This document shows positions 1 to 48,162 of a DNA stretch of 48,162 nt, piece by piece. Within the stretch, counting starts at the first letter, position 1. Each line of letters opens with the position of its first letter. The DNA is from an uncultured Nitrososphaerota archaeon (GTDB lineage: Archaea; Thermoproteota; Methanomethylicia; Methanomethylicales; Methanomethylicaceae): positions 1-48,162 of the forward strand of contig CAYZHK010000003.1 in NCBI GenBank assembly GCA_964477685.1. The letters run 5' to 3'. The notes below the pieces were generated by a model, which searched no databases, had not been told where the DNA came from, and saw only the letters and a program-made list of their open reading frames with translations. Made by a program: the position numbers and the translations under genes.

Positions 1-2
1 AT

Positions 3-341
3 GTGGTCATCAATCTGCCAGAGGCTTTGCCCGAGTTCGCGTCGGCCACGGAGGTAAAGGTCCATGAGATTTCGGGCGATGGCCCGGAGCTGATAATGCA
101 CCCATCCCGGGGCGGGGAGGCCATCTCCTATTCCATCAGGCTCTATGCCGGCGGTGACTCGTTCTTCATCCCACCTGGTCTAGCCTACGATCTAAAGCAC
201 ACCAATAGGCTGACGCTGGTGGAAGTGGGTAAGAGGGCAACAAAGAAGGACCCGGGGAAGGCCATGATCTACCGCCTCTCCCCCATGGATATCTCGTCCA
301 TAGACAATGGCGGGAGCAGGATATACTCTCATCCAGCCTGA
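3..341 (+). CDS. Hypothetical protein, probably 5'-truncated by the window edge
   Basis: Open frame from the window edge to TGA at 339-341 with plausible codon usage; no motif recognised. Confidence 0.55.
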   Translation: MVINLPEALPEFASATEVKVHEISGDGPELIMHPSRGGEAISYSIRLYAGGDSFFIPPGLAYDLKHTNRLTLVEVGKRATKKDPGKAMIYRLSPMDISSIDNGGSRIYSHPA

Positions 342-404
342 TCGGCCCATCTGTTCGGAAGGGAGAAACGTGTCCGCTCGTCGACTCGGGGGGAGAGGTT
401 GAGG

Positions 405-929
405 CTAGAGCTTCATTATGATGCTATAGTCGAAGACATGCTTGAATTCTGGCTTCTTGGAGACCACCTCAAGCGAGGAGGACTCTAGGTAGCCTCTAAG
501 GAAGAGAGACCATTTGCTCCCCAGGCTATGGCTGATCCTGATTGTGATGCCGCCATCATCCTCTTCGGTGTAGAACGACCCCCAGTTTGAAAAGCCTTCC
601 AGGAAGATGGACAGGAACTGGAGGTAGGTCTGGGTCGTCAGGTCGCCGAAGAGTTGCAGCACGATCTCTTTGGCAGTTGTTTTTCCCATCATGTAGGACA
701 GCTTTGTGATCGCCTTGTCGTCAACCGAATTTAAGAGATCCAGGAGATCTTTCTTGGGGAAACTGAGAATTTGGAACTGCTCAAGTTTCGTCCCGACGTT
801 TACGTATTTCCTTAGGATACGGCAGGTCAGGCCGTTGATAGTGGCCTCCTGCTTCTTTGCCTCCACCTCCAGGCCCTTCATCACGTCTGCGTTGATCCTG
901 AAGGTCCTCGGCAAACTTGATTCGGACAT
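405..929 (-). CDS. Putative transcription regulator: N-terminal ribbon-helix-helix plus V4R/H-NOX-like C-terminal domain
   Basis: N-terminus RTFRINADVMKGLEVEAKKQEATINGL fits the RHH strand-helix-helix pattern. The HSLGSKWSLFL motif resembles a TACK-archaeal family. Starts 11 bp after the hydrogenase small-subunit gene. Confidence 0.6.
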   Translation of the reverse strand: MSESSLPRTFRINADVMKGLEVEAKKQEATINGLTCRILRKYVNVGTKLEQFQILSFPKKDLLDLLNSVDDKAITKLSYMMGKTTAKEIVLQLFGDLTTQTYLQFLSIFLEGFSNWGSFYTEEDDGGITIRISHSLGSKWSLFLRGYLESSSLEVVSKKPEFKHVFDYSIIMKL

Positions 930-940
930 CCTTTACCACA

Positions 941-1408
941 TCATTTTGTTATGGTTTTTGTCGGCCTGTTGGATCCCTTCTCCGCCAGCTTCAGTATGCC
1001 CTGCACGATGCCGTTGATGATCTGCTCGGGCTTTGGCGCGCATCCGGGGACATAGACATCAACGGGGATCAGTAGGTCGGCGGAGCCGAGTATTGCATAG
1101 TTATCTGGGTCCTCCTCATAGAAGAGGCTTCCCCCGCAGGCGCACCCGCCGACGGCGACCACAACCTTCGGGTCCGGAACCTGCTCATAGACCCTCTTGA
1201 CCATGGGTATGAACTGCCTTGGGATGCAACCTGTCGTCACCAGAATATCGGCGTGCCTCGGGGAGGGCACGAGCAGGATGCCGAAGCGCTCGACATCAAA
1301 CCTAGGGGCCAGGGCAGCCAGCGTCTCGATGTCGCAGCCGTTGCAGCCGCCGCAGTGGAGGTGGTAGAGCCATGGCGAGTAGACCCTTGCCCTATCGATC
1401 AAGCCCAT
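941..1408 (-). CDS. Group 4 [NiFe]-hydrogenase small subunit (HycG/NuoB family)
   Basis: CGGCNGCDIE, SPRHADIL, VGGCACGG and VDVYVPGCAPKP motifs. Confidence 0.93.
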   Translation of the reverse strand: MGLIDRARVYSPWLYHLHCGGCNGCDIETLAALAPRFDVERFGILLVPSPRHADILVTTGCIPRQFIPMVKRVYEQVPDPKVVVAVGGCACGGSLFYEEDPDNYAILGSADLLIPVDVYVPGCAPKPEQIINGIVQGILKLAEKGSNRPTKTITK

Positions 1409-1996
1409 TCAGGTGGCCTCCAACCAGACGTGCTTCTTGGTGTGGGTGTCCAGCATAACGCCACGGGCCCTCCTGCAGTCGGGGCAGTACCCCTCCACCT
1501 TTTTATAGTCCGCAATAACAGTCTCCTTGACCCTCGGATTAATCTTTTCGCTCAGCCTTTCCAATACCCTCTTCTGCATCTTCTCGGGGAGATAAGAGGT
1601 CCCGCAGGACTTGCAGATGAGCATCTTTAGATCTGTGTTGGCATAGACCTTTGGGTCATTCCGGTCCGAGACTGCCAGCTCGAATCTGTTGGTCATCTTG
1701 ATGGCCTCCTCAGGGCAGCACTCCTGGCAGTGGGCACAGAACGTGCACCTGAAATGGAAGACCTGCACAGTCCTCTTCTCAGGGGTGTCAATGATCTTCG
1801 TGGCTCTCCCGGAGCAGACCATGTAGCATGCCCTGCAGCCGATGCATTTCTCTTCGTCCCTCTCAATGAAACCCCTGAGGCCCTCGGGTATCTGGCTGTA
1901 CTTCTTATTGGGGTCAACGCCCGAAGGGTATTTCAGCGTCATCGGGGTGCTGTATTTCGCCAGGACCTGTCTCAGTATCCTTATGTGGGTGGACAT
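1409..1996 (-). CDS. Hydrogenase iron-sulfur subunit (HycF/NuoI family)
   Basis: Two ferredoxin motifs (CIGCRACYMVC, CTFCAHCQECCP) plus the C-terminal CKSC...CPDC pair typical of HycF. Confidence 0.9.
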   Translation of the reverse strand: MSTHIRILRQVLAKYSTPMTLKYPSGVDPNKKYSQIPEGLRGFIERDEEKCIGCRACYMVCSGRATKIIDTPEKRTVQVFHFRCTFCAHCQECCPEEAIKMTNRFELAVSDRNDPKVYANTDLKMLICKSCGTSYLPEKMQKRVLERLSEKINPRVKETVIADYKKVEGYCPDCRRARGVMLDTHTKKHVWLEAT

Positions 1997-1997
1997 A

Positions 1998-2972
1998 TCA
2001 TGACACCATCCTCAGTACTATCGCAACAACAAAGCTCAGGATAGCCAGGGGGATGACGATTTTTATGTACCACCTGAGTGCCTTGTCGATCCTATACCTG
2101 GGGTTCAGCACCTGCACAACGGTCAGCAGGAATATGATAACTATCGCCGCTAAAAGATAGACCGGTACCATCAGCCATGAGGAGGAGATGGGGGGGAGGA
2201 AGACCGCGATGAAGAGGCTCACCACGCTGTAGAGCATGAAGACCTTCGCCAAGAAGTACACGCCCAGAAGCCTCCCGGAATATTCGGTGTACGGGCCGGC
2301 CACGATCTCGCACTCTGCCTCGGGCATGTCAAAGGGCTTTATGTGTAGCTTTCCCAGCATCGCTGCGAACATTGTCGTGCCACCAACAAGGGCAAGCAGG
2401 ATGGTGGGCAGACCCGGCATGGTGCTTGCCAGAGTGAAGAGGACCAGTGAGTTCTCTGCGAACGCGACTGCGAATAGGCTTATCACAAAACCGAGCTCGG
2501 CCACGAGAAAAAGCTCAGCCTCCCTCCTGGAGCCTATGGCCGCCCAAGGCGAACCGCTGGCAACCGGGCCAAGGATTGTGAAGACTATCGACGCGATCAG
2601 GAGGTATGACGCAATGATGAGGCTGAAGGGCACCTCGGAGAGAAGAGGCATTCCGGGGAATGGGATGAAGAAGACGGAAACCACAGCGAAGAAGAGGGAC
2701 AGATAGGGGGAGTAGACGAAGAGGCTCTTGCGGGAATTGGCGGGAACCACAACATCTTTCCCGAAAAGTTTCAGTATGTCGTAGAGGGGCTGCCAGATCC
2801 TCGTGCCACCGATGACCGGCGCAAGGTCACGGTACATTGTGACAACCGGACCCACTCTCCACTGGAACTTCGCACTGAGCTTCCTTATGAGGAAGGAATA
2901 GATTACTCCTAAGAAGAGGCTGATGGGCACGATTAGCACAACCGATATCAGGGTAAAGAGCAGATCTGCCAT
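1998..2972 (-). CDS. Hydrogenase membrane subunit (HycD/NuoH family)
   Basis: RKLSAKFQWRVGP, WQPLYDILKLFGK, PFDMPEAECEIVAGPYTEYSG, NPRYRID. Start placed at the ATG (2972) that overlaps the upstream TAA rather than at 3020. Confidence 0.92.
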   Translation of the reverse strand: MADLLFTLISVVLIVPISLFLGVIYSFLIRKLSAKFQWRVGPVVTMYRDLAPVIGGTRIWQPLYDILKLFGKDVVVPANSRKSLFVYSPYLSLFFAVVSVFFIPFPGMPLLSEVPFSLIIASYLLIASIVFTILGPVASGSPWAAIGSRREAELFLVAELGFVISLFAVAFAENSLVLFTLASTMPGLPTILLALVGGTTMFAAMLGKLHIKPFDMPEAECEIVAGPYTEYSGRLLGVYFLAKVFMLYSVVSLFIAVFLPPISSSWLMVPVYLLAAIVIIFLLTVVQVLNPRYRIDKALRWYIKIVIPLAILSFVVAIVLRMVS

Positions 2973-4681
2973 TATCCGATCACCTTCTTTCTCCTGCCAA
3001 GAGCCACCAGCTCGTCCCACATCATGGTGCGGACCGAACCCTTTCTCTCATCAATAATCTCATACCTGTCGGTGCAGGCGAGGCACTGGTCAATGCTGCC
3101 CATCACCACCGGGACGTCTGCAAGGTTCGCCCCCATGAGCATCCGCGGCACCACGGCGTTGTTCCTGTAGCTAGGGGTCCTTATGCGGTAGGCATGGGGC
3201 AGGTTCTGGTTGTACTCGCTAGCCCTCACGTAATGGAGGAGTTCGCCCCTGGGGGCCTCGTTGATGCCTGCTCCTTCGGCATTGACCGGGATGGTTTTTG
3301 GCTCTATGCGGATCTCGCCCGTCGTCTTTGCGAGGTGCTCCAAACACTGTTCGATGATGTCGGACGAGACAAGCAGCTCCTTCACCCGGACCAGCGTGCG
3401 GCCATAGGTGTCACAGTGGTCGTCGGTTATCACCTCCCAGCTTATCGCCTTGGGATCATAGATCGCGTGGGGAGGGTTGTCTGCTCTCACGTCTATCTTC
3501 CAGTTGCTCGCGCGGGCCACTGGGCCCACGACGCCGCCATCAAAGGACTCGGCGTAGGAGAGGGGACCGACCCCCAGAAGCCTGTGCTTGACGACAGAGT
3601 GGGCAGCCACCTGGAGAAGGAGCTCGGCCATGCCTTCCTTGAGGCCCTTTATCATGGGGATTGATTTCTCTGCCAGCTCCTTTGAGACGTCCCTGCTGAC
3701 ACCGCCCAGCCTCCATATGCCATAGTTGACCCTGTTCCCTGTAATGGACTCAATCAAGTCCATCACGCGCTCTCTGAGCCCCCAAGTGAGGTGGAAGCAT
3801 GTTTTCCATCCGATTACGTCGGCCACTACCCCGACCCAGAGGAGGTGGCTGTGGACCCTGTTGAGCTCATTGAGGAGAGTTCTGATGTAGAGGGCCCTGT
3901 CGGGCACCTCGGCATCGTACAGATTCTCGCATGCCGTGACGTATGCCACGCCGTGGGCGGCGCTGCAGATGCCGCAGACCCTCTCGGCCGCGAAGACCCC
4001 CTTGTTGTAGCCCCTTCTCTCGATGAGCTTCATTATCCCCCTGTGGTGGAAGCCGGTCTTGATGTCGGCCGAGGTGACGGTTTCGCCCTCCACCTTGACG
4101 TAGACGGTCTGGCCCTCGATGACTCCAGGGTGGTAGGGGCCAATGGGGATGAGGGTGGCATATGATTCCTGGGGGGTTATGCCGAGCGGGATCCACATCT
4201 CCTTGGCACCTGGCTCGGTCTTCTCGGGCCGTGGGGGCGCTGTCCCGCTCTCTGCGGCGTTGGGCCACTCATAGGGAAGGAACTGCATCCTCGGGTCTGG
4301 CGTATGGACCGCATTTATGCCAAGGAGGTCGTGCATCTCCCTTTCGGCCCAGCTTGCGGACCAGGTTATGTTGGCTATGGAGGGGATGCTGGGGTCGTCC
4401 TTGGAGACCCGGGCCTCCAGCATCACCACAAGTCGTTCCTTGAGGCGGGTGAAGTCGTACAGATAAATGATGTCGAAACCCTCTCCCTCCAGGTCGACCG
4501 CGGTCTCATGGATCAGCCGCGCCTTGAATTCGTTTATGAACCTGTCGGCCAGCTTCTCGGCATCCAGCAAATTTATCCTGACGGCAATCCTGTTCTCTTG
4601 GAGCCCCTTGTACTCAATTCCTTCGGGGACAAGCTCCTTCCTGACATAATCTACCAGGCCGGCGTCACCAGTGTATTTCAT
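2972..4681 (-). CDS. Group 4 [NiFe]-hydrogenase large subunit, fused NuoC+NuoD type (HycE family)
   Basis: NuoC-like WAEREMHDLLG; GPYHP; HRGIMK; L1 ERVCGICSAAH; EAPRGE; RIRTPS; L2 DQCLACTDR followed by a ~30-aa C-terminal extension. All four Ni-ligand Cys are present. Confidence 0.93.
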   Translation of the reverse strand: MKYTGDAGLVDYVRKELVPEGIEYKGLQENRIAVRINLLDAEKLADRFINEFKARLIHETAVDLEGEGFDIIYLYDFTRLKERLVVMLEARVSKDDPSIPSIANITWSASWAEREMHDLLGINAVHTPDPRMQFLPYEWPNAAESGTAPPRPEKTEPGAKEMWIPLGITPQESYATLIPIGPYHPGVIEGQTVYVKVEGETVTSADIKTGFHHRGIMKLIERRGYNKGVFAAERVCGICSAAHGVAYVTACENLYDAEVPDRALYIRTLLNELNRVHSHLLWVGVVADVIGWKTCFHLTWGLRERVMDLIESITGNRVNYGIWRLGGVSRDVSKELAEKSIPMIKGLKEGMAELLLQVAAHSVVKHRLLGVGPLSYAESFDGGVVGPVARASNWKIDVRADNPPHAIYDPKAISWEVITDDHCDTYGRTLVRVKELLVSSDIIEQCLEHLAKTTGEIRIEPKTIPVNAEGAGINEAPRGELLHYVRASEYNQNLPHAYRIRTPSYRNNAVVPRMLMGANLADVPVVMGSIDQCLACTDRYEIIDERKGSVRTMMWDELVALGRRKKVIG

Positions 4682-4682
4682 T

Positions 4683-5606
4683 TCACTTCCCCTCCCTCAG
4701 CCTCATGATTTTTTCAATGAACGCGTCCACTGGTATTGGCCTGCAGGTCCTCATGCCGAAGTCCTCTGGCTTGTAGCCAAACGCCAGCGCCAAGAGCTCC
4801 GAGAAGTGAATCACCGGCGTTGGGAACGCAATGCCCTTCTCGTCCCTGTAGATCTTTATGGCCCTCTCGAACTGATCGTAGCAGCCCGAGCAGATCAGGG
4901 CATATCCATCAACATTCAAATCCTTGGCGATCTCCATCTTCTTCCCGATCCGCTCGAATATGGAGGAATTGGCGTCCGCGAAGTAGAGGAGGAGCCCGCA
5001 GCAGGTCTTGTCGTAGGGGGTGTCGACAAGCTCCACGCCTGTGGCCTTCAGTATCTCCTCAAAGTAGTTCAGGAGGGTGTCGTCCCCCCGCCGCCTGATG
5101 TGGCAGCCCACATGCCTCATGATCCTAATGCCCTTTAGGGGGTAAATGACGTTGGCCTTGATCTTCTTTATTCCCACATCCTCGTAGAGGACCTCCACAT
5201 AGTGCTTCAGCTGGGCGGTCCCTCTGAGGGGATCCATTCCAACCTTCTTGAGGTGGGCATTGACCATATCCACTTTCTGGGGGTCTTCATGCAGCTCATT
5301 TAGGGCCTCCCAGTGCGAGACATAGCAGCCGTTGCAGGTGTCGACCATGACGATCCCCTGCTTCTCGGCGTTTGCCAAGTTCTGGCTGGTGATGCTGAGC
5401 CACCAATCCGTTTTCATTGCCTTCCACGGCCCAGGCCTCACGCAGCAGAGGGTCTCCTTCATGTAGCCAAAGTCAAGACCCAGATGCTTCGAGACGAGCA
5501 TTGTGGCCTTCTCTGCCCATGGCATCTTAACGGGCATCACACACCCCAAGAAATAACCGTACCTTGTGCGCGAATCTGGCTTGTTTTTACCTTCAATAGT
5601 GGTCAT
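4683..5606 (-). CDS. hdrB: Heterodisulfide reductase subunit B-like protein (two CCG domains)
   Basis: YFLGC...CCV...CNGC and HVGCH...CCG...CSGCYDQF, plus PVIHFSELLALAFG. Confidence 0.88.
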   Translation of the reverse strand: MTTIEGKNKPDSRTRYGYFLGCVMPVKMPWAEKATMLVSKHLGLDFGYMKETLCCVRPGPWKAMKTDWWLSITSQNLANAEKQGIVMVDTCNGCYVSHWEALNELHEDPQKVDMVNAHLKKVGMDPLRGTAQLKHYVEVLYEDVGIKKIKANVIYPLKGIRIMRHVGCHIRRRGDDTLLNYFEEILKATGVELVDTPYDKTCCGLLLYFADANSSIFERIGKKMEIAKDLNVDGYALICSGCYDQFERAIKIYRDEKGIAFPTPVIHFSELLALAFGYKPEDFGMRTCRPIPVDAFIEKIMRLREGK

Positions 5607-5621
5607 CGATCATTCCCTCCA

Positions 5622-5975
5622 TCAGTATTGGAATGTCCCTTTCTTCTTGTCGAAGGACATCTTCTCGAAGACCCCCGCGTCCTCCAGGATCTCCCGCTTC
5701 TTCTCGACTGCACCCTTGTAGGATCGCCCGGTGGGAGGCAGCCGTTCCAGCCCGCAGAGGGCGCGGTCGTTCTCCGCTTCGTCGCCCACATAATAGACGA
5801 GACCCTGCTCGAAATCCCGCTTGAGAGACGCCTTGGCTATGTCTGGAGCAACGGGCTTGAATGTGCGGCGCAGCGGGTAAAATTTATTCTCCTCAGCCTG
5901 GGTGTGGGTCGTTACTTTCTTTCCGGCCTCAAGGAGCCTTGACCATGCCTTGGGGGGTTCGTCCTTGGACATCAT
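5622..5975 (-). CDS. Small protein resembling the C-terminal part of HdrC, without the ferredoxin domain
   Basis: GLVYYVGDEAENDRALCGLERLPPTGRSYKGAVEKKREILEDAG matches, from memory, the methanogen HdrC tail pattern G..V...DE....R..LGL...PPT..KY..A.EE. Only one Cys. Lies directly upstream of hdrB. Confidence 0.6.
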   Translation of the reverse strand: MMSKDEPPKAWSRLLEAGKKVTTHTQAEENKFYPLRRTFKPVAPDIAKASLKRDFEQGLVYYVGDEAENDRALCGLERLPPTGRSYKGAVEKKREILEDAGVFEKMSFDKKKGTFQY

Positions 5976-6502
5976 TTCACGCCTCTCAATTTCTTTACAA
6001 GCTCAAATGCTTCCTTCCTTGGCAGAAGCTGCAGTGCCCCGCTGGAGCACATTTCGTAGCACATCGGATGATCTCCGTCGCAAAAGTCGCACTTCACGTA
6101 GATTTTCCTTTCAGCGTCCAGCCGCGGAACCCCTATGGGACAGGCCTGGTTGCATGTCCCGCAGCCGACGCAGAGAAGCGGGGATATACGCACAATCCCC
6201 AGCTCATCCTTGTAAATGGCGTCCTTGGGACATGAGGCGAGGCACATGGGATAAACACAATGCTGGCAGTTCGCGTTGATGTAGAGGCCCTTCTGGTCTG
6301 GCGCTTCGTTGACGTACAGGAGACCGAACTGCTTGTCGAAGGTCTTGTAGTGCTTGTAGGCGCAGCCGATCATGCACTGGCCGCAGCCGGTGCACTTGCT
6401 GGGGTCATGGACGATGACCATTTCGGTCACCTTTTCTTCGGTGCCTGGCACTGGCAAGGGCTTTACCAGGCGTTTTTGGAGCCTCTCCACTGTTGTCATC
6501 AT
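5972..6502 (-). CDS. 4x[4Fe-4S] electron-transfer subunit (HycB/CooF/DmsB family)
   Basis: Four Cys groups: CTGCGQCMIGC, CQHCVYPMCLASC, CVGCGTCNQAC, CDFCDGDHPMCYEMC. Confidence 0.88.
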   Translation of the reverse strand: MMTTVERLQKRLVKPLPVPGTEEKVTEMVIVHDPSKCTGCGQCMIGCAYKHYKTFDKQFGLLYVNEAPDQKGLYINANCQHCVYPMCLASCPKDAIYKDELGIVRISPLLCVGCGTCNQACPIGVPRLDAERKIYVKCDFCDGDHPMCYEMCSSGALQLLPRKEAFELVKKLRGVK

Positions 6503-8052
6503 AGACCACCTGTAAGGTACGGATACACGATCGTTACTGCAGCCCTCTGGAACCAGTCCTCTATCTGAAGGTACAGATCATGGAAGATGATGTTGTTTGC
6601 GCCCAGGGTGATTACCAAGCCGAGGGTGATTATGCAGATGGCGATGACGATGCCCGGCATCCGGAGGAGGGGCAGGCTCCGGTGGTGCACGTCAATGTCC
6701 GTGACACTGACCTTGGGCCTATTCGAAACAAAGCACCAGAGTGAGAAGAGGGTGGTGAAGCCTATGAAGGCGGCTGCGCAGAAGACGAAGGCCGTGATCC
6801 ACAGAGGCATGTTGGACGACGTGAACTCCTGGAGGGTCGTGTAACCCAGGGTCCCCGGTATGAGCGAGAGGGACAGGCCCCCTATCAGGTAGGTTAGGCC
6901 GTTGGGCCCGATTCTGCTTCCTAGCCCCCTCAGAAACGACAGGTTTGCGACGTGGCTCGACTCGATGACAAAGCCAGAGTCGAAGAAGAGGAGGGCTTTG
7001 GCCAGCCCGTGGTTCAGGAAGTGAAGGAGTATGCCCATGAAAAAGATGTACCAGAGGGTCGGCTCCAGTATGGCGAGGCCGATAAGTATGTAGAAGACAC
7101 CAACCTCGGATGAGGTTGAGAATGCCCAGATCCTCTTGATGCCCCTGATGTTGATCTGGCCCACATGGAACCTCGACCATCTACTGCCGGCTGTCGCTTC
7201 GACTGCCGCCAGCGCGGCTCCCACGACGACGGAGGCCACGCCCATGCCGAGCACGACCCAGGCAAGGGTGTCGCTGATGGGGGCGATGGCGCCGATCACC
7301 CTTGCAACGGCAAAGGCAGCGATCTGCACCATCACCCCGCTCAGTATCGCGCTGAGAGGAGTAGGAGCTTCGCTGTGGGCCGCCGGCAGCCAGAGAAGGC
7401 CAAACGGGAAGATGCCCACCTTTATGCTGAAGCCGATGGCATAGACCGCGGCGAGGAGGACCATGTCGGACGAAGCGACTGTGTAGTAGGAGTAGTGGAG
7501 TATGTAGGATCCGGTCAGCCAGTTCTGGTAAAGTATGCCCGCGAGGATGATCACCGCGCCAATGACAGACATTATGAAGAACCTTACGGCAGCCTTCGTG
7601 GCGCTCTGCCGCCGGGTGAAGAGGATCAGTATGCCGCCCGCGATGGTGCTAGCCTCGAAACCGATGTAGATGATCAGCATGTTGAAGGACGTGGCCATGA
7701 CAATCAGGGACGAGAGGAAAAGGGCGTAGAGCGCATAGAAGGCACCGAGGTGAGATTTGTCCTCGAAATACTGGTAGCTGTAGATTGCCCCAAGGAAGCC
7801 CAGGACTAGGGTCAGCTCGACAACAAAGGCGGACGACGAGTTGATCAGAATGCCAGACGTGTTGGGGTAGTAGAGGGCACCCTCCCCTACATTGGCCAGG
7901 ATCCAAGTGTTTACCGCAATGGCAATGGCGAAGAAGGCCGAAAGAGTGGCAAGCATGCCCTTTCCTCTGTTTGAGACGACGGGAGCTAGGATGCCACCCA
8001 GAACCATCGCGATGGGTGTCATTATGGCAAGTACAGAATTGTCGAGCATCAT
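6499..8052 (-). CDS. Antiporter-like membrane subunit (HycC/MrpD/NuoLMN family)
   Basis: About 14 hydrophobic segments; IGFEAS, IKVGIFP..WLPAAHSEAPTPLSAILSG, IKRIWAFS, NHGLAKALLF. Confidence 0.88.
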   Translation of the reverse strand: MMLDNSVLAIMTPIAMVLGGILAPVVSNRGKGMLATLSAFFAIAIAVNTWILANVGEGALYYPNTSGILINSSSAFVVELTLVLGFLGAIYSYQYFEDKSHLGAFYALYALFLSSLIVMATSFNMLIIYIGFEASTIAGGILILFTRRQSATKAAVRFFIMSVIGAVIILAGILYQNWLTGSYILHYSYYTVASSDMVLLAAVYAIGFSIKVGIFPFGLLWLPAAHSEAPTPLSAILSGVMVQIAAFAVARVIGAIAPISDTLAWVVLGMGVASVVVGAALAAVEATAGSRWSRFHVGQINIRGIKRIWAFSTSSEVGVFYILIGLAILEPTLWYIFFMGILLHFLNHGLAKALLFFDSGFVIESSHVANLSFLRGLGSRIGPNGLTYLIGGLSLSLIPGTLGYTTLQEFTSSNMPLWITAFVFCAAAFIGFTTLFSLWCFVSNRPKVSVTDIDVHHRSLPLLRMPGIVIAICIITLGLVITLGANNIIFHDLYLQIEDWFQRAAVTIVYPYLTGGL

Positions 8053-8426
8053 TCTTCCACCTTCACAGCCTTTTTGTCGTAATAGTGATCCCAGCTGTAG
8101 TCGTAGGCCACGTCCAGGAGCGGAACATTGGGTCGGTAGACCTGGTCATCGGACATGTAGGGCTCTTTGGCCAGCCCGGAGTAAAAAACCGACTCGGCCT
8201 TGACCTTGTCGGGGAAGAATGCCGGGATTAAGCTCAGGATGAGTATGAAGAACATCGATACGGACGTCACTTCCACAAATGCGAAAATGAGAATAAAGTT
8301 GAAGTAGATGCTGGCCACCATCACTCCAACCAAGCCAACGATCATGGACGTGAAGGCGATGAGGAGGGCCAACCTCTCGGATGTTATTTTTTGTCTGGGG
8401 GCATTTTGGCTGCTCAATGAAAACAA
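8049..8426 (-). CDS. Small 2-TM membrane protein, first gene of the hydrogenase operon
   Basis: Two hydrophobic helices with an intramembrane Glu; stop overlaps the next ATG (ATGA). Start uncertain (TTG at 8426 or 8417). Confidence 0.7.
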   Translation of the reverse strand: MFSLSSQNAPRQKITSERLALLIAFTSMIVGLVGVMVASIYFNFILIFAFVEVTSVSMFFILILSLIPAFFPDKVKAESVFYSGLAKEPYMSDDQVYRPNVPLLDVAYDYSWDHYYDKKAVKVEE

Positions 8427-8465
8427 CCTGCAACATGCGCGATCTTGATAACACTCGGCGCATAG

Positions 8466-8531
8466 TGTATTTAAACCATTTGATTGTAATATTTAGATAC
8501 CTTTAGTATACAAAATATTACAATGTAATAT
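8466..8531 (-). promoter_or_regulatory. Hydrogenase-operon TATA box and upstream palindromic operator
   Basis: Minus-strand TTTAAATA at 8475-8468. Perfect 12-bp inverted repeat ATTGTAATATTT (8483-8494) / AAATATTACAAT (8513-8524). Overlapping palindrome ATATTACA-A-TGTAATAT (8515-8531). Confidence 0.6.
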
Positions 8532-8638
8532 AAAAACCGGTAATTCGCCAATTATTTTTCTGACTCTCAATAATAATACTACCAATATATTAAGCTATCA
8601 GAAAGACAGTTAGTAGGTGTGAAGAAGGAGGTCGTCTG

Positions 8639-9991
8639 ATGGCCGTCTGCCCTATTGATTCAGGAAGGTATGGAAGCAAGGAGATGAAGTCACTCTTCAG
8701 CGAGGAGAGCAGGCTTCAGAGGATGCTGGATGTGGAGGTTGCCCTGGCTGAGACACTGGCAGAGCTGGGAGAAATACCGAGGGCTGCCCCGCAGAAGATC
8801 AAGAGGAAAGCGCTGGTTTCCATCGTCACTCCCGAGAGGGTCAAGGAGAGGGAGCTGAAGACGAGGCATGACTTGATGGCCATGGTTGAGGTGCTGGCGG
8901 AGGAGTCGGGGGACTATGGCAAGTATGTTCACTGGGGGGCGACAAGCTACGACATCGTTGACACAGCCTGGACGCTGATGATGAGGGACGGGCTGGCAAT
9001 TCTTGAGAGCAGGCTTGAGGAGCTGACGGAGTCCCTCTGCCTTGCGGCGGAGAAGCACAAGGGGACAATCATGGCCGGGAGGACGCATGGCCAACACGCA
9101 ACGCCGATCACGTGGGGATTCAAGACCGCTGTATTTGCGGCGGAAACCGCAAGGAACCTGGAGAGGCTCAGGGCGCTGAGGGGTCGGCTCCTGGTGGGCA
9201 AGATGAGCGGCGCCACCGGGACAATGGCAAGCCAGGGGCCGAAGGCCCTGGAGATAGAGCGCCTTGTGATGCAAAGGCTGAAGCTGTCCCCGGCAGAGAT
9301 ATCGACCCAGGTCATCTGTAGGGACCGCATCGCCGAATTTGTCGCTTGGGCAGCCATCACCGCCTCCGGGCTGGACAGGATCGCAACGGAGATAAGGAAC
9401 CTCCAGCGGACCGAAATCCACGAGGTAGCCGAGGGCTTCGAGACTGGGTCGCAGGTCGGGAGCAGCACCATGCCCCACAAGCAGAATCCAATCGACTGCG
9501 AGAAGGTCTCAGGGCTGGCCAAGGTCCTCCGTGGAATGGTGATCACTGCGCTTGAGAACATACCGCTCTGGCATGAGAGGGATCTGACAGATTCCAGCAG
9601 CGAAAGGTTCCTGGTACCGATGACCTTCATAATCCTGGACGAGATGCTGGTCACGACTGCGCGTGTAATGAAGAACCTCAGGGTTTTCCCAGAACAGATG
9701 AGGAGAAACCTCGGTATAACAGGCGGAGCCATCCTCACCGAAGCAGTGATGATGGCGCTTGCGCGGAAGGGAATGGGAAGGCAGAAGGCCCATGAGCTGA
9801 TGAGGGGCATGGCCGCCAAGGCTGCCAAGGAAGGGAAGCCTGTAAGGGAGATACTGCTGGAATCCCGCGAGATCAGCGGCTATCTCTCCAAAGGCGAGAT
9901 AGACTCGCTGATGAAGCCGGAGAACTACCTAGGGAAGAGCCCGGAGATCATTGCAAGGGCTGTGAAGCACGCCCGGGAGTCCATAGCCTGA
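8639..9991 (+). CDS. purB: Adenylosuccinate lyase
   Basis: HWGATSYDIVD, GRTHGQHATP and the fumarate-lyase signature GSSTMPHKQNP..E; GGAGGT RBS. Confidence 0.95.
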   Translation: MAVCPIDSGRYGSKEMKSLFSEESRLQRMLDVEVALAETLAELGEIPRAAPQKIKRKALVSIVTPERVKERELKTRHDLMAMVEVLAEESGDYGKYVHWGATSYDIVDTAWTLMMRDGLAILESRLEELTESLCLAAEKHKGTIMAGRTHGQHATPITWGFKTAVFAAETARNLERLRALRGRLLVGKMSGATGTMASQGPKALEIERLVMQRLKLSPAEISTQVICRDRIAEFVAWAAITASGLDRIATEIRNLQRTEIHEVAEGFETGSQVGSSTMPHKQNPIDCEKVSGLAKVLRGMVITALENIPLWHERDLTDSSSERFLVPMTFIILDEMLVTTARVMKNLRVFPEQMRRNLGITGGAILTEAVMMALARKGMGRQKAHELMRGMAAKAAKEGKPVREILLESREISGYLSKGEIDSLMKPENYLGKSPEIIARAVKHARESIA

Positions 9992-10054
9992 CCTCCCTCG
10001 GGGCGCCAGGGAGAGAAGGATCCTTCAACCTTCCTGCATGGAGAGTGGTGGGCT

Positions 10055-11242
10055 GTGGCTGAAAAGAAGGCGCTAGGTGGCATATCCGCCAACATCCTGA
10101 TCCTCGGAGTGGTCAGCTTCTTCACAGACATCAGCAGCGAGCTTATCCTGGCCATCCTCCCATCTTTCCTTGTGATCACACTGGGCGCAACTCCCCTTAT
10201 TGTGGGGACCATAGAGGGGGCTGCCGAGTCCATCACATCCTTCCTGAGGCTCTTTTCTGGCGCCATCGCCGACAAGACAGGCCACAGAAAGGGGCTTACG
10301 GTGCTCGGCTACGGGATCTCGAATTCCGTCAAGCCTCTTCTCGGCTTCGCCTTCAACTGGGAGAGTGTACTTGTATTGAGGATGTCTGACCGCGCGGGCA
10401 AGGGGATAAGGACTCCACCGAGGGACGCCATTATCGCCGACTCAAGCCATGAGGTCAATATGGGGAGGTCCTTTGGCATCCACAGAACCCTGGACCAGCT
10501 GGGGGCAATAGTCGGGCCTGTTCTTGCCTTCCTGCTCCTTGCCCCCCTAGGCTACAACAGCCTATTCCTCCTTACAATTATACCAGGCGCGGTCGCTGTA
10601 ATAATCCTGGTTGGGTTTGTTAAGGATCCGCCGCGGAAGGGAGAAACGACAAAGTACTCCTTTAGTAATGCCAAGAAACTTCTTGACAGGAGGTTCAGCC
10701 TCTACCTCTCCTCCGCGACGCTCTACTCGATATCCGCCTTCACCTATGCGCTCATACTGCTTAGGGCCCTCCAGCTTGGGCTGCCGGCGGTCTCCACCCC
10801 CCTTGTCTATGCGGCCATGCAGGTATGCCATACGGCGATGGGCTATCCGGCTGGCTTCATCTCTGACAGGTACGGAAGGGCCCGGGGCGTCCAGATCGGC
10901 TATTTTGTCCTCTTCGTCTCATTCGTCTTCATGGCACTGTCGCTGGACATTTGGACGCTTCTGATCGGCGCACTCCTCTTCGGCGCACACCAAGGCATAG
11001 TCGAGACGAACCAGAGGGCTATGATACCCAGCCTTGTCCCCGAGAACATGAAGGGGACGGCCTACGGCATATACAATACTGTCATTGGCATCACCAATTT
11101 TCCCACCAACCTCGTGGCCGCCTATCTCTTCACCATCAGCTATTCATTCGCGTTTAGCTATGGTGCCATCTTCGCGCTCATGGCATCCATCCTCATGGTA
11201 TTCACCCAGAGGTCGATGGCTGGAAATAGGTCTGTGCCCTGA
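10055..11242 (+). CDS. MFS transporter
   Basis: About 12 TM segments; SGAIADKTGHRK, DRAGKGIRTPPRDA, GRSFGIHRTLD, AGFISDRYGR motifs. Confidence 0.9.
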   Translation: MAEKKALGGISANILILGVVSFFTDISSELILAILPSFLVITLGATPLIVGTIEGAAESITSFLRLFSGAIADKTGHRKGLTVLGYGISNSVKPLLGFAFNWESVLVLRMSDRAGKGIRTPPRDAIIADSSHEVNMGRSFGIHRTLDQLGAIVGPVLAFLLLAPLGYNSLFLLTIIPGAVAVIILVGFVKDPPRKGETTKYSFSNAKKLLDRRFSLYLSSATLYSISAFTYALILLRALQLGLPAVSTPLVYAAMQVCHTAMGYPAGFISDRYGRARGVQIGYFVLFVSFVFMALSLDIWTLLIGALLFGAHQGIVETNQRAMIPSLVPENMKGTAYGIYNTVIGITNFPTNLVAAYLFTISYSFAFSYGAIFALMASILMVFTQRSMAGNRSVP

Positions 11243-11246
11243 GTGT

Positions 11247-12431
11247 TCAGGCCTTTCCTCTCTTCAAGAGGTAGTATGCAAAGAAGGAGGAGAAGAAGGC
11301 GTTCAGGGGCGGAATTCCCAGTGGAACTAGCCCGACACAGGCCCCCATCCCCCAAGAGACCACTCCAGTCCAGGTCGTTCCTTTTTTGGCCTCAAGGCGC
11401 CGCTTCGAGATGAAGTAGTATTCGGCTAGGCTCATGCCCATCAGCGGAGGGAGGAGTATGCCGATTACCCTGAGGAAATAGCTGAGCTGGTCCACGATCC
11501 CGATGGATGCAAGCGCAAGACCCGCCACAGCTGCGGGAACTGTGGCGTATCGCCGCTCCACCCTGAGCAGGTTCGCCAAGGCCAGGGATGGGGGATAGAG
11601 CGAGGATGCGGCCGCATAGCTCCCCAGCAGCAGGAGGAGATTGGCCAAGAGGGGGAGTCCTATTGCTACCAGGCTCAGCACCGGGTTGGGCAGGGAGGTG
11701 AAGGATCCGATGATATTCCCTGAGAATAATGTAAACAGCATGAGGGGGAGGACAATGCCAAATGCGGTGACCTTAACATCCCTCAGGCTCTTGGCCTGCA
11801 TCATGAAGTCGGGAGAGACCGTGGATATTGATGTTGCCCCGCCAATGGCAAGCCCTGCCGCCATCAGGACGTACTCAGGGCTCGAGGGCGTGGGCATGAA
11901 CGACGGGCATTCCATGGTGATGGAGTAGAGGGCCCAAATAGCGAAGACAGCGGTGAGGATAGCCGTAAGCTTGGTGAAATCTGACAGGCGGCTAAAGCCA
12001 GAGTAGGTGACTGTGGCTATCAGGGCCCCAAACATGATGATTGCGATCAGGCTGTTTATGCCGGTGAGTTCAGCGGCGGCCTGACCCCCAAGGCTTATCA
12101 GCACGGCAAACCACCCAACCTGAGTCATTGTTATTAGCGGGGAGGCCAGGAAACGGGATCCCTGCTCGCCGAGGGTGGCCTCCATGATTTTTGTAAAGGG
12201 CTTGTGCTCCAATGCCCCAATGCCACCGTGGAAATAGATGAAAAGGGAGATACAGATCCCTGCCGCCACCGACGTGAGGAGGGCATAGGGCAATGGGAGC
12301 ATCGTCCCCAGTGTGCATCCCACCGCCAGTATGGCTGGGCTCACAAAGATGATGCAGAGCGTTGGCGCTACCCTGCTCCATGGGAAGAGGCGAGGCTGTG
12401 TCTCCATTCCGCCACCATGCTGCCGAATCAT
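11247..12431 (-). CDS. Cytosine/purine permease (NCS1, CodB-like)
   Basis: Multi-TM protein with LGEQGS..S..ITMTQVGWF, SPDF, FL..IG.LLPP..G..LAEYY patterns. Confidence 0.7.
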   Translation of the reverse strand: MIRQHGGGMETQPRLFPWSRVAPTLCIIFVSPAILAVGCTLGTMLPLPYALLTSVAAGICISLFIYFHGGIGALEHKPFTKIMEATLGEQGSRFLASPLITMTQVGWFAVLISLGGQAAAELTGINSLIAIIMFGALIATVTYSGFSRLSDFTKLTAILTAVFAIWALYSITMECPSFMPTPSSPEYVLMAAGLAIGGATSISTVSPDFMMQAKSLRDVKVTAFGIVLPLMLFTLFSGNIIGSFTSLPNPVLSLVAIGLPLLANLLLLLGSYAAASSLYPPSLALANLLRVERRYATVPAAVAGLALASIGIVDQLSYFLRVIGILLPPLMGMSLAEYYFISKRRLEAKKGTTWTGVVSWGMGACVGLVPLGIPPLNAFFSSFFAYYLLKRGKA

Positions 12432-13477
12432 TCTAGGATCTTATCGGCTATAGCCTTGAACTCCTTGTTTTCATAGCTCTCGATCTGCCCTGTGTCGGCG
12501 ACCTCCGAAAGGCGCGGATCCAGGGGCAGAGATCCGAGGTATTTGGCATTGATCTTCTCTGCGAAGATCCTGGCCTTCGATTCGCCGAATGGGTGAATGA
12601 TATTGCCGCACTTGTCGCATTTGACATAGCTCATGTTCTCAATGACCCCCATCACAGGAACAGTCATCATCTGGGTCATGTTGACTGCCTTGGAAACGAT
12701 CATGTTGGCCAATTCCTGCGGGGACGTGACTACGACGGCGCCATCCACCGGAAGAAGCTGCATCACGGTCAGCTGGGCATCGCTGGTCCCAGGAGGTAGG
12801 TCAATAATCAGGTAATCAAGGGTGCCCCAGTCCACATCTGCATAAAACTGCCGTATGGCGCTGCTGACAAGGGGACCTCGCCAGATGATTGGAGCCTCCT
12901 CCTTTCCCACGAGCAGGTTCATGGATATGACCTTGACCCCTCCCTTGGAAATGCCGGGTATAATCTTGCCCTCCATGACGAAGGGGGAGACAATCTCACC
13001 GAACATCTTAGGGATGCTTGGGCCAGTGATGTCGGCATCCATGACTCCGACCTTCTTGCCGCGGCGCGATGCCTCAACGGCTAGGAGGGAGGCGACGGAG
13101 GACTTGCCCACCCCGCCCTTGCCCGAGAGTACCACTATTATCTTGGCTATGCCTTTCCGAGGGAGCTTGCCTGGCAGCTGGCTTGGGCCACCCCTCGCCT
13201 TCAGCTTTTCGACGAGGCGCTCCCTCTCCTCATCATTCATAACTCCCAGGATCACCTCGGCGTCCCCAACGCCTGTAATTTCCTTGATTGCCTTTTCGGC
13301 GTCCGACTTTATACCCTTGGACATCGGGCAGGAGTCGGTGGTCAGGGCAATCGCAACCTTTACATGGCCTCCGCTGATCTCTACATTCCTGACCATATCC
13401 ATCTCAACGATGTTCATGTCGAACTCTGGGTCCATAACCCCGCTGAGCGCTTTTATGATCTCTTCCTTTGTGACCAT
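12428..13477 (-). CDS. mrp: Mrp/NBP35 Fe-S carrier ATPase with N-terminal DUF59 domain
   Basis: VMDPEFDMNIVEMDMV..TTDSCP (DUF59); SGKGGVGKS; DADITGPSIP; WRGP; DLPPGTSD; ENMS..CDKC. Confidence 0.92.
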   Translation of the reverse strand: MVTKEEIIKALSGVMDPEFDMNIVEMDMVRNVEISGGHVKVAIALTTDSCPMSKGIKSDAEKAIKEITGVGDAEVILGVMNDEERERLVEKLKARGGPSQLPGKLPRKGIAKIIVVLSGKGGVGKSSVASLLAVEASRRGKKVGVMDADITGPSIPKMFGEIVSPFVMEGKIIPGISKGGVKVISMNLLVGKEEAPIIWRGPLVSSAIRQFYADVDWGTLDYLIIDLPPGTSDAQLTVMQLLPVDGAVVVTSPQELANMIVSKAVNMTQMMTVPVMGVIENMSYVKCDKCGNIIHPFGESKARIFAEKINAKYLGSLPLDPRLSEVADTGQIESYENKEFKAIADKILE

Positions 13478-13558
13478 TGTTTTGCACTTCTCTTCAGCAC
13501 CTTTAACTTCATCAATGGCTAATAAACTTCTCCGAACGTGACCAAAGGATATAAAGGC

Positions 13559-13577
13559 TGGATGGATATACTATCCA
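13559..13577 (+). promoter_or_regulatory. Palindromic operator just downstream of the ECF S-component TATA box (copy 1)
   Basis: TGGATGGATATACTATCCA with core TGGAT-N5-ATCCA, following ATATAAAG at 13549-13556; 17/19 identical to 14641-14659. Confidence 0.65.
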
Positions 13578-13588
13578 TATGATGCCTG

Positions 13589-14155
13589 ATGACGAGCGGA
13601 CTGAACAGGACCCGAAAGATTACATATGCTGCCATATTGATCGCCCTGGCTGCCTCACTCAGGCTGACTAAGCATCTCCTCTTCGGACCCCTCCAATTCA
13701 TCAACTTCCCCGGTATATTCGCGATCGTGGGGGGCATAGTCTTCGGGCCAGTCACTGGCATGACAGTGGGCTTTACCACATACCTCCTCTCGGATTTCCT
13801 TCTTGGGGCCGGACCGTGGACCGTTGTCAATGCCCTGCTTATGGGATTCTTTGGGGCCCTTAGCGGCATACTCTGGAGGCGGACGAACGGCAGCTTTTCG
13901 AAGATCGCCATGGGCATTGGCGTCTATGTGATAATGTTTGCCTTCGATATCCTCAGCTCTTGGATCCTGAATATGGTTTTTGGGTGGTCGCCAACTGTTG
14001 CCCTGATCTACGGGCTCATGGGCCTATTCATGCCAAATCCAGCAGGCGGATTCATGATTGGAGTGGGACCCATAACCGAGGCCACAACAGCGATAGTGGT
14101 TGTCTCCATCGTGGGTCTAATGGTTAGGGGGAAGATAGCCGTAAAAAGGCAGTAA
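13589..14155 (+). CDS. ECF transporter substrate-binding S component (possibly CbrT-like, cobalamin)
   Basis: About 190 aa and 5-6 TM; A.LIAL...LR, FGP..G..VG...L.SDF.LG.GPWT pattern. Substrate inferred from the neighbouring DUF4430 gene. Confidence 0.75.
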   Translation: MTSGLNRTRKITYAAILIALAASLRLTKHLLFGPLQFINFPGIFAIVGGIVFGPVTGMTVGFTTYLLSDFLLGAGPWTVVNALLMGFFGALSGILWRRTNGSFSKIAMGIGVYVIMFAFDILSSWILNMVFGWSPTVALIYGLMGLFMPNPAGGFMIGVGPITEATTAIVVVSIVGLMVRGKIAVKRQ

Positions 14156-14172
14156 AAAAAAGTGAGAGGGAA

Positions 14173-14634
14173 CTAGAAATTCCAGTGTTCATACTCCCAA
14201 GTTATGGTCTCCCCATTGGTGAGGATGTATTGGGAAACCCCAACTGTCGGTGAGGTTTTTCCCCCATTTGCCCAAGAGTAGTAGAACCATGATTGTTGAG
14301 CAGACACGTTTTCCATGATGCCGTTTATCCCAGTGACATAGATGCCCCAGGTGACCGAGTAATTGAGTGCCACAACCTTGGCAGTGGCATTGAAGGCGCT
14401 AGCCCCGATCGGAACATAAGTACCATTGAACCAGGTCATCGTGCCGTTGGGGTATTTTATGCCGATGTTGACCTGCATGGTGGTAGTTTCTACAATAGAT
14501 TCCAGTGAGTCGATTACCTTTTGCTGGTTCTGGTCCGTCTGGTAATAGTAGACCATCCCAGCTGTTGCGCCTACGGCCCATACCAGGAAAATCAGAGCGA
14601 TAGCTGCCCACATATTGCTTTTCAATGTCAGCAC
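14173..14634 (-). CDS. Membrane-anchored DUF4430 / transcobalamin-like C-terminal domain protein
   Basis: N-terminal TM anchor; WGIYVTGINGI, WFYYSW, GVSQYILTNGETITWEY. Confidence 0.75.
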   Translation of the reverse strand: MLTLKSNMWAAIALIFLVWAVGATAGMVYYYQTDQNQQKVIDSLESIVETTTMQVNIGIKYPNGTMTWFNGTYVPIGASAFNATAKVVALNYSVTWGIYVTGINGIMENVSAQQSWFYYSWANGGKTSPTVGVSQYILTNGETITWEYEHWNF

Positions 14635-14640
14635 CTATTC

Positions 14641-14659
14641 TGGATAGTTAATCCATCCA
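14641..14659 (-). promoter_or_regulatory. Palindromic operator just downstream of the DUF4430 gene TATA box (copy 2)
   Basis: Minus strand reads TTTTATAT-A-TGGATGGATTAACTATCCA. Confidence 0.65.
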
Positions 14660-14727
14660 TATATAAAAATATGTGTCCACTGGGTTCGGAATAAATAGGA
14701 GACCGGGCAAAGCATTAAGGACCGCAG

Positions 14728-15171
14728 ATGATAGTCCCAGAGCTTGAGATGGAGCTTGTCGACAGAATACCCGGCTTCCAGTGCAGGCTCTGTGGCCGCT
14801 GCTGCAGGCGGAAGCTGATAGCGGTCTATGGGAGGGACTTGGAGAGGCTTAGGGGTAAGGGCGACTTCTGCGACGATACAACGGAAGAAGAGAGGTCGCT
14901 TACAGGCGCATCCCACAAGATGAGGATGGAGAAAGGGAAATGCGTCCTGCTCAAGGACGGCCGCTGCGCCCACTACGCGGAGAGACCAGATACCTGCAGG
15001 AGGCACCCCTTCCTTGTTACAGGCAGGAATATCCTTGTGGCAATGACCTGCCCAGGGGTCGACCGATCCTCCGTGGGGAACCCACGCGAATATCGCTTAC
15101 TTTCGGAGGGAATCGGGCCTGGCCTCGACAGGTACCTTGCCCTGCGCAGCCGAGGCAGAAGAGGAATCTGA
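14728..15171 (+). CDS. YkgJ-family cysteine-cluster protein (CxxCxxCC)
   Basis: FQCRLCGRCC, CVLL..GRCAHY..RP.TCR.HPF, CPG. Confidence 0.85.
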   Translation: MIVPELEMELVDRIPGFQCRLCGRCCRRKLIAVYGRDLERLRGKGDFCDDTTEEERSLTGASHKMRMEKGKCVLLKDGRCAHYAERPDTCRRHPFLVTGRNILVAMTCPGVDRSSVGNPREYRLLSEGIGPGLDRYLALRSRGRRGI

Positions 15172-15175
15172 GGAC

Positions 15176-16183
15176 TCACTTCTCCACTGATTCGGTGATG
15201 ATGCCGGATCCGGACAGGTTTGCCCTGAAGGGCTCGCCGCCTACGACTTTGATGGCGATGGAGACCTGGTCCTCCTTGCCGGGGCAGAGGGCAATCATGC
15301 AGCCCCCGCCGCCAGCGCCGGTCATCTTGGAGCCGAGGGCCCCTGCGCTCCTGGACGAATAGACCATGTCGTTGAGCCTTTTGGAGGAGACGCCCAAGGC
15401 CTCCAGGAGGCCATGGTTGATGTTCATGAGCCGCCCCATGCGCTCCAGATCAAAACTGCTGAGGGCGGCCTTTCCATCCTCCACAACTCCGCCTATGGCT
15501 TCCACCACCGAATCGACGGCCCTCGGCGCAAGATCCCTCAGGGCCCTCACTCGCCCCAGCAGATCTGATGTCTTCGCCTCCCTCTCGGTGTACCCCACAA
15601 CTGACGGCAGCTGGGCCTTTAGGTTGAGCTTCTCGATCAGGGGAGCGCCGGCGGTGGGCTTGATGAAGATGGTTCCTCCAAGGGTTGAGATGGCTGTGTC
15701 CATGGGGCTTGCTGCCCCCTGAACCTCGCGCTCGGTCATGTGCCCCAGCCGGGCAATCTCGTCGCTTCCAAGTTCGTGGCCCAGCAGGAGGGCGTAGGCT
15801 GCGATCGTTCCCACTGCTATGGCAGCAGAGGTCCCCAGGCCAGCCCCAACCGGCATCTCGGACCTTATGGTAACGTTTGCCCCGCTCTTGGAGCCGATGT
15901 GCCGCGAAGTGATCTCCATGGCCTTCCGGACATAGCCCATTGCATCGACGATTCTGTCATAGTCAGTTTCGATCAGATACTCGCTGGAGCCTTCCCTAAA
16001 GGTCAGGATCAGGCCTGGGATGTGGAGGTCCAGGGCTGAGACCTTGATGGCAGAGTCGGTTCTTGCCTCCATGGTAACATAGAGCCGCTTGTCGATGGCA
16101 GTGACTAGGGCAGGCTTTCCATAGACAACGGCATGCTCCCCCAGGAGGGTAATCTTGCCAGGGGCGGATACGGTCACCTTCAT
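15176..16183 (-). CDS. mvk: Mevalonate kinase
   Basis: SAPGKITLLGEHAVVYGKPA, PVGAGLGTSAA, SKMTGAGGGGC. Start placed at ATG 16183. Confidence 0.93.
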   Translation of the reverse strand: MKVTVSAPGKITLLGEHAVVYGKPALVTAIDKRLYVTMEARTDSAIKVSALDLHIPGLILTFREGSSEYLIETDYDRIVDAMGYVRKAMEITSRHIGSKSGANVTIRSEMPVGAGLGTSAAIAVGTIAAYALLLGHELGSDEIARLGHMTEREVQGAASPMDTAISTLGGTIFIKPTAGAPLIEKLNLKAQLPSVVGYTEREAKTSDLLGRVRALRDLAPRAVDSVVEAIGGVVEDGKAALSSFDLERMGRLMNINHGLLEALGVSSKRLNDMVYSSRSAGALGSKMTGAGGGGCMIALCPGKEDQVSIAIKVVGGEPFRANLSGSGIITESVEK

Positions 16184-16305
16184 GTGCAAACCCCGCATGG
16201 GCTGAATCCCTCTTGAACTCCAATTTATTAAACATTTATTGCTGCCTGTATTCGAAGGCGATGGTTCAGCAAAGGAAAAATATGGGTTTGAACCCGCATA
16301 TCCCT

Positions 16306-17652
16306 ATGGCAGGGGGAACCACTGGGCCAAAGGAAGATCTGTTCCGGCTTGGCGAGGGCATAATTGATTCATTGTTGAAGCTGGGGGCGGATGGGGCCTT
16401 TGTAATCCCGACCCACTGGGACACGCTCATGGTGAGGTTCAGCAACAACAAGGTCACCGTGACCCAAGACTGGAGCGTCAGAGGGGTTAACACTCTGGCC
16501 CTGTTCGGGAGGAAGCGCATCGTCTCGCACCTCGAGGACTTGAGCAGCAGAGCCGTTGAGGCGTGGGTAGAGAGGATAGCAAAGCAGGCGCAGGCGATTC
16601 CGGAGATGCCAGACTCTGCTGAGATGCCCCCTGGGAGTTCGTTCCCAGACCACCCCACCGGCGAGAAAATAGACGCCGACCAGATGGGGGAAGGCGTTAG
16701 GAGTGCCATCGAATCTGCACTAAGGGCAGGCGCCCAGAGGGTTTCTGGCATATTCATCGCCACCATCTCCCATGACGCACTGCTTGGAAGCAACGGCGCC
16801 AGGGGGTATGATGAGCGACCACTCTTTGAGTTCAATGTGAGGGCCTTCAACGGGGAGGCCTCTGGGCAGGGGGTGAGCTGCAGCACAAGGATGGACGGGA
16901 TTGCCCCCGAGAAGGCAGGGGGAGAGGCAGGGGAAGTGGCACGTCTCTCCAGCAGCAGGGTTCAATGGCAGGAAGGGAGGCACGATGTGCTCCTGGGGCC
17001 AATCATCGGCGCCAACCTCATGGAGAGGGTTGGAGACGCATGCTCTGCCTTCAGCGTGGAGGCGGGCACGTCCAGCCTTGGCGGCAGGCTTGGGGAAAAG
17101 GTCTTCGCCGACGCATTGACCGTTACCGATGATGGTGCTTCGGATGATGCGCCAGACTCGCGCTCCTTCGACGACGAAGGGATGGCCACAGGGGCGAACA
17201 TACTGATCGAGAAGGGGGTTCTCAGGTCCTACCTCCACAACTCCTCCACCGCGAAGAGGTTCAAGACCTCCAGCACGGGGAATGCCGGGTGGATCAGCCC
17301 TTCCCCCTGGAGCCTAGTTGTTGGCAAGGGATCTCGCTGCTTTTCCGAATTGCTTGAGGAATTGGACAATGGGGTCTACATGGTCAGCAATTGGTACACC
17401 CGCTTCCAGAATTACTCCACGGGGGATTTTTCCACCATATCCAGGGACGGGGCTTTCCTTGTCAAAAATGGCGAGGTGGCCGGAGCCATAAGGGGGGTCA
17501 GGATAAGCGATAACCTGCTAAGGCTGTTTTCGGGGGTGGACGGCGTTGGCGCGGAGAGGCAATGGATAAAATGGTGGGAGGTAAGGACGCCTGTGCTGAT
17601 GCCTGCCCTCATCTCCCGAGGAATTAATTTGACCAAGGCCCAGGGGAGCTGA
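16306..17652 (+). CDS. TldE/PmbA family protein
   Basis: RFSNN.VT, FDDEG, LIEKGVL..YLHN, STGNAG, GDFST..RDG, RISDN; no HExxxH, so the non-catalytic PmbA type. Start uncertain (16213-16306). Confidence 0.85.
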   Translation: MAGGTTGPKEDLFRLGEGIIDSLLKLGADGAFVIPTHWDTLMVRFSNNKVTVTQDWSVRGVNTLALFGRKRIVSHLEDLSSRAVEAWVERIAKQAQAIPEMPDSAEMPPGSSFPDHPTGEKIDADQMGEGVRSAIESALRAGAQRVSGIFIATISHDALLGSNGARGYDERPLFEFNVRAFNGEASGQGVSCSTRMDGIAPEKAGGEAGEVARLSSSRVQWQEGRHDVLLGPIIGANLMERVGDACSAFSVEAGTSSLGGRLGEKVFADALTVTDDGASDDAPDSRSFDDEGMATGANILIEKGVLRSYLHNSSTAKRFKTSSTGNAGWISPSPWSLVVGKGSRCFSELLEELDNGVYMVSNWYTRFQNYSTGDFSTISRDGAFLVKNGEVAGAIRGVRISDNLLRLFSGVDGVGAERQWIKWWEVRTPVLMPALISRGINLTKAQGS

Positions 17653-17655
17653 GGC

Positions 17656-17928
17656 CTAGAGCCTCTTTTTCAGCTTCTCCTGTTCTTCCTTGGCTTTGCC
17701 CCTGAGGCCTCTAAATTCTTCCTTGACCTTTTCTCTGTCGTCCTTCGTCTTTTCCTTGAGCTTACCAGCCTCTTCCTTCGTCTTCTCGTGCAGATCCCTT
17801 GTTTCTTCCTTTGCCGACTTTGCCAATGTCTTTGCCTCTTCCTTAGTCTTGCTGGCAAGCTTTTCGGACTCTTCGGCAGTCTTCTCAGCGGTTTCGTTGA
17901 GTTTCTTCTTCAGGTCTTTGAATACCAT
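17656..17928 (-). CDS. Highly charged helical repeat protein (LEA-like 11-mer periodicity)
   Basis: KEEAKTLAKSA/KEETRDLHEKT/KEEAGKLKEKT repeats. A minus-strand TATA at about 17963-17970 favours ATG 17928. Confidence 0.7.
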   Translation of the reverse strand: MVFKDLKKKLNETAEKTAEESEKLASKTKEEAKTLAKSAKEETRDLHEKTKEEAGKLKEKTKDDREKVKEEFRGLRGKAKEEQEKLKKRL

Positions 17929-17968
17929 GCCAAATACCCCACCATATAATCCGATAGGATCCATATAA

Positions 17969-17997
17969 AAACTGGCTATAAAAAAAGGGAAAGGGAG
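17969..17997 (-). terminator. Oligo-T terminator of the aminotransferase gene
   Basis: CTCCCTTTCCCTTTTTTTAT on the minus strand right after the stop. Confidence 0.5.
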
Positions 17998-19359
17998 TTA
18001 CTTCTCCACTTCTGCGTCCGCGACCTTGAGCGCCTCATCGATGGCATCCAGCCCAAAGTCTATCTGTTCCCTGTTGATGATCAGCGGTGGCGCTATGGTG
18101 AGGTGGCTCACCCAGCTCTGGCAGATGACCCCCCTCCTGGAGAGGTCCGCAGTCACCTTGTCCACCATCAGAGGCATTCCGGCGGCCTTCTCGGCGCGGG
18201 TGTTGAAAGGCTTCTTTGTCTTCCTGTTCTTGACCAGCTCGATCGCCCAGAACAGGCCTATGCCCCTCACATCGCCGATGGAGACGTGGCGGTCCTTCAA
18301 TTCGTTGAGCCTCTTGCCCATATGCACCCCGAGTTTGGTCGAGTTCTCGAGGAGATTAAGCCGCTTGTACTCGCCGATGGCAGCGGGAACGGGGGACAGT
18401 GCTAGGGGATGGGCTTCGTAGGTATGGCCATGGGCGAAGTAGTTGTTCTCGAAGTAGTCGGCTATCGCCCTCGTGGTCGCTGTGATGCCCAGAGGCGTGT
18501 AGGCGCCGGTGCTGCCCTTGGCTGTCACCAGTATGTCGGGCTTTACGCCCCAGTTGTCGACAGCGAACCACTTGCCTGTCCTCCCCCACCCGGCCATCAC
18601 CTCGTCGGCTATAAAGAGGACGTTGTTCTCCTCGGCTATCTGCTTGATCCTTGGGAGGTACTCCTTTACAGGTACGAGAATCCCGTTGGTGCCAACGACC
18701 GGCTCGATTATCATGGCAGCGACATTGGCCTCGTTCTTTATCTGGTAATCCACATACTCCGCGCAGGTCACCCCGCATTCAGGGTATTCCTGCCTGAACG
18801 GGCACCTGTAGCAGTAGCAGTCCGGTGCGAAAACCGTGCCCTCCAACCTGCTGTGGGGTTCCGTAAACCATCTCCTCACGTCGCCCGTGCAGGCTATTGA
18901 GGCTGCTGTGGAGCCATGGTAGGAGTTGTACCTCGAGATCACCTTGAATGCGCCTCTTGGCTTCTGGTACATCCTGGCTATCTTCAGGGCGGCTTCGTTC
19001 GCCTCGGTCCCTGAGGTGGAGAAGAAGATCTTTTCAAGGCCTGCCGGGAGTATCTTCACAAGCTCCTCGCTCGCCTTGGCACGGATGTCGATGGAGTAGG
19101 CAGGGCTTATGTAGGGCATCTTGGTGGCCTGTTCCACAATGGCTTTAATCAAGGCCTGGTTCTTGTGGCCGAGGTTGGAGCACATGAGCTGGGCAGAGAT
19201 GTCGAGGAATTTTTTGCCGTTCACGTCGATCATGTATACGCCTTCCGCGTCGACTATATGCGGGGGGTTCTTCCAGCCCCGCTGGAATCGCCAAGTACCG
19301 TAGGTGTACTTGGCTACCGTATTGGCTATCTCATCGGGTTGTCCTGACAAATCCATCAT
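17998..19359 (-). CDS. Class III PLP-dependent aminotransferase (omega-amine/taurine/GABA type)
   Basis: AEGVY..D..G..FLD, SGTEANEAA, SYHG, EPVVG, FIADEVMAGWGRTG, PLP Lys in TAKG, GHTY. Confidence 0.9.
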   Translation of the reverse strand: MMDLSGQPDEIANTVAKYTYGTWRFQRGWKNPPHIVDAEGVYMIDVNGKKFLDISAQLMCSNLGHKNQALIKAIVEQATKMPYISPAYSIDIRAKASEELVKILPAGLEKIFFSTSGTEANEAALKIARMYQKPRGAFKVISRYNSYHGSTAASIACTGDVRRWFTEPHSRLEGTVFAPDCYCYRCPFRQEYPECGVTCAEYVDYQIKNEANVAAMIIEPVVGTNGILVPVKEYLPRIKQIAEENNVLFIADEVMAGWGRTGKWFAVDNWGVKPDILVTAKGSTGAYTPLGITATTRAIADYFENNYFAHGHTYEAHPLALSPVPAAIGEYKRLNLLENSTKLGVHMGKRLNELKDRHVSIGDVRGIGLFWAIELVKNRKTKKPFNTRAEKAAGMPLMVDKVTADLSRRGVICQSWVSHLTIAPPLIINREQIDFGLDAIDEALKVADAEVEK

Positions 19360-19498
19360 CCTCTGAATTGTTAGAAAATTGTCCTAAAACTGTAATAAAC
19401 CTTCTCTCGGTCCTTGGCCTTCCCGGTCGGTGGCATTCTGCGAGCCTCTGTCGCCATTGCCGTCAATGCTTAATTGCCCGCTTGGCTAAGCTTTTCCC

Positions 19499-21427
19499 GT
19501 GTCCATCAGGATTGCCGCCCCCATGGTGCTGATCCTGGCCCTCATGGCAGTTCTCTGTGTTCCGGGTACCCAGGCCCAAAACTACTATAGGGTGAATGAC
19601 CTCACCTGCGCCGTCACGGTGCTGGATGACAGGTCTGCCAGGGTGGTCATGGATTACAATTTCACCTGGCTGGAGGCGGGCACGCTTGTGAACTCATGGA
19701 GCCTGGTGCTGGACAGCCAGGATGCCCACGGCATACGGGTTGAGAGCCAGGGGAGGCCACTTACCTTTGAAGTCGACAAAGCCGGAGGTGCCACCATCCT
19801 GGCCATAAACCTCGGCAGGAGCGTTGGCTCAGGGCAGTGGATGTGCATCCGGGTGGATTATGTGACCTCCTCCAACATCGAGTCGGTTGGCCCAGAGAGG
19901 CGGCTCTCCACGGATATCATGGAGAATGCGCCCATGGACAGGGTCAACCTGACGGTTGTGGTCCCCGACGGTTTCGACTTCGTCGCCCAGAGGCCCTTTT
20001 TCCTTGAGGAGCCAGACTGGGGGAGCGGCCGCATACTGACGGGCACAGAGGTTGGTGTCGCGGCTGGGACCGGTCAATACCTCTTTGTGAGCTATGCAGA
20101 GGCGGAGGCCGAGTACAACATGACCTACGAATACACCTTCACGAATATGGGGACCTCGACGGAACGCGGGGCTGAATTCGAAGTCCCGGTCTTTGTGGAG
20201 GCCCCACACCAGGTCGTCACTCAGCTGACCATCTCGCCAGACCCAATCCGGACCTGGTACGATGACTCTGGCAACCTGAGGGCCAGGTTCAGTTTCGACA
20301 CCATCCTTTCCGGAGAGTCGGCAAAGATAGTCATCAGCTACAACATAATGGCGGCCATGCCCGCAGTGCCGGATGGGACGTTTGGAGGAGGGCTGGGGGA
20401 CCTGCCGCCGGCATTTCTGGCCTATACAGAGGGGGACAGCTATTGGGAAGTTGACGACCCATCCATTGCTGGGCTGGCATCGAATCTGACGGCGGGGAAG
20501 GCAAGTGCCCTGGAAATGGCCAGGTCAATCTATGACTTCGTTGTGCAGAACATCTCCTATGATCTGGCGAAGTACAATGCAGTGATGAGCGGCCTCACCG
20601 TTGAGCGCTATGGCGCGGTGAAGACGCTGGAGCGGAGGATGGGGGTCTGCGAGGACATCACAGACCTCTACATAGCCCTCTGCAGGTCTGCAGGAATCCC
20701 CGCCGTTGGGGTGGTCGGATTCACCTACAGCCAGGACGGCGAGCTGAGCCAGGGGAACCGCCATGCCTGGGCGGAGGTCTACATCCCCGACTATGGCTGG
20801 ATGGATGTGGATCCGACCTGGGAGCTCTTCGGCAGGCTGGAGGGGAGGCATGTCGGCGACAGGATGTTCATGAACTCCTCCGAACCCAGCTACCTGGTCT
20901 GGAACACCAGGCAGGACTTCCAGTACAGCGTGGAGACCTATGCCTCCATGAGGGGGGAGGGGGTCCATTACCAGCCTGACCTTTCCCTGAGCGCCACACA
21001 CGGGAGCGAGGCCTACACAGGCTATGGCTTCCCGGTAAAGCTCACCATCAGCAACGGCGGCAATGGCACAGCCTTCAGCTTGGAGGCCAACATCACATCC
21101 TCCGAGAATGTGAAGGTGGGGAACGGCAGCTTTTTCATCGACAGGATCTGGGGCTACGACTATAGGGATATTGAACTTTATGTTGAGCCGAAGGAGGCTG
21201 GCAACGCCACGCTGTGGATCCACCTCCAGTACACTGGTGAGGGAGGAGGGGTTACGCAGGAAGACTATCCCATCACCTTCGCAGTGGCAAAGAAGCCGGT
21301 CTACTCCATAGAAGGGCTTGCAGCGTCGCTGAGCCCCTATGTCTGGTATGCCATGGGCGGAGGCGTTTTCCTCGCTGTTCTGGCATCACTGGCGGTCTGG
21401 ACGGCCAGACGGAAGGCGCACGGCTGA
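19499..21427 (+). CDS. Secreted, membrane-anchored transglutaminase-like protein
   Basis: Signal peptide; catalytic triad GVCED / HAWAEVY / WMDVDPTW; Ig/CARDB-like module; C-terminal TM followed by RRK. Confidence 0.85.
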   Translation: MSIRIAAPMVLILALMAVLCVPGTQAQNYYRVNDLTCAVTVLDDRSARVVMDYNFTWLEAGTLVNSWSLVLDSQDAHGIRVESQGRPLTFEVDKAGGATILAINLGRSVGSGQWMCIRVDYVTSSNIESVGPERRLSTDIMENAPMDRVNLTVVVPDGFDFVAQRPFFLEEPDWGSGRILTGTEVGVAAGTGQYLFVSYAEAEAEYNMTYEYTFTNMGTSTERGAEFEVPVFVEAPHQVVTQLTISPDPIRTWYDDSGNLRARFSFDTILSGESAKIVISYNIMAAMPAVPDGTFGGGLGDLPPAFLAYTEGDSYWEVDDPSIAGLASNLTAGKASALEMARSIYDFVVQNISYDLAKYNAVMSGLTVERYGAVKTLERRMGVCEDITDLYIALCRSAGIPAVGVVGFTYSQDGELSQGNRHAWAEVYIPDYGWMDVDPTWELFGRLEGRHVGDRMFMNSSEPSYLVWNTRQDFQYSVETYASMRGEGVHYQPDLSLSATHGSEAYTGYGFPVKLTISNGGNGTAFSLEANITSSENVKVGNGSFFIDRIWGYDYRDIELYVEPKEAGNATLWIHLQYTGEGGGVTQEDYPITFAVAKKPVYSIEGLAASLSPYVWYAMGGGVFLAVLASLAVWTARRKAHG

Positions 21428-21486
21428 TCCCATGGCAAGAGATATCTGAGTTCAGGACCATTAGAGTAGAGTGCTCGGGGGTATCC

Positions 21487-22752
21487 GTGGTGAAGATGGA
21501 GGGCTTCAGGAAGCTTACTCCGGTTGGGGAGGCGTTGGAGATCATCTATGGGAGCGGGCTTCCGGAGGTTGGGAGCGAAGCTGTCCCCACCAGGGGAGTG
21601 CTGGGAAGGGTTCTGGCCGGGGACGTGATCGCCGCCGCAGACATGCCCCCCTTCGACCGCACCGCCGTGGATGGATTTGCCATCAGATCCAAGGAGAGCT
21701 TCAGCGCCTCGATGAACAACCCCGCGGTCTTCAGGGTCAAGGGCCGCATAGAGGCCGGTGAAACCCCACGGGAAGGAGGCTGGTCCATCGGCCGCGGAGA
21801 GGCCTATGAGGTCTTCACGGGGGCATCAATGCCGAGGGGCGCAGATGCTGTGGTTATGGCAGAGGATACCGCAAGAAACGGGGACGATGTGGAGGTCTAC
21901 CGCTCGGTCTCAAGGCTTTCCAACGTCTCACCGCGCGGCGAGGACATCAAGGCTGGAGAGACCCTGCTGGCGGGCGGCACTGTCATCAAGCCCTGGCACA
22001 TAGGGGCACTGGCCTCGGTGGGAGTCAGAGAGGTTTGTGTGAGGAAGAGAGTCAGGGTCGGCGTATTCTCAACCGGTTCTGAGCTGGTGGATCTGGAAGG
22101 GGGGCCGATGGCTCCCAACGGGATAGTCGACTCAACGCGGCCCCTGGTGGCGGCTGCCCTTGAGGCACTGGGATGTAGGGTCCTGGACGGGGGGATTGCC
22201 ATGGACAGCGTCCAGTCCATTTCGAAGCGGATAGAGGGGCTCCTTGGGGAGGCGGACGCGCTGATATCCATCGGCGGAACCTCAGTGGGCAGGAAGGACC
22301 TGGTTCCGGACGCAATTGAGGAATCCTCGGGCAGGATACTGTTTCACGGCCTGGCTGTCAAGCCGGGCAAACCGGCGGGGTATGCCCTGGTGGGCGGGAA
22401 GCCCCTTTTCATGCTCCCCGGCTACCCTGTTTCGGCACTGGTGGGCTTTGAGGCGGTCGTTGAGCCTTCCCTCTGCAGGATGATGGGGAGGGGAGTGCCC
22501 AGGAGATTGACTGCGAGGGCCCGGATCTCCAGAAGGGTGCCAACGGCGCCAGGGGTAAGGCATTACCTGAGGGTTGTGCTGAAGACCACTCGCCTCGGTC
22601 TTGTCGCTGAGCCTATAGCCATCACGGGGTCGGGTCTGCTGTCGTCAGTCACCAAGGCGGACGGGATGGTTGTGATCCGCGAAGATCTGGAGGGCCTTGA
22701 GAAGGGGGATGAGGTGGAGGTGGAATTGCTGGGTGGCGATATCATTGGCTAA
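21487..22752 (+). CDS. moeA: Molybdopterin molybdo/tungsto-transferase MoeA
   Basis: PPFDRTAVDGFA, TGASMPRGADAVVMAED, STGSEL, GGTSVG..D, KPGKP, LPGYPVS. Confidence 0.93.
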   Translation: MVKMEGFRKLTPVGEALEIIYGSGLPEVGSEAVPTRGVLGRVLAGDVIAAADMPPFDRTAVDGFAIRSKESFSASMNNPAVFRVKGRIEAGETPREGGWSIGRGEAYEVFTGASMPRGADAVVMAEDTARNGDDVEVYRSVSRLSNVSPRGEDIKAGETLLAGGTVIKPWHIGALASVGVREVCVRKRVRVGVFSTGSELVDLEGGPMAPNGIVDSTRPLVAAALEALGCRVLDGGIAMDSVQSISKRIEGLLGEADALISIGGTSVGRKDLVPDAIEESSGRILFHGLAVKPGKPAGYALVGGKPLFMLPGYPVSALVGFEAVVEPSLCRMMGRGVPRRLTARARISRRVPTAPGVRHYLRVVLKTTRLGLVAEPIAITGSGLLSSVTKADGMVVIREDLEGLEKGDEVEVELLGGDIIG

Positions 22753-24703
22753 AGCGAGCGATGGAAGGAAGATATTCCACAGGCTGGTCACTATGGAGGA
22801 GGCGCTGCGGTCAATCAGGGCCTCCATATCGACGGAGATGGGCAGTGAAGAGGTCCGCCTCGAGGACGCTTCGGGGAGGGTCATGGCCAAGTCTGTCTTT
22901 TCAAAGGTAGACCTTCCCCCTTTCGACAGGGCGGAGATGGATGGCTATGCGGTCAATTCTGTTGGAGTCGAAGGGGCTACCGAGAGGGACCCCGCTGGGC
23001 TGAAGGTTGTAGGCAAAATAGGGGCAGGAGAGGCAGCTTCAGGCGGAATTTCCGAAGGGGAATGCATAGAGATAGCCACTGGCGCCCCCCTGCCCAAGGG
23101 GGCAGACTCCGTTGTGATGGTCGAGTTCACTGAGGTCAAGGGAGATGTGGCAAGGGTATTCAGGGGGACGACTCCGGGGGAGAATGTGGCTTCGGCTGGG
23201 TCGGATGTCCAGATAGGAGAGATGCTCCTCAGGGAGGGGACGGAGTTTGGGCCGAGGGAAGCAGGCCTTCTCGCAGCGGTCGGCATCGGGCGCGTCCAGG
23301 TGTTCAGGAAGCCCAAGGTGGGCATCGTGTCCACCGGGAACGAGCTCGCTGAGCCGGGATCAGTGCTTGGAGCCGGGAAGATCTTTGATTCGAATACGTA
23401 CGCCCTTGCAGCGGCGGTCAAGGAGGCGGGAGGGATGCCGGAGATCATAGGCAGGGCAGGAGATTCGGCCGATGAGATCAGCCGCTTGGTCATGGAAGGC
23501 ATCGGGAAAAGCGACATGCTACTCATCTCTGGGGGGACGTCCGCAGGGACCGGAGATCTGGTCTACAGGGTCCTCGGGGAGGAGTGCGACGGCGGTGTGC
23601 TTGTCCATGGCCTCAACGTGAAGCCGGGTAAGCCGACCCTTGTGGCGGCCCATGGGGGGAAGGTGGTGTTCGGCCTCCCTGGCTATCCGGTCAGCGCGCT
23701 CATGATATTCGACCAGCTTGTCAGGCCAATCATAGGCGAGATGGCCCGGTGCGCCCCCCAGCGCTCCGAGAGGCGGGGGATCGGTGCAGAGCTCTCCGTG
23801 AGGGTTAACGGGGCCAAGGGAAGGAGGTGGTTCCTCCCGGTCCATCTAATATCCGCGGGGGGAAGGACCAAGGCATATCCCGTAATTGCCAGCTCGGGCG
23901 CCATCGGCACCCTTGCGAAGGCCGATGGGTACATCGTAATCGGTGAGGAGGAGGAGTACGTGGCGGCGGGCGAAAGGGTCGAGGCTTTCCCCTTCCCCGG
24001 CACGAGGGGGGTGGACCTTGTGATCATGGGGAGCCACTGCCCAGGGGTCGACCTGATCCTCCAGATCCTCTTCGAGAAGAAGGGAATCACAGCCAAGGCG
24101 CTGAATGTGGGCTCGCTTGCAGGGCTGAGGGCAGTGAAGAGCGGGGAGTGCGACATGGCAGGCATGCATGTTCTCGACGAGAGGGACATGACCTACAACA
24201 CCAGGGCTGTGGCCGAAGCAGGTCTCCCCCCTTCGTCCCTCGTGGGGGGTTACAAACGGCAGCAGGGGATAATGGTGGCTCCAAAGAACCCCAAGGGAAT
24301 CACTGGCATGGGCGATGCCCTCAGGGATGATGTGTCCTTCGTTAACAGGAACCGGGGATCGGGGACCAGGATATTGACAGACAGCATCCTTGCGGGGATT
24401 GCGAAGGAGCGTGGCATCCCATTCGATGAGGCAACGGCCAAGATAAGGGGTTACCGCTGGGAGGCAAAGACCCACTCGGCCGTCGCCGCTGCCGTCAGCC
24501 AAGGCAGGGCAGACATGGGGGTGGGCATTGAGAGCCTGGCATCCTCCTATGGCCTGGAGTTCATACCGCTTCAGGAAGAAAGCTATGACTTCCTGGTCAA
24601 CCCTGCCAGCATGAAGAAGCCTGCCGTGGTGGCCTTCATCGGGGCCCTCCATTCGCAGGAGTTCAAGGCGATGATCCAGAGGTTCTCCGGCTACAGAATT
24701 TAG
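22745..24703 (+). CDS. moeA: MoeA fused to a C-terminal periplasmic-binding (PBP/LysR-substrate) domain
   Basis: MoeA motifs followed by GSHCPG, GSLAGL, AGMH, NRNRGSGTR, THSAVAAAV..GRAD.G, E.YDF. Start placed at TTG 22745, overlapping the first moeA stop. Confidence 0.92.
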   Translation: MAKASDGRKIFHRLVTMEEALRSIRASISTEMGSEEVRLEDASGRVMAKSVFSKVDLPPFDRAEMDGYAVNSVGVEGATERDPAGLKVVGKIGAGEAASGGISEGECIEIATGAPLPKGADSVVMVEFTEVKGDVARVFRGTTPGENVASAGSDVQIGEMLLREGTEFGPREAGLLAAVGIGRVQVFRKPKVGIVSTGNELAEPGSVLGAGKIFDSNTYALAAAVKEAGGMPEIIGRAGDSADEISRLVMEGIGKSDMLLISGGTSAGTGDLVYRVLGEECDGGVLVHGLNVKPGKPTLVAAHGGKVVFGLPGYPVSALMIFDQLVRPIIGEMARCAPQRSERRGIGAELSVRVNGAKGRRWFLPVHLISAGGRTKAYPVIASSGAIGTLAKADGYIVIGEEEEYVAAGERVEAFPFPGTRGVDLVIMGSHCPGVDLILQILFEKKGITAKALNVGSLAGLRAVKSGECDMAGMHVLDERDMTYNTRAVAEAGLPPSSLVGGYKRQQGIMVAPKNPKGITGMGDALRDDVSFVNRNRGSGTRILTDSILAGIAKERGIPFDEATAKIRGYRWEAKTHSAVAAAVSQGRADMGVGIESLASSYGLEFIPLQEESYDFLVNPASMKKPAVVAFIGALHSQEFKAMIQRFSGYRI

Positions 24704-25169
24704 TAAGGCCACAATTGGGTTCGGATGGCAGCAATCCGAAATCTGCTTTGGAGGCAAGGAGTGCGCTGTCGGCCTCAACAGGCATGGCCGCGGGGGTCAT
24801 GGTCAGAGCTGCCCGCATTGCCCTCTACCATGAAAAAGATGGCTGACCATTGCCATTGGGACCGGCCTAAGAACCACTGAGCACGGAATCGAAAATAGGG
24901 CCTTCGGCCTCAGCAGCCTCTTCTACAGTCCCCTTTCTCTCATGATCTTTGCTGTCTTTTTATTTTTTTTAAATTTCTTCTTCTCTACTCTTTCGGCATC
25001 TGGCACTCCTGCCACTCCTGCCACCTCGCCATATCTATTCTTAGTGCATAGCCTAATTGTTATTTCGATTTTGGCATCTTGAAGGGACAGCGTGTGGCGC
25101 TTGCCCACCAAAAAAAAATCAGTTAAGGTTAATTTTATCCGCGGGTAGAGTGGTAGGCAGTGGCGGGCT

Positions 25170-26276
25170 ATGGCAGGTAAAACTCTGCTCTACAATTACC
25201 ACATCAGTCATGGGACCATGGGTGAATTTGGTGGGTTCGAGATGCCCCTCTGGTATGAAGGCATAATACCGGAGGTGGAGGCTGTCAGGCACGGGGCGGG
25301 CATCTTCGATGTCAGCCACATGGGGAGAATCCTCTTTTCCGGGAAGGACGCCGGTCGCTTCCTCGATCATATCATGACGAACGATATGTCAGGCATGGCG
25401 GTGATGCAGACCCGTTATACCCTCATATGCAATGAAAGGGGCGGTGTTGTAGATGACACGATTGTTTTCAGGACCGGCGACGAGGACTATGTAGCGTTCT
25501 GGAACGCCTCCAACCGGCAGAAGGACAACTCCTGGGCAAGGGAGAGGATGGGCGGCTATGGCGTGAAGATGGAGGACCACTCCGAGTCCACCTTCATGAT
25601 AGCCCTCCAAGGGCCCCGGGCGGAGAATATCCTCCAACCCCTCTGCGGGATCCACCTCGGCGGCCTGAAGAGGCACAGGGGGGCATGGGCAAGGGTGGGC
25701 GATAGCGAGTGCCATGTTACCAGGACAGGCTACACCGGAGAGGACGGATTCGAGCTCTTCTCACTGACTGGCAACGGCGCCATGCCGCTCTGGGAGAGGC
25801 TTATAGCGGGGGGGGCGAAGCCGGCGGGGCTAGGGGCGAGGGACGTCCTCAGACTGGAAGCGGGCCTCCCGCTCTACGGCCACGAGCTTGGCGATGCCAT
25901 AAGCCCGATTCAGGCAAGGCTGGACTTCGCCGTGAAGGTGGATAAGGGCGAATTCATTGGCAGAGACGTGCTGGCTGCGATGATCCACGACCCTCCCTCC
26001 AGGAAGCTGGCCGGGCTGAGGATGGTGGGCAGGGGAATACCGAGACAGGGGTATCCGGTGCTGGCCAGCGGCAGGGAGGTCGGCGTTGTGACCAGCGGGA
26101 CCTTCTCACCCACTGTCGGGGCGCCCATAGCCATGGCCTTCATAGAGACTGCACTGCCCCAGGGATCGGAGGTTCAGGTCAGGATCAGGGGGGCAGACCA
26201 CGCTGCAAGGATTACGCCAATCCCTTTCTACGACCAAAAAGCCTATGGCTTCAGAAGGGAAGCAGCCCAACCCTAA
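25170..26276 (+). CDS. gcvT: Glycine cleavage system aminomethyltransferase T
   Basis: FGGFEMPLWY, FDVSHMG, GGVVDD, ALQGP, RTGYTGEDGFE, GLGARDVLRLEAG.PLYG.EL, VTSGTFSP. Confidence 0.92.
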   Translation: MAGKTLLYNYHISHGTMGEFGGFEMPLWYEGIIPEVEAVRHGAGIFDVSHMGRILFSGKDAGRFLDHIMTNDMSGMAVMQTRYTLICNERGGVVDDTIVFRTGDEDYVAFWNASNRQKDNSWARERMGGYGVKMEDHSESTFMIALQGPRAENILQPLCGIHLGGLKRHRGAWARVGDSECHVTRTGYTGEDGFELFSLTGNGAMPLWERLIAGGAKPAGLGARDVLRLEAGLPLYGHELGDAISPIQARLDFAVKVDKGEFIGRDVLAAMIHDPPSRKLAGLRMVGRGIPRQGYPVLASGREVGVVTSGTFSPTVGAPIAMAFIETALPQGSEVQVRIRGADHAARITPIPFYDQKAYGFRREAAQP

Positions 26277-26323
26277 ACATTATAGGGGGGAAACCGGTTC
26301 TGTTAAGGGGGTAAAGGCCATGA

Positions 26324-26737
26324 ATGTCGGAGTCGGTCACACAGATTTCCGGAGAGAAGTACATGGACCTGGAGAAAGGGATGGTCAACATACAGGTGAC
26401 CACCAACATAAGCATCCAGAAGATGGTGCAGTCCGAGGGGATGTTGGACTTCAGCTTCGTCTTCACGGTGAACTACAATCCGGCAATAGCGACGCTTCAC
26501 ATTAAGGGATCTGTGAAGGTGACTGGCGACGAGAAGGAGCTGGGGGAGATCAAACGAGCCTTCGAGGAGAAGAAGAACCCCCCGCCCGTGATACTCCAGA
26601 CCATATCCAATGTGGGTTTCCTGGAGGGCATAGTGATGTCCAGGTCCCTGAACATACCGCCCCCAATACCGCTGCCTAGCGTGATGCCGCAGCAGCAGGG
26701 GAAAGAGGGCAAGGTCAGCCCAAGCTACATCGCCTGA
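26324..26737 (+). CDS. Conserved archaeal protein, possibly SecB-like fold
   Basis: Beta-rich N-half (FSFVFTVNYNP.IATLHIKG), then a helix and LNIPPPIPLP; T-rich terminator at about 26807-26826. Confidence 0.7.
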   Translation: MSESVTQISGEKYMDLEKGMVNIQVTTNISIQKMVQSEGMLDFSFVFTVNYNPAIATLHIKGSVKVTGDEKELGEIKRAFEEKKNPPPVILQTISNVGFLEGIVMSRSLNIPPPIPLPSVMPQQQGKEGKVSPSYIA

Positions 26738-26874
26738 TGGTCCATCACGTTGTCGGCAACCGCCTGCAGGTCCTAGACCTGAAGGGTATGACCTGATGGT
26801 GGCCAAGGGAAAACGTTTTTCTTTTCAGGGCTGCCATCATCTTCTTGCGGAGATTGGGAGCCGTTGGGAGCCCT

Positions 26875-27981
26875 ATGACTAAGACCAGCGACCACATTGT
26901 AATGCTCTTTGACCTCGACTACTTCTATGCCCAGGTGGAAGAGGTACGGAATCCAGCCATCAGGGGAAAGCCTGTCCTTGTCTGCGTCTACTCGGGCCGC
27001 ACCCAGGACAGCGGTGTCATCAGCACGGCGAACTACATCGCCCGCCGCTACGGTGTCCGGTCCGGCATGCCAATTGTCCTGGCCAAGCGGAAGCTGAAGG
27101 ATGTTGATTCGATCTTCCTCCCCGTTGACCATGACCTATACAAATCAGTCTCCGATAGGGTAATGGCGATATTGAAGGGTAATGCTGACATCCTCGAGCA
27201 GGTCAGCATAGACGAAGCATATATGGATGTAACGGCGAAGGTTGGCGACTCGTTCCCCAAGGCCATGGAGCTGGCTATGGCCATCAAGAAGGAAGTACTG
27301 GAAAAGGAGAAACTCACGGCGTCCATAGGCATAGGGCCCAACAAGCTGGTGGCGAAGATAGCGGCCGATTCGATGAAACCTGATGGGGTCACTCTGGTTA
27401 TGCCAGAGGAGGTTAGGGCCTTCCTCTCACCACTCCCTGCGGAGAGGCTCATTGGAGTTGGCAGAAAGACCAGCGAGAGGCTCGAGGGGATGGGGCTGAA
27501 GACCATAGGAGATCTGGCTACGGTGGATCTCGGGGAGCTTAGGAGGGAGTTCGGGGACAGCCTGGGCACGTTCCTCCACAATGCCTCCAGAGGCATGGAC
27601 GAAGAGGCGGTCCATGAGAGGGGAGAGACCGACTCGATAAGTAGGATAGTGACCCTCAAAGAGGACACCAAGGACCCCTCAGCCGTGATCGCGGTCACGG
27701 ACCGCCTCTGCGCCGAAGTCCATGAAAGGCTCCGCCAGAGGCGCCTCAGCTTCAGGACTGTGGGCGTTGTTGCCATAATGAGGGACCTGAGCATCCAGAC
27801 AAGGGCAAAGACTCTTGCTGAGCCCACAGACGATCTGGCTGTGCTCCGGCGGACGGCGGCTGAATTGATGGAAAGGCTCCTAAGGGAATCCAACAGGTAT
27901 GTCCGGAGGGCAGGAGTGAAGGTCTCTGGTCTGGCAACCGAGAAGCGGGCTCAAAGGAGCCTGACCAGCTTCTTCCAGTAG
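26875..27981 (+). CDS. dinB: Y-family DNA polymerase IV (Dpo4/DinB)
   Basis: FDLDYFYAQVEE, TANYIAR.YGV.SGMP, SIDEAY, GIGPNKLVAKIA..KPDG; C-terminal PCNA PIP box QRSLTSFF. Confidence 0.95.
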   Translation: MTKTSDHIVMLFDLDYFYAQVEEVRNPAIRGKPVLVCVYSGRTQDSGVISTANYIARRYGVRSGMPIVLAKRKLKDVDSIFLPVDHDLYKSVSDRVMAILKGNADILEQVSIDEAYMDVTAKVGDSFPKAMELAMAIKKEVLEKEKLTASIGIGPNKLVAKIAADSMKPDGVTLVMPEEVRAFLSPLPAERLIGVGRKTSERLEGMGLKTIGDLATVDLGELRREFGDSLGTFLHNASRGMDEEAVHERGETDSISRIVTLKEDTKDPSAVIAVTDRLCAEVHERLRQRRLSFRTVGVVAIMRDLSIQTRAKTLAEPTDDLAVLRRTAAELMERLLRESNRYVRRAGVKVSGLATEKRAQRSLTSFFQ

Positions 27982-28323
27982 TTGGTCAGGAGTGGTCGCC
28001 CGAGTTCGGATCGGGTTGGCGGAAGGTGAGGGTTTGCCAGGCCGTGGTGGAGGCAGGCCGGGGAGGGCGAACAGGATGGATCCCCACATTCCCGACGGAC
28101 CAGCCCCAGTGATCCCTCAGGTTTTTGTATCCCCTTGACGAATCAGGGTTTAGGAAGGCTTCATCCATGGTGATTGCATGTCAAGGGCCCTGATGCCTCT
28201 TGGGGATGTTGCGGTTGATGGGAATTCCGCGGCCTCAGGGTTGCCTGCAGATCTGCCGGAATACTGCCGCACAATGCTGAAGCTTCTGGGAAGGAGAGTC
28301 GGAAGGGTTGGGCCGGGGGTGAA

Positions 28324-28476
28324 ATGATGGAGGTCAGGCTGAAGATAGACGGTAAGGAGGTTCCCCTCAATGAATTCGTGGAGAAGATGCTTGGAGGTAT
28401 GTTGGAGGGTGCCGTGGAGTCCCTGAAGGGAATCGACAGCAATTGGAAGAAGATGGTCATCGAGGTCGAGAGGTAG
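28324..28476 (+). CDS. 50-aa protein absent from the ORF track; resembles the small C-terminal domain of archaeal MobB-type proteins
   Basis: GGGGGTGA RBS, then MMEVRLKIDGKEVPLNEFVEKMLGGMLEGAVESLKGIDSNWKKMVIEVER*; genome-typical codon usage. Confidence 0.75.
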   Translation: MMEVRLKIDGKEVPLNEFVEKMLGGMLEGAVESLKGIDSNWKKMVIEVER

Positions 28477-29218
28477 GCCGCATCGATCGCATTAGGCCTA
28501 TCTGAGGGAATCGGAAGACGCCGATCCCCTCCTCCACAACTATAGGGGTAAAGCTCTCCAGATCGGTTTCCCTGAGGATGGGCGAAAGGAGGCCTTTGGG
28601 GGGCGTCTCATTTATGCCAACGCCGCTCGAGAGGGGGGAGAGGGCGGGCATGACCACCAGCCTGGTCCCCCTGTACTTGCCGATGAGGAAGCACTTGAAC
28701 TTGTACCTTGCCCCCGAGAGGTCCAGCGATGAGACGGCAGGGTGCTCGTGCCCGATTATCAGGGCCCTTGTCCCCCGGGGAACGTCAACTTTCGCGTGGC
28801 CGTGGGCGAATAGATAATCGCCCAGCACCAGTGTTGGCTCGTGGAGCGCGACATTGAACCTCCTCAGGATAGACAGGACATAGTTGTCGTGATTGCCGCG
28901 GACGACGTGTACTTTCAGGCCCTTCCCAAGGAGAGTAGAGAGGAGGTCCTGCACCTCGATCCACTCCTGTGGGGAGGGCTTCCCGAACTCGTGCTTGAGG
29001 TCCCCCAGCAGAACAACGGTTTTGGGGCGAGTCGCTTCGATAAGTTCTTCGATGACCCCCTTCATGTGGCCATAGGAGGCCTGTGGCAGGAAGACCCCTT
29101 TTTCCTTCAGGGCGCTCTCGTAGCCTATGTGGAGGTCTGAGAGGACAAGACACTGTTGGTCCTGGAAAAAGAGGGCAGGGTGCGAATCCGGCACCCTGAC
29201 CCCGCGCATTATGTTCAT
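28457..29218 (-). CDS. ICC-like metallophosphoesterase (COG1407 type)
   Basis: SDLHIGYE, LGDLKH, RGNHD, HGH, GHEHP, MPA.S. Confidence 0.88.
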   Translation of the reverse strand: MNIMRGVRVPDSHPALFFQDQQCLVLSDLHIGYESALKEKGVFLPQASYGHMKGVIEELIEATRPKTVVLLGDLKHEFGKPSPQEWIEVQDLLSTLLGKGLKVHVVRGNHDNYVLSILRRFNVALHEPTLVLGDYLFAHGHAKVDVPRGTRALIIGHEHPAVSSLDLSGARYKFKCFLIGKYRGTRLVVMPALSPLSSGVGINETPPKGLLSPILRETDLESFTPIVVEEGIGVFRFPQIGLMRSMRPTSRPR

Positions 29219-29269
29219 CTGGAATCACAGGCTGGAGCACTGGGCGGACAATCGGCCTTCTTGCTGACC

Positions 29270-30514
29270 CTAGGCCCTCATCAGGTCCTCTTGCTTGAAT
29301 TTGTAGAGGCCCAGGCCCTCAAGTATCTCAAGGAACTCGTCGTCGGAGAGGGCGCCCCTCTTCTGGAGGGATTTTTCGTAGATCGCGCCGAGCACCTCAG
29401 GGAACCTCTCCTGAGGCACATTCAGTCCAAGCTCAGTCAGCTTCAGTCTCAGGTTGAAGGGGCCGCTCTTCTTGCTCAGCAGGACCTTTGGAGGCGGGTG
29501 GTCGATAACCTCCCTAGAGAAGGGGTAGGCCAAGGCGTAGCCGCTCTCCCTTGTCATGGCCAGCCACTGGGCGGACTGGGCAGATTCGATGTTGAAGACA
29601 TTCTCTCCCACGATTGGTTTGTTGGGGCACTGGGGGTACCCGGAGATTTCGGAGACTGTCTTGGAGAGCCTGTAGAGTTCCTCCAGCTTGAGCCTAACTT
29701 CCATGCCCAAGAGCATTTTGGCACCCATGGCCACCTCTCCCAGCGCCGTATTGCCAGCCCTCTCGCCTATGCCATTGACGGTGACGTGGGCAACCGAGGC
29801 CCCCGCCATGATGGCGGCAAGTGTATTCGAGGTAGCCATGCCAAAGTCGTTGTGGCAGTGAATCTCGATGGGTTTCGATGTCATTTTCTTGATATTCTTC
29901 ACCATGTAGAATATGGCATTCGGCATTGCTACGCCGAATGTGTCGGAGATGGCAAAGCTCTCGACATATCTCTCAGTGCCCCTGATCACCTTGGCTATTG
30001 ATGCAAGGTCTGTCCGTGTTGCATCAACAAGGAGGAGGACTGGCCGTAACCCCTCGGAAGAGGCGTAGTTCAGGTTCTCGGTAGCGTCGTGGAGCATCTT
30101 TTTCGCAGTGCTCCGGTAAACCTTCTCTATCAGGAGTGGGCTTGTGGGGAACTCGATAGTGACACCATAGCTGCCGCAATCCTTGGCCGCTGCTATATCC
30201 AGCTTGTTGTTCCGTGCCCAGGAGAATATCTTTACCTCCAGAGTGGCGGCGTTCAGGGCACGGACAGCTTCCTTATCCTCTGACGATGTCCCAGGAGTGC
30301 CTACCTCCAACCTTTCCACGCCAGCGCGGTTGATGGCCCTGCCGATAAGCACCTTATCGTACTTGGTGAAAACAACGCCAGCCTGCTGCTCACCGTCCCT
30401 GAGCGTTACATCGTGGAAGGACAGGCTTTTGGGGAGATCGATTTGAGCCCTAGCCTTTGGATCGAAGTTGAAGGGGCTCACAAACCATTTGTCTGTCTGC
30501 CAAGGGGTATTCAT
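29270..30514 (-). CDS. LeuA/homocitrate-synthase family (DRE-TIM) enzyme without regulatory domain
   Basis: DVTLRDGEQ, SDTFG, HCHNDFGMATSN, VNGIGERAGN, NKPIVG. Confidence 0.85.
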   Translation of the reverse strand: MNTPWQTDKWFVSPFNFDPKARAQIDLPKSLSFHDVTLRDGEQQAGVVFTKYDKVLIGRAINRAGVERLEVGTPGTSSEDKEAVRALNAATLEVKIFSWARNNKLDIAAAKDCGSYGVTIEFPTSPLLIEKVYRSTAKKMLHDATENLNYASSEGLRPVLLLVDATRTDLASIAKVIRGTERYVESFAISDTFGVAMPNAIFYMVKNIKKMTSKPIEIHCHNDFGMATSNTLAAIMAGASVAHVTVNGIGERAGNTALGEVAMGAKMLLGMEVRLKLEELYRLSKTVSEISGYPQCPNKPIVGENVFNIESAQSAQWLAMTRESGYALAYPFSREVIDHPPPKVLLSKKSGPFNLRLKLTELGLNVPQERFPEVLGAIYEKSLQKRGALSDDEFLEILEGLGLYKFKQEDLMRA

Positions 30515-30518
30515 CTTG

Positions 30519-30625
30519 GTAACCTCAGGTTACTATGTGGAGGCGCTTCCAAATATCATTTCGCCATGTGGTGAAAGCAATATATTCATCTGAATATAAC
30601 GGCAAGTTTAGCCAGAATATAACAG
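30519..30625. promoter_or_regulatory. Divergent promoter region with several palindromes, including a ModE-like box
   Basis: GTAACCT-C-AGGTTAC (30519-30533); TTTCGCCA-TG-TGGTGAAA (30559-30576); TATATTCA-TC-TGAATATA (30581-30598); GAATATAAC repeated at 30592 and 30615. Confidence 0.5.
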
Positions 30626-30687
30626 AGTTTTTACAAAGGGAATAAATAATCCTTGGCAATAATTCTCTCTCGTTCAAGTGAATAACT

Positions 30688-31128
30688 ATGAGCGTAATTT
30701 CAGTACAGGAGAAAAAACCTCTCATCAAGTTTGATATGCACAAGTGCGCCTTCTGCAAGCTCTGCGAACTGAGCTGCTCCAAATACCATTGCAATAACTA
30801 TTCGGACGCACTCGCGAGAATCACCGTCATCCGGAAGGGGTACACAATGTTCAGGTATTTCATCTGCACGAGGTGCGACAAGCTCTTCTGCATCACTGCC
30901 TGCCCTAAGAATGCCCTCTCCTACAGGGGGGGCAACATAGTGGTCGATGAGAAGCTCTGTGACTCCTGTGGGAAGTGCGTGAAGGCCTGCCCATTCCATG
31001 GCATCAGGCTCCACCCAGTCACCAAGTTCCCGCTGATCTGCGACCTTTGTGACGGGGATCCGAGCTGCGTCAAGGCCTGCCCCAAAGGTGCACTCAGCCT
31101 AGTGTGGCTGACGGAGACAAGGAAGTGA
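30688..31128 (+). CDS. 4x[4Fe-4S] ferredoxin-like subunit of AOR
   Basis: CAFCKLCELSC, CTRCDKLFCITAC, CDSCGKCVKAC, CDLCDGDPSCVKAC. Confidence 0.88.
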   Translation: MSVISVQEKKPLIKFDMHKCAFCKLCELSCSKYHCNNYSDALARITVIRKGYTMFRYFICTRCDKLFCITACPKNALSYRGGNIVVDEKLCDSCGKCVKACPFHGIRLHPVTKFPLICDLCDGDPSCVKACPKGALSLVWLTETRK

Positions 31129-31130
31129 TT

Positions 31131-32993
31131 ATGATGAAGTATGGCGGATACAAGGGAAAAATCCTGAAGATCAATCTGACGACCGGAGCGATCTCTACGC
31201 TAGCCTTTGGAGACGAGTTCGCAAGGAAGTACCTTGGCGGGAATGGCTTTGCGGCCCGTTACCTTATTGACATGGTCGATCCTTCGATTGACGCCTACGA
31301 CCCGTCCAACGTCGTTGCCATGATGACAGGCCCGTTCCAGGGCTTGGACATTCCGACGGCGGGAAAGTATTACATGGCCACAAAATCGCCCCTCACCAAT
31401 GGCTACTTCGATAGCGTCAGCGGTGGCTACATTGGTGGGCAGATCAAGTTTGCTGGCTATGATGGCCTACTCTTCGCAGGAAAGGCTGAAAAGCCCGTCT
31501 ACATCTTCGTAGACGACTCCAATGTGGAGATAAGGCCAGCTGAAAAAATCTGGGGTAGGCTAACCGGCGAGACCCAAGAGATGATTAAGGAGGAGGTGGG
31601 CGACCCCAACCTCTGCGTCTCTGCCATAGGCCCTGCCGGGGAGAACCGCGTCAAATACGGCTGTGTCATCACAGAGTACAGGGCAGCCGGAAGGGGCGGC
31701 GTGGGGGCTGTAATGGGGTCAAAGAACCTCAAGGCCGTGGCGGTCAGGGGCTCGGGAACAAACCAGCCGTTTGACATGAAAAAGTATGAGGAATGGTTGG
31801 CATGGTACAAGGTTGAGGTGAAGAAGGTTGTTGCCTTAACTACTGGTATGCCAACCTATGGGACTACAGGCCTTGTGGCATCGGTCAATAACCAGTTTGG
31901 TGGGATGGGAACGAGGAATCACCAAGGCGAGTACTTCGAGGGATGGGAAACCCTCTCGCATGAAACGCTTAAGAAGAAATATTGGGTGCAGGACACGGCC
32001 TGCCCGGCCTGCCCCATTGCCTGCAGCAAGGTCTTTACCGTCAGGGAAGGGAAGTGGAAGGGAGCGACTTCAGAAGGGCCAGAGTACGAGACGCTTTACT
32101 CCTTCGGCTCCATGTGCGGGATAAGCGATGCCGGGGCAGTCATCAAGTGCGACAACCTCTGCGACGAGTTGGGAATGGACACCATTAGCTATGGCGTGAC
32201 CATATCTTTCATCATGGAATGCTACACCAAGGGCTTTCTGACCAAGGAGCAGTGCGATGGCGTTGACTTCTCCTTCGGGAACGATGATGCATTAATGGAC
32301 TATGCTGAGAAAACTGCGAAGCGGATCGGCTTGGGAAACCTTATAGCCGAAGGTTCTAGACTGGCTGCCAGGAAGGTTGGGCATGATTCAGAGAGGTTTT
32401 CTATCCAGGTCAAAGGGTTGGAGCTTCCCGGCCATTCGGCAAGGGCCCTGAGGGGAATGGCTCTGGGCTATTCCACAGCAACGAGAGGGGGAAGCCACCA
32501 CGACGCGAGGCCGACAGGAGAGTATGCAGGGGTTTCGGACAGGAAGGCCATAGAGGGGAAGGCGCCATGGGTCATCGGGACGCAGCAAATGACATGCATA
32601 GGAGACAGCCTAGTCCAGTGCCACTTCCTGGAGAGGCTGCTTGGCTTTACCCTAACACCAAAGTATGCGGACATGATTAACCCAGTTACCGGCTTCGGCT
32701 ATTCCTTTGAAGAGCTCCGTGACGTGGCCGAGAGGATCCTTGACCTGGAAAGGGTATTCAACATCTTGGCAGGACATAGAAGAAAAGACGACAACCTCCC
32801 CAGGAGGTTCCTTGAGGAGCCGATACCGGAAGGTGTCTCCAAGGGGATGCACACGGACGAACCAACACTGAACAAGATGCTGGACGAATTCTACCCACTC
32901 AAGGGGTGGGACAAGGTCACTGGCATCCCTACAAGGGAGAAGCTTGTGCGTGTAGGGCTTGAGGATGTGGCTGAAAAGCTGAAGGGGCTCTAG
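31131..32993 (+). CDS. aor: Tungsten/molybdenum aldehyde:ferredoxin oxidoreductase family protein
   Basis: YLGGNG, KSPLT, AGYDG, IGPAGEN, AGRGGVGAVMGSKNLKAVAV, CPACPIAC, EGPEYET, DELGMDTIS, RGGSH, DDNLPRRF. Confidence 0.93.
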   Translation: MMKYGGYKGKILKINLTTGAISTLAFGDEFARKYLGGNGFAARYLIDMVDPSIDAYDPSNVVAMMTGPFQGLDIPTAGKYYMATKSPLTNGYFDSVSGGYIGGQIKFAGYDGLLFAGKAEKPVYIFVDDSNVEIRPAEKIWGRLTGETQEMIKEEVGDPNLCVSAIGPAGENRVKYGCVITEYRAAGRGGVGAVMGSKNLKAVAVRGSGTNQPFDMKKYEEWLAWYKVEVKKVVALTTGMPTYGTTGLVASVNNQFGGMGTRNHQGEYFEGWETLSHETLKKKYWVQDTACPACPIACSKVFTVREGKWKGATSEGPEYETLYSFGSMCGISDAGAVIKCDNLCDELGMDTISYGVTISFIMECYTKGFLTKEQCDGVDFSFGNDDALMDYAEKTAKRIGLGNLIAEGSRLAARKVGHDSERFSIQVKGLELPGHSARALRGMALGYSTATRGGSHHDARPTGEYAGVSDRKAIEGKAPWVIGTQQMTCIGDSLVQCHFLERLLGFTLTPKYADMINPVTGFGYSFEELRDVAERILDLERVFNILAGHRRKDDNLPRRFLEEPIPEGVSKGMHTDEPTLNKMLDEFYPLKGWDKVTGIPTREKLVRVGLEDVAEKLKGL

Positions 32994-33029
32994 CCCCCTT
33001 AGTCTCTCTTTTTTTCCCTTTTTTTACTT
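32994..33029 (+). terminator. Oligo-T terminator of the aor operon
   Basis: CTCTCTTTTTTTCCCTTTTTTTACTT directly after the TAG. Confidence 0.6.
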
Positions 33030-33428
33030 TCATGGGGCAGATTGGCCCTTTGCCTTGTTCAGCTGGGTTCTGATCTCCTTCACGAGGTTCGACATATCCT
33101 CCGGCTTCATTGGTTTGCTCAGGAATTCGTCCGCCCCGCTCTCCATGCTGAGCCTAAAGTCGACCTCTCGCCCCAGCACGGTGAAGATGATGACCGGTAT
33201 CTTCCTTGTCTTTTCCTCGGCCTTCAGCGCCTTGCAGACCTCGAAGCCACTCTTGCCAGGCATCACAACATCAAGGAGTACGAGGTCAGGCGCCTCGGTA
33301 GCCATCATGGCCAGGGCCTGTTCCCCGTTGGAGGCCTGGGCCACCTCATAGCCCGCCCCCTCCAGCATCATCTTGGTCAGGTTCCGCACATCGGCTTCGT
33401 CGTCTACCACAAGTATTTTTTCAGGCAT
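33030..33428 (-). CDS. Stand-alone response regulator receiver (CheY-like)
   Basis: ILVVDDE, LLDVVMPGKSG, IIFT, GADEFLSKP; no output domain. Confidence 0.93.
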   Translation of the reverse strand: MPEKILVVDDEADVRNLTKMMLEGAGYEVAQASNGEQALAMMATEAPDLVLLDVVMPGKSGFEVCKALKAEEKTRKIPVIIFTVLGREVDFRLSMESGADEFLSKPMKPEDMSNLVKEIRTQLNKAKGQSAP

Positions 33429-36400
33429 TCATGTTTTCCCCATTGTATGGTATTTTTTTCGGTAGGAGAAAGATAAACCTCGCCCCTGTCCCTTCGCCAT
33501 CCGATTCGACCCAGATCTTGCCGCCGTGGGCCTCAATCAGATCCTTGGTGACGCTGAGCCCCAACCCTGTTCCCCTCACGTAGGTGGTCTTTTTTATCGC
33601 TGTGAAAGGATCGAAGACACGCTCGAGGTCTTCCTTCCTGATACCCATTCCATTGTCGGAAATTTCGACGCGGTGGTTGTTCCCCTCTGAGCCCACCCAG
33701 ACGGTTATGCTGCCCCCTTCCCGTGTGAATTTGGAGGCATTGCTCAGGAGGTTCGTCATCACCTGGTGGAGCCTCAGCTGGTCTCCCTCCACAAAGAGGG
33801 GCTGACCGAGCCCCTCGAGGTTCAGTCTCTGCTGCTTCTCCACTATGAAGGGCTTCAGCTCCTCGACGCAGTCATTGATCAGGGCCTCCAGGTCCAGCCG
33901 CTCCAGCTCCAGCGGTATCTTTCCGGATTCCATGCGCCGGACGTCCAGGATGTCGTTGGTCAGCCTTATCAGGCGGTTGGTGTTCCGCTTCACTACCTCA
34001 AGATTCTCCTGGATCTTTGGCGGTATTGGGCCAAGCTTGCCGGTGAGTATGTAGTCCAGATAGCCCATCATGGAGACGAGGGGTGTCCTCAGCTCATGGG
34101 AAATATTCGAGAGGAACTGTTCCCTGATCCCCATGATGTTCCTCAGCTCCGCCTCGGCGAGCTTCCTCTGGGTAATGTCCTTGCCGATAAGCACTGCTGA
34201 CTCATTGCCCATGGCCTTATCCTGGATAAGGCCGACGGACAGGGCGAGGGGCACTTCCTTATCCTTGGCAACGATGGTGAGCTCCAGGTCTTTCATGTTC
34301 CCGCTTGCGTAGAGATCCTTCATCCTCTCCATTATCCTGCCCCTGTCGCCCTCCTTTACGAATTCCAGGTAGTTCCTTCCGATGAGCTCCTCCCTCCCCC
34401 CCATGGACAGGAGGCTCAGGCTCGCCTGGTTGCATTCCGAGATCCGCCCGTCTGCCTCTATCACCACCATCGGATCCGGGGACGACTCGATAATCTTGCT
34501 GAACTTCGCCTGGCTAAGGGCCAGCTCCCTAGCCCTCTCCTCCACCATCTCGGCCAAATGCCCGGTGTATTTCCTAAGCTCGTCCTCCATCCTCTTCCGC
34601 TCTGTGATATCCGAGAGGGCTCCTTCATAGTAGAGGGTATTGCCCCTGTTGTCCTTGACGACATGGGTATTTTCAAGGACGGTGATCATGTGGCCGTCTT
34701 TCCTCTTGAGGACAAGCTCGTTGTTCTTGATCTCGCCCCTCTCTTCCAGGAGGCGGGTATTGATCGTGCGGTCCTCCAGGTTGGCATAGAGATCCTTTGC
34801 GATGTCCACTGAGAGGAGTTCCTCCTTGGAGGAGTAGCCCAAGGTCTTTACAAGCGCATCATTCACCTTCAGCAGCTTCCCATCCACACTGCTCTGGTAG
34901 AGGCCGTCGGGCAGGTTCTCGAAGAGGCCGCGGTACATGACTTCCGAAACCTGGAGGGCCTCCTCCGCCTCCTTCCTCTCGGTTATGGGTATCACTATCT
35001 CCAGAGCCAGGATCACGCTCCCCTTGCTGTTTTTGATGGGCGTGGTGATTATCTGGGACCAGACGGGCCTGCCGTTGGAGTCGGTGCTCATCTGCTCGTG
35101 CTTGTGGATGGGCTCGCCAGCAAAGACCCTCTCCAGACCGCAGCCCTCGCAGACGCCATCGAGGTTGTGGATGGCCGAATAGCAGCACTGCGTCTCCACG
35201 TCGCCGAAGAGGTTCCGCATCACGCTGTTGGCCCAGATGGTGCGGTAGTCCCTCGATATGATGGAGACGCCTATGCTGAGGTTGCTGGTGATGAGCTCCA
35301 GCTTCTCATTCTTCGTCCTCAGCCTCTCCTCCATTAGCTTCCTCTCGGTAATGTCGGTCACCAGGGAGAGGAGGCCTGAGAACCCTCCATCCTCGTCAAA
35401 GAGGGGGGTTGTGTGGAGGAGGGCATGCATCCTGGACCCGTCCTGCCTTACGAAGACGAAGTCGCGCTGCGCCTTGATGCCCTTCTTGTGGAGCTCCAGG
35501 TTCTCCCTTGCGTCCTTCCGCCCATCCTCCTCGATAAAGTCGAAGATCGGCCGCTCTAGGATCTTTTCGGTGGGCATCCCCAGCATCTCGCACATCCTCT
35601 GGTTCACGAAGGTGGTCCGGTCCTTGGCGTCCAGAACCCAGATCCCTTCGTAGGCGAGCTCCACGAGCTGCTGGTACTTCTCTTTGCTGGTCCTCAGCTC
35701 ATTCTCCATCCTCTTCCTATCGGTGATATCCCTGAAGATGACCTGGATGGCTGCCTTCCCCTTGAAGATGAAGGGGAGCGCTGTGACCTCCATGTCTATG
35801 ACCCTCCCGTCCAGCCTCGTGAACTTCCTTTCCAGCAGCGGCTGGATGACCCTCGATGCCCTTCCGACCTTCTCCTCCAGTATCGACTGGTAGTCGGGAT
35901 GGACAAAGTCCAGAGACCTGCACCCTATGATCGACTCAGGGTACTTGGCGCCGATCATCTTGGCCCCGGCCTGGTTGATGTAGGCGATCTTTCCATCCTG
36001 GATGATCACAACGCCGTCGGTGGAGAACTCCACAAGCCTCCGGTACTTGTCCTCGGATTCCTGGAGCTCCTCCTCCATCCTCCTCCGCCTGATGGCCAGG
36101 GCATAGTACTCGCCCATCCTGCTGATGGCCTCCAGGTCCCTGTCGTTGTAGTCCCTGTGGGAGTTGGCCAGGGCTATCTGCCCAACCAGCTCGTTGCCCA
36201 GCAGGACCGGCACGGAGAGGAACCTCTTCAGGGGGATGTGCCCCATGGGCGCGCCGCGGGCCGATGGGTGCCTGTCCGGGGTGTTGGTGTAGAACCCGAT
36301 ATGGGTATTGAGCGCATGGCCCCAGAGGGACTCGTAGATGCCGCCCTGCATCCTGGGGAAGGAGAGCTGGGCCCCTTTATGGTTGACCCTGCACTCGCCC

Positions 36401-37503
36401 CTCTTGGCTTCGGCCAGCGTGTGGCCAATGTTCTCGCCGGTGTCAGGGTCTATCTGCGAGACGTACCCGTGCTCACTGCCTGTAACGTATTTTGCCTGTT
36501 CAAGGATCCGGGCGGCAATCTCGGCTATGGAGAGGGAGCCGGATATTATGGGCTTGTAGAGGTTGCCAAGGGCGGTATTGACCGCAAGCTCCCAGATAAG
36601 CGCTGATTGGGCCTTCTTCCTCTCGGTGATGTCCTCTATGACAAGGATGATGCGATCATACCTGCCGTTCTTGCTCTTCAGGGCAGAAGTGTTGACATTG
36701 ACATCGATCAGGGATCCGTCCTTGCCGATCATCCGGGCCTCATAGTGCATTATGAAGCCCGCCTTCTTGACCTCCCTCAGGGACGAGAGGACACGCTCGG
36801 TGTCTTCGGGATGGAAGAATTCGGCTACGGGCTTCCCTATGACTTCGGCGGGGAGGTAGTCCAGGAAGTACTGGACCTTGCCGTTGCAGTCCACTATCAC
36901 CCCGTCTTCGCTGAGGGTGGCGATAAAGTTCGCTGCCGCCTCGAAGATCACCTGGTTCTTCTCCTCCGAACCCATCAGCGCATCGAGCATCAGCCTCCTC
37001 TCGCTGATGTCCGAGATGGAGGCGAAGACCCGGGCCAGACTCTCCTCGTAACCGGGCGCGGCATTCCATCTCACCAGTGCGTGGACCAGCTCGCCATTCA
37101 TCCTGCTCCCCACCATCTCGGCCTCATAGGCGGATTTGTTGGAGTAGATGGCTATGAGCTGGTTCTTGAGCGGTAGGAGACTCTCCTTGGTAAAGAATTT
37201 TGAAAAGTTACTCTTCAGGATCTCCCTGGACGGGACACCGAGGAGCTTGAGGGTCTGGTGGTTTGCGTCTATCACCCTGACCAGCTCAAGGCACTTCTGG
37301 ATCTCCTGGGGGTACCGTTCGAAGTGCCAGCGGGGGTCCTTCACCCCGCTTTCCCTGAGGTGGTCGAGGTATTTCCTGACCTCGTAGAGGTCTATTTCCA
37401 TCAGCGGCAAGGGTGAATTCTCAAAGAGGGTCCGGAACCGCGACTCACTCTCCCTGAGGGCCTCCCTCAGGTGGTCGTACTCGTCAGTAGGGCCCATCGC
37501 CAC
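33421..37503 (-). CDS. Cytoplasmic multi-sensor histidine kinase (about 7 PAS + GAF + HisKA + HATPase)
   Basis: Repeated (D/P)I(T/S)(E/D/Q)R PAS/PAC ends; GAF with LSVPV...GQIALAN; H-box SHELRTP; NLLSNASKF, DNGMGI, GTGLGL; no TM segment. Confidence 0.93.
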   Translation of the reverse strand: MAMGPTDEYDHLREALRESESRFRTLFENSPLPLMEIDLYEVRKYLDHLRESGVKDPRWHFERYPQEIQKCLELVRVIDANHQTLKLLGVPSREILKSNFSKFFTKESLLPLKNQLIAIYSNKSAYEAEMVGSRMNGELVHALVRWNAAPGYEESLARVFASISDISERRLMLDALMGSEEKNQVIFEAAANFIATLSEDGVIVDCNGKVQYFLDYLPAEVIGKPVAEFFHPEDTERVLSSLREVKKAGFIMHYEARMIGKDGSLIDVNVNTSALKSKNGRYDRIILVIEDITERKKAQSALIWELAVNTALGNLYKPIISGSLSIAEIAARILEQAKYVTGSEHGYVSQIDPDTGENIGHTLAEAKRGECRVNHKGAQLSFPRMQGGIYESLWGHALNTHIGFYTNTPDRHPSARGAPMGHIPLKRFLSVPVLLGNELVGQIALANSHRDYNDRDLEAISRMGEYYALAIRRRRMEEELQESEDKYRRLVEFSTDGVVIIQDGKIAYINQAGAKMIGAKYPESIIGCRSLDFVHPDYQSILEEKVGRASRVIQPLLERKFTRLDGRVIDMEVTALPFIFKGKAAIQVIFRDITDRKRMENELRTSKEKYQQLVELAYEGIWVLDAKDRTTFVNQRMCEMLGMPTEKILERPIFDFIEEDGRKDARENLELHKKGIKAQRDFVFVRQDGSRMHALLHTTPLFDEDGGFSGLLSLVTDITERKLMEERLRTKNEKLELITSNLSIGVSIISRDYRTIWANSVMRNLFGDVETQCCYSAIHNLDGVCEGCGLERVFAGEPIHKHEQMSTDSNGRPVWSQIITTPIKNSKGSVILALEIVIPITERKEAEEALQVSEVMYRGLFENLPDGLYQSSVDGKLLKVNDALVKTLGYSSKEELLSVDIAKDLYANLEDRTINTRLLEERGEIKNNELVLKRKDGHMITVLENTHVVKDNRGNTLYYEGALSDITERKRMEDELRKYTGHLAEMVEERARELALSQAKFSKIIESSPDPMVVIEADGRISECNQASLSLLSMGGREELIGRNYLEFVKEGDRGRIMERMKDLYASGNMKDLELTIVAKDKEVPLALSVGLIQDKAMGNESAVLIGKDITQRKLAEAELRNIMGIREQFLSNISHELRTPLVSMMGYLDYILTGKLGPIPPKIQENLEVVKRNTNRLIRLTNDILDVRRMESGKIPLELERLDLEALINDCVEELKPFIVEKQQRLNLEGLGQPLFVEGDQLRLHQVMTNLLSNASKFTREGGSITVWVGSEGNNHRVEISDNGMGIRKEDLERVFDPFTAIKKTTYVRGTGLGLSVTKDLIEAHGGKIWVESDGEGTGARFIFLLPKKIPYNGENMNA

Positions 37504-37598
37504 GGCGGTCTTCCGTGGCTGATGCTTCCTCGGCTGAGCACGCTGCTGGACAGTACGGCGCAGACGTCTTCACCTGATAATCAAAGCACCCTAAATCG

Positions 37599-37691
37599 CT
37601 TAAAAACGAAATGAACAAGGCGACCGTATGGCGACTGCAGATAGGTGGGAGGCGACAGGCGACAGATATGAAACCACAGGAAACTATTAAA
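37599..37691. promoter_or_regulatory. Divergent promoters of the kinase and methyltransferase operons, with four GGCGAC repeats between them
   Basis: Minus-strand TTTTTAAG at 37606-37599; plus-strand GGAAAC-TATTAAA ending at 37691; GGCGAC at 37619, 37630, 37651 and 37658. Confidence 0.45.
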
Positions 37692-37731
37692 ATGGCTAGG
37701 GTATGATTTTTTTCCAACGGGGTAATCCATT

Positions 37732-38391
37732 TTGAACCATGAACAGATGCTTCAGGACCTTTCGAGGGCTGTGATTGAGGGGGATTCGGCCAAGGCTGAG
37801 GGCGCCGCCAAGAGGGCCCTTGAGGGTGGCATGGACCCTCTCATGGCGATAACCAACGGGCTGAACAGGGGCATGGCCCAGGTGGGAGATGACTTCGGCA
37901 AGCTTAAGGTGTACCTCCCCGAGGTCATGATGGCGGCTGATGCCATGAAGTCGGCCCTCGCCATCCTCGAGCCGGCAGCGCTGAAGAAGGACAGTGGCAG
38001 CCTCAAGAAGAGGAAGGTCGTCATCGCCACAATCCTCGGGGACATTCACGACATCGGGAAGAACATCGTCTCTCTCCTGATGCGGGCGAATGGCTTCGAG
38101 GTCTATGACATGGGGAGGGATGTCCCCATCGACGCCATGATCAACAAGGCAGTGGAGACGGGGTCGGATATCATAGCCGCCTCGACGCTCCTCTCCACAT
38201 CGATGCCCTACATGGAGGACCTGCTGAAGCTGCTGAAGGAGCGGAACCTCCGGGAGAGGTTTATCGTGATGGTCGGCGGGGGCCCTGTTACGAGGGAATG
38301 GGCCGAGGAGATCGGGGCTGACGGCTACGGAGATGACGGCGATGAGGCGGTCAAGGTGGCCAAGGAGCTCCTCAAGGGGAGACCGATTTGA
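37732..38391 (+). CDS. mtmC: Methyltransferase corrinoid protein (MtmC/MtbC/MttC family)
   Basis: Cap domain YLPEVMMAA and B12-binding motif GDIHDIGKNIV...S.LL...MVGGGP. Confidence 0.9.
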   Translation: MNHEQMLQDLSRAVIEGDSAKAEGAAKRALEGGMDPLMAITNGLNRGMAQVGDDFGKLKVYLPEVMMAADAMKSALAILEPAALKKDSGSLKKRKVVIATILGDIHDIGKNIVSLLMRANGFEVYDMGRDVPIDAMINKAVETGSDIIAASTLLSTSMPYMEDLLKLLKERNLRERFIVMVGGGPVTREWAEEIGADGYGDDGDEAVKVAKELLKGRPI

Positions 38392-39755
38392 ACACCATCT
38401 GGGAAGCCATCGACAAGGCCGAATCCGGGCAGTACATGGAAGAGAAGGACTTCGACCTCAGGGTCGTGGCCAAGCGCTGCAGGGAACTGGTCGAGGAATA
38501 TGATATCCGCTTCAACCCCGCCGAGATCATTACCGCAGACGACTCCCTGGCGGACGATGTCTACGAGGCGGGGCTCAGGCTGGCGCTGGAGGCGGGGATA
38601 TTCTGCGTCGACACCAAGAGGGTGCTTAGGTACAGCGAGGCGGAGATCAGGGAGGCGAGGCTCTCCGCGCCGTGCCAGCTCACAATCGGCCAAGGAAAGG
38701 ACTCGCGGCTGCTCTACGCCAGGGGTGTCGAGGACCCCCGGATGCCCATCATCTGCGGCGGCCAAGCCGGGGCGGCCATCCCTGAGGAGTGGTACCTCCA
38801 GATGGCGCTCTCCTACATGAAGGAGCCTCTAATCGACATGGTCAATAACGGAGGCCTTGCAGTTGTGGAGGGGAGGAAGGTGAGGACCAGGACGCCGCTG
38901 GAGATCCAGGCGACCCGGCGAGAGCTGACCCTGCTCAGGGAGGCGGCCAGCAGGGCTGGTAGGGGCGGGATTCACCTCCTTGCCGGCGAGAGCAGCGTCT
39001 CGGCGCTGGGGGACCTGGGAATCGCATCCGAAAGGTACATGCGCACCAGCGACGCCCACCTGGTGGCCCTGCTCAACGAGCTCAAGACGGACTATGACAG
39101 GATATCCAAGGTCGTCAACTTCACCGAGTATGGGGCCCACAACGTAACCCTCGTTGACCCCATAATCGGCGGGTACGCCGGTGGTCCGGAGGGCGTGGCG
39201 GTCTGCTTCGTCGCCTCTTTCCTCCTGGGGAGGGCCATGTACAGGTCTGAGTACCACATAATCCACCCCATCCATTTCAGGTACATGAGCACCAGCGCCG
39301 TTGAGTGCATGTGGAACCTGAATGTCGTGGGCCAGGCCATGGCAAGGAATGCCCCCTTCATACTTATGGGCGATGTCTGGACCTCTGCAGGGGCAGGGAC
39401 CGAGATGGTCTTCCATGAGATAGCCGCGAACACCATTACAAACGTTGTAACCGGCTCCCATCCGCTGGGATGCTCGGCGACCAACGGGAAGTACCCCCAC
39501 GCCACCGGTCTCGAGACGCGCTTCATGGCGGAGGTGGCGCTGGCTGCCGCCAGGGCCCGGCTCAAGAGGGGCGATGCCAACAGCATCGTGGTCAAGCTTG
39601 CCAGCCTCTACAAGGAGAAACAGGCGAAACCCGATGTGGGCAGGCCCTTCACCGAGCTCTACGACGTTGGAAGGGTCGTACCCAAGCCGGAGTGGGTTAT
39701 CGTCTACGACAGGATGAAGAGGGAGATCAGGGAGATCACCGGACTGGACATATGA
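38388..39755 (+). CDS. mtmB: Monomethylamine:corrinoid methyltransferase homologue without pyrrolysine (paralogue 1)
   Basis: D..LAD.V.EAG, NELK.D, PIIGGYAGGPEG, AG.GTEM...E, TGLETRFMAEV, G.PF.E.YD. No in-frame TAG. Confidence 0.88.
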   Translation: MNTIWEAIDKAESGQYMEEKDFDLRVVAKRCRELVEEYDIRFNPAEIITADDSLADDVYEAGLRLALEAGIFCVDTKRVLRYSEAEIREARLSAPCQLTIGQGKDSRLLYARGVEDPRMPIICGGQAGAAIPEEWYLQMALSYMKEPLIDMVNNGGLAVVEGRKVRTRTPLEIQATRRELTLLREAASRAGRGGIHLLAGESSVSALGDLGIASERYMRTSDAHLVALLNELKTDYDRISKVVNFTEYGAHNVTLVDPIIGGYAGGPEGVAVCFVASFLLGRAMYRSEYHIIHPIHFRYMSTSAVECMWNLNVVGQAMARNAPFILMGDVWTSAGAGTEMVFHEIAANTITNVVTGSHPLGCSATNGKYPHATGLETRFMAEVALAAARARLKRGDANSIVVKLASLYKEKQAKPDVGRPFTELYDVGRVVPKPEWVIVYDRMKREIREITGLDI

Positions 39756-39756
39756 G

Positions 39757-41139
39757 GTGGTCAAGGTGCGCAGTTACAGGATGGGCGACATGACGGAGAG
39801 GGCCTTCGAGGGCCCCTACATAGAGGAGGGGGAGTTCGACCTCAGGCTGATAAGGCGGCTGAGGGAGATCGTCAGGGAGCACGGCATACGCTACGATCCC
39901 AAGGAGCTTGTCCCGATGGACGACGCCATGCTGGACAGCATTTTCAGGGCAGGGATGGAGCTCCTCCTGGAGCTGGGCTTCTACTGCCAGACCACCAAAC
40001 GGTGCATCAGGCTGGAGGAATGGGAGATCAACACGGTCCTCGACTCGCTTCCCACCAGCTGGACGCTAGGGGAGGGGAAGGACGCCGTTACCATGAATAT
40101 GAGGAGGGTGGAGGATCCAACGCCGCCCATAATCCATTCGGGCCCCACAGGCACCCTCACGACCGAGGGCGATGTTTACGTGAAGACCCTCAGGAGCTAT
40201 GCCCAAGAAATGTGCATAGACTCGGTGGGAGCAGGTACGCTGGCCACAATCGATGGTATCAAGATCAGGAAGGGGACGCCGCAGGAGTTCAGGGCAGCGA
40301 GGATGCTGGGGCTCTGGGCCCGGGAGGCGATCACTGCAGCCGGCAGGCCGGGAATGCACATCAATGATGTGGCTGTGGTGAGCCCCGAGGCCAAGATCTG
40401 CGCCCTCAACCCCCAGTATGGCATACGGCCGACCGACGGGATGCTGGTCTCCCAGATGATAGAGCTGAAGACCAGCCTCGCCCATATGGCGCTGATAGAG
40501 CATATGCTGAGCTACGGCTGCTTCGTGGGGAACCTCATGACGCCGATCCTCGGGGGCTACTCGGGTGGTCCTGAGGGGACCGCCGTCTGCACGGTCGCTG
40601 AACACATTGCTGGGGCGGTGGTCTACAACGCCAACTACCACTATCTCAGCCTCACCAACGTCCGCAACCTCAACGGCACCGACAGGCTGGGCCTATGGGC
40701 CATAAGCGCCGTGGGAGAGGCACTTGCCAGGAACACGAACATTATGACAATCTTCGACTGCTACTGCGCGGCTGGCCCAGGCGAGGAGACGCTCCTCAGG
40801 GAAGCGGCCGCAGGGGGCGTTGCCGCCTCGGTCAGTGGCATGAACCTCATGGGGTGCGGCTCCTGCGGCGGCAAGCTCGTGGACCACGAGACAGGGCTTG
40901 AGGCCAGAATGCTCAAGGAGGTGGGCGTGGCGGCCGCAGGGATGAAGAGGGAGGAAGCGAACGAGTTCCTCCGCTCGTGGCTTCCCACCTACGAGGACAG
41001 GCTGGACATCACAAAATCTCCCAAGGGGAGCACCTTCCAGCAGCTGTACAACATGGGGACAGCCAAGCCGAAGAAGGAGTGGGAGGACAAGTACGGAAAG
41101 ATCGTAAGGGAGCTTGTGGAGCGGGGAATCCCCCCATAG
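39757..41139 (+). CDS. mtmB: Monomethylamine:corrinoid methyltransferase homologue without pyrrolysine (paralogue 2)
   Basis: AGRPGM, ELKT, PILGGYSGGPEG, AGPG.E..L.E, TGLEARM..EV, G.TFQQLY. No in-frame TAG. Confidence 0.88.
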   Translation: MVKVRSYRMGDMTERAFEGPYIEEGEFDLRLIRRLREIVREHGIRYDPKELVPMDDAMLDSIFRAGMELLLELGFYCQTTKRCIRLEEWEINTVLDSLPTSWTLGEGKDAVTMNMRRVEDPTPPIIHSGPTGTLTTEGDVYVKTLRSYAQEMCIDSVGAGTLATIDGIKIRKGTPQEFRAARMLGLWAREAITAAGRPGMHINDVAVVSPEAKICALNPQYGIRPTDGMLVSQMIELKTSLAHMALIEHMLSYGCFVGNLMTPILGGYSGGPEGTAVCTVAEHIAGAVVYNANYHYLSLTNVRNLNGTDRLGLWAISAVGEALARNTNIMTIFDCYCAAGPGEETLLREAAAGGVAASVSGMNLMGCGSCGGKLVDHETGLEARMLKEVGVAAAGMKREEANEFLRSWLPTYEDRLDITKSPKGSTFQQLYNMGTAKPKKEWEDKYGKIVRELVERGIPP

Positions 41140-41184
41140 AGATGGGATATCCATCCTGCCCAACTGGGCTGTGCCTCCCCAGAA

Positions 41185-41212
41185 CCCTACTGCCTTATTT
41201 TTTTCATTTTCT
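41185..41212 (+). terminator. Oligo-T terminator of the mtm operon
   Basis: CCTTATTTTTTTCATTTTCT about 50 bp after the stop. Confidence 0.45.
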
Positions 41213-41242
41213 CCGCTGCGCAGTTGGGGGTGAAGGAAGAGG

Positions 41243-42184
41243 TCATTGATCCCTTGCGTAGGGAGCACCAAGGTTAGCCGGCCCCTTGCTCATTCTTCCG
41301 CCAACCACCAGAGCCACAATTGTGACCAAATAGGGCAGCAGTGTTAGGAGTTGAGCCAACGAAGCGGCATCGGGACCAGTCAGGAATGTTGTGCTCCAAT
41401 TGGACAATGCCTCGGTAAATCCAAAGAGGAGGGATCCCAATAGGGCACCAAACGGGTTCCACCTCCCCAGAATCACTATGGAGACCGCTATGAAGCCCAA
41501 TCCCCCCGTCAGCCGTGTATCGAAGGTGTTGAACTGGGACAGGGTCACAAATGCCCCGGCCAGCCCCACCAGAGCCCCCTCCAAGACCAGGGATGTGTAC
41601 CTCACATTGGATGTGTTGATCCCGATATAGGCCGCGATCCGAGGGTCCTCCCCCACTGACCTGAGCCGCAGTCCATAGGTGGTCCTGTATATCAGGTAGA
41701 AGATGGCCGGCACAAGGATCAGCGCGAGGTAGAAGAAGATGGTCTGGTTGAACAAGATGGGCCCCAATATCGGGATCTCGCTTAGAAGGGGTATTGGGAT
41801 GGGGTTGAACAGGTATGAAAGGTGAGGGTAGCCTCCACCGGGGAATACGACCCTGAGCAGGTAGAGGGCAAGTCCGCTGGCCAGGAGGTTGATTGCCAAG
41901 CCACTGACCACCTGGTCTAGGTTGAACCGGACGACCAAGAAGCCAAAAAGGAGAACCATCACGGTCCCGCCAATTATTGCCGTCAGGATCCCCACAACGA
42001 GCTGGCCCGTCAGGAATGCTCCCAGGAAGCCACAGAAGGCGCCGATGAGCATTGCCCCCTCGATCCCCAAGTTCAGGATCCCTCCCTTCTCGACGATGGT
42101 CTCCCCCAGAGATGCCAAAAGAAGGGGGCAGGCGAAGCTGATGGAGGACGCCATCAAAGCAACGACGATTGGCAGATCGATCAT
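41243..42184 (-). CDS. ABC transporter permease (nucleoside/BMP type)
   Basis: LGE.I.EKGG.LNLGIEG, DQVVSGLAIN, GLRLRSVGE.P, G.GFIA...I.GRWNP, LPY.VTI. Confidence 0.9.
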   Translation of the reverse strand: MIDLPIVVALMASSISFACPLLLASLGETIVEKGGILNLGIEGAMLIGAFCGFLGAFLTGQLVVGILTAIIGGTVMVLLFGFLVVRFNLDQVVSGLAINLLASGLALYLLRVVFPGGGYPHLSYLFNPIPIPLLSEIPILGPILFNQTIFFYLALILVPAIFYLIYRTTYGLRLRSVGEDPRIAAYIGINTSNVRYTSLVLEGALVGLAGAFVTLSQFNTFDTRLTGGLGFIAVSIVILGRWNPFGALLGSLLFGFTEALSNWSTTFLTGPDAASLAQLLTLLPYLVTIVALVVGGRMSKGPANLGAPYARDQ

Positions 42185-43254
42185 CGCTTGAAGACCCCCT
42201 TTCTCTCAAGGAATCGCATGATGTATTCGGACCCAAGAACGAATATGACCAGGACACCTTCAACGAAATATACTATCCCTGTGGGCAAGCCGAGCTGTAT
42301 TGAAAGGCTCACCGAGCCGTTGTAGATGGCGGCCAGTAAAAAGGACGCCAGAGTAATGCCGATGGGGTTTGTCTGGCCGAGCAGGGCCACCACGATCCCG
42401 GTATAGCCATAGCCAGGGGAGAGCGAACTCATGACGCTGAACTGGATTCCAAGCACCTCGAAGAGCCCGGCCAGGCCCGCCAGCCCACCGCTGAGCATGA
42501 GTGCCAGCAGTATGGTCCTCTTCACATTTATGCCGCCATAGCGGGCGGCTTCCGGGTTCTCCCCCACAACCCTGAGCTTGTAGCCAAGTGTGGTCTTCTG
42601 GACCAGGAAGTAGACCAAGGGGAAGACGATGACCAGGGCAATTATTATTCCCAAATGCAGCCTTGTCCCCGGCACCAGCACAGGGAGAATGGCTGCGGCC
42701 GGGACGTTGGCAGACTGGGGAAAAGCGGCAGTTGGACTCTGGAATGGGTAGGAGATGAGCCATGTCACAAGGTCAATCGCGACAAAGTTCATCAGGAATG
42801 TTGTTATAACCTCGTTGATGCCAAGGCGAGTTTTCATCAGCGCCGGGATCGCAGCCCAGGCCATACCCCCCAATATCCCCATTACAACTGCCGCAGGCAG
42901 GGCCAATGGTGTGTTGCCAAGGGATATAGCAGTCTCTGCCCCCAAGAAAGCGCCTATGTAGAGCTGCCCTTCGGCCCCGATGTTCCATACCTTACACTTG
43001 AAGGCTATACCGAGGCCCAGAGAGACCAACAGGATGGGGCTCGTCCGCACAAGCGTTTCAATCAGGAAATTGGTGTTGCCAAGGGACCCATAGAACATGT
43101 AGAAATAGGCTACGAATGGATTTACGCCCGAGATGATGAAGAGCCCAGAGGTAACGACCAAGGCAAGGAGGATCGAGATGATTGCCTTGTAGATGGAACG
43201 GAGGGTCCCTCTCGGCAACATGCTGCGAAGGTTTCTCTCCATGACCCTTACCAT
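42181..43254 (-). CDS. ABC transporter permease (nucleoside/BMP type)
   Basis: WNIGAEGQ, NEVITT.LMN, G.NP.AA.YGGI, GYG..GI.VALLG. Confidence 0.9.
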   Translation of the reverse strand: MVRVMERNLRSMLPRGTLRSIYKAIISILLALVVTSGLFIISGVNPFVAYFYMFYGSLGNTNFLIETLVRTSPILLVSLGLGIAFKCKVWNIGAEGQLYIGAFLGAETAISLGNTPLALPAAVVMGILGGMAWAAIPALMKTRLGINEVITTFLMNFVAIDLVTWLISYPFQSPTAAFPQSANVPAAAILPVLVPGTRLHLGIIIALVIVFPLVYFLVQKTTLGYKLRVVGENPEAARYGGINVKRTILLALMLSGGLAGLAGLFEVLGIQFSVMSSLSPGYGYTGIVVALLGQTNPIGITLASFLLAAIYNGSVSLSIQLGLPTGIVYFVEGVLVIFVLGSEYIMRFLERKGVFKR

Positions 43255-43263
43255 CCATCCCGC

Positions 43264-44772
43264 TCAGTCTGAGCCCAACATCATCTTGGCAAGCCTCTGC
43301 ATGTCAAGGTCGCCCCGCATGAACTCCCCCATGATCTTTCCGTCAAACATGACCACGATCCTGTCGCTGAGCTTGACGATTTCATCCAGGTCAGCCGAGA
43401 GAAGCATCACAGCGACACCCCGGGATTTCAGATCGAGCAGGCGCTTGTGTATGGCCTCCGAGGCCTTGACGTCTAGGCCGGCTGTTGGCTGCTCGGCGAT
43501 GACCATGTTGGCCCCGTTCGAGAGCTCCCGCGCCACTACCAGTTTTTGTATGTTTCCTCCCGAGAGGCTACTCACACAGGCGCGCGAGTCGGATGTTTTA
43601 ATTCCGAATTGTGAAATGAGATTCTGAACCCGGTCCTCCACCTTCCTCTGGTCGATGACCATCCTTCTGCTGAATGGCGCGTCCTCTATGGACTTGAGGG
43701 CGAGGTTGTCCGATATACTCAGATTCAGGATGACGCCCCTCTTCATCTTATCCTCGGGTATGTAGGAGACGCCGCTCCTTATGATGAACTGTGGGGGCCT
43801 GTTCGTGAGGTCACAGGATTTCATAAGGATGGTGCCGGATTCAGATCTCCGCAGACCTGTGATGGCCTCCACAAGCTCCTTCTGGCCATTGCCCGCGACC
43901 CCAGCAACGCCAAGGATCTCACCGGACTTGAGGATCAAGTCCAGCCCCTTGACGGCAATTCTTCCAGAATCGCCCTTGACAGAAAGCCCCTTAACTATCA
44001 ATAAAGCCTCCCCCGGCGCCGTCCTTGCTCCATTTCTCGATGGCACAAATCCCTCCACGACGCAGCTTGCCAGATCCCTTTCGTTGGTCTTACTGGCGCT
44101 CAGCGTCCTGACAACCTTCCCCTGCCTCATTATTGTTATCCTGTCGCTTATGGCCAGGGCCTCCTTCACCTTATGGGTGATCAGGATTACCGACTTCCCC
44201 TTCTCCTTTAGGCCCTTGATTATCCGGAAAAGCTCCTCCACCTCAAGGGGGGTGAGGACGGAGGTAGGCTCATCGAGAATAAGGATGTTCACGTCCTGGC
44301 AGAGGAGGCGAATTATTTCCACCCTCTGCTGCAGCCCCACGGGCAGCTGTTCTATCCTGGCATCGGGGTCTATTTTCAGACCCAGATTTTTTGAGACCTC
44401 CAATATTTTGTTCTTAACATCCTCTAGCCTCAGCCTCCCCGGCAGGAACATACTAAGGGCAACGTTCTCAGTAACCGTAAAGGTCGGTATGAGTGAGAAG
44501 TGCTGATGGACCATGCCTATTCCGAGCTTTATCGCCTTCATGGGGTCGGTAATATTCACTTTCTCGCCATTCACGCATATTGTGCCACAATCGGGAGCTA
44601 GGCAGCCCGACAGTATCTTCATCAGAGTGGTCTTGCCGGCCCCATTTTCCCCCAGAACCGCATGGACCTCGCCCTTGAGCACACCGAATGTGACATTGTT
44701 GTTGGCGACCAAGCCATTGGCATAGGTCTTTGTGATGCCTTCGACGTAGAGGGCGTAGTCAGCATTCGCCAA
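43264..44772 (-). CDS. ABC transporter ATPase with two ABC domains (CUT2 family)
   Basis: GENGAGKTT, GMVHQHF, ILDEPT, GVAGNGQ, LSGGNIQK, QPT.GLD. Confidence 0.93.
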   Translation of the reverse strand: MANADYALYVEGITKTYANGLVANNNVTFGVLKGEVHAVLGENGAGKTTLMKILSGCLAPDCGTICVNGEKVNITDPMKAIKLGIGMVHQHFSLIPTFTVTENVALSMFLPGRLRLEDVKNKILEVSKNLGLKIDPDARIEQLPVGLQQRVEIIRLLCQDVNILILDEPTSVLTPLEVEELFRIIKGLKEKGKSVILITHKVKEALAISDRITIMRQGKVVRTLSASKTNERDLASCVVEGFVPSRNGARTAPGEALLIVKGLSVKGDSGRIAVKGLDLILKSGEILGVAGVAGNGQKELVEAITGLRRSESGTILMKSCDLTNRPPQFIIRSGVSYIPEDKMKRGVILNLSISDNLALKSIEDAPFSRRMVIDQRKVEDRVQNLISQFGIKTSDSRACVSSLSGGNIQKLVVARELSNGANMVIAEQPTAGLDVKASEAIHKRLLDLKSRGVAVMLLSADLDEIVKLSDRIVVMFDGKIMGEFMRGDLDMQRLAKMMLGSD

Positions 44773-44820
44773 TTGATCTCCTCACCTGGGGTCTAGGTTG
44801 GTGGAATCATCGGGTCGCTC

Positions 44821-44850
44821 CCATAAAAAAAATTGGGGAGGGGCATTTAG
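44821..44850 (-). terminator. Intra-operon oligo-T terminator after the substrate-binding protein gene
   Basis: CCCCTCCCCAATTTTTTTTAT on the minus strand between the bmp and ATPase genes. Confidence 0.45.
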
Positions 44851-44855
44851 CCACC

Positions 44856-45926
44856 TCATGGACTTGGTACAATAAAATTGGGCACAGACATCTTCACAGT
44901 AGAGCCATTGACTACAGTACCGTTGAGCAGCTGGACCTGCATGTTCCAATATACATTGCCAGCTACGATGTTCTGCACAAGTGTCTGGGCTGTCGAATAC
45001 ACTGCCGGGTAGCGGGCCTGGAATACGGGGTTCCACAGGAAGTAGGTATCATTGTTCTTCATTGTTGCATAGTATACCCCGGAGGGGAAATTGCCACTCT
45101 GAGCGCCCTGGATCATTACCTTCAGCATGGGATAGTTGTTCCATACGACGCTGCCCACGCAAACGTTGGGGGCCTGGTCATTCTGGTTGACATAATTCCC
45201 GAAGGCCAAGGCCAACTGTTGGCCCTGCGGGCCGACGCAGGCCTCGAATGCGCCTTCGCGCTCGCTGTAGATGACATCGATGCCCGAGGCGATCATTGCC
45301 TGTGCCTGGCTCTTGACAGAGGCTGGGTCATACCAGCTGTTTATGTAGGCTACAGTGATGTTCACGTTGGGATTGACTGACCTAGCACCGGCTATAAAGC
45401 CGTTGATGAGGTCGGCCACATCCCCTGCAGACTCGAAGGCCGCCACGACGCCGAGTTTGCTGGTGTTGGAAATTGAGGCACCCACGAAGCCTGCAACATA
45501 GGCAGACTCCTGGAGATAGGAATCGAAGAGCAGCAGGTTGCTTGTGAAGTTGGTAGAAAGGCCGGAGCCCTCACCGAAGTAGACCTTGGGATATTGCTTC
45601 GAAAGCTGGTCCGTCGATTGCCAGAAGCCCCAGCTGTCTGGGATGATGAGGGTGTAGCCCAGGTTGATATAATTTAGGGTGACGCCTCCGACATCGGATG
45701 TGGCCACATTCTCAATATAGGTGAAGTTCGTCCCGAGCTCATTTTTAGCCTGCAGAAGCGCTTGGTACATGATGTTGTTCCAAGGTTCCTCAAGAGGTGT
45801 GGTAAATATGGCAGCTACTTTGAATTGTGATTGGCTTTGGCTATTCATATATAGGTAGGCACCATAGGCGCCTATCGCTACCACGGCGATGACGAATACT
45901 ACTAATGCCATTGAGGATGTTTTCAT
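44856..45926 (-). CDS. BMP-family ABC substrate-binding protein (purine/nucleoside type), membrane anchored
   Basis: N-terminal TM; EEPWN, E.AY.AG, INGF.AGA..VNP, SWYDP, G.DVIY, GSVVWN. Confidence 0.85.
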   Translation of the reverse strand: MKTSSMALVVFVIAVVAIGAYGAYLYMNSQSQSQFKVAAIFTTPLEEPWNNIMYQALLQAKNELGTNFTYIENVATSDVGGVTLNYINLGYTLIIPDSWGFWQSTDQLSKQYPKVYFGEGSGLSTNFTSNLLLFDSYLQESAYVAGFVGASISNTSKLGVVAAFESAGDVADLINGFIAGARSVNPNVNITVAYINSWYDPASVKSQAQAMIASGIDVIYSEREGAFEACVGPQGQQLALAFGNYVNQNDQAPNVCVGSVVWNNYPMLKVMIQGAQSGNFPSGVYYATMKNNDTYFLWNPVFQARYPAVYSTAQTLVQNIVAGNVYWNMQVQLLNGTVVNGSTVKMSVPNFIVPSP

Positions 45927-45998
45927 AATACCCCACAGTCAGAAGAGTGGGCGAATTGATTATTTAAAATTATGCATCAATGATCTGAAAAATTGCCA

Positions 45999-46775
45999 TC
46001 ACTGATGATAATAATCTGCCATTTTGAAAAAGGTTGCCGCATTTCTGGCAGTCATTTCTTTGACCAGCTCGATCTCAACGTGCTTCAACTCAGCGATTTT
46101 CCTAGCAGAATAGATCAGATTGGCTGGCTCATTCCTTTCACCCCTCACAGGAGAAAGAACTGGCGAGTCGGTCTCGAGCATCAGGTGCTCCAGAGGCAGT
46201 CGCCGGACCAGCTTCTGCTTCTGCTCTGAATAGATCACCGATGTGGGTATGGAGAAGTAGTAGCCATTTTTCACTGCGGCGAGGGCGTCTCCCACTTTTC
46301 CGTCGAAGGCATGCATGAGCACGGCCTCGGCCCCCTCCTCCCCGAGGACCTCCAGTGCCCTTCGCCCCGCGCTCCTCGAATGGATTACCAGAGGGAGCGC
46401 CAGAGACTTTGCGAGGCGTATACTTGACCTGAAAAGTGACTCCTGGATTGCCCGCTCGCCGTGGTCGGTCACGCGATAGTGATCCAGACCGACCTCACCG
46501 ATGGCCACGATGTCCGACCTCCTCGCCTTCACAATGTCCTGGAATGTTCGGTATTCCCCTTCGTCCAGAATGGAGGGGTCGAAGCCCACGGAAAGGGAGA
46601 TAAAGGCTGGGAATGAGCCTGAAAGCTCCAACGCCCTATTGATCTCAGAGGGGCGGGTTGTGGAGACCACAACCCTCTCCACGCCGCCCCTTTTGGCCCT
46701 CGCAACGACGCCTGCCATGTCGCTGAAGGATGGGTCGGTGAGATGGGCATGGACGTCAATCAACTGCGGCACCAT
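45999..46775 (-). CDS. tatD: TatD-family DNase
   Basis: IDVHAHL, IGEVGLD, IHSR, MHAF, LETDSP, RNEP. Confidence 0.92.
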   Translation of the reverse strand: MVPQLIDVHAHLTDPSFSDMAGVVARAKRGGVERVVVSTTRPSEINRALELSGSFPAFISLSVGFDPSILDEGEYRTFQDIVKARRSDIVAIGEVGLDHYRVTDHGERAIQESLFRSSIRLAKSLALPLVIHSRSAGRRALEVLGEEGAEAVLMHAFDGKVGDALAAVKNGYYFSIPTSVIYSEQKQKLVRRLPLEHLMLETDSPVLSPVRGERNEPANLIYSARKIAELKHVEIELVKEMTARNAATFFKMADYYHQ

Positions 46776-46867
46776 TCCCTCCCTTTACTCCCTCAATGAT
46801 AAGTACTTTACATCGCTAAAAGTTAATATATAAACCTGTTATATTCTATCATGGCAGGGTTTATACA

Positions 46868-47092
46868 GTGGAGAGAGAAGTTGACCTGACCGGCCTTTAC
46901 TGTCCGCTTCCAGTGATCAGGGCAAGGGAGGAGATCAATAGGATTGCTGTTGGCGATGTGCTCAGGATAGTGGCAGACGATCCCGCCGCCGAGGAGGACC
47001 TGAAAAGATGGGCCGTGAGGTCAGGACACGAGGTAGTTGGTGCCTCCAAAAGTGGAGAGGTAATTACAGTGATTGTAAGGAGGAAAAAATGA
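46868..47092 (+). CDS. tusA: TusA/SirA sulfur carrier
   Basis: VDLTGLYCPLPV, ADDP.A.ED...W. Confidence 0.9.
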   Translation: MEREVDLTGLYCPLPVIRAREEINRIAVGDVLRIVADDPAAEEDLKRWAVRSGHEVVGASKSGEVITVIVRRKK

Positions 47093-47469
47093 TGGCTGAA
47101 CAAGGCAAGAAGAAGAAAATACTATATGTCCAGACTTCGGGCGTGGATACGCCGGAGAGGCTCTATGCCCCTTTTATACTTGCCACCACCGCCAGGGCGA
47201 TGGACCTTGACGCTTCTATTTATTTCCTGATAAAGGGGGTGACGGTGGTGAAGAGGGGGGCGGCCGAAAAGATCAGGCTCGGAAACTTCCCCTCGGTTAG
47301 AGAAGTCATGGACCAGGCGCTCAAGGCGGGAGTGAGTCTCTATGCCTGCACGCAGAGCTGCGATCTGATAGGCATGTCCAAAGGGGACCTTGTGGAAGGT
47401 GTGAAGGTGGCAGGGGCAGCCACTGTGAATGATCTGGTATTAGAGGCGGATGGTGTATTGTATTTCTAG
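47089..47469 (+). CDS. DsrE/DsrF-like sulfur-relay protein
   Basis: ERLYAPF..A..A.AMD, YF...GV, YACTQSC, GAAT. Start placed at the ATG overlapping the tusA stop. Confidence 0.85.
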   Translation: MMAEQGKKKKILYVQTSGVDTPERLYAPFILATTARAMDLDASIYFLIKGVTVVKRGAAEKIRLGNFPSVREVMDQALKAGVSLYACTQSCDLIGMSKGDLVEGVKVAGAATVNDLVLEADGVLYF

Positions 47470-47479
47470 GTGAAATCCT

Positions 47480-48162
47480 ATGGCCAGTGAGATAGCCTAT
47501 CTTGATAATGCCTCGGCGGCGAGGATGGACCCGAGGGTCCTCGAGGCCATGCTACCCCATCTGGGTGGGCAGTATGGAAATCCAGCCTCCCAGCACTCGG
47601 TGGGTCAGGCGCAGAAGGCGGCCCTGGAGGGGGCCAGGGGCAAGGTTGCAGGCCTTATCAGGGCCGAGAGGGCGAGCGAAGTGGTCTTTACGTCAGGTGC
47701 CACCGAAAGCACCAACATGCTACTTATTGGAGCTGCCCTCAGAAACAGGGACAGGGGGGACAGAATCCTTGCCTCGAAGGTAGAGCACATATCCGTGCTC
47801 AACACCCTGAAGCACCTCTCCAAGCAGGGGTTCGAGGTGGTCTACATCCCTGTGGACGGCCATGGAATGGTCAATCTTGAGGCTCTCAAGGAATCCCTTA
47901 CGGACAGCACCATAGTGGTAACCGTAGGCTATGCCAACAACGAGGTGGGGACCATCCAGCCTATCAGGGAGATAGCGGAGATTGCCCATTCCAAGAAGGC
48001 CATCTTCCACACGGATGCCACGCCGGCGGCGGGCAAGATCCCCATCGATGTCAACAGGGATGGCATTGACCTCATGACCATATCCTCATGGGACATGTAT
48101 GGCCCCTTTGGCATCGGCGGTGCCTATGTCCGGAGGGGGACGAGGATGCAGCCCCTCATAAT
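47480..48162 (+). CDS. iscS: IscS/NifS-like cysteine desulfurase homologue, 3'-truncated by the window edge; PLP Lys replaced by Asp
   Basis: Hand translation (not in the ORF track): AYLDNAS, YGNPAS.H, FTSGATES.N, EH.SV, ANNEVGTIQP, FHTDA, ISSWDMYGPFGIG. Confidence 0.88.
   Translation, partial: MASEIAYLDNASAARMDPRVLEAMLPHLGGQYGNPASQHSVGQAQKAALEGARGKVAGLIRAERASEVVFTSGATESTNMLLIGAALRNRDRGDRILASKVEHISVLNTLKHLSKQGFEVVYIPVDGHGMVNLEALKESLTDSTIVVTVGYANNEVGTIQPIREIAEIAHSKKAIFHTDATPAAGKIPIDVNRDGIDLMTISSWDMYGPFGIGGAYVRRGTRMQPLI

What the first reader, a model, noticed from the sequence alone, without database searches (positions are those of the whole stretch)
405..8426. FHL-type membrane hydrogenase wired to HdrB: candidate self-contained H2:heterodisulfide oxidoreductase with an unusual subunit set
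Seen: ten co-oriented, mostly abutting or overlapping genes in the order 2-TM protein, one antiporter-like subunit, HycB-like ferredoxin, HdrC-tail protein, HdrB, HycE-like large subunit (all four Ni Cys present), HycD, HycF, HycG, RHH regulator. Established: Hyc-type complexes normally receive electrons from a formate or CO dehydrogenase through HycB/CooF, and HdrB normally works with HdrA/C. A hydrogenase-HdrBC cluster ('Ehd') has been proposed for Methanomethylicia. Inference: here HdrB takes the place of the dehydrogenase, with no HdrA, no cluster-bearing HdrC and a single HdrB copy. The complex could couple H2 oxidation directly to disulfide reduction at the membrane, or run in reverse. 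It may be a new variant or a paralogue of Ehd.
Basis: partly seen in the sequence, partly recalled or inferred. Interest (0 to 1): 0.85.

Follow-up and report, generated by a model that had tools for sequence, protein, structure and literature searches.

The report
Ehd hydrogenase–HdrB cluster, already described
This is the membrane hydrogenase gene cluster with a built-in heterodisulfide reductase subunit ("Ehd") that has already been proposed for this group of methane-making archaea, so it is real and interesting but not new.

Summary
Ten co-oriented minus-strand genes (405-8426) encode a 2-TM protein, one antiporter-like subunit, a four-cluster HycB-type ferredoxin, a 117-aa protein that is only the C-terminal tail of HdrC, HdrB with both CCG motifs, a fused NuoC/D-type [NiFe] large subunit with both Ni-binding CxxC pairs, NuoH-, NuoI- and NuoB-like subunits, and a 174-aa protein whose RHH nature is weakly supported. 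The genome has McrA and belongs to the Methanomethylicia. The same ten genes in the same order stand in five relatives, among them both cultured Methanosuratincola species. The literature already names this hydrogenase–HdrBC–antiporter cluster "Ehd" and proposes H2-driven heterodisulfide reduction with ion export. Activity, substrate and pumping direction remain untested.

The parts
8499..8531 (-). Conserved promoter element: 8-bp inverted repeat ATATTACA-T-TGTAATAT followed by TGTATACTAAAGG, just upstream of an A/T-rich TATA-like stretch; candidate operator
   Evidence: Sequence read. A block TGTAAT-N4-5-TGTAYACWWWAGG stands upstream of the first gene in L002, L003, L004, L006 and L007. The pattern TGTRYACWWWARG occurs once in the 1.50-Mb own genome, here, with 0 control matches. 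Function is inferred.
8049..8426 (-). 2-TM membrane subunit (125 aa; start codon uncertain) with an invariant Glu52 in helix 2 and a conserved F-x-x-G-x-x-K-x-P-Y segment after it
   Evidence: ORF; no Pfam/NCBIfam family. A tblastn relative stands in 22 of the 28 related loci; 19 of them were aligned with it in A5, including loci that lack the antiporter gene. PDB profile hits are only weak: ND2 TM4-5 (E 0.043) and ND4L (E 0.22).
6499..8052 (-). Single antiporter-like (NuoL/M/N, MbhH, HycC type) membrane subunit, 517 aa
   Evidence: PF00361 8.6e-26; best solved match MbhH 6cfw_H, E 4.1e-20. Glu133 (TM5), Lys211 (TM7) and Lys352 (TM11) are kept in 20 of 20 relatives. The position of the TM8 Lys is Gln243, and the TM12 Lys is removed by a 3-residue gap, with Glu409 two residues on.
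5972..6502 (-). HycB-type ferredoxin, 176 aa, 16 Cys in four CxxCxxCxxxC-like motifs, which implies four [4Fe-4S] clusters
   Evidence: Fer4_11 1.5e-17. All 16 Cys are invariant in 24 sequences (A3). The profile hits four-cluster electron-transfer subunits (8c0z_C 1.7e-35, 9mqx_E, 6x6u_B, HycB 7z0s_B 2.3e-22), and no HdrC at E <= 1e-8. It is predicted to dock on HdrB.
5622..5975 (-). 117-aa protein equal to the C-terminal, HdrB-embracing tail of HdrC, without any Fe-S motif
   Evidence: One Cys. Profile hits fall on the C-terminal residues of five distinct solved HdrC chains. No longer fused form was found. Only 17 representative clusters reach E <= 1e-3, mostly 83-143 aa. It always lies directly before hdrB.
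4683..5606 (-). HdrB, 307 aa, with two complete CCG motifs (C22, C54, C55, C91, C94; C168, C202, C203, C239, C242)
   Evidence: CCG x2; TIGR03288 1.9e-55. Full-length matches to solved HdrB: 9sfi_C 1.6e-46, 5odc_B 1.5e-44. All ten Cys are invariant in 25 sequences (A2).
2972..4681 (-). [NiFe] group-4 large subunit fused to a NuoC-like domain (HycE type), 569 aa, with a 30-residue C-terminal extension after the second Ni motif
   Evidence: Pfam PF00329 + PF00374 + PF00346. Best solved matches: MBH MbhL 6cfw_L (4.2e-75) and FHL HycE 7z0s_E (1.4e-71). Ni motifs stand at residues 234-243 and 531-539.
1998..3020 (-). NuoH/HycD-like membrane subunit
   Evidence: PF00146 5.2e-55; NuoH models.
1409..1996 (-). 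HycF/NuoI-like subunit with two [4Fe-4S] motifs and an extra C-terminal CxxC...CxxC
   Evidence: NF009053 1.1e-26 and NF006076 2.7e-26; Cys positions.
941..1408 (-). HycG/NuoB-like small subunit
   Evidence: PF01058 1.8e-29; NuoB models.
405..929 (-). 174-aa conserved protein, possibly an RHH-type regulator; 11 nt after the small-subunit gene
   Evidence: No family at E <= 0.01; HicB E 0.048 on residues 9-35. Orthologues stand after the cluster in 5 of the 10 closest loci, one of them split between two frames. The four intact ones were aligned with it in A6.

Best explanation
The region is the Ehd operon of a Methanomethylicia methanogen. The nine structural genes most likely build one membrane complex. 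Its core is an FHL/MBH-type group-4 [NiFe] hydrogenase (large subunit, NuoB-like, NuoI-like and NuoH-like subunits, one antiporter-like subunit, a small 2-TM subunit). Its peripheral arm is lengthened by a four-cluster HycB-type ferredoxin and ends in HdrB instead of a formate or CO dehydrogenase. HdrB is held by a 117-aa protein that is the tail of HdrC. The proposed path is H2 at the NiFe site, then the proximal cluster, the two clusters of the HycF-like subunit, the four clusters of the ferredoxin, the non-cubane clusters of HdrB, and finally the disulfide. In this Mcr-bearing organism the disulfide is most likely CoM-S-S-CoB. Shown here: gene content, motifs, orthology, conserved linkage. 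Model only: the ferredoxin-HdrB interface. Inferred: the direction (H2 oxidation), the substrate, and any ion translocation. Outward pumping, as the literature proposes, is the least secure step.
For: Family and motif assignments of all catalytic subunits. McrA is in the same genome. No HdrA (only ferredoxin-domain and GxGxxG-like partial matches), no MvhD and no HdrC above cut-off were found in the 92%-complete assembly; MvhD was found in 0 of 32 genomes of the family. So the usual soluble Mvh-HdrABC route is not seen. The identical ten-gene order stands in 5 relatives, among them both cultured Methanosuratincola species. In 18 further loci from other families of the phylum, hdrB again lies beside group-4 hydrogenase genes although the gene order is reshuffled, which argues for a physical complex. 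The ferredoxin gene is there in 17 of the 18. The tail gene is seen before hdrB in all 18: by tblastn in 8, as an ORF in the ferredoxin-hdrB gap in 8, and by the profile hit alone in L088 and L091. Complex prediction with HdrB + 117-aa protein + ferredoxin as partner gave a score of 0.84 against a best control of 0.00. That mark was reached by 58 of 80 solved complexes and 2 of 110 mismatched pairs. The runs agree in at least 86% of contacts, and the partner's pLDDT is at least 86. The contacts put the ferredoxin's first and fourth Cys motifs (residues 36-57 and 147-155) against HdrB 167-172 and 197-222, the C-terminal CCG cluster. The published proposal is the same (passages in PMC9723716; 10.1101/2022.08.18.504445; PMC12700198). 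Thermodynamics (recalled, from no call): E0' of H+/H2 is about -414 mV and of CoM-S-S-CoB about -140 mV, so about -50 kJ/mol is available.
Against: There are no biochemical data, and I saw no expression data. The cluster is not tied to Mcr in either direction. Eight McrA-positive genomes of the family have no match to the 117-aa marker at E <= 1e-20, among them 5 of 5 of one genus at 76-92% completeness. Nine of 10 carriers of the module outside the family have no McrA at 93-99% completeness. [quoted passage not shown] The own genome has four HdrD-like proteins, one beside GlcD and an Fpo-like operon, which are alternative heterodisulfide reductases. Pumping: in MBH- and Ech-type enzymes H2 oxidation at this site goes with ion uptake (recalled knowledge). 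Outward pumping during H2 oxidation would therefore need reversed coupling. The antiporter-like subunit lacks the TM8 and TM12 lysines. Four related loci have no antiporter-like gene at all (L009, L074-L076). The docking pass may come from likeness to solved HdrB-HdrC structures, and my own shallow alignments (23-25 rows) were used. HdrB scores below NCBIfam's equivalog cut-off (188 vs 345 bits).
Confidence: 0.6

Rival explanations
1. Same complex and same direction (H2 oxidation), but HdrB reduces a disulfide other than CoM-S-S-CoB, such as a protein-bound, lipoyl-type or other low-molecular-weight disulfide or a sulfur compound. The link to methanogenesis is then indirect.
For: Nine of 10 carriers of the hydrogenase-ferredoxin-tail-HdrB module outside the family lack McrA at 93-99% completeness. 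Kohtz et al. 2022 argue the same for Culexarchaeia, which lack CoM/CoB synthesis (passage read). HdrB is below the equivalog cut-off for CoB-CoM HdrB. Eight Mcr-positive relatives do without the cluster.
Against: This organism has Mcr and so must recycle CoM-S-S-CoB. No HdrABC/Mvh was found. All ten CCG cysteines are kept, and the best solved matches are true heterodisulfide reductase B subunits over the full length.
Confidence: 0.2
2. The complex oxidises H2 and reduces the disulfide but conserves no energy, or even lets ions in. It would be a membrane-anchored, non-pumping H2:disulfide oxidoreductase (as proposed for Drh of Methanocellales), and energy is conserved elsewhere (Fpo-like/HdrD).
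For: The TM8 Lys is replaced by Gln, and the TM12 Lys is deleted, in 11 of 20 antiporter-like subunits, the window's included. Relatives L009 and L074-L076 lack the antiporter-like gene in the locus. By homology with MBH/Ech, H2 oxidation is the ion-consuming direction (recalled). Drh without an antiporter subunit is read this way in PMC9723716.
Against: The TM5 Glu, TM7 Lys and TM11 Lys are kept in 20 of 20, and a Glu stands two residues after the lost TM12 Lys in the window's clade, as NuoM has a Glu at TM12 (that comparison is recalled). A conserved 2-TM subunit carries an invariant membrane Glu. About 50 kJ/mol would be wasted.
Confidence: 0.3
3. The physiological direction is H2 evolution: electrons enter at the ferredoxin or HdrB end and protons are reduced, as in FHL or MBH.
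For: The nearest solved relatives (MBH, FHL) evolve H2 (their direction is recalled). A four-cluster HycB-type subunit is the usual electron entry module.
Against: Thiol oxidation (about -140 mV, recalled) cannot drive proton reduction without a large input of ion-motive force. Cultured relatives with the same cluster consume H2 (abstract of PMC12244365). No formate or CO dehydrogenase gene stands in or near the cluster.
Confidence: 0.07
4. HdrB, the tail protein and the ferredoxin form a soluble enzyme of their own and are merely co-transcribed with an ordinary energy-converting hydrogenase.
For: No direct evidence of contact between the ferredoxin and the HycF-like subunit was obtained. Only the HdrB-ferredoxin side was modelled.
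Against: The linkage survives repeated gene-order reshuffling in 18 loci of other families. The 25 HdrB-linked large subunits form one side of a branch (SH-aLRT 99), though the loci were picked through the linked genes, so that grouping is partly circular. A HycB-type subunit is the standard bridge onto HycF in FHL (7z0s; recalled).
Confidence: 0.07

Closest known systems
Ehd (energy-converting hydrogenase D) of Methanomethylicia/Verstraetearchaeota, proposed by Borrel et al. 2019 and re-drawn by Kohtz et al. 2022 (PMC9723716, Fig. 4B,F)
   Same: A membrane-bound group-4 [NiFe] hydrogenase with co-located hdrB, an 'HdrC' and one ion-antiporter subunit, in the same taxon. The window's cluster is orthologous (large subunit 58-70% identical, same order) to those of Methanosuratincola and other Methanomethylicia genomes.
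   Different: Nothing that I could establish. What the literature calls HdrC is here resolved into a tail-only 117-aa protein plus a four-cluster HycB-type ferredoxin. I could not check whether the original paper or its supplements say so (supplements closed).
Ehe (Culexarchaeia), Ehd-like (Bathyarchaeia and others), Drh (Methanocellales), Ehg (Nezhaarchaeia): other HdrB-interacting group-4 hydrogenases (PMC9723716; PMC12700198)
   Same: HdrB wired to a group-4 hydrogenase. The 18 loci of other families found here (L074-L091) share the ferredoxin/tail/HdrB module and probably belong to these groups. The names cannot be matched to the coded genomes.
   Different: Other gene orders. Per the paper, extra modules (SdhA, CdhA, GcvH, FdhF, HdrA, MvhD). 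Some lack the antiporter subunit. Large subunits are at most 47% identical to the window's.
E. coli formate hydrogenlyase FHL-1 (HycBCDEFG + FdhF; PDB 7z0s)
   Same: A fused NuoC/D-type large subunit with a C-terminal extension, HycG, HycF, HycD, one antiporter-like subunit and a four-cluster HycB as electron bridge.
   Different: FdhF is replaced by HdrB plus the HdrC tail. There is an extra 2-TM subunit. The proposed direction is H2 uptake, not evolution.
HdrABC-MvhAGD of hydrogenotrophic methanogens (PDB 5odc, 8rvu, 7bkb)
   Same: HdrB with two non-cubane-cluster CCG motifs; the HdrC C-terminal tail.
   Different: No HdrA (no flavin, so no electron bifurcation), no MvhD, and no two-cluster HdrC domain. 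The hydrogenase is a membrane-bound group-4 enzyme rather than a soluble group-3c enzyme.
Pyrococcus furiosus MBH (PDB 6cfw)
   Same: The best solved match of the large subunit and of the antiporter-like subunit.
   Different: MBH has a full Mrp-like module and takes electrons from free ferredoxin to make H2. Here there is a single antiporter-like subunit with altered TM8 and TM12 residues, and a built-in reductase.
VhtAGC / methanophenazine / HdrDE of Methanosarcina (functional analogue; recalled, from no call)
   Same: The overall reaction is H2 + CoM-S-S-CoB at the membrane.
   Different: Unrelated hydrogenase group, cytochrome b, a diffusible carrier, and HdrD instead of HdrB.

Membership tests
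Ehd (HdrB-linked group-4 hydrogenase of Methanomethylicia) | Group-4 [NiFe] large subunit with both Ni-binding CxxC motifs | tested here: met
   C236/C239 and C533/C536; Pfam and PDB matches.
Ehd (HdrB-linked group-4 hydrogenase of Methanomethylicia) | hdrB (and 'hdrC') co-located with the hydrogenase genes | tested here: met
   hdrB directly precedes the large-subunit gene (1-nt gap). The HdrC-tail gene and the ferredoxin gene lie before it.
Ehd (HdrB-linked group-4 hydrogenase of Methanomethylicia) | One ion-antiporter-like subunit in the cluster | tested here: met
   PF00361; MbhH match.
Ehd (HdrB-linked group-4 hydrogenase of Methanomethylicia) | Orthology with the clusters of Methanomethylicia genomes (large subunit in the Ehd clade) | tested here: met
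   Same order in 5 loci, among them LWZ-6 and LCB70. The window sits in an 11-row clade with them (SH-aLRT 98). No sequence labelled 'Ehd' by its authors was available, so the label is inferred from taxon and content.
Ehd (HdrB-linked group-4 hydrogenase of Methanomethylicia) | H2-dependent heterodisulfide reduction coupled to ion translocation | not testable with these tools
   Still a proposal in the papers read.
HdrB (CoB-CoM heterodisulfide reductase subunit B) | Two CCG motifs CX31-39CCX35-36CXXC (motif definition recalled) | tested here: met
   C22-31 residues-C54 C55-35 residues-C91xxC94, and C168-33 residues-C202 C203-35 residues-C239xxC242. All ten are invariant in 25 sequences.
HdrB (CoB-CoM heterodisulfide reductase subunit B) | Score above the NCBIfam equivalog cut-off (TIGR03288) | tested here: not met
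   188.2 bits against a cut-off of 345.15: a divergent HdrB.
HdrC | N-terminal ferredoxin domain with two CxxCxxCxxxC motifs | tested here: not met
   The 117-aa protein has a single Cys. Only the C-terminal tail of HdrC is matched. It is a fragment-like relative, not an HdrC.
Formate hydrogenlyase (Hyc/Hyf) | Formate dehydrogenase partner (FdhF) feeding HycB | tested here: not met
   No such gene in the cluster, nor among the 20 neighbouring ORFs scanned.
RHH (ribbon-helix-helix) regulators | Significant match to an RHH family, or an RHH fold | tested here: inconclusive
   HicB E 0.048, below threshold.

The most novel reading that the evidence does not exclude
Ehd could be a complex-I-type machine run with inverted logic. 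H2 would be oxidised at the membrane-coupling site, and the energy released on the way to a built-in, flavin-free HdrB would drive ions outward. That would need a coupling polarity opposite to MBH and Ech. The clade-specific loss of the TM8 and TM12 lysines in the antiporter-like subunit and the conserved 2-TM subunit with an invariant membrane glutamate would be the adaptations for it. In that case it would be a new mode of chemiosmotic coupling and the main energy-conserving site of methyl-reducing Methanomethylicia.
Probability: 0.2. Interest if true: 0.8.

Novelty: already known. Interest (0 to 1): 0.3.

Why it matters
How methanogens outside the Euryarchaeota conserve energy is unsettled. 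They lack Mvh-HdrABC, and Ehd is one of three published candidates for recycling CoM-S-S-CoB. The same ten-gene cluster stands in both cultured Methanosuratincola species, so the proposal can now be tested at the bench. This window adds no new kind of system. It confirms the architecture in one more genus and sharpens three points. First, 'HdrC' is split into a tail protein and a four-cluster ferredoxin. Second, the module is dispensable in some Mcr-bearing relatives and present in many Mcr-free archaea. Third, the pumping claim is the weakest link.

Tried and rejected
Literature. Borrel et al. 2019 (PMC6453112) and the two 2024 Nature papers on cultured Methanosuratincola are not held. So I could not compare gene by gene with the original Ehd figure, nor see whether expression of the cluster was reported. 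Supplements are closed. The IJSEM description of M. petrocarbonis has no word on hydrogenases or Hdr. Searches for 'Ehd' and related phrases found only three works that name the complex. A search for Methanosuratincola + hydrogenase + heterodisulfide found none.

Expression. No RNA holder was listed for the region: 7 DNA runs hold it, 0 RNA runs. I did not lay reads.

A longer, fused form of the 117-aa protein was searched for and none scored; the tool calls this weak evidence.

A complementary distribution of Ehd and Mvh was rejected: MvhD was found in 0 of 32 genomes of the family, whether or not they carry Ehd.

Co-occurrence of Ehd with Mcr was rejected in both directions.

2-TM subunit. 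There was no significant match to any solved chain (best E 0.043). The atlas neighbours scored at most 0.86, a lead only.

RHH. Only sub-threshold evidence.

The tree grouping 'HdrB-linked versus not' is partly circular, because most loci were picked through the linked genes. I use it only to place the window. One relative (L086) did not match my regular expression for the first Ni motif (20 of 21 matched; 21 of 21 matched the second), and I did not look further. Incomplete large subunits (L010, L077, L087, L090) were left out of that motif count.

The sigma-70 promoter scan was not used, because the organism is an archaeon.

Full report
WHAT IS THERE. On the minus strand of window 405-8426 lie ten ORFs with 4-nt overlaps or gaps of 0-15 nt. 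Pfam and NCBIfam assign eight of them.
- 6499-8052: an antiporter-like subunit (PF00361).
- 5972-6502: a Fer4_11 ferredoxin.
- 4683-5606: HdrB, with two CCG domains. It matches TIGR03288 at 1.9e-55 but scores 188 bits, below the 345-bit cut-off.
- 2972-4681: a single protein that carries the NuoC-like, NiFeSe_Hases and 49-kDa domains.
- 1998-3020: a NuoH-like protein.
- 1409-1996: a HycF/NuoI-like protein.
- 941-1408: a NuoB-like protein.
The large subunit has both Ni-binding pairs (C236/C239, C533/C536), followed by a 30-residue C-terminal extension. Its best solved relatives are MbhL of MBH (4.2e-75) and HycE of formate hydrogenlyase (1.4e-71). HdrB aligns over its full length with solved HdrB chains (1.6e-46 to 1e-38) and has the ten cysteines of two CCG motifs. 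The ferredoxin has 16 cysteines in four cluster motifs. As a profile it hits four-cluster electron-transfer subunits, HycB among them.

THE 117-AA PROTEIN. It has no family in Pfam or NCBIfam and one cysteine. A profile of it and ten orthologues (A1) hits HdrC of the Mvh-Hdr complex, and only residues 127-181 of 185 (E 1.1e-6). A wider profile of 23 sequences (A4) hits five distinct solved HdrC sequences, always in their last ~65 residues (E 4.3e-12 to 2.1e-6). No longer fused form was found. An exhaustive profile search of 1.84 billion representatives gave only 17 proteins at E <= 1e-3, mostly 83-143 aa. What passes for HdrC here is split into a tail-only protein and a four-cluster HycB-type ferredoxin.

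WHOSE GENOME. The assembly (1.50 Mb, 120 contigs, 92% complete) has McrA. The closest named large subunits are from Candidatus Methanomethylicus (78% and 70% identity) and Methanosuratincola (68-70%). There is a gap down to 47% or less for Bathyarchaeia, Odinarchaeia, Baldrarchaeota and others.

SYNTENY. A scan of GTDB species genomes with the large subunit returned 18 loci, and tblastn with the ten proteins gave the following.
- All ten genes in the same order in five loci: L002, L003, L004 (M. petrocarbonis LWZ-6), L006 (M. verstraetei LCB70) and L007.
- A truncated contig with the same order (L005).
- Nine genes, without the 174-aa gene, in L008 and L011.
- Eight genes in L009, which has no antiporter-like gene.
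- A short contig (L010) with the central four genes.
- Eight bacterial loci with hydrogenase genes only. One of them (L013) has a weak HdrB-like hit 9 kb away.
A tree of 31 large subunits puts the window in an 11-row clade with these Methanomethylicia sequences (SH-aLRT 98).

WHAT IS PUBLISHED. I read passages, not whole papers. Kohtz et al. [quoted passage not shown] It was suggested to couple H2 oxidation to CoM-S-S-CoB reduction and to ion export (their ref. 15, Borrel et al. 2019). They add Ehe (Culexarchaeia), Drh (Methanocellales), Ehg (Nezhaarchaeia) and an 'Ehd-like' clade. The Yellowstone preprint 10.1101/2022.08.18.504445 finds Ehd in four of six Methanomethylicia MAGs, one of them only in part, with hdrABC and mvhADG absent. 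PMC12700198 mentions an Ehd-like complex in another lineage. Borrel 2019 and the two 2024 Nature cultivation papers are not held. On this basis the window's cluster is an orthologue of Ehd, not a new variant or paralogue.

WIDER COMPARISON. The profile of the 117-aa protein was run on 401 genomes of the phylum: 53 matched at E <= 1e-3, and 23 of 31 in the window's family. The weakest matches lie in ORFs of 170-265 aa and may be ordinary HdrC tails. I fetched 18 loci from genomes outside the family.
- All 18 carry hdrB beside group-4 hydrogenase genes, in several different gene orders. Three of them (L085, L087, L091) are short contigs of 3-4 kb.
- The ferredoxin gene is seen in 17 of the 18. 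The exception is L091, whose contig starts just before hdrB.
- A tail-protein gene lies directly before hdrB in all 18. It was seen by tblastn in 8, as an ORF of 85-95 aa in the ferredoxin-hdrB gap in 8, and by the profile hit alone in L088 and L091.
- The 10 CCG cysteines are invariant in 25 HdrB sequences (A2), and the 16 ferredoxin cysteines in 24 sequences (A3).
A linkage that survives reshuffling argues for a physical complex.

DOCKING MODEL. Complex prediction on HdrB + tail protein + ferredoxin (the partner) gave 0.84 against a best control of 0.00. That mark was reached by 58 of 80 solved complexes and 2 of 110 mismatched pairs. The runs agree in at least 86% of contacts, and the partner's pLDDT is at least 86. 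The contacts put ferredoxin residues 36-57 and 147-155 (Cys motifs 1 and 4) against HdrB 167-172 and 197-222 (the C-terminal CCG motif). That is the geometry expected of an electron wire. The pass may owe something to solved HdrB-HdrC structures, and it used my own 23-25-row alignments. It supports binding and does not show it.

CONTEXT IN THE GENOME.
- No HdrA: only ferredoxin-domain and short dinucleotide-fold matches.
- No MvhD and no HdrC above cut-off.
- Six CCG-domain proteins: the window's HdrB, four HdrD-like proteins of 372-429 aa, and one of 241 aa.
- Three group-4-type large subunits, all with Ni motifs, and a group-3b-like four-gene hydrogenase.
- One HdrD-like gene sits next to a GlcD-like gene and 3.6 kb from an Fpo/Nuo-like operon. 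That is the other published route for heterodisulfide reduction.

DISTRIBUTION TESTS. In the 32 genomes of the family, the tail-protein marker is present in 23 (E <= 1e-20; a 24th has a truncated copy at a contig end), McrA in 31, and MvhD in 0. Eight McrA-positive genomes lack the marker, among them 5 of 5 of one genus (76-92% complete). Outside the family, 9 of 10 carriers tested lack McrA (93-99% complete). So the module is neither necessary for Mcr-based metabolism nor restricted to it. This weakens the specific assignment of CoM-S-S-CoB as the substrate for the family as a whole. It remains the most economical substrate in this Mcr-bearing, Mvh/HdrA-free organism.

ION TRANSLOCATION. Alignments with MbhH, MrpA and NdhD and across 20 relatives give the following.
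- The TM5 Glu (E133), TM7 Lys (K211) and TM11 Lys (K352) are conserved in 20 of 20.
- The TM8 Lys is Gln243 in 11 of 20 (the window's clade plus L078, L086, L089), Glu in 5 and Lys in 4.
- The TM12 Lys is removed by a 3-residue gap in the same 11, with a conserved Glu two residues on.
The helix labels and the canonical roles of these residues are recalled knowledge. The calls show only that the reference chains have Lys there. The 2-TM subunit is conserved even in loci without the antiporter gene. It has an invariant Glu in its second helix (A5) but no significant solved relative. By homology with MBH and Ech (recalled), H2 oxidation at this site is the ion-consuming direction, so outward pumping during H2 oxidation would need inverted coupling. 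I therefore rate 'oxidises H2 and reduces a disulfide' well above 'pumps ions out'.

SURROUNDINGS. The 212-nt region upstream of the first gene is A/T-rich. It holds an 8-bp inverted repeat followed by TGTATACTAAAGG (8499-8531). The block recurs upstream of the cluster in five relatives and is unique in the own genome, so it is a candidate operator. The 174-aa gene that follows the cluster is conserved in five relatives, but its RHH nature is not established. The 20 neighbouring ORFs scanned are unrelated housekeeping genes: adenylosuccinate lyase, an MFS transporter, an Mrp/NBP35-type Fe-S ATPase, an ECF component, a GHMP kinase, TldD/PmbA, an aminotransferase, two MoeA, GcvT, a Y-family polymerase, and a ferredoxin plus aldehyde:ferredoxin oxidoreductase.

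VERDICT. The cluster is an orthologue of that known, still untested, system. Novelty: already known.

Noticed in passing
window 8499-8531 (- strand): An inverted repeat ATATTACA-T-TGTAATAT followed by TGTATACTAAAGG stands just before a TATA-like stretch. The block is conserved upstream of the cluster in L002, L003, L004, L006 and L007, and the degenerate pattern is unique in the own genome. It is a candidate operator of the Ehd operon.
   Followed up: partly
window 6499-8052 (- strand), residues 243 and 407-409: The antiporter-like subunit has Gln where MbhH, MrpA and NdhD have the TM8 Lys. It also lacks the TM12 Lys through a 3-residue gap, with a Glu two residues on. The same holds in 11 of 20 relatives; the others have Glu or Lys at TM8 and keep the TM12 Lys.
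   Followed up: partly
window 8049-8426 (- strand): The 2-TM subunit has an invariant Glu52 in its second helix and a conserved F-x-x-G-x-x-K-x-P-Y segment. It is kept even in loci without the antiporter gene. Its only solved-chain hits are weak: ND2 (E 0.043) and ND4L (E 0.22).
   Followed up: partly
L093 (own genome C13:1-14000), 908-3635 and 5079-12032: GlcD-like and HdrD-like genes lie beside an Fpo/Nuo-like operon. Its NuoD/FpoD-like subunit (379 aa) still carries both Ni-binding CxxC motifs, so the 'Fpo-like complex' of this organism may be a [NiFe] hydrogenase.
   Followed up: partly
L092 (own genome C18:11000-17000), 2217-5955: A four-gene group-3b-like (sulfhydrogenase Hyd/Shy type) NAD(P)-linked [NiFe] hydrogenase. 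It is the only non-group-4 hydrogenase found in the assembly.
   Followed up: partly
L009 7738-13756; L074-L076: These related clusters have no antiporter-like gene in the locus. In L009 the 2-TM protein is longer (148 aa), with extra hydrophobic stretches.
   Followed up: no
L086 and L087 (genome G172, contigs C62 and C89): One Mcr-positive genome of the sister family carries two paralogous ferredoxin-tail-HdrB-hydrogenase clusters.
   Followed up: no
L004 13881-14389: In M. petrocarbonis LWZ-6 the orthologue of the 174-aa gene matches in two reading frames that meet at base 14030. This is a frameshift or a sequencing error.
   Followed up: no
window 1409-1996 (- strand), residues 128-174: The HycF-like subunit has an extra CxxC...CxxC (C128, C131, C171, C174) after its two [4Fe-4S] motifs. 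It could be a further metal site.
   Followed up: no
window 12428-13477 (- strand) and 30688-32993 (+ strand): An Mrp/NBP35 (NUBPL-type) Fe-S cluster carrier ATPase lies 4 kb from the cluster. A ferredoxin plus aldehyde:ferredoxin oxidoreductase pair lies further on.
   Followed up: no
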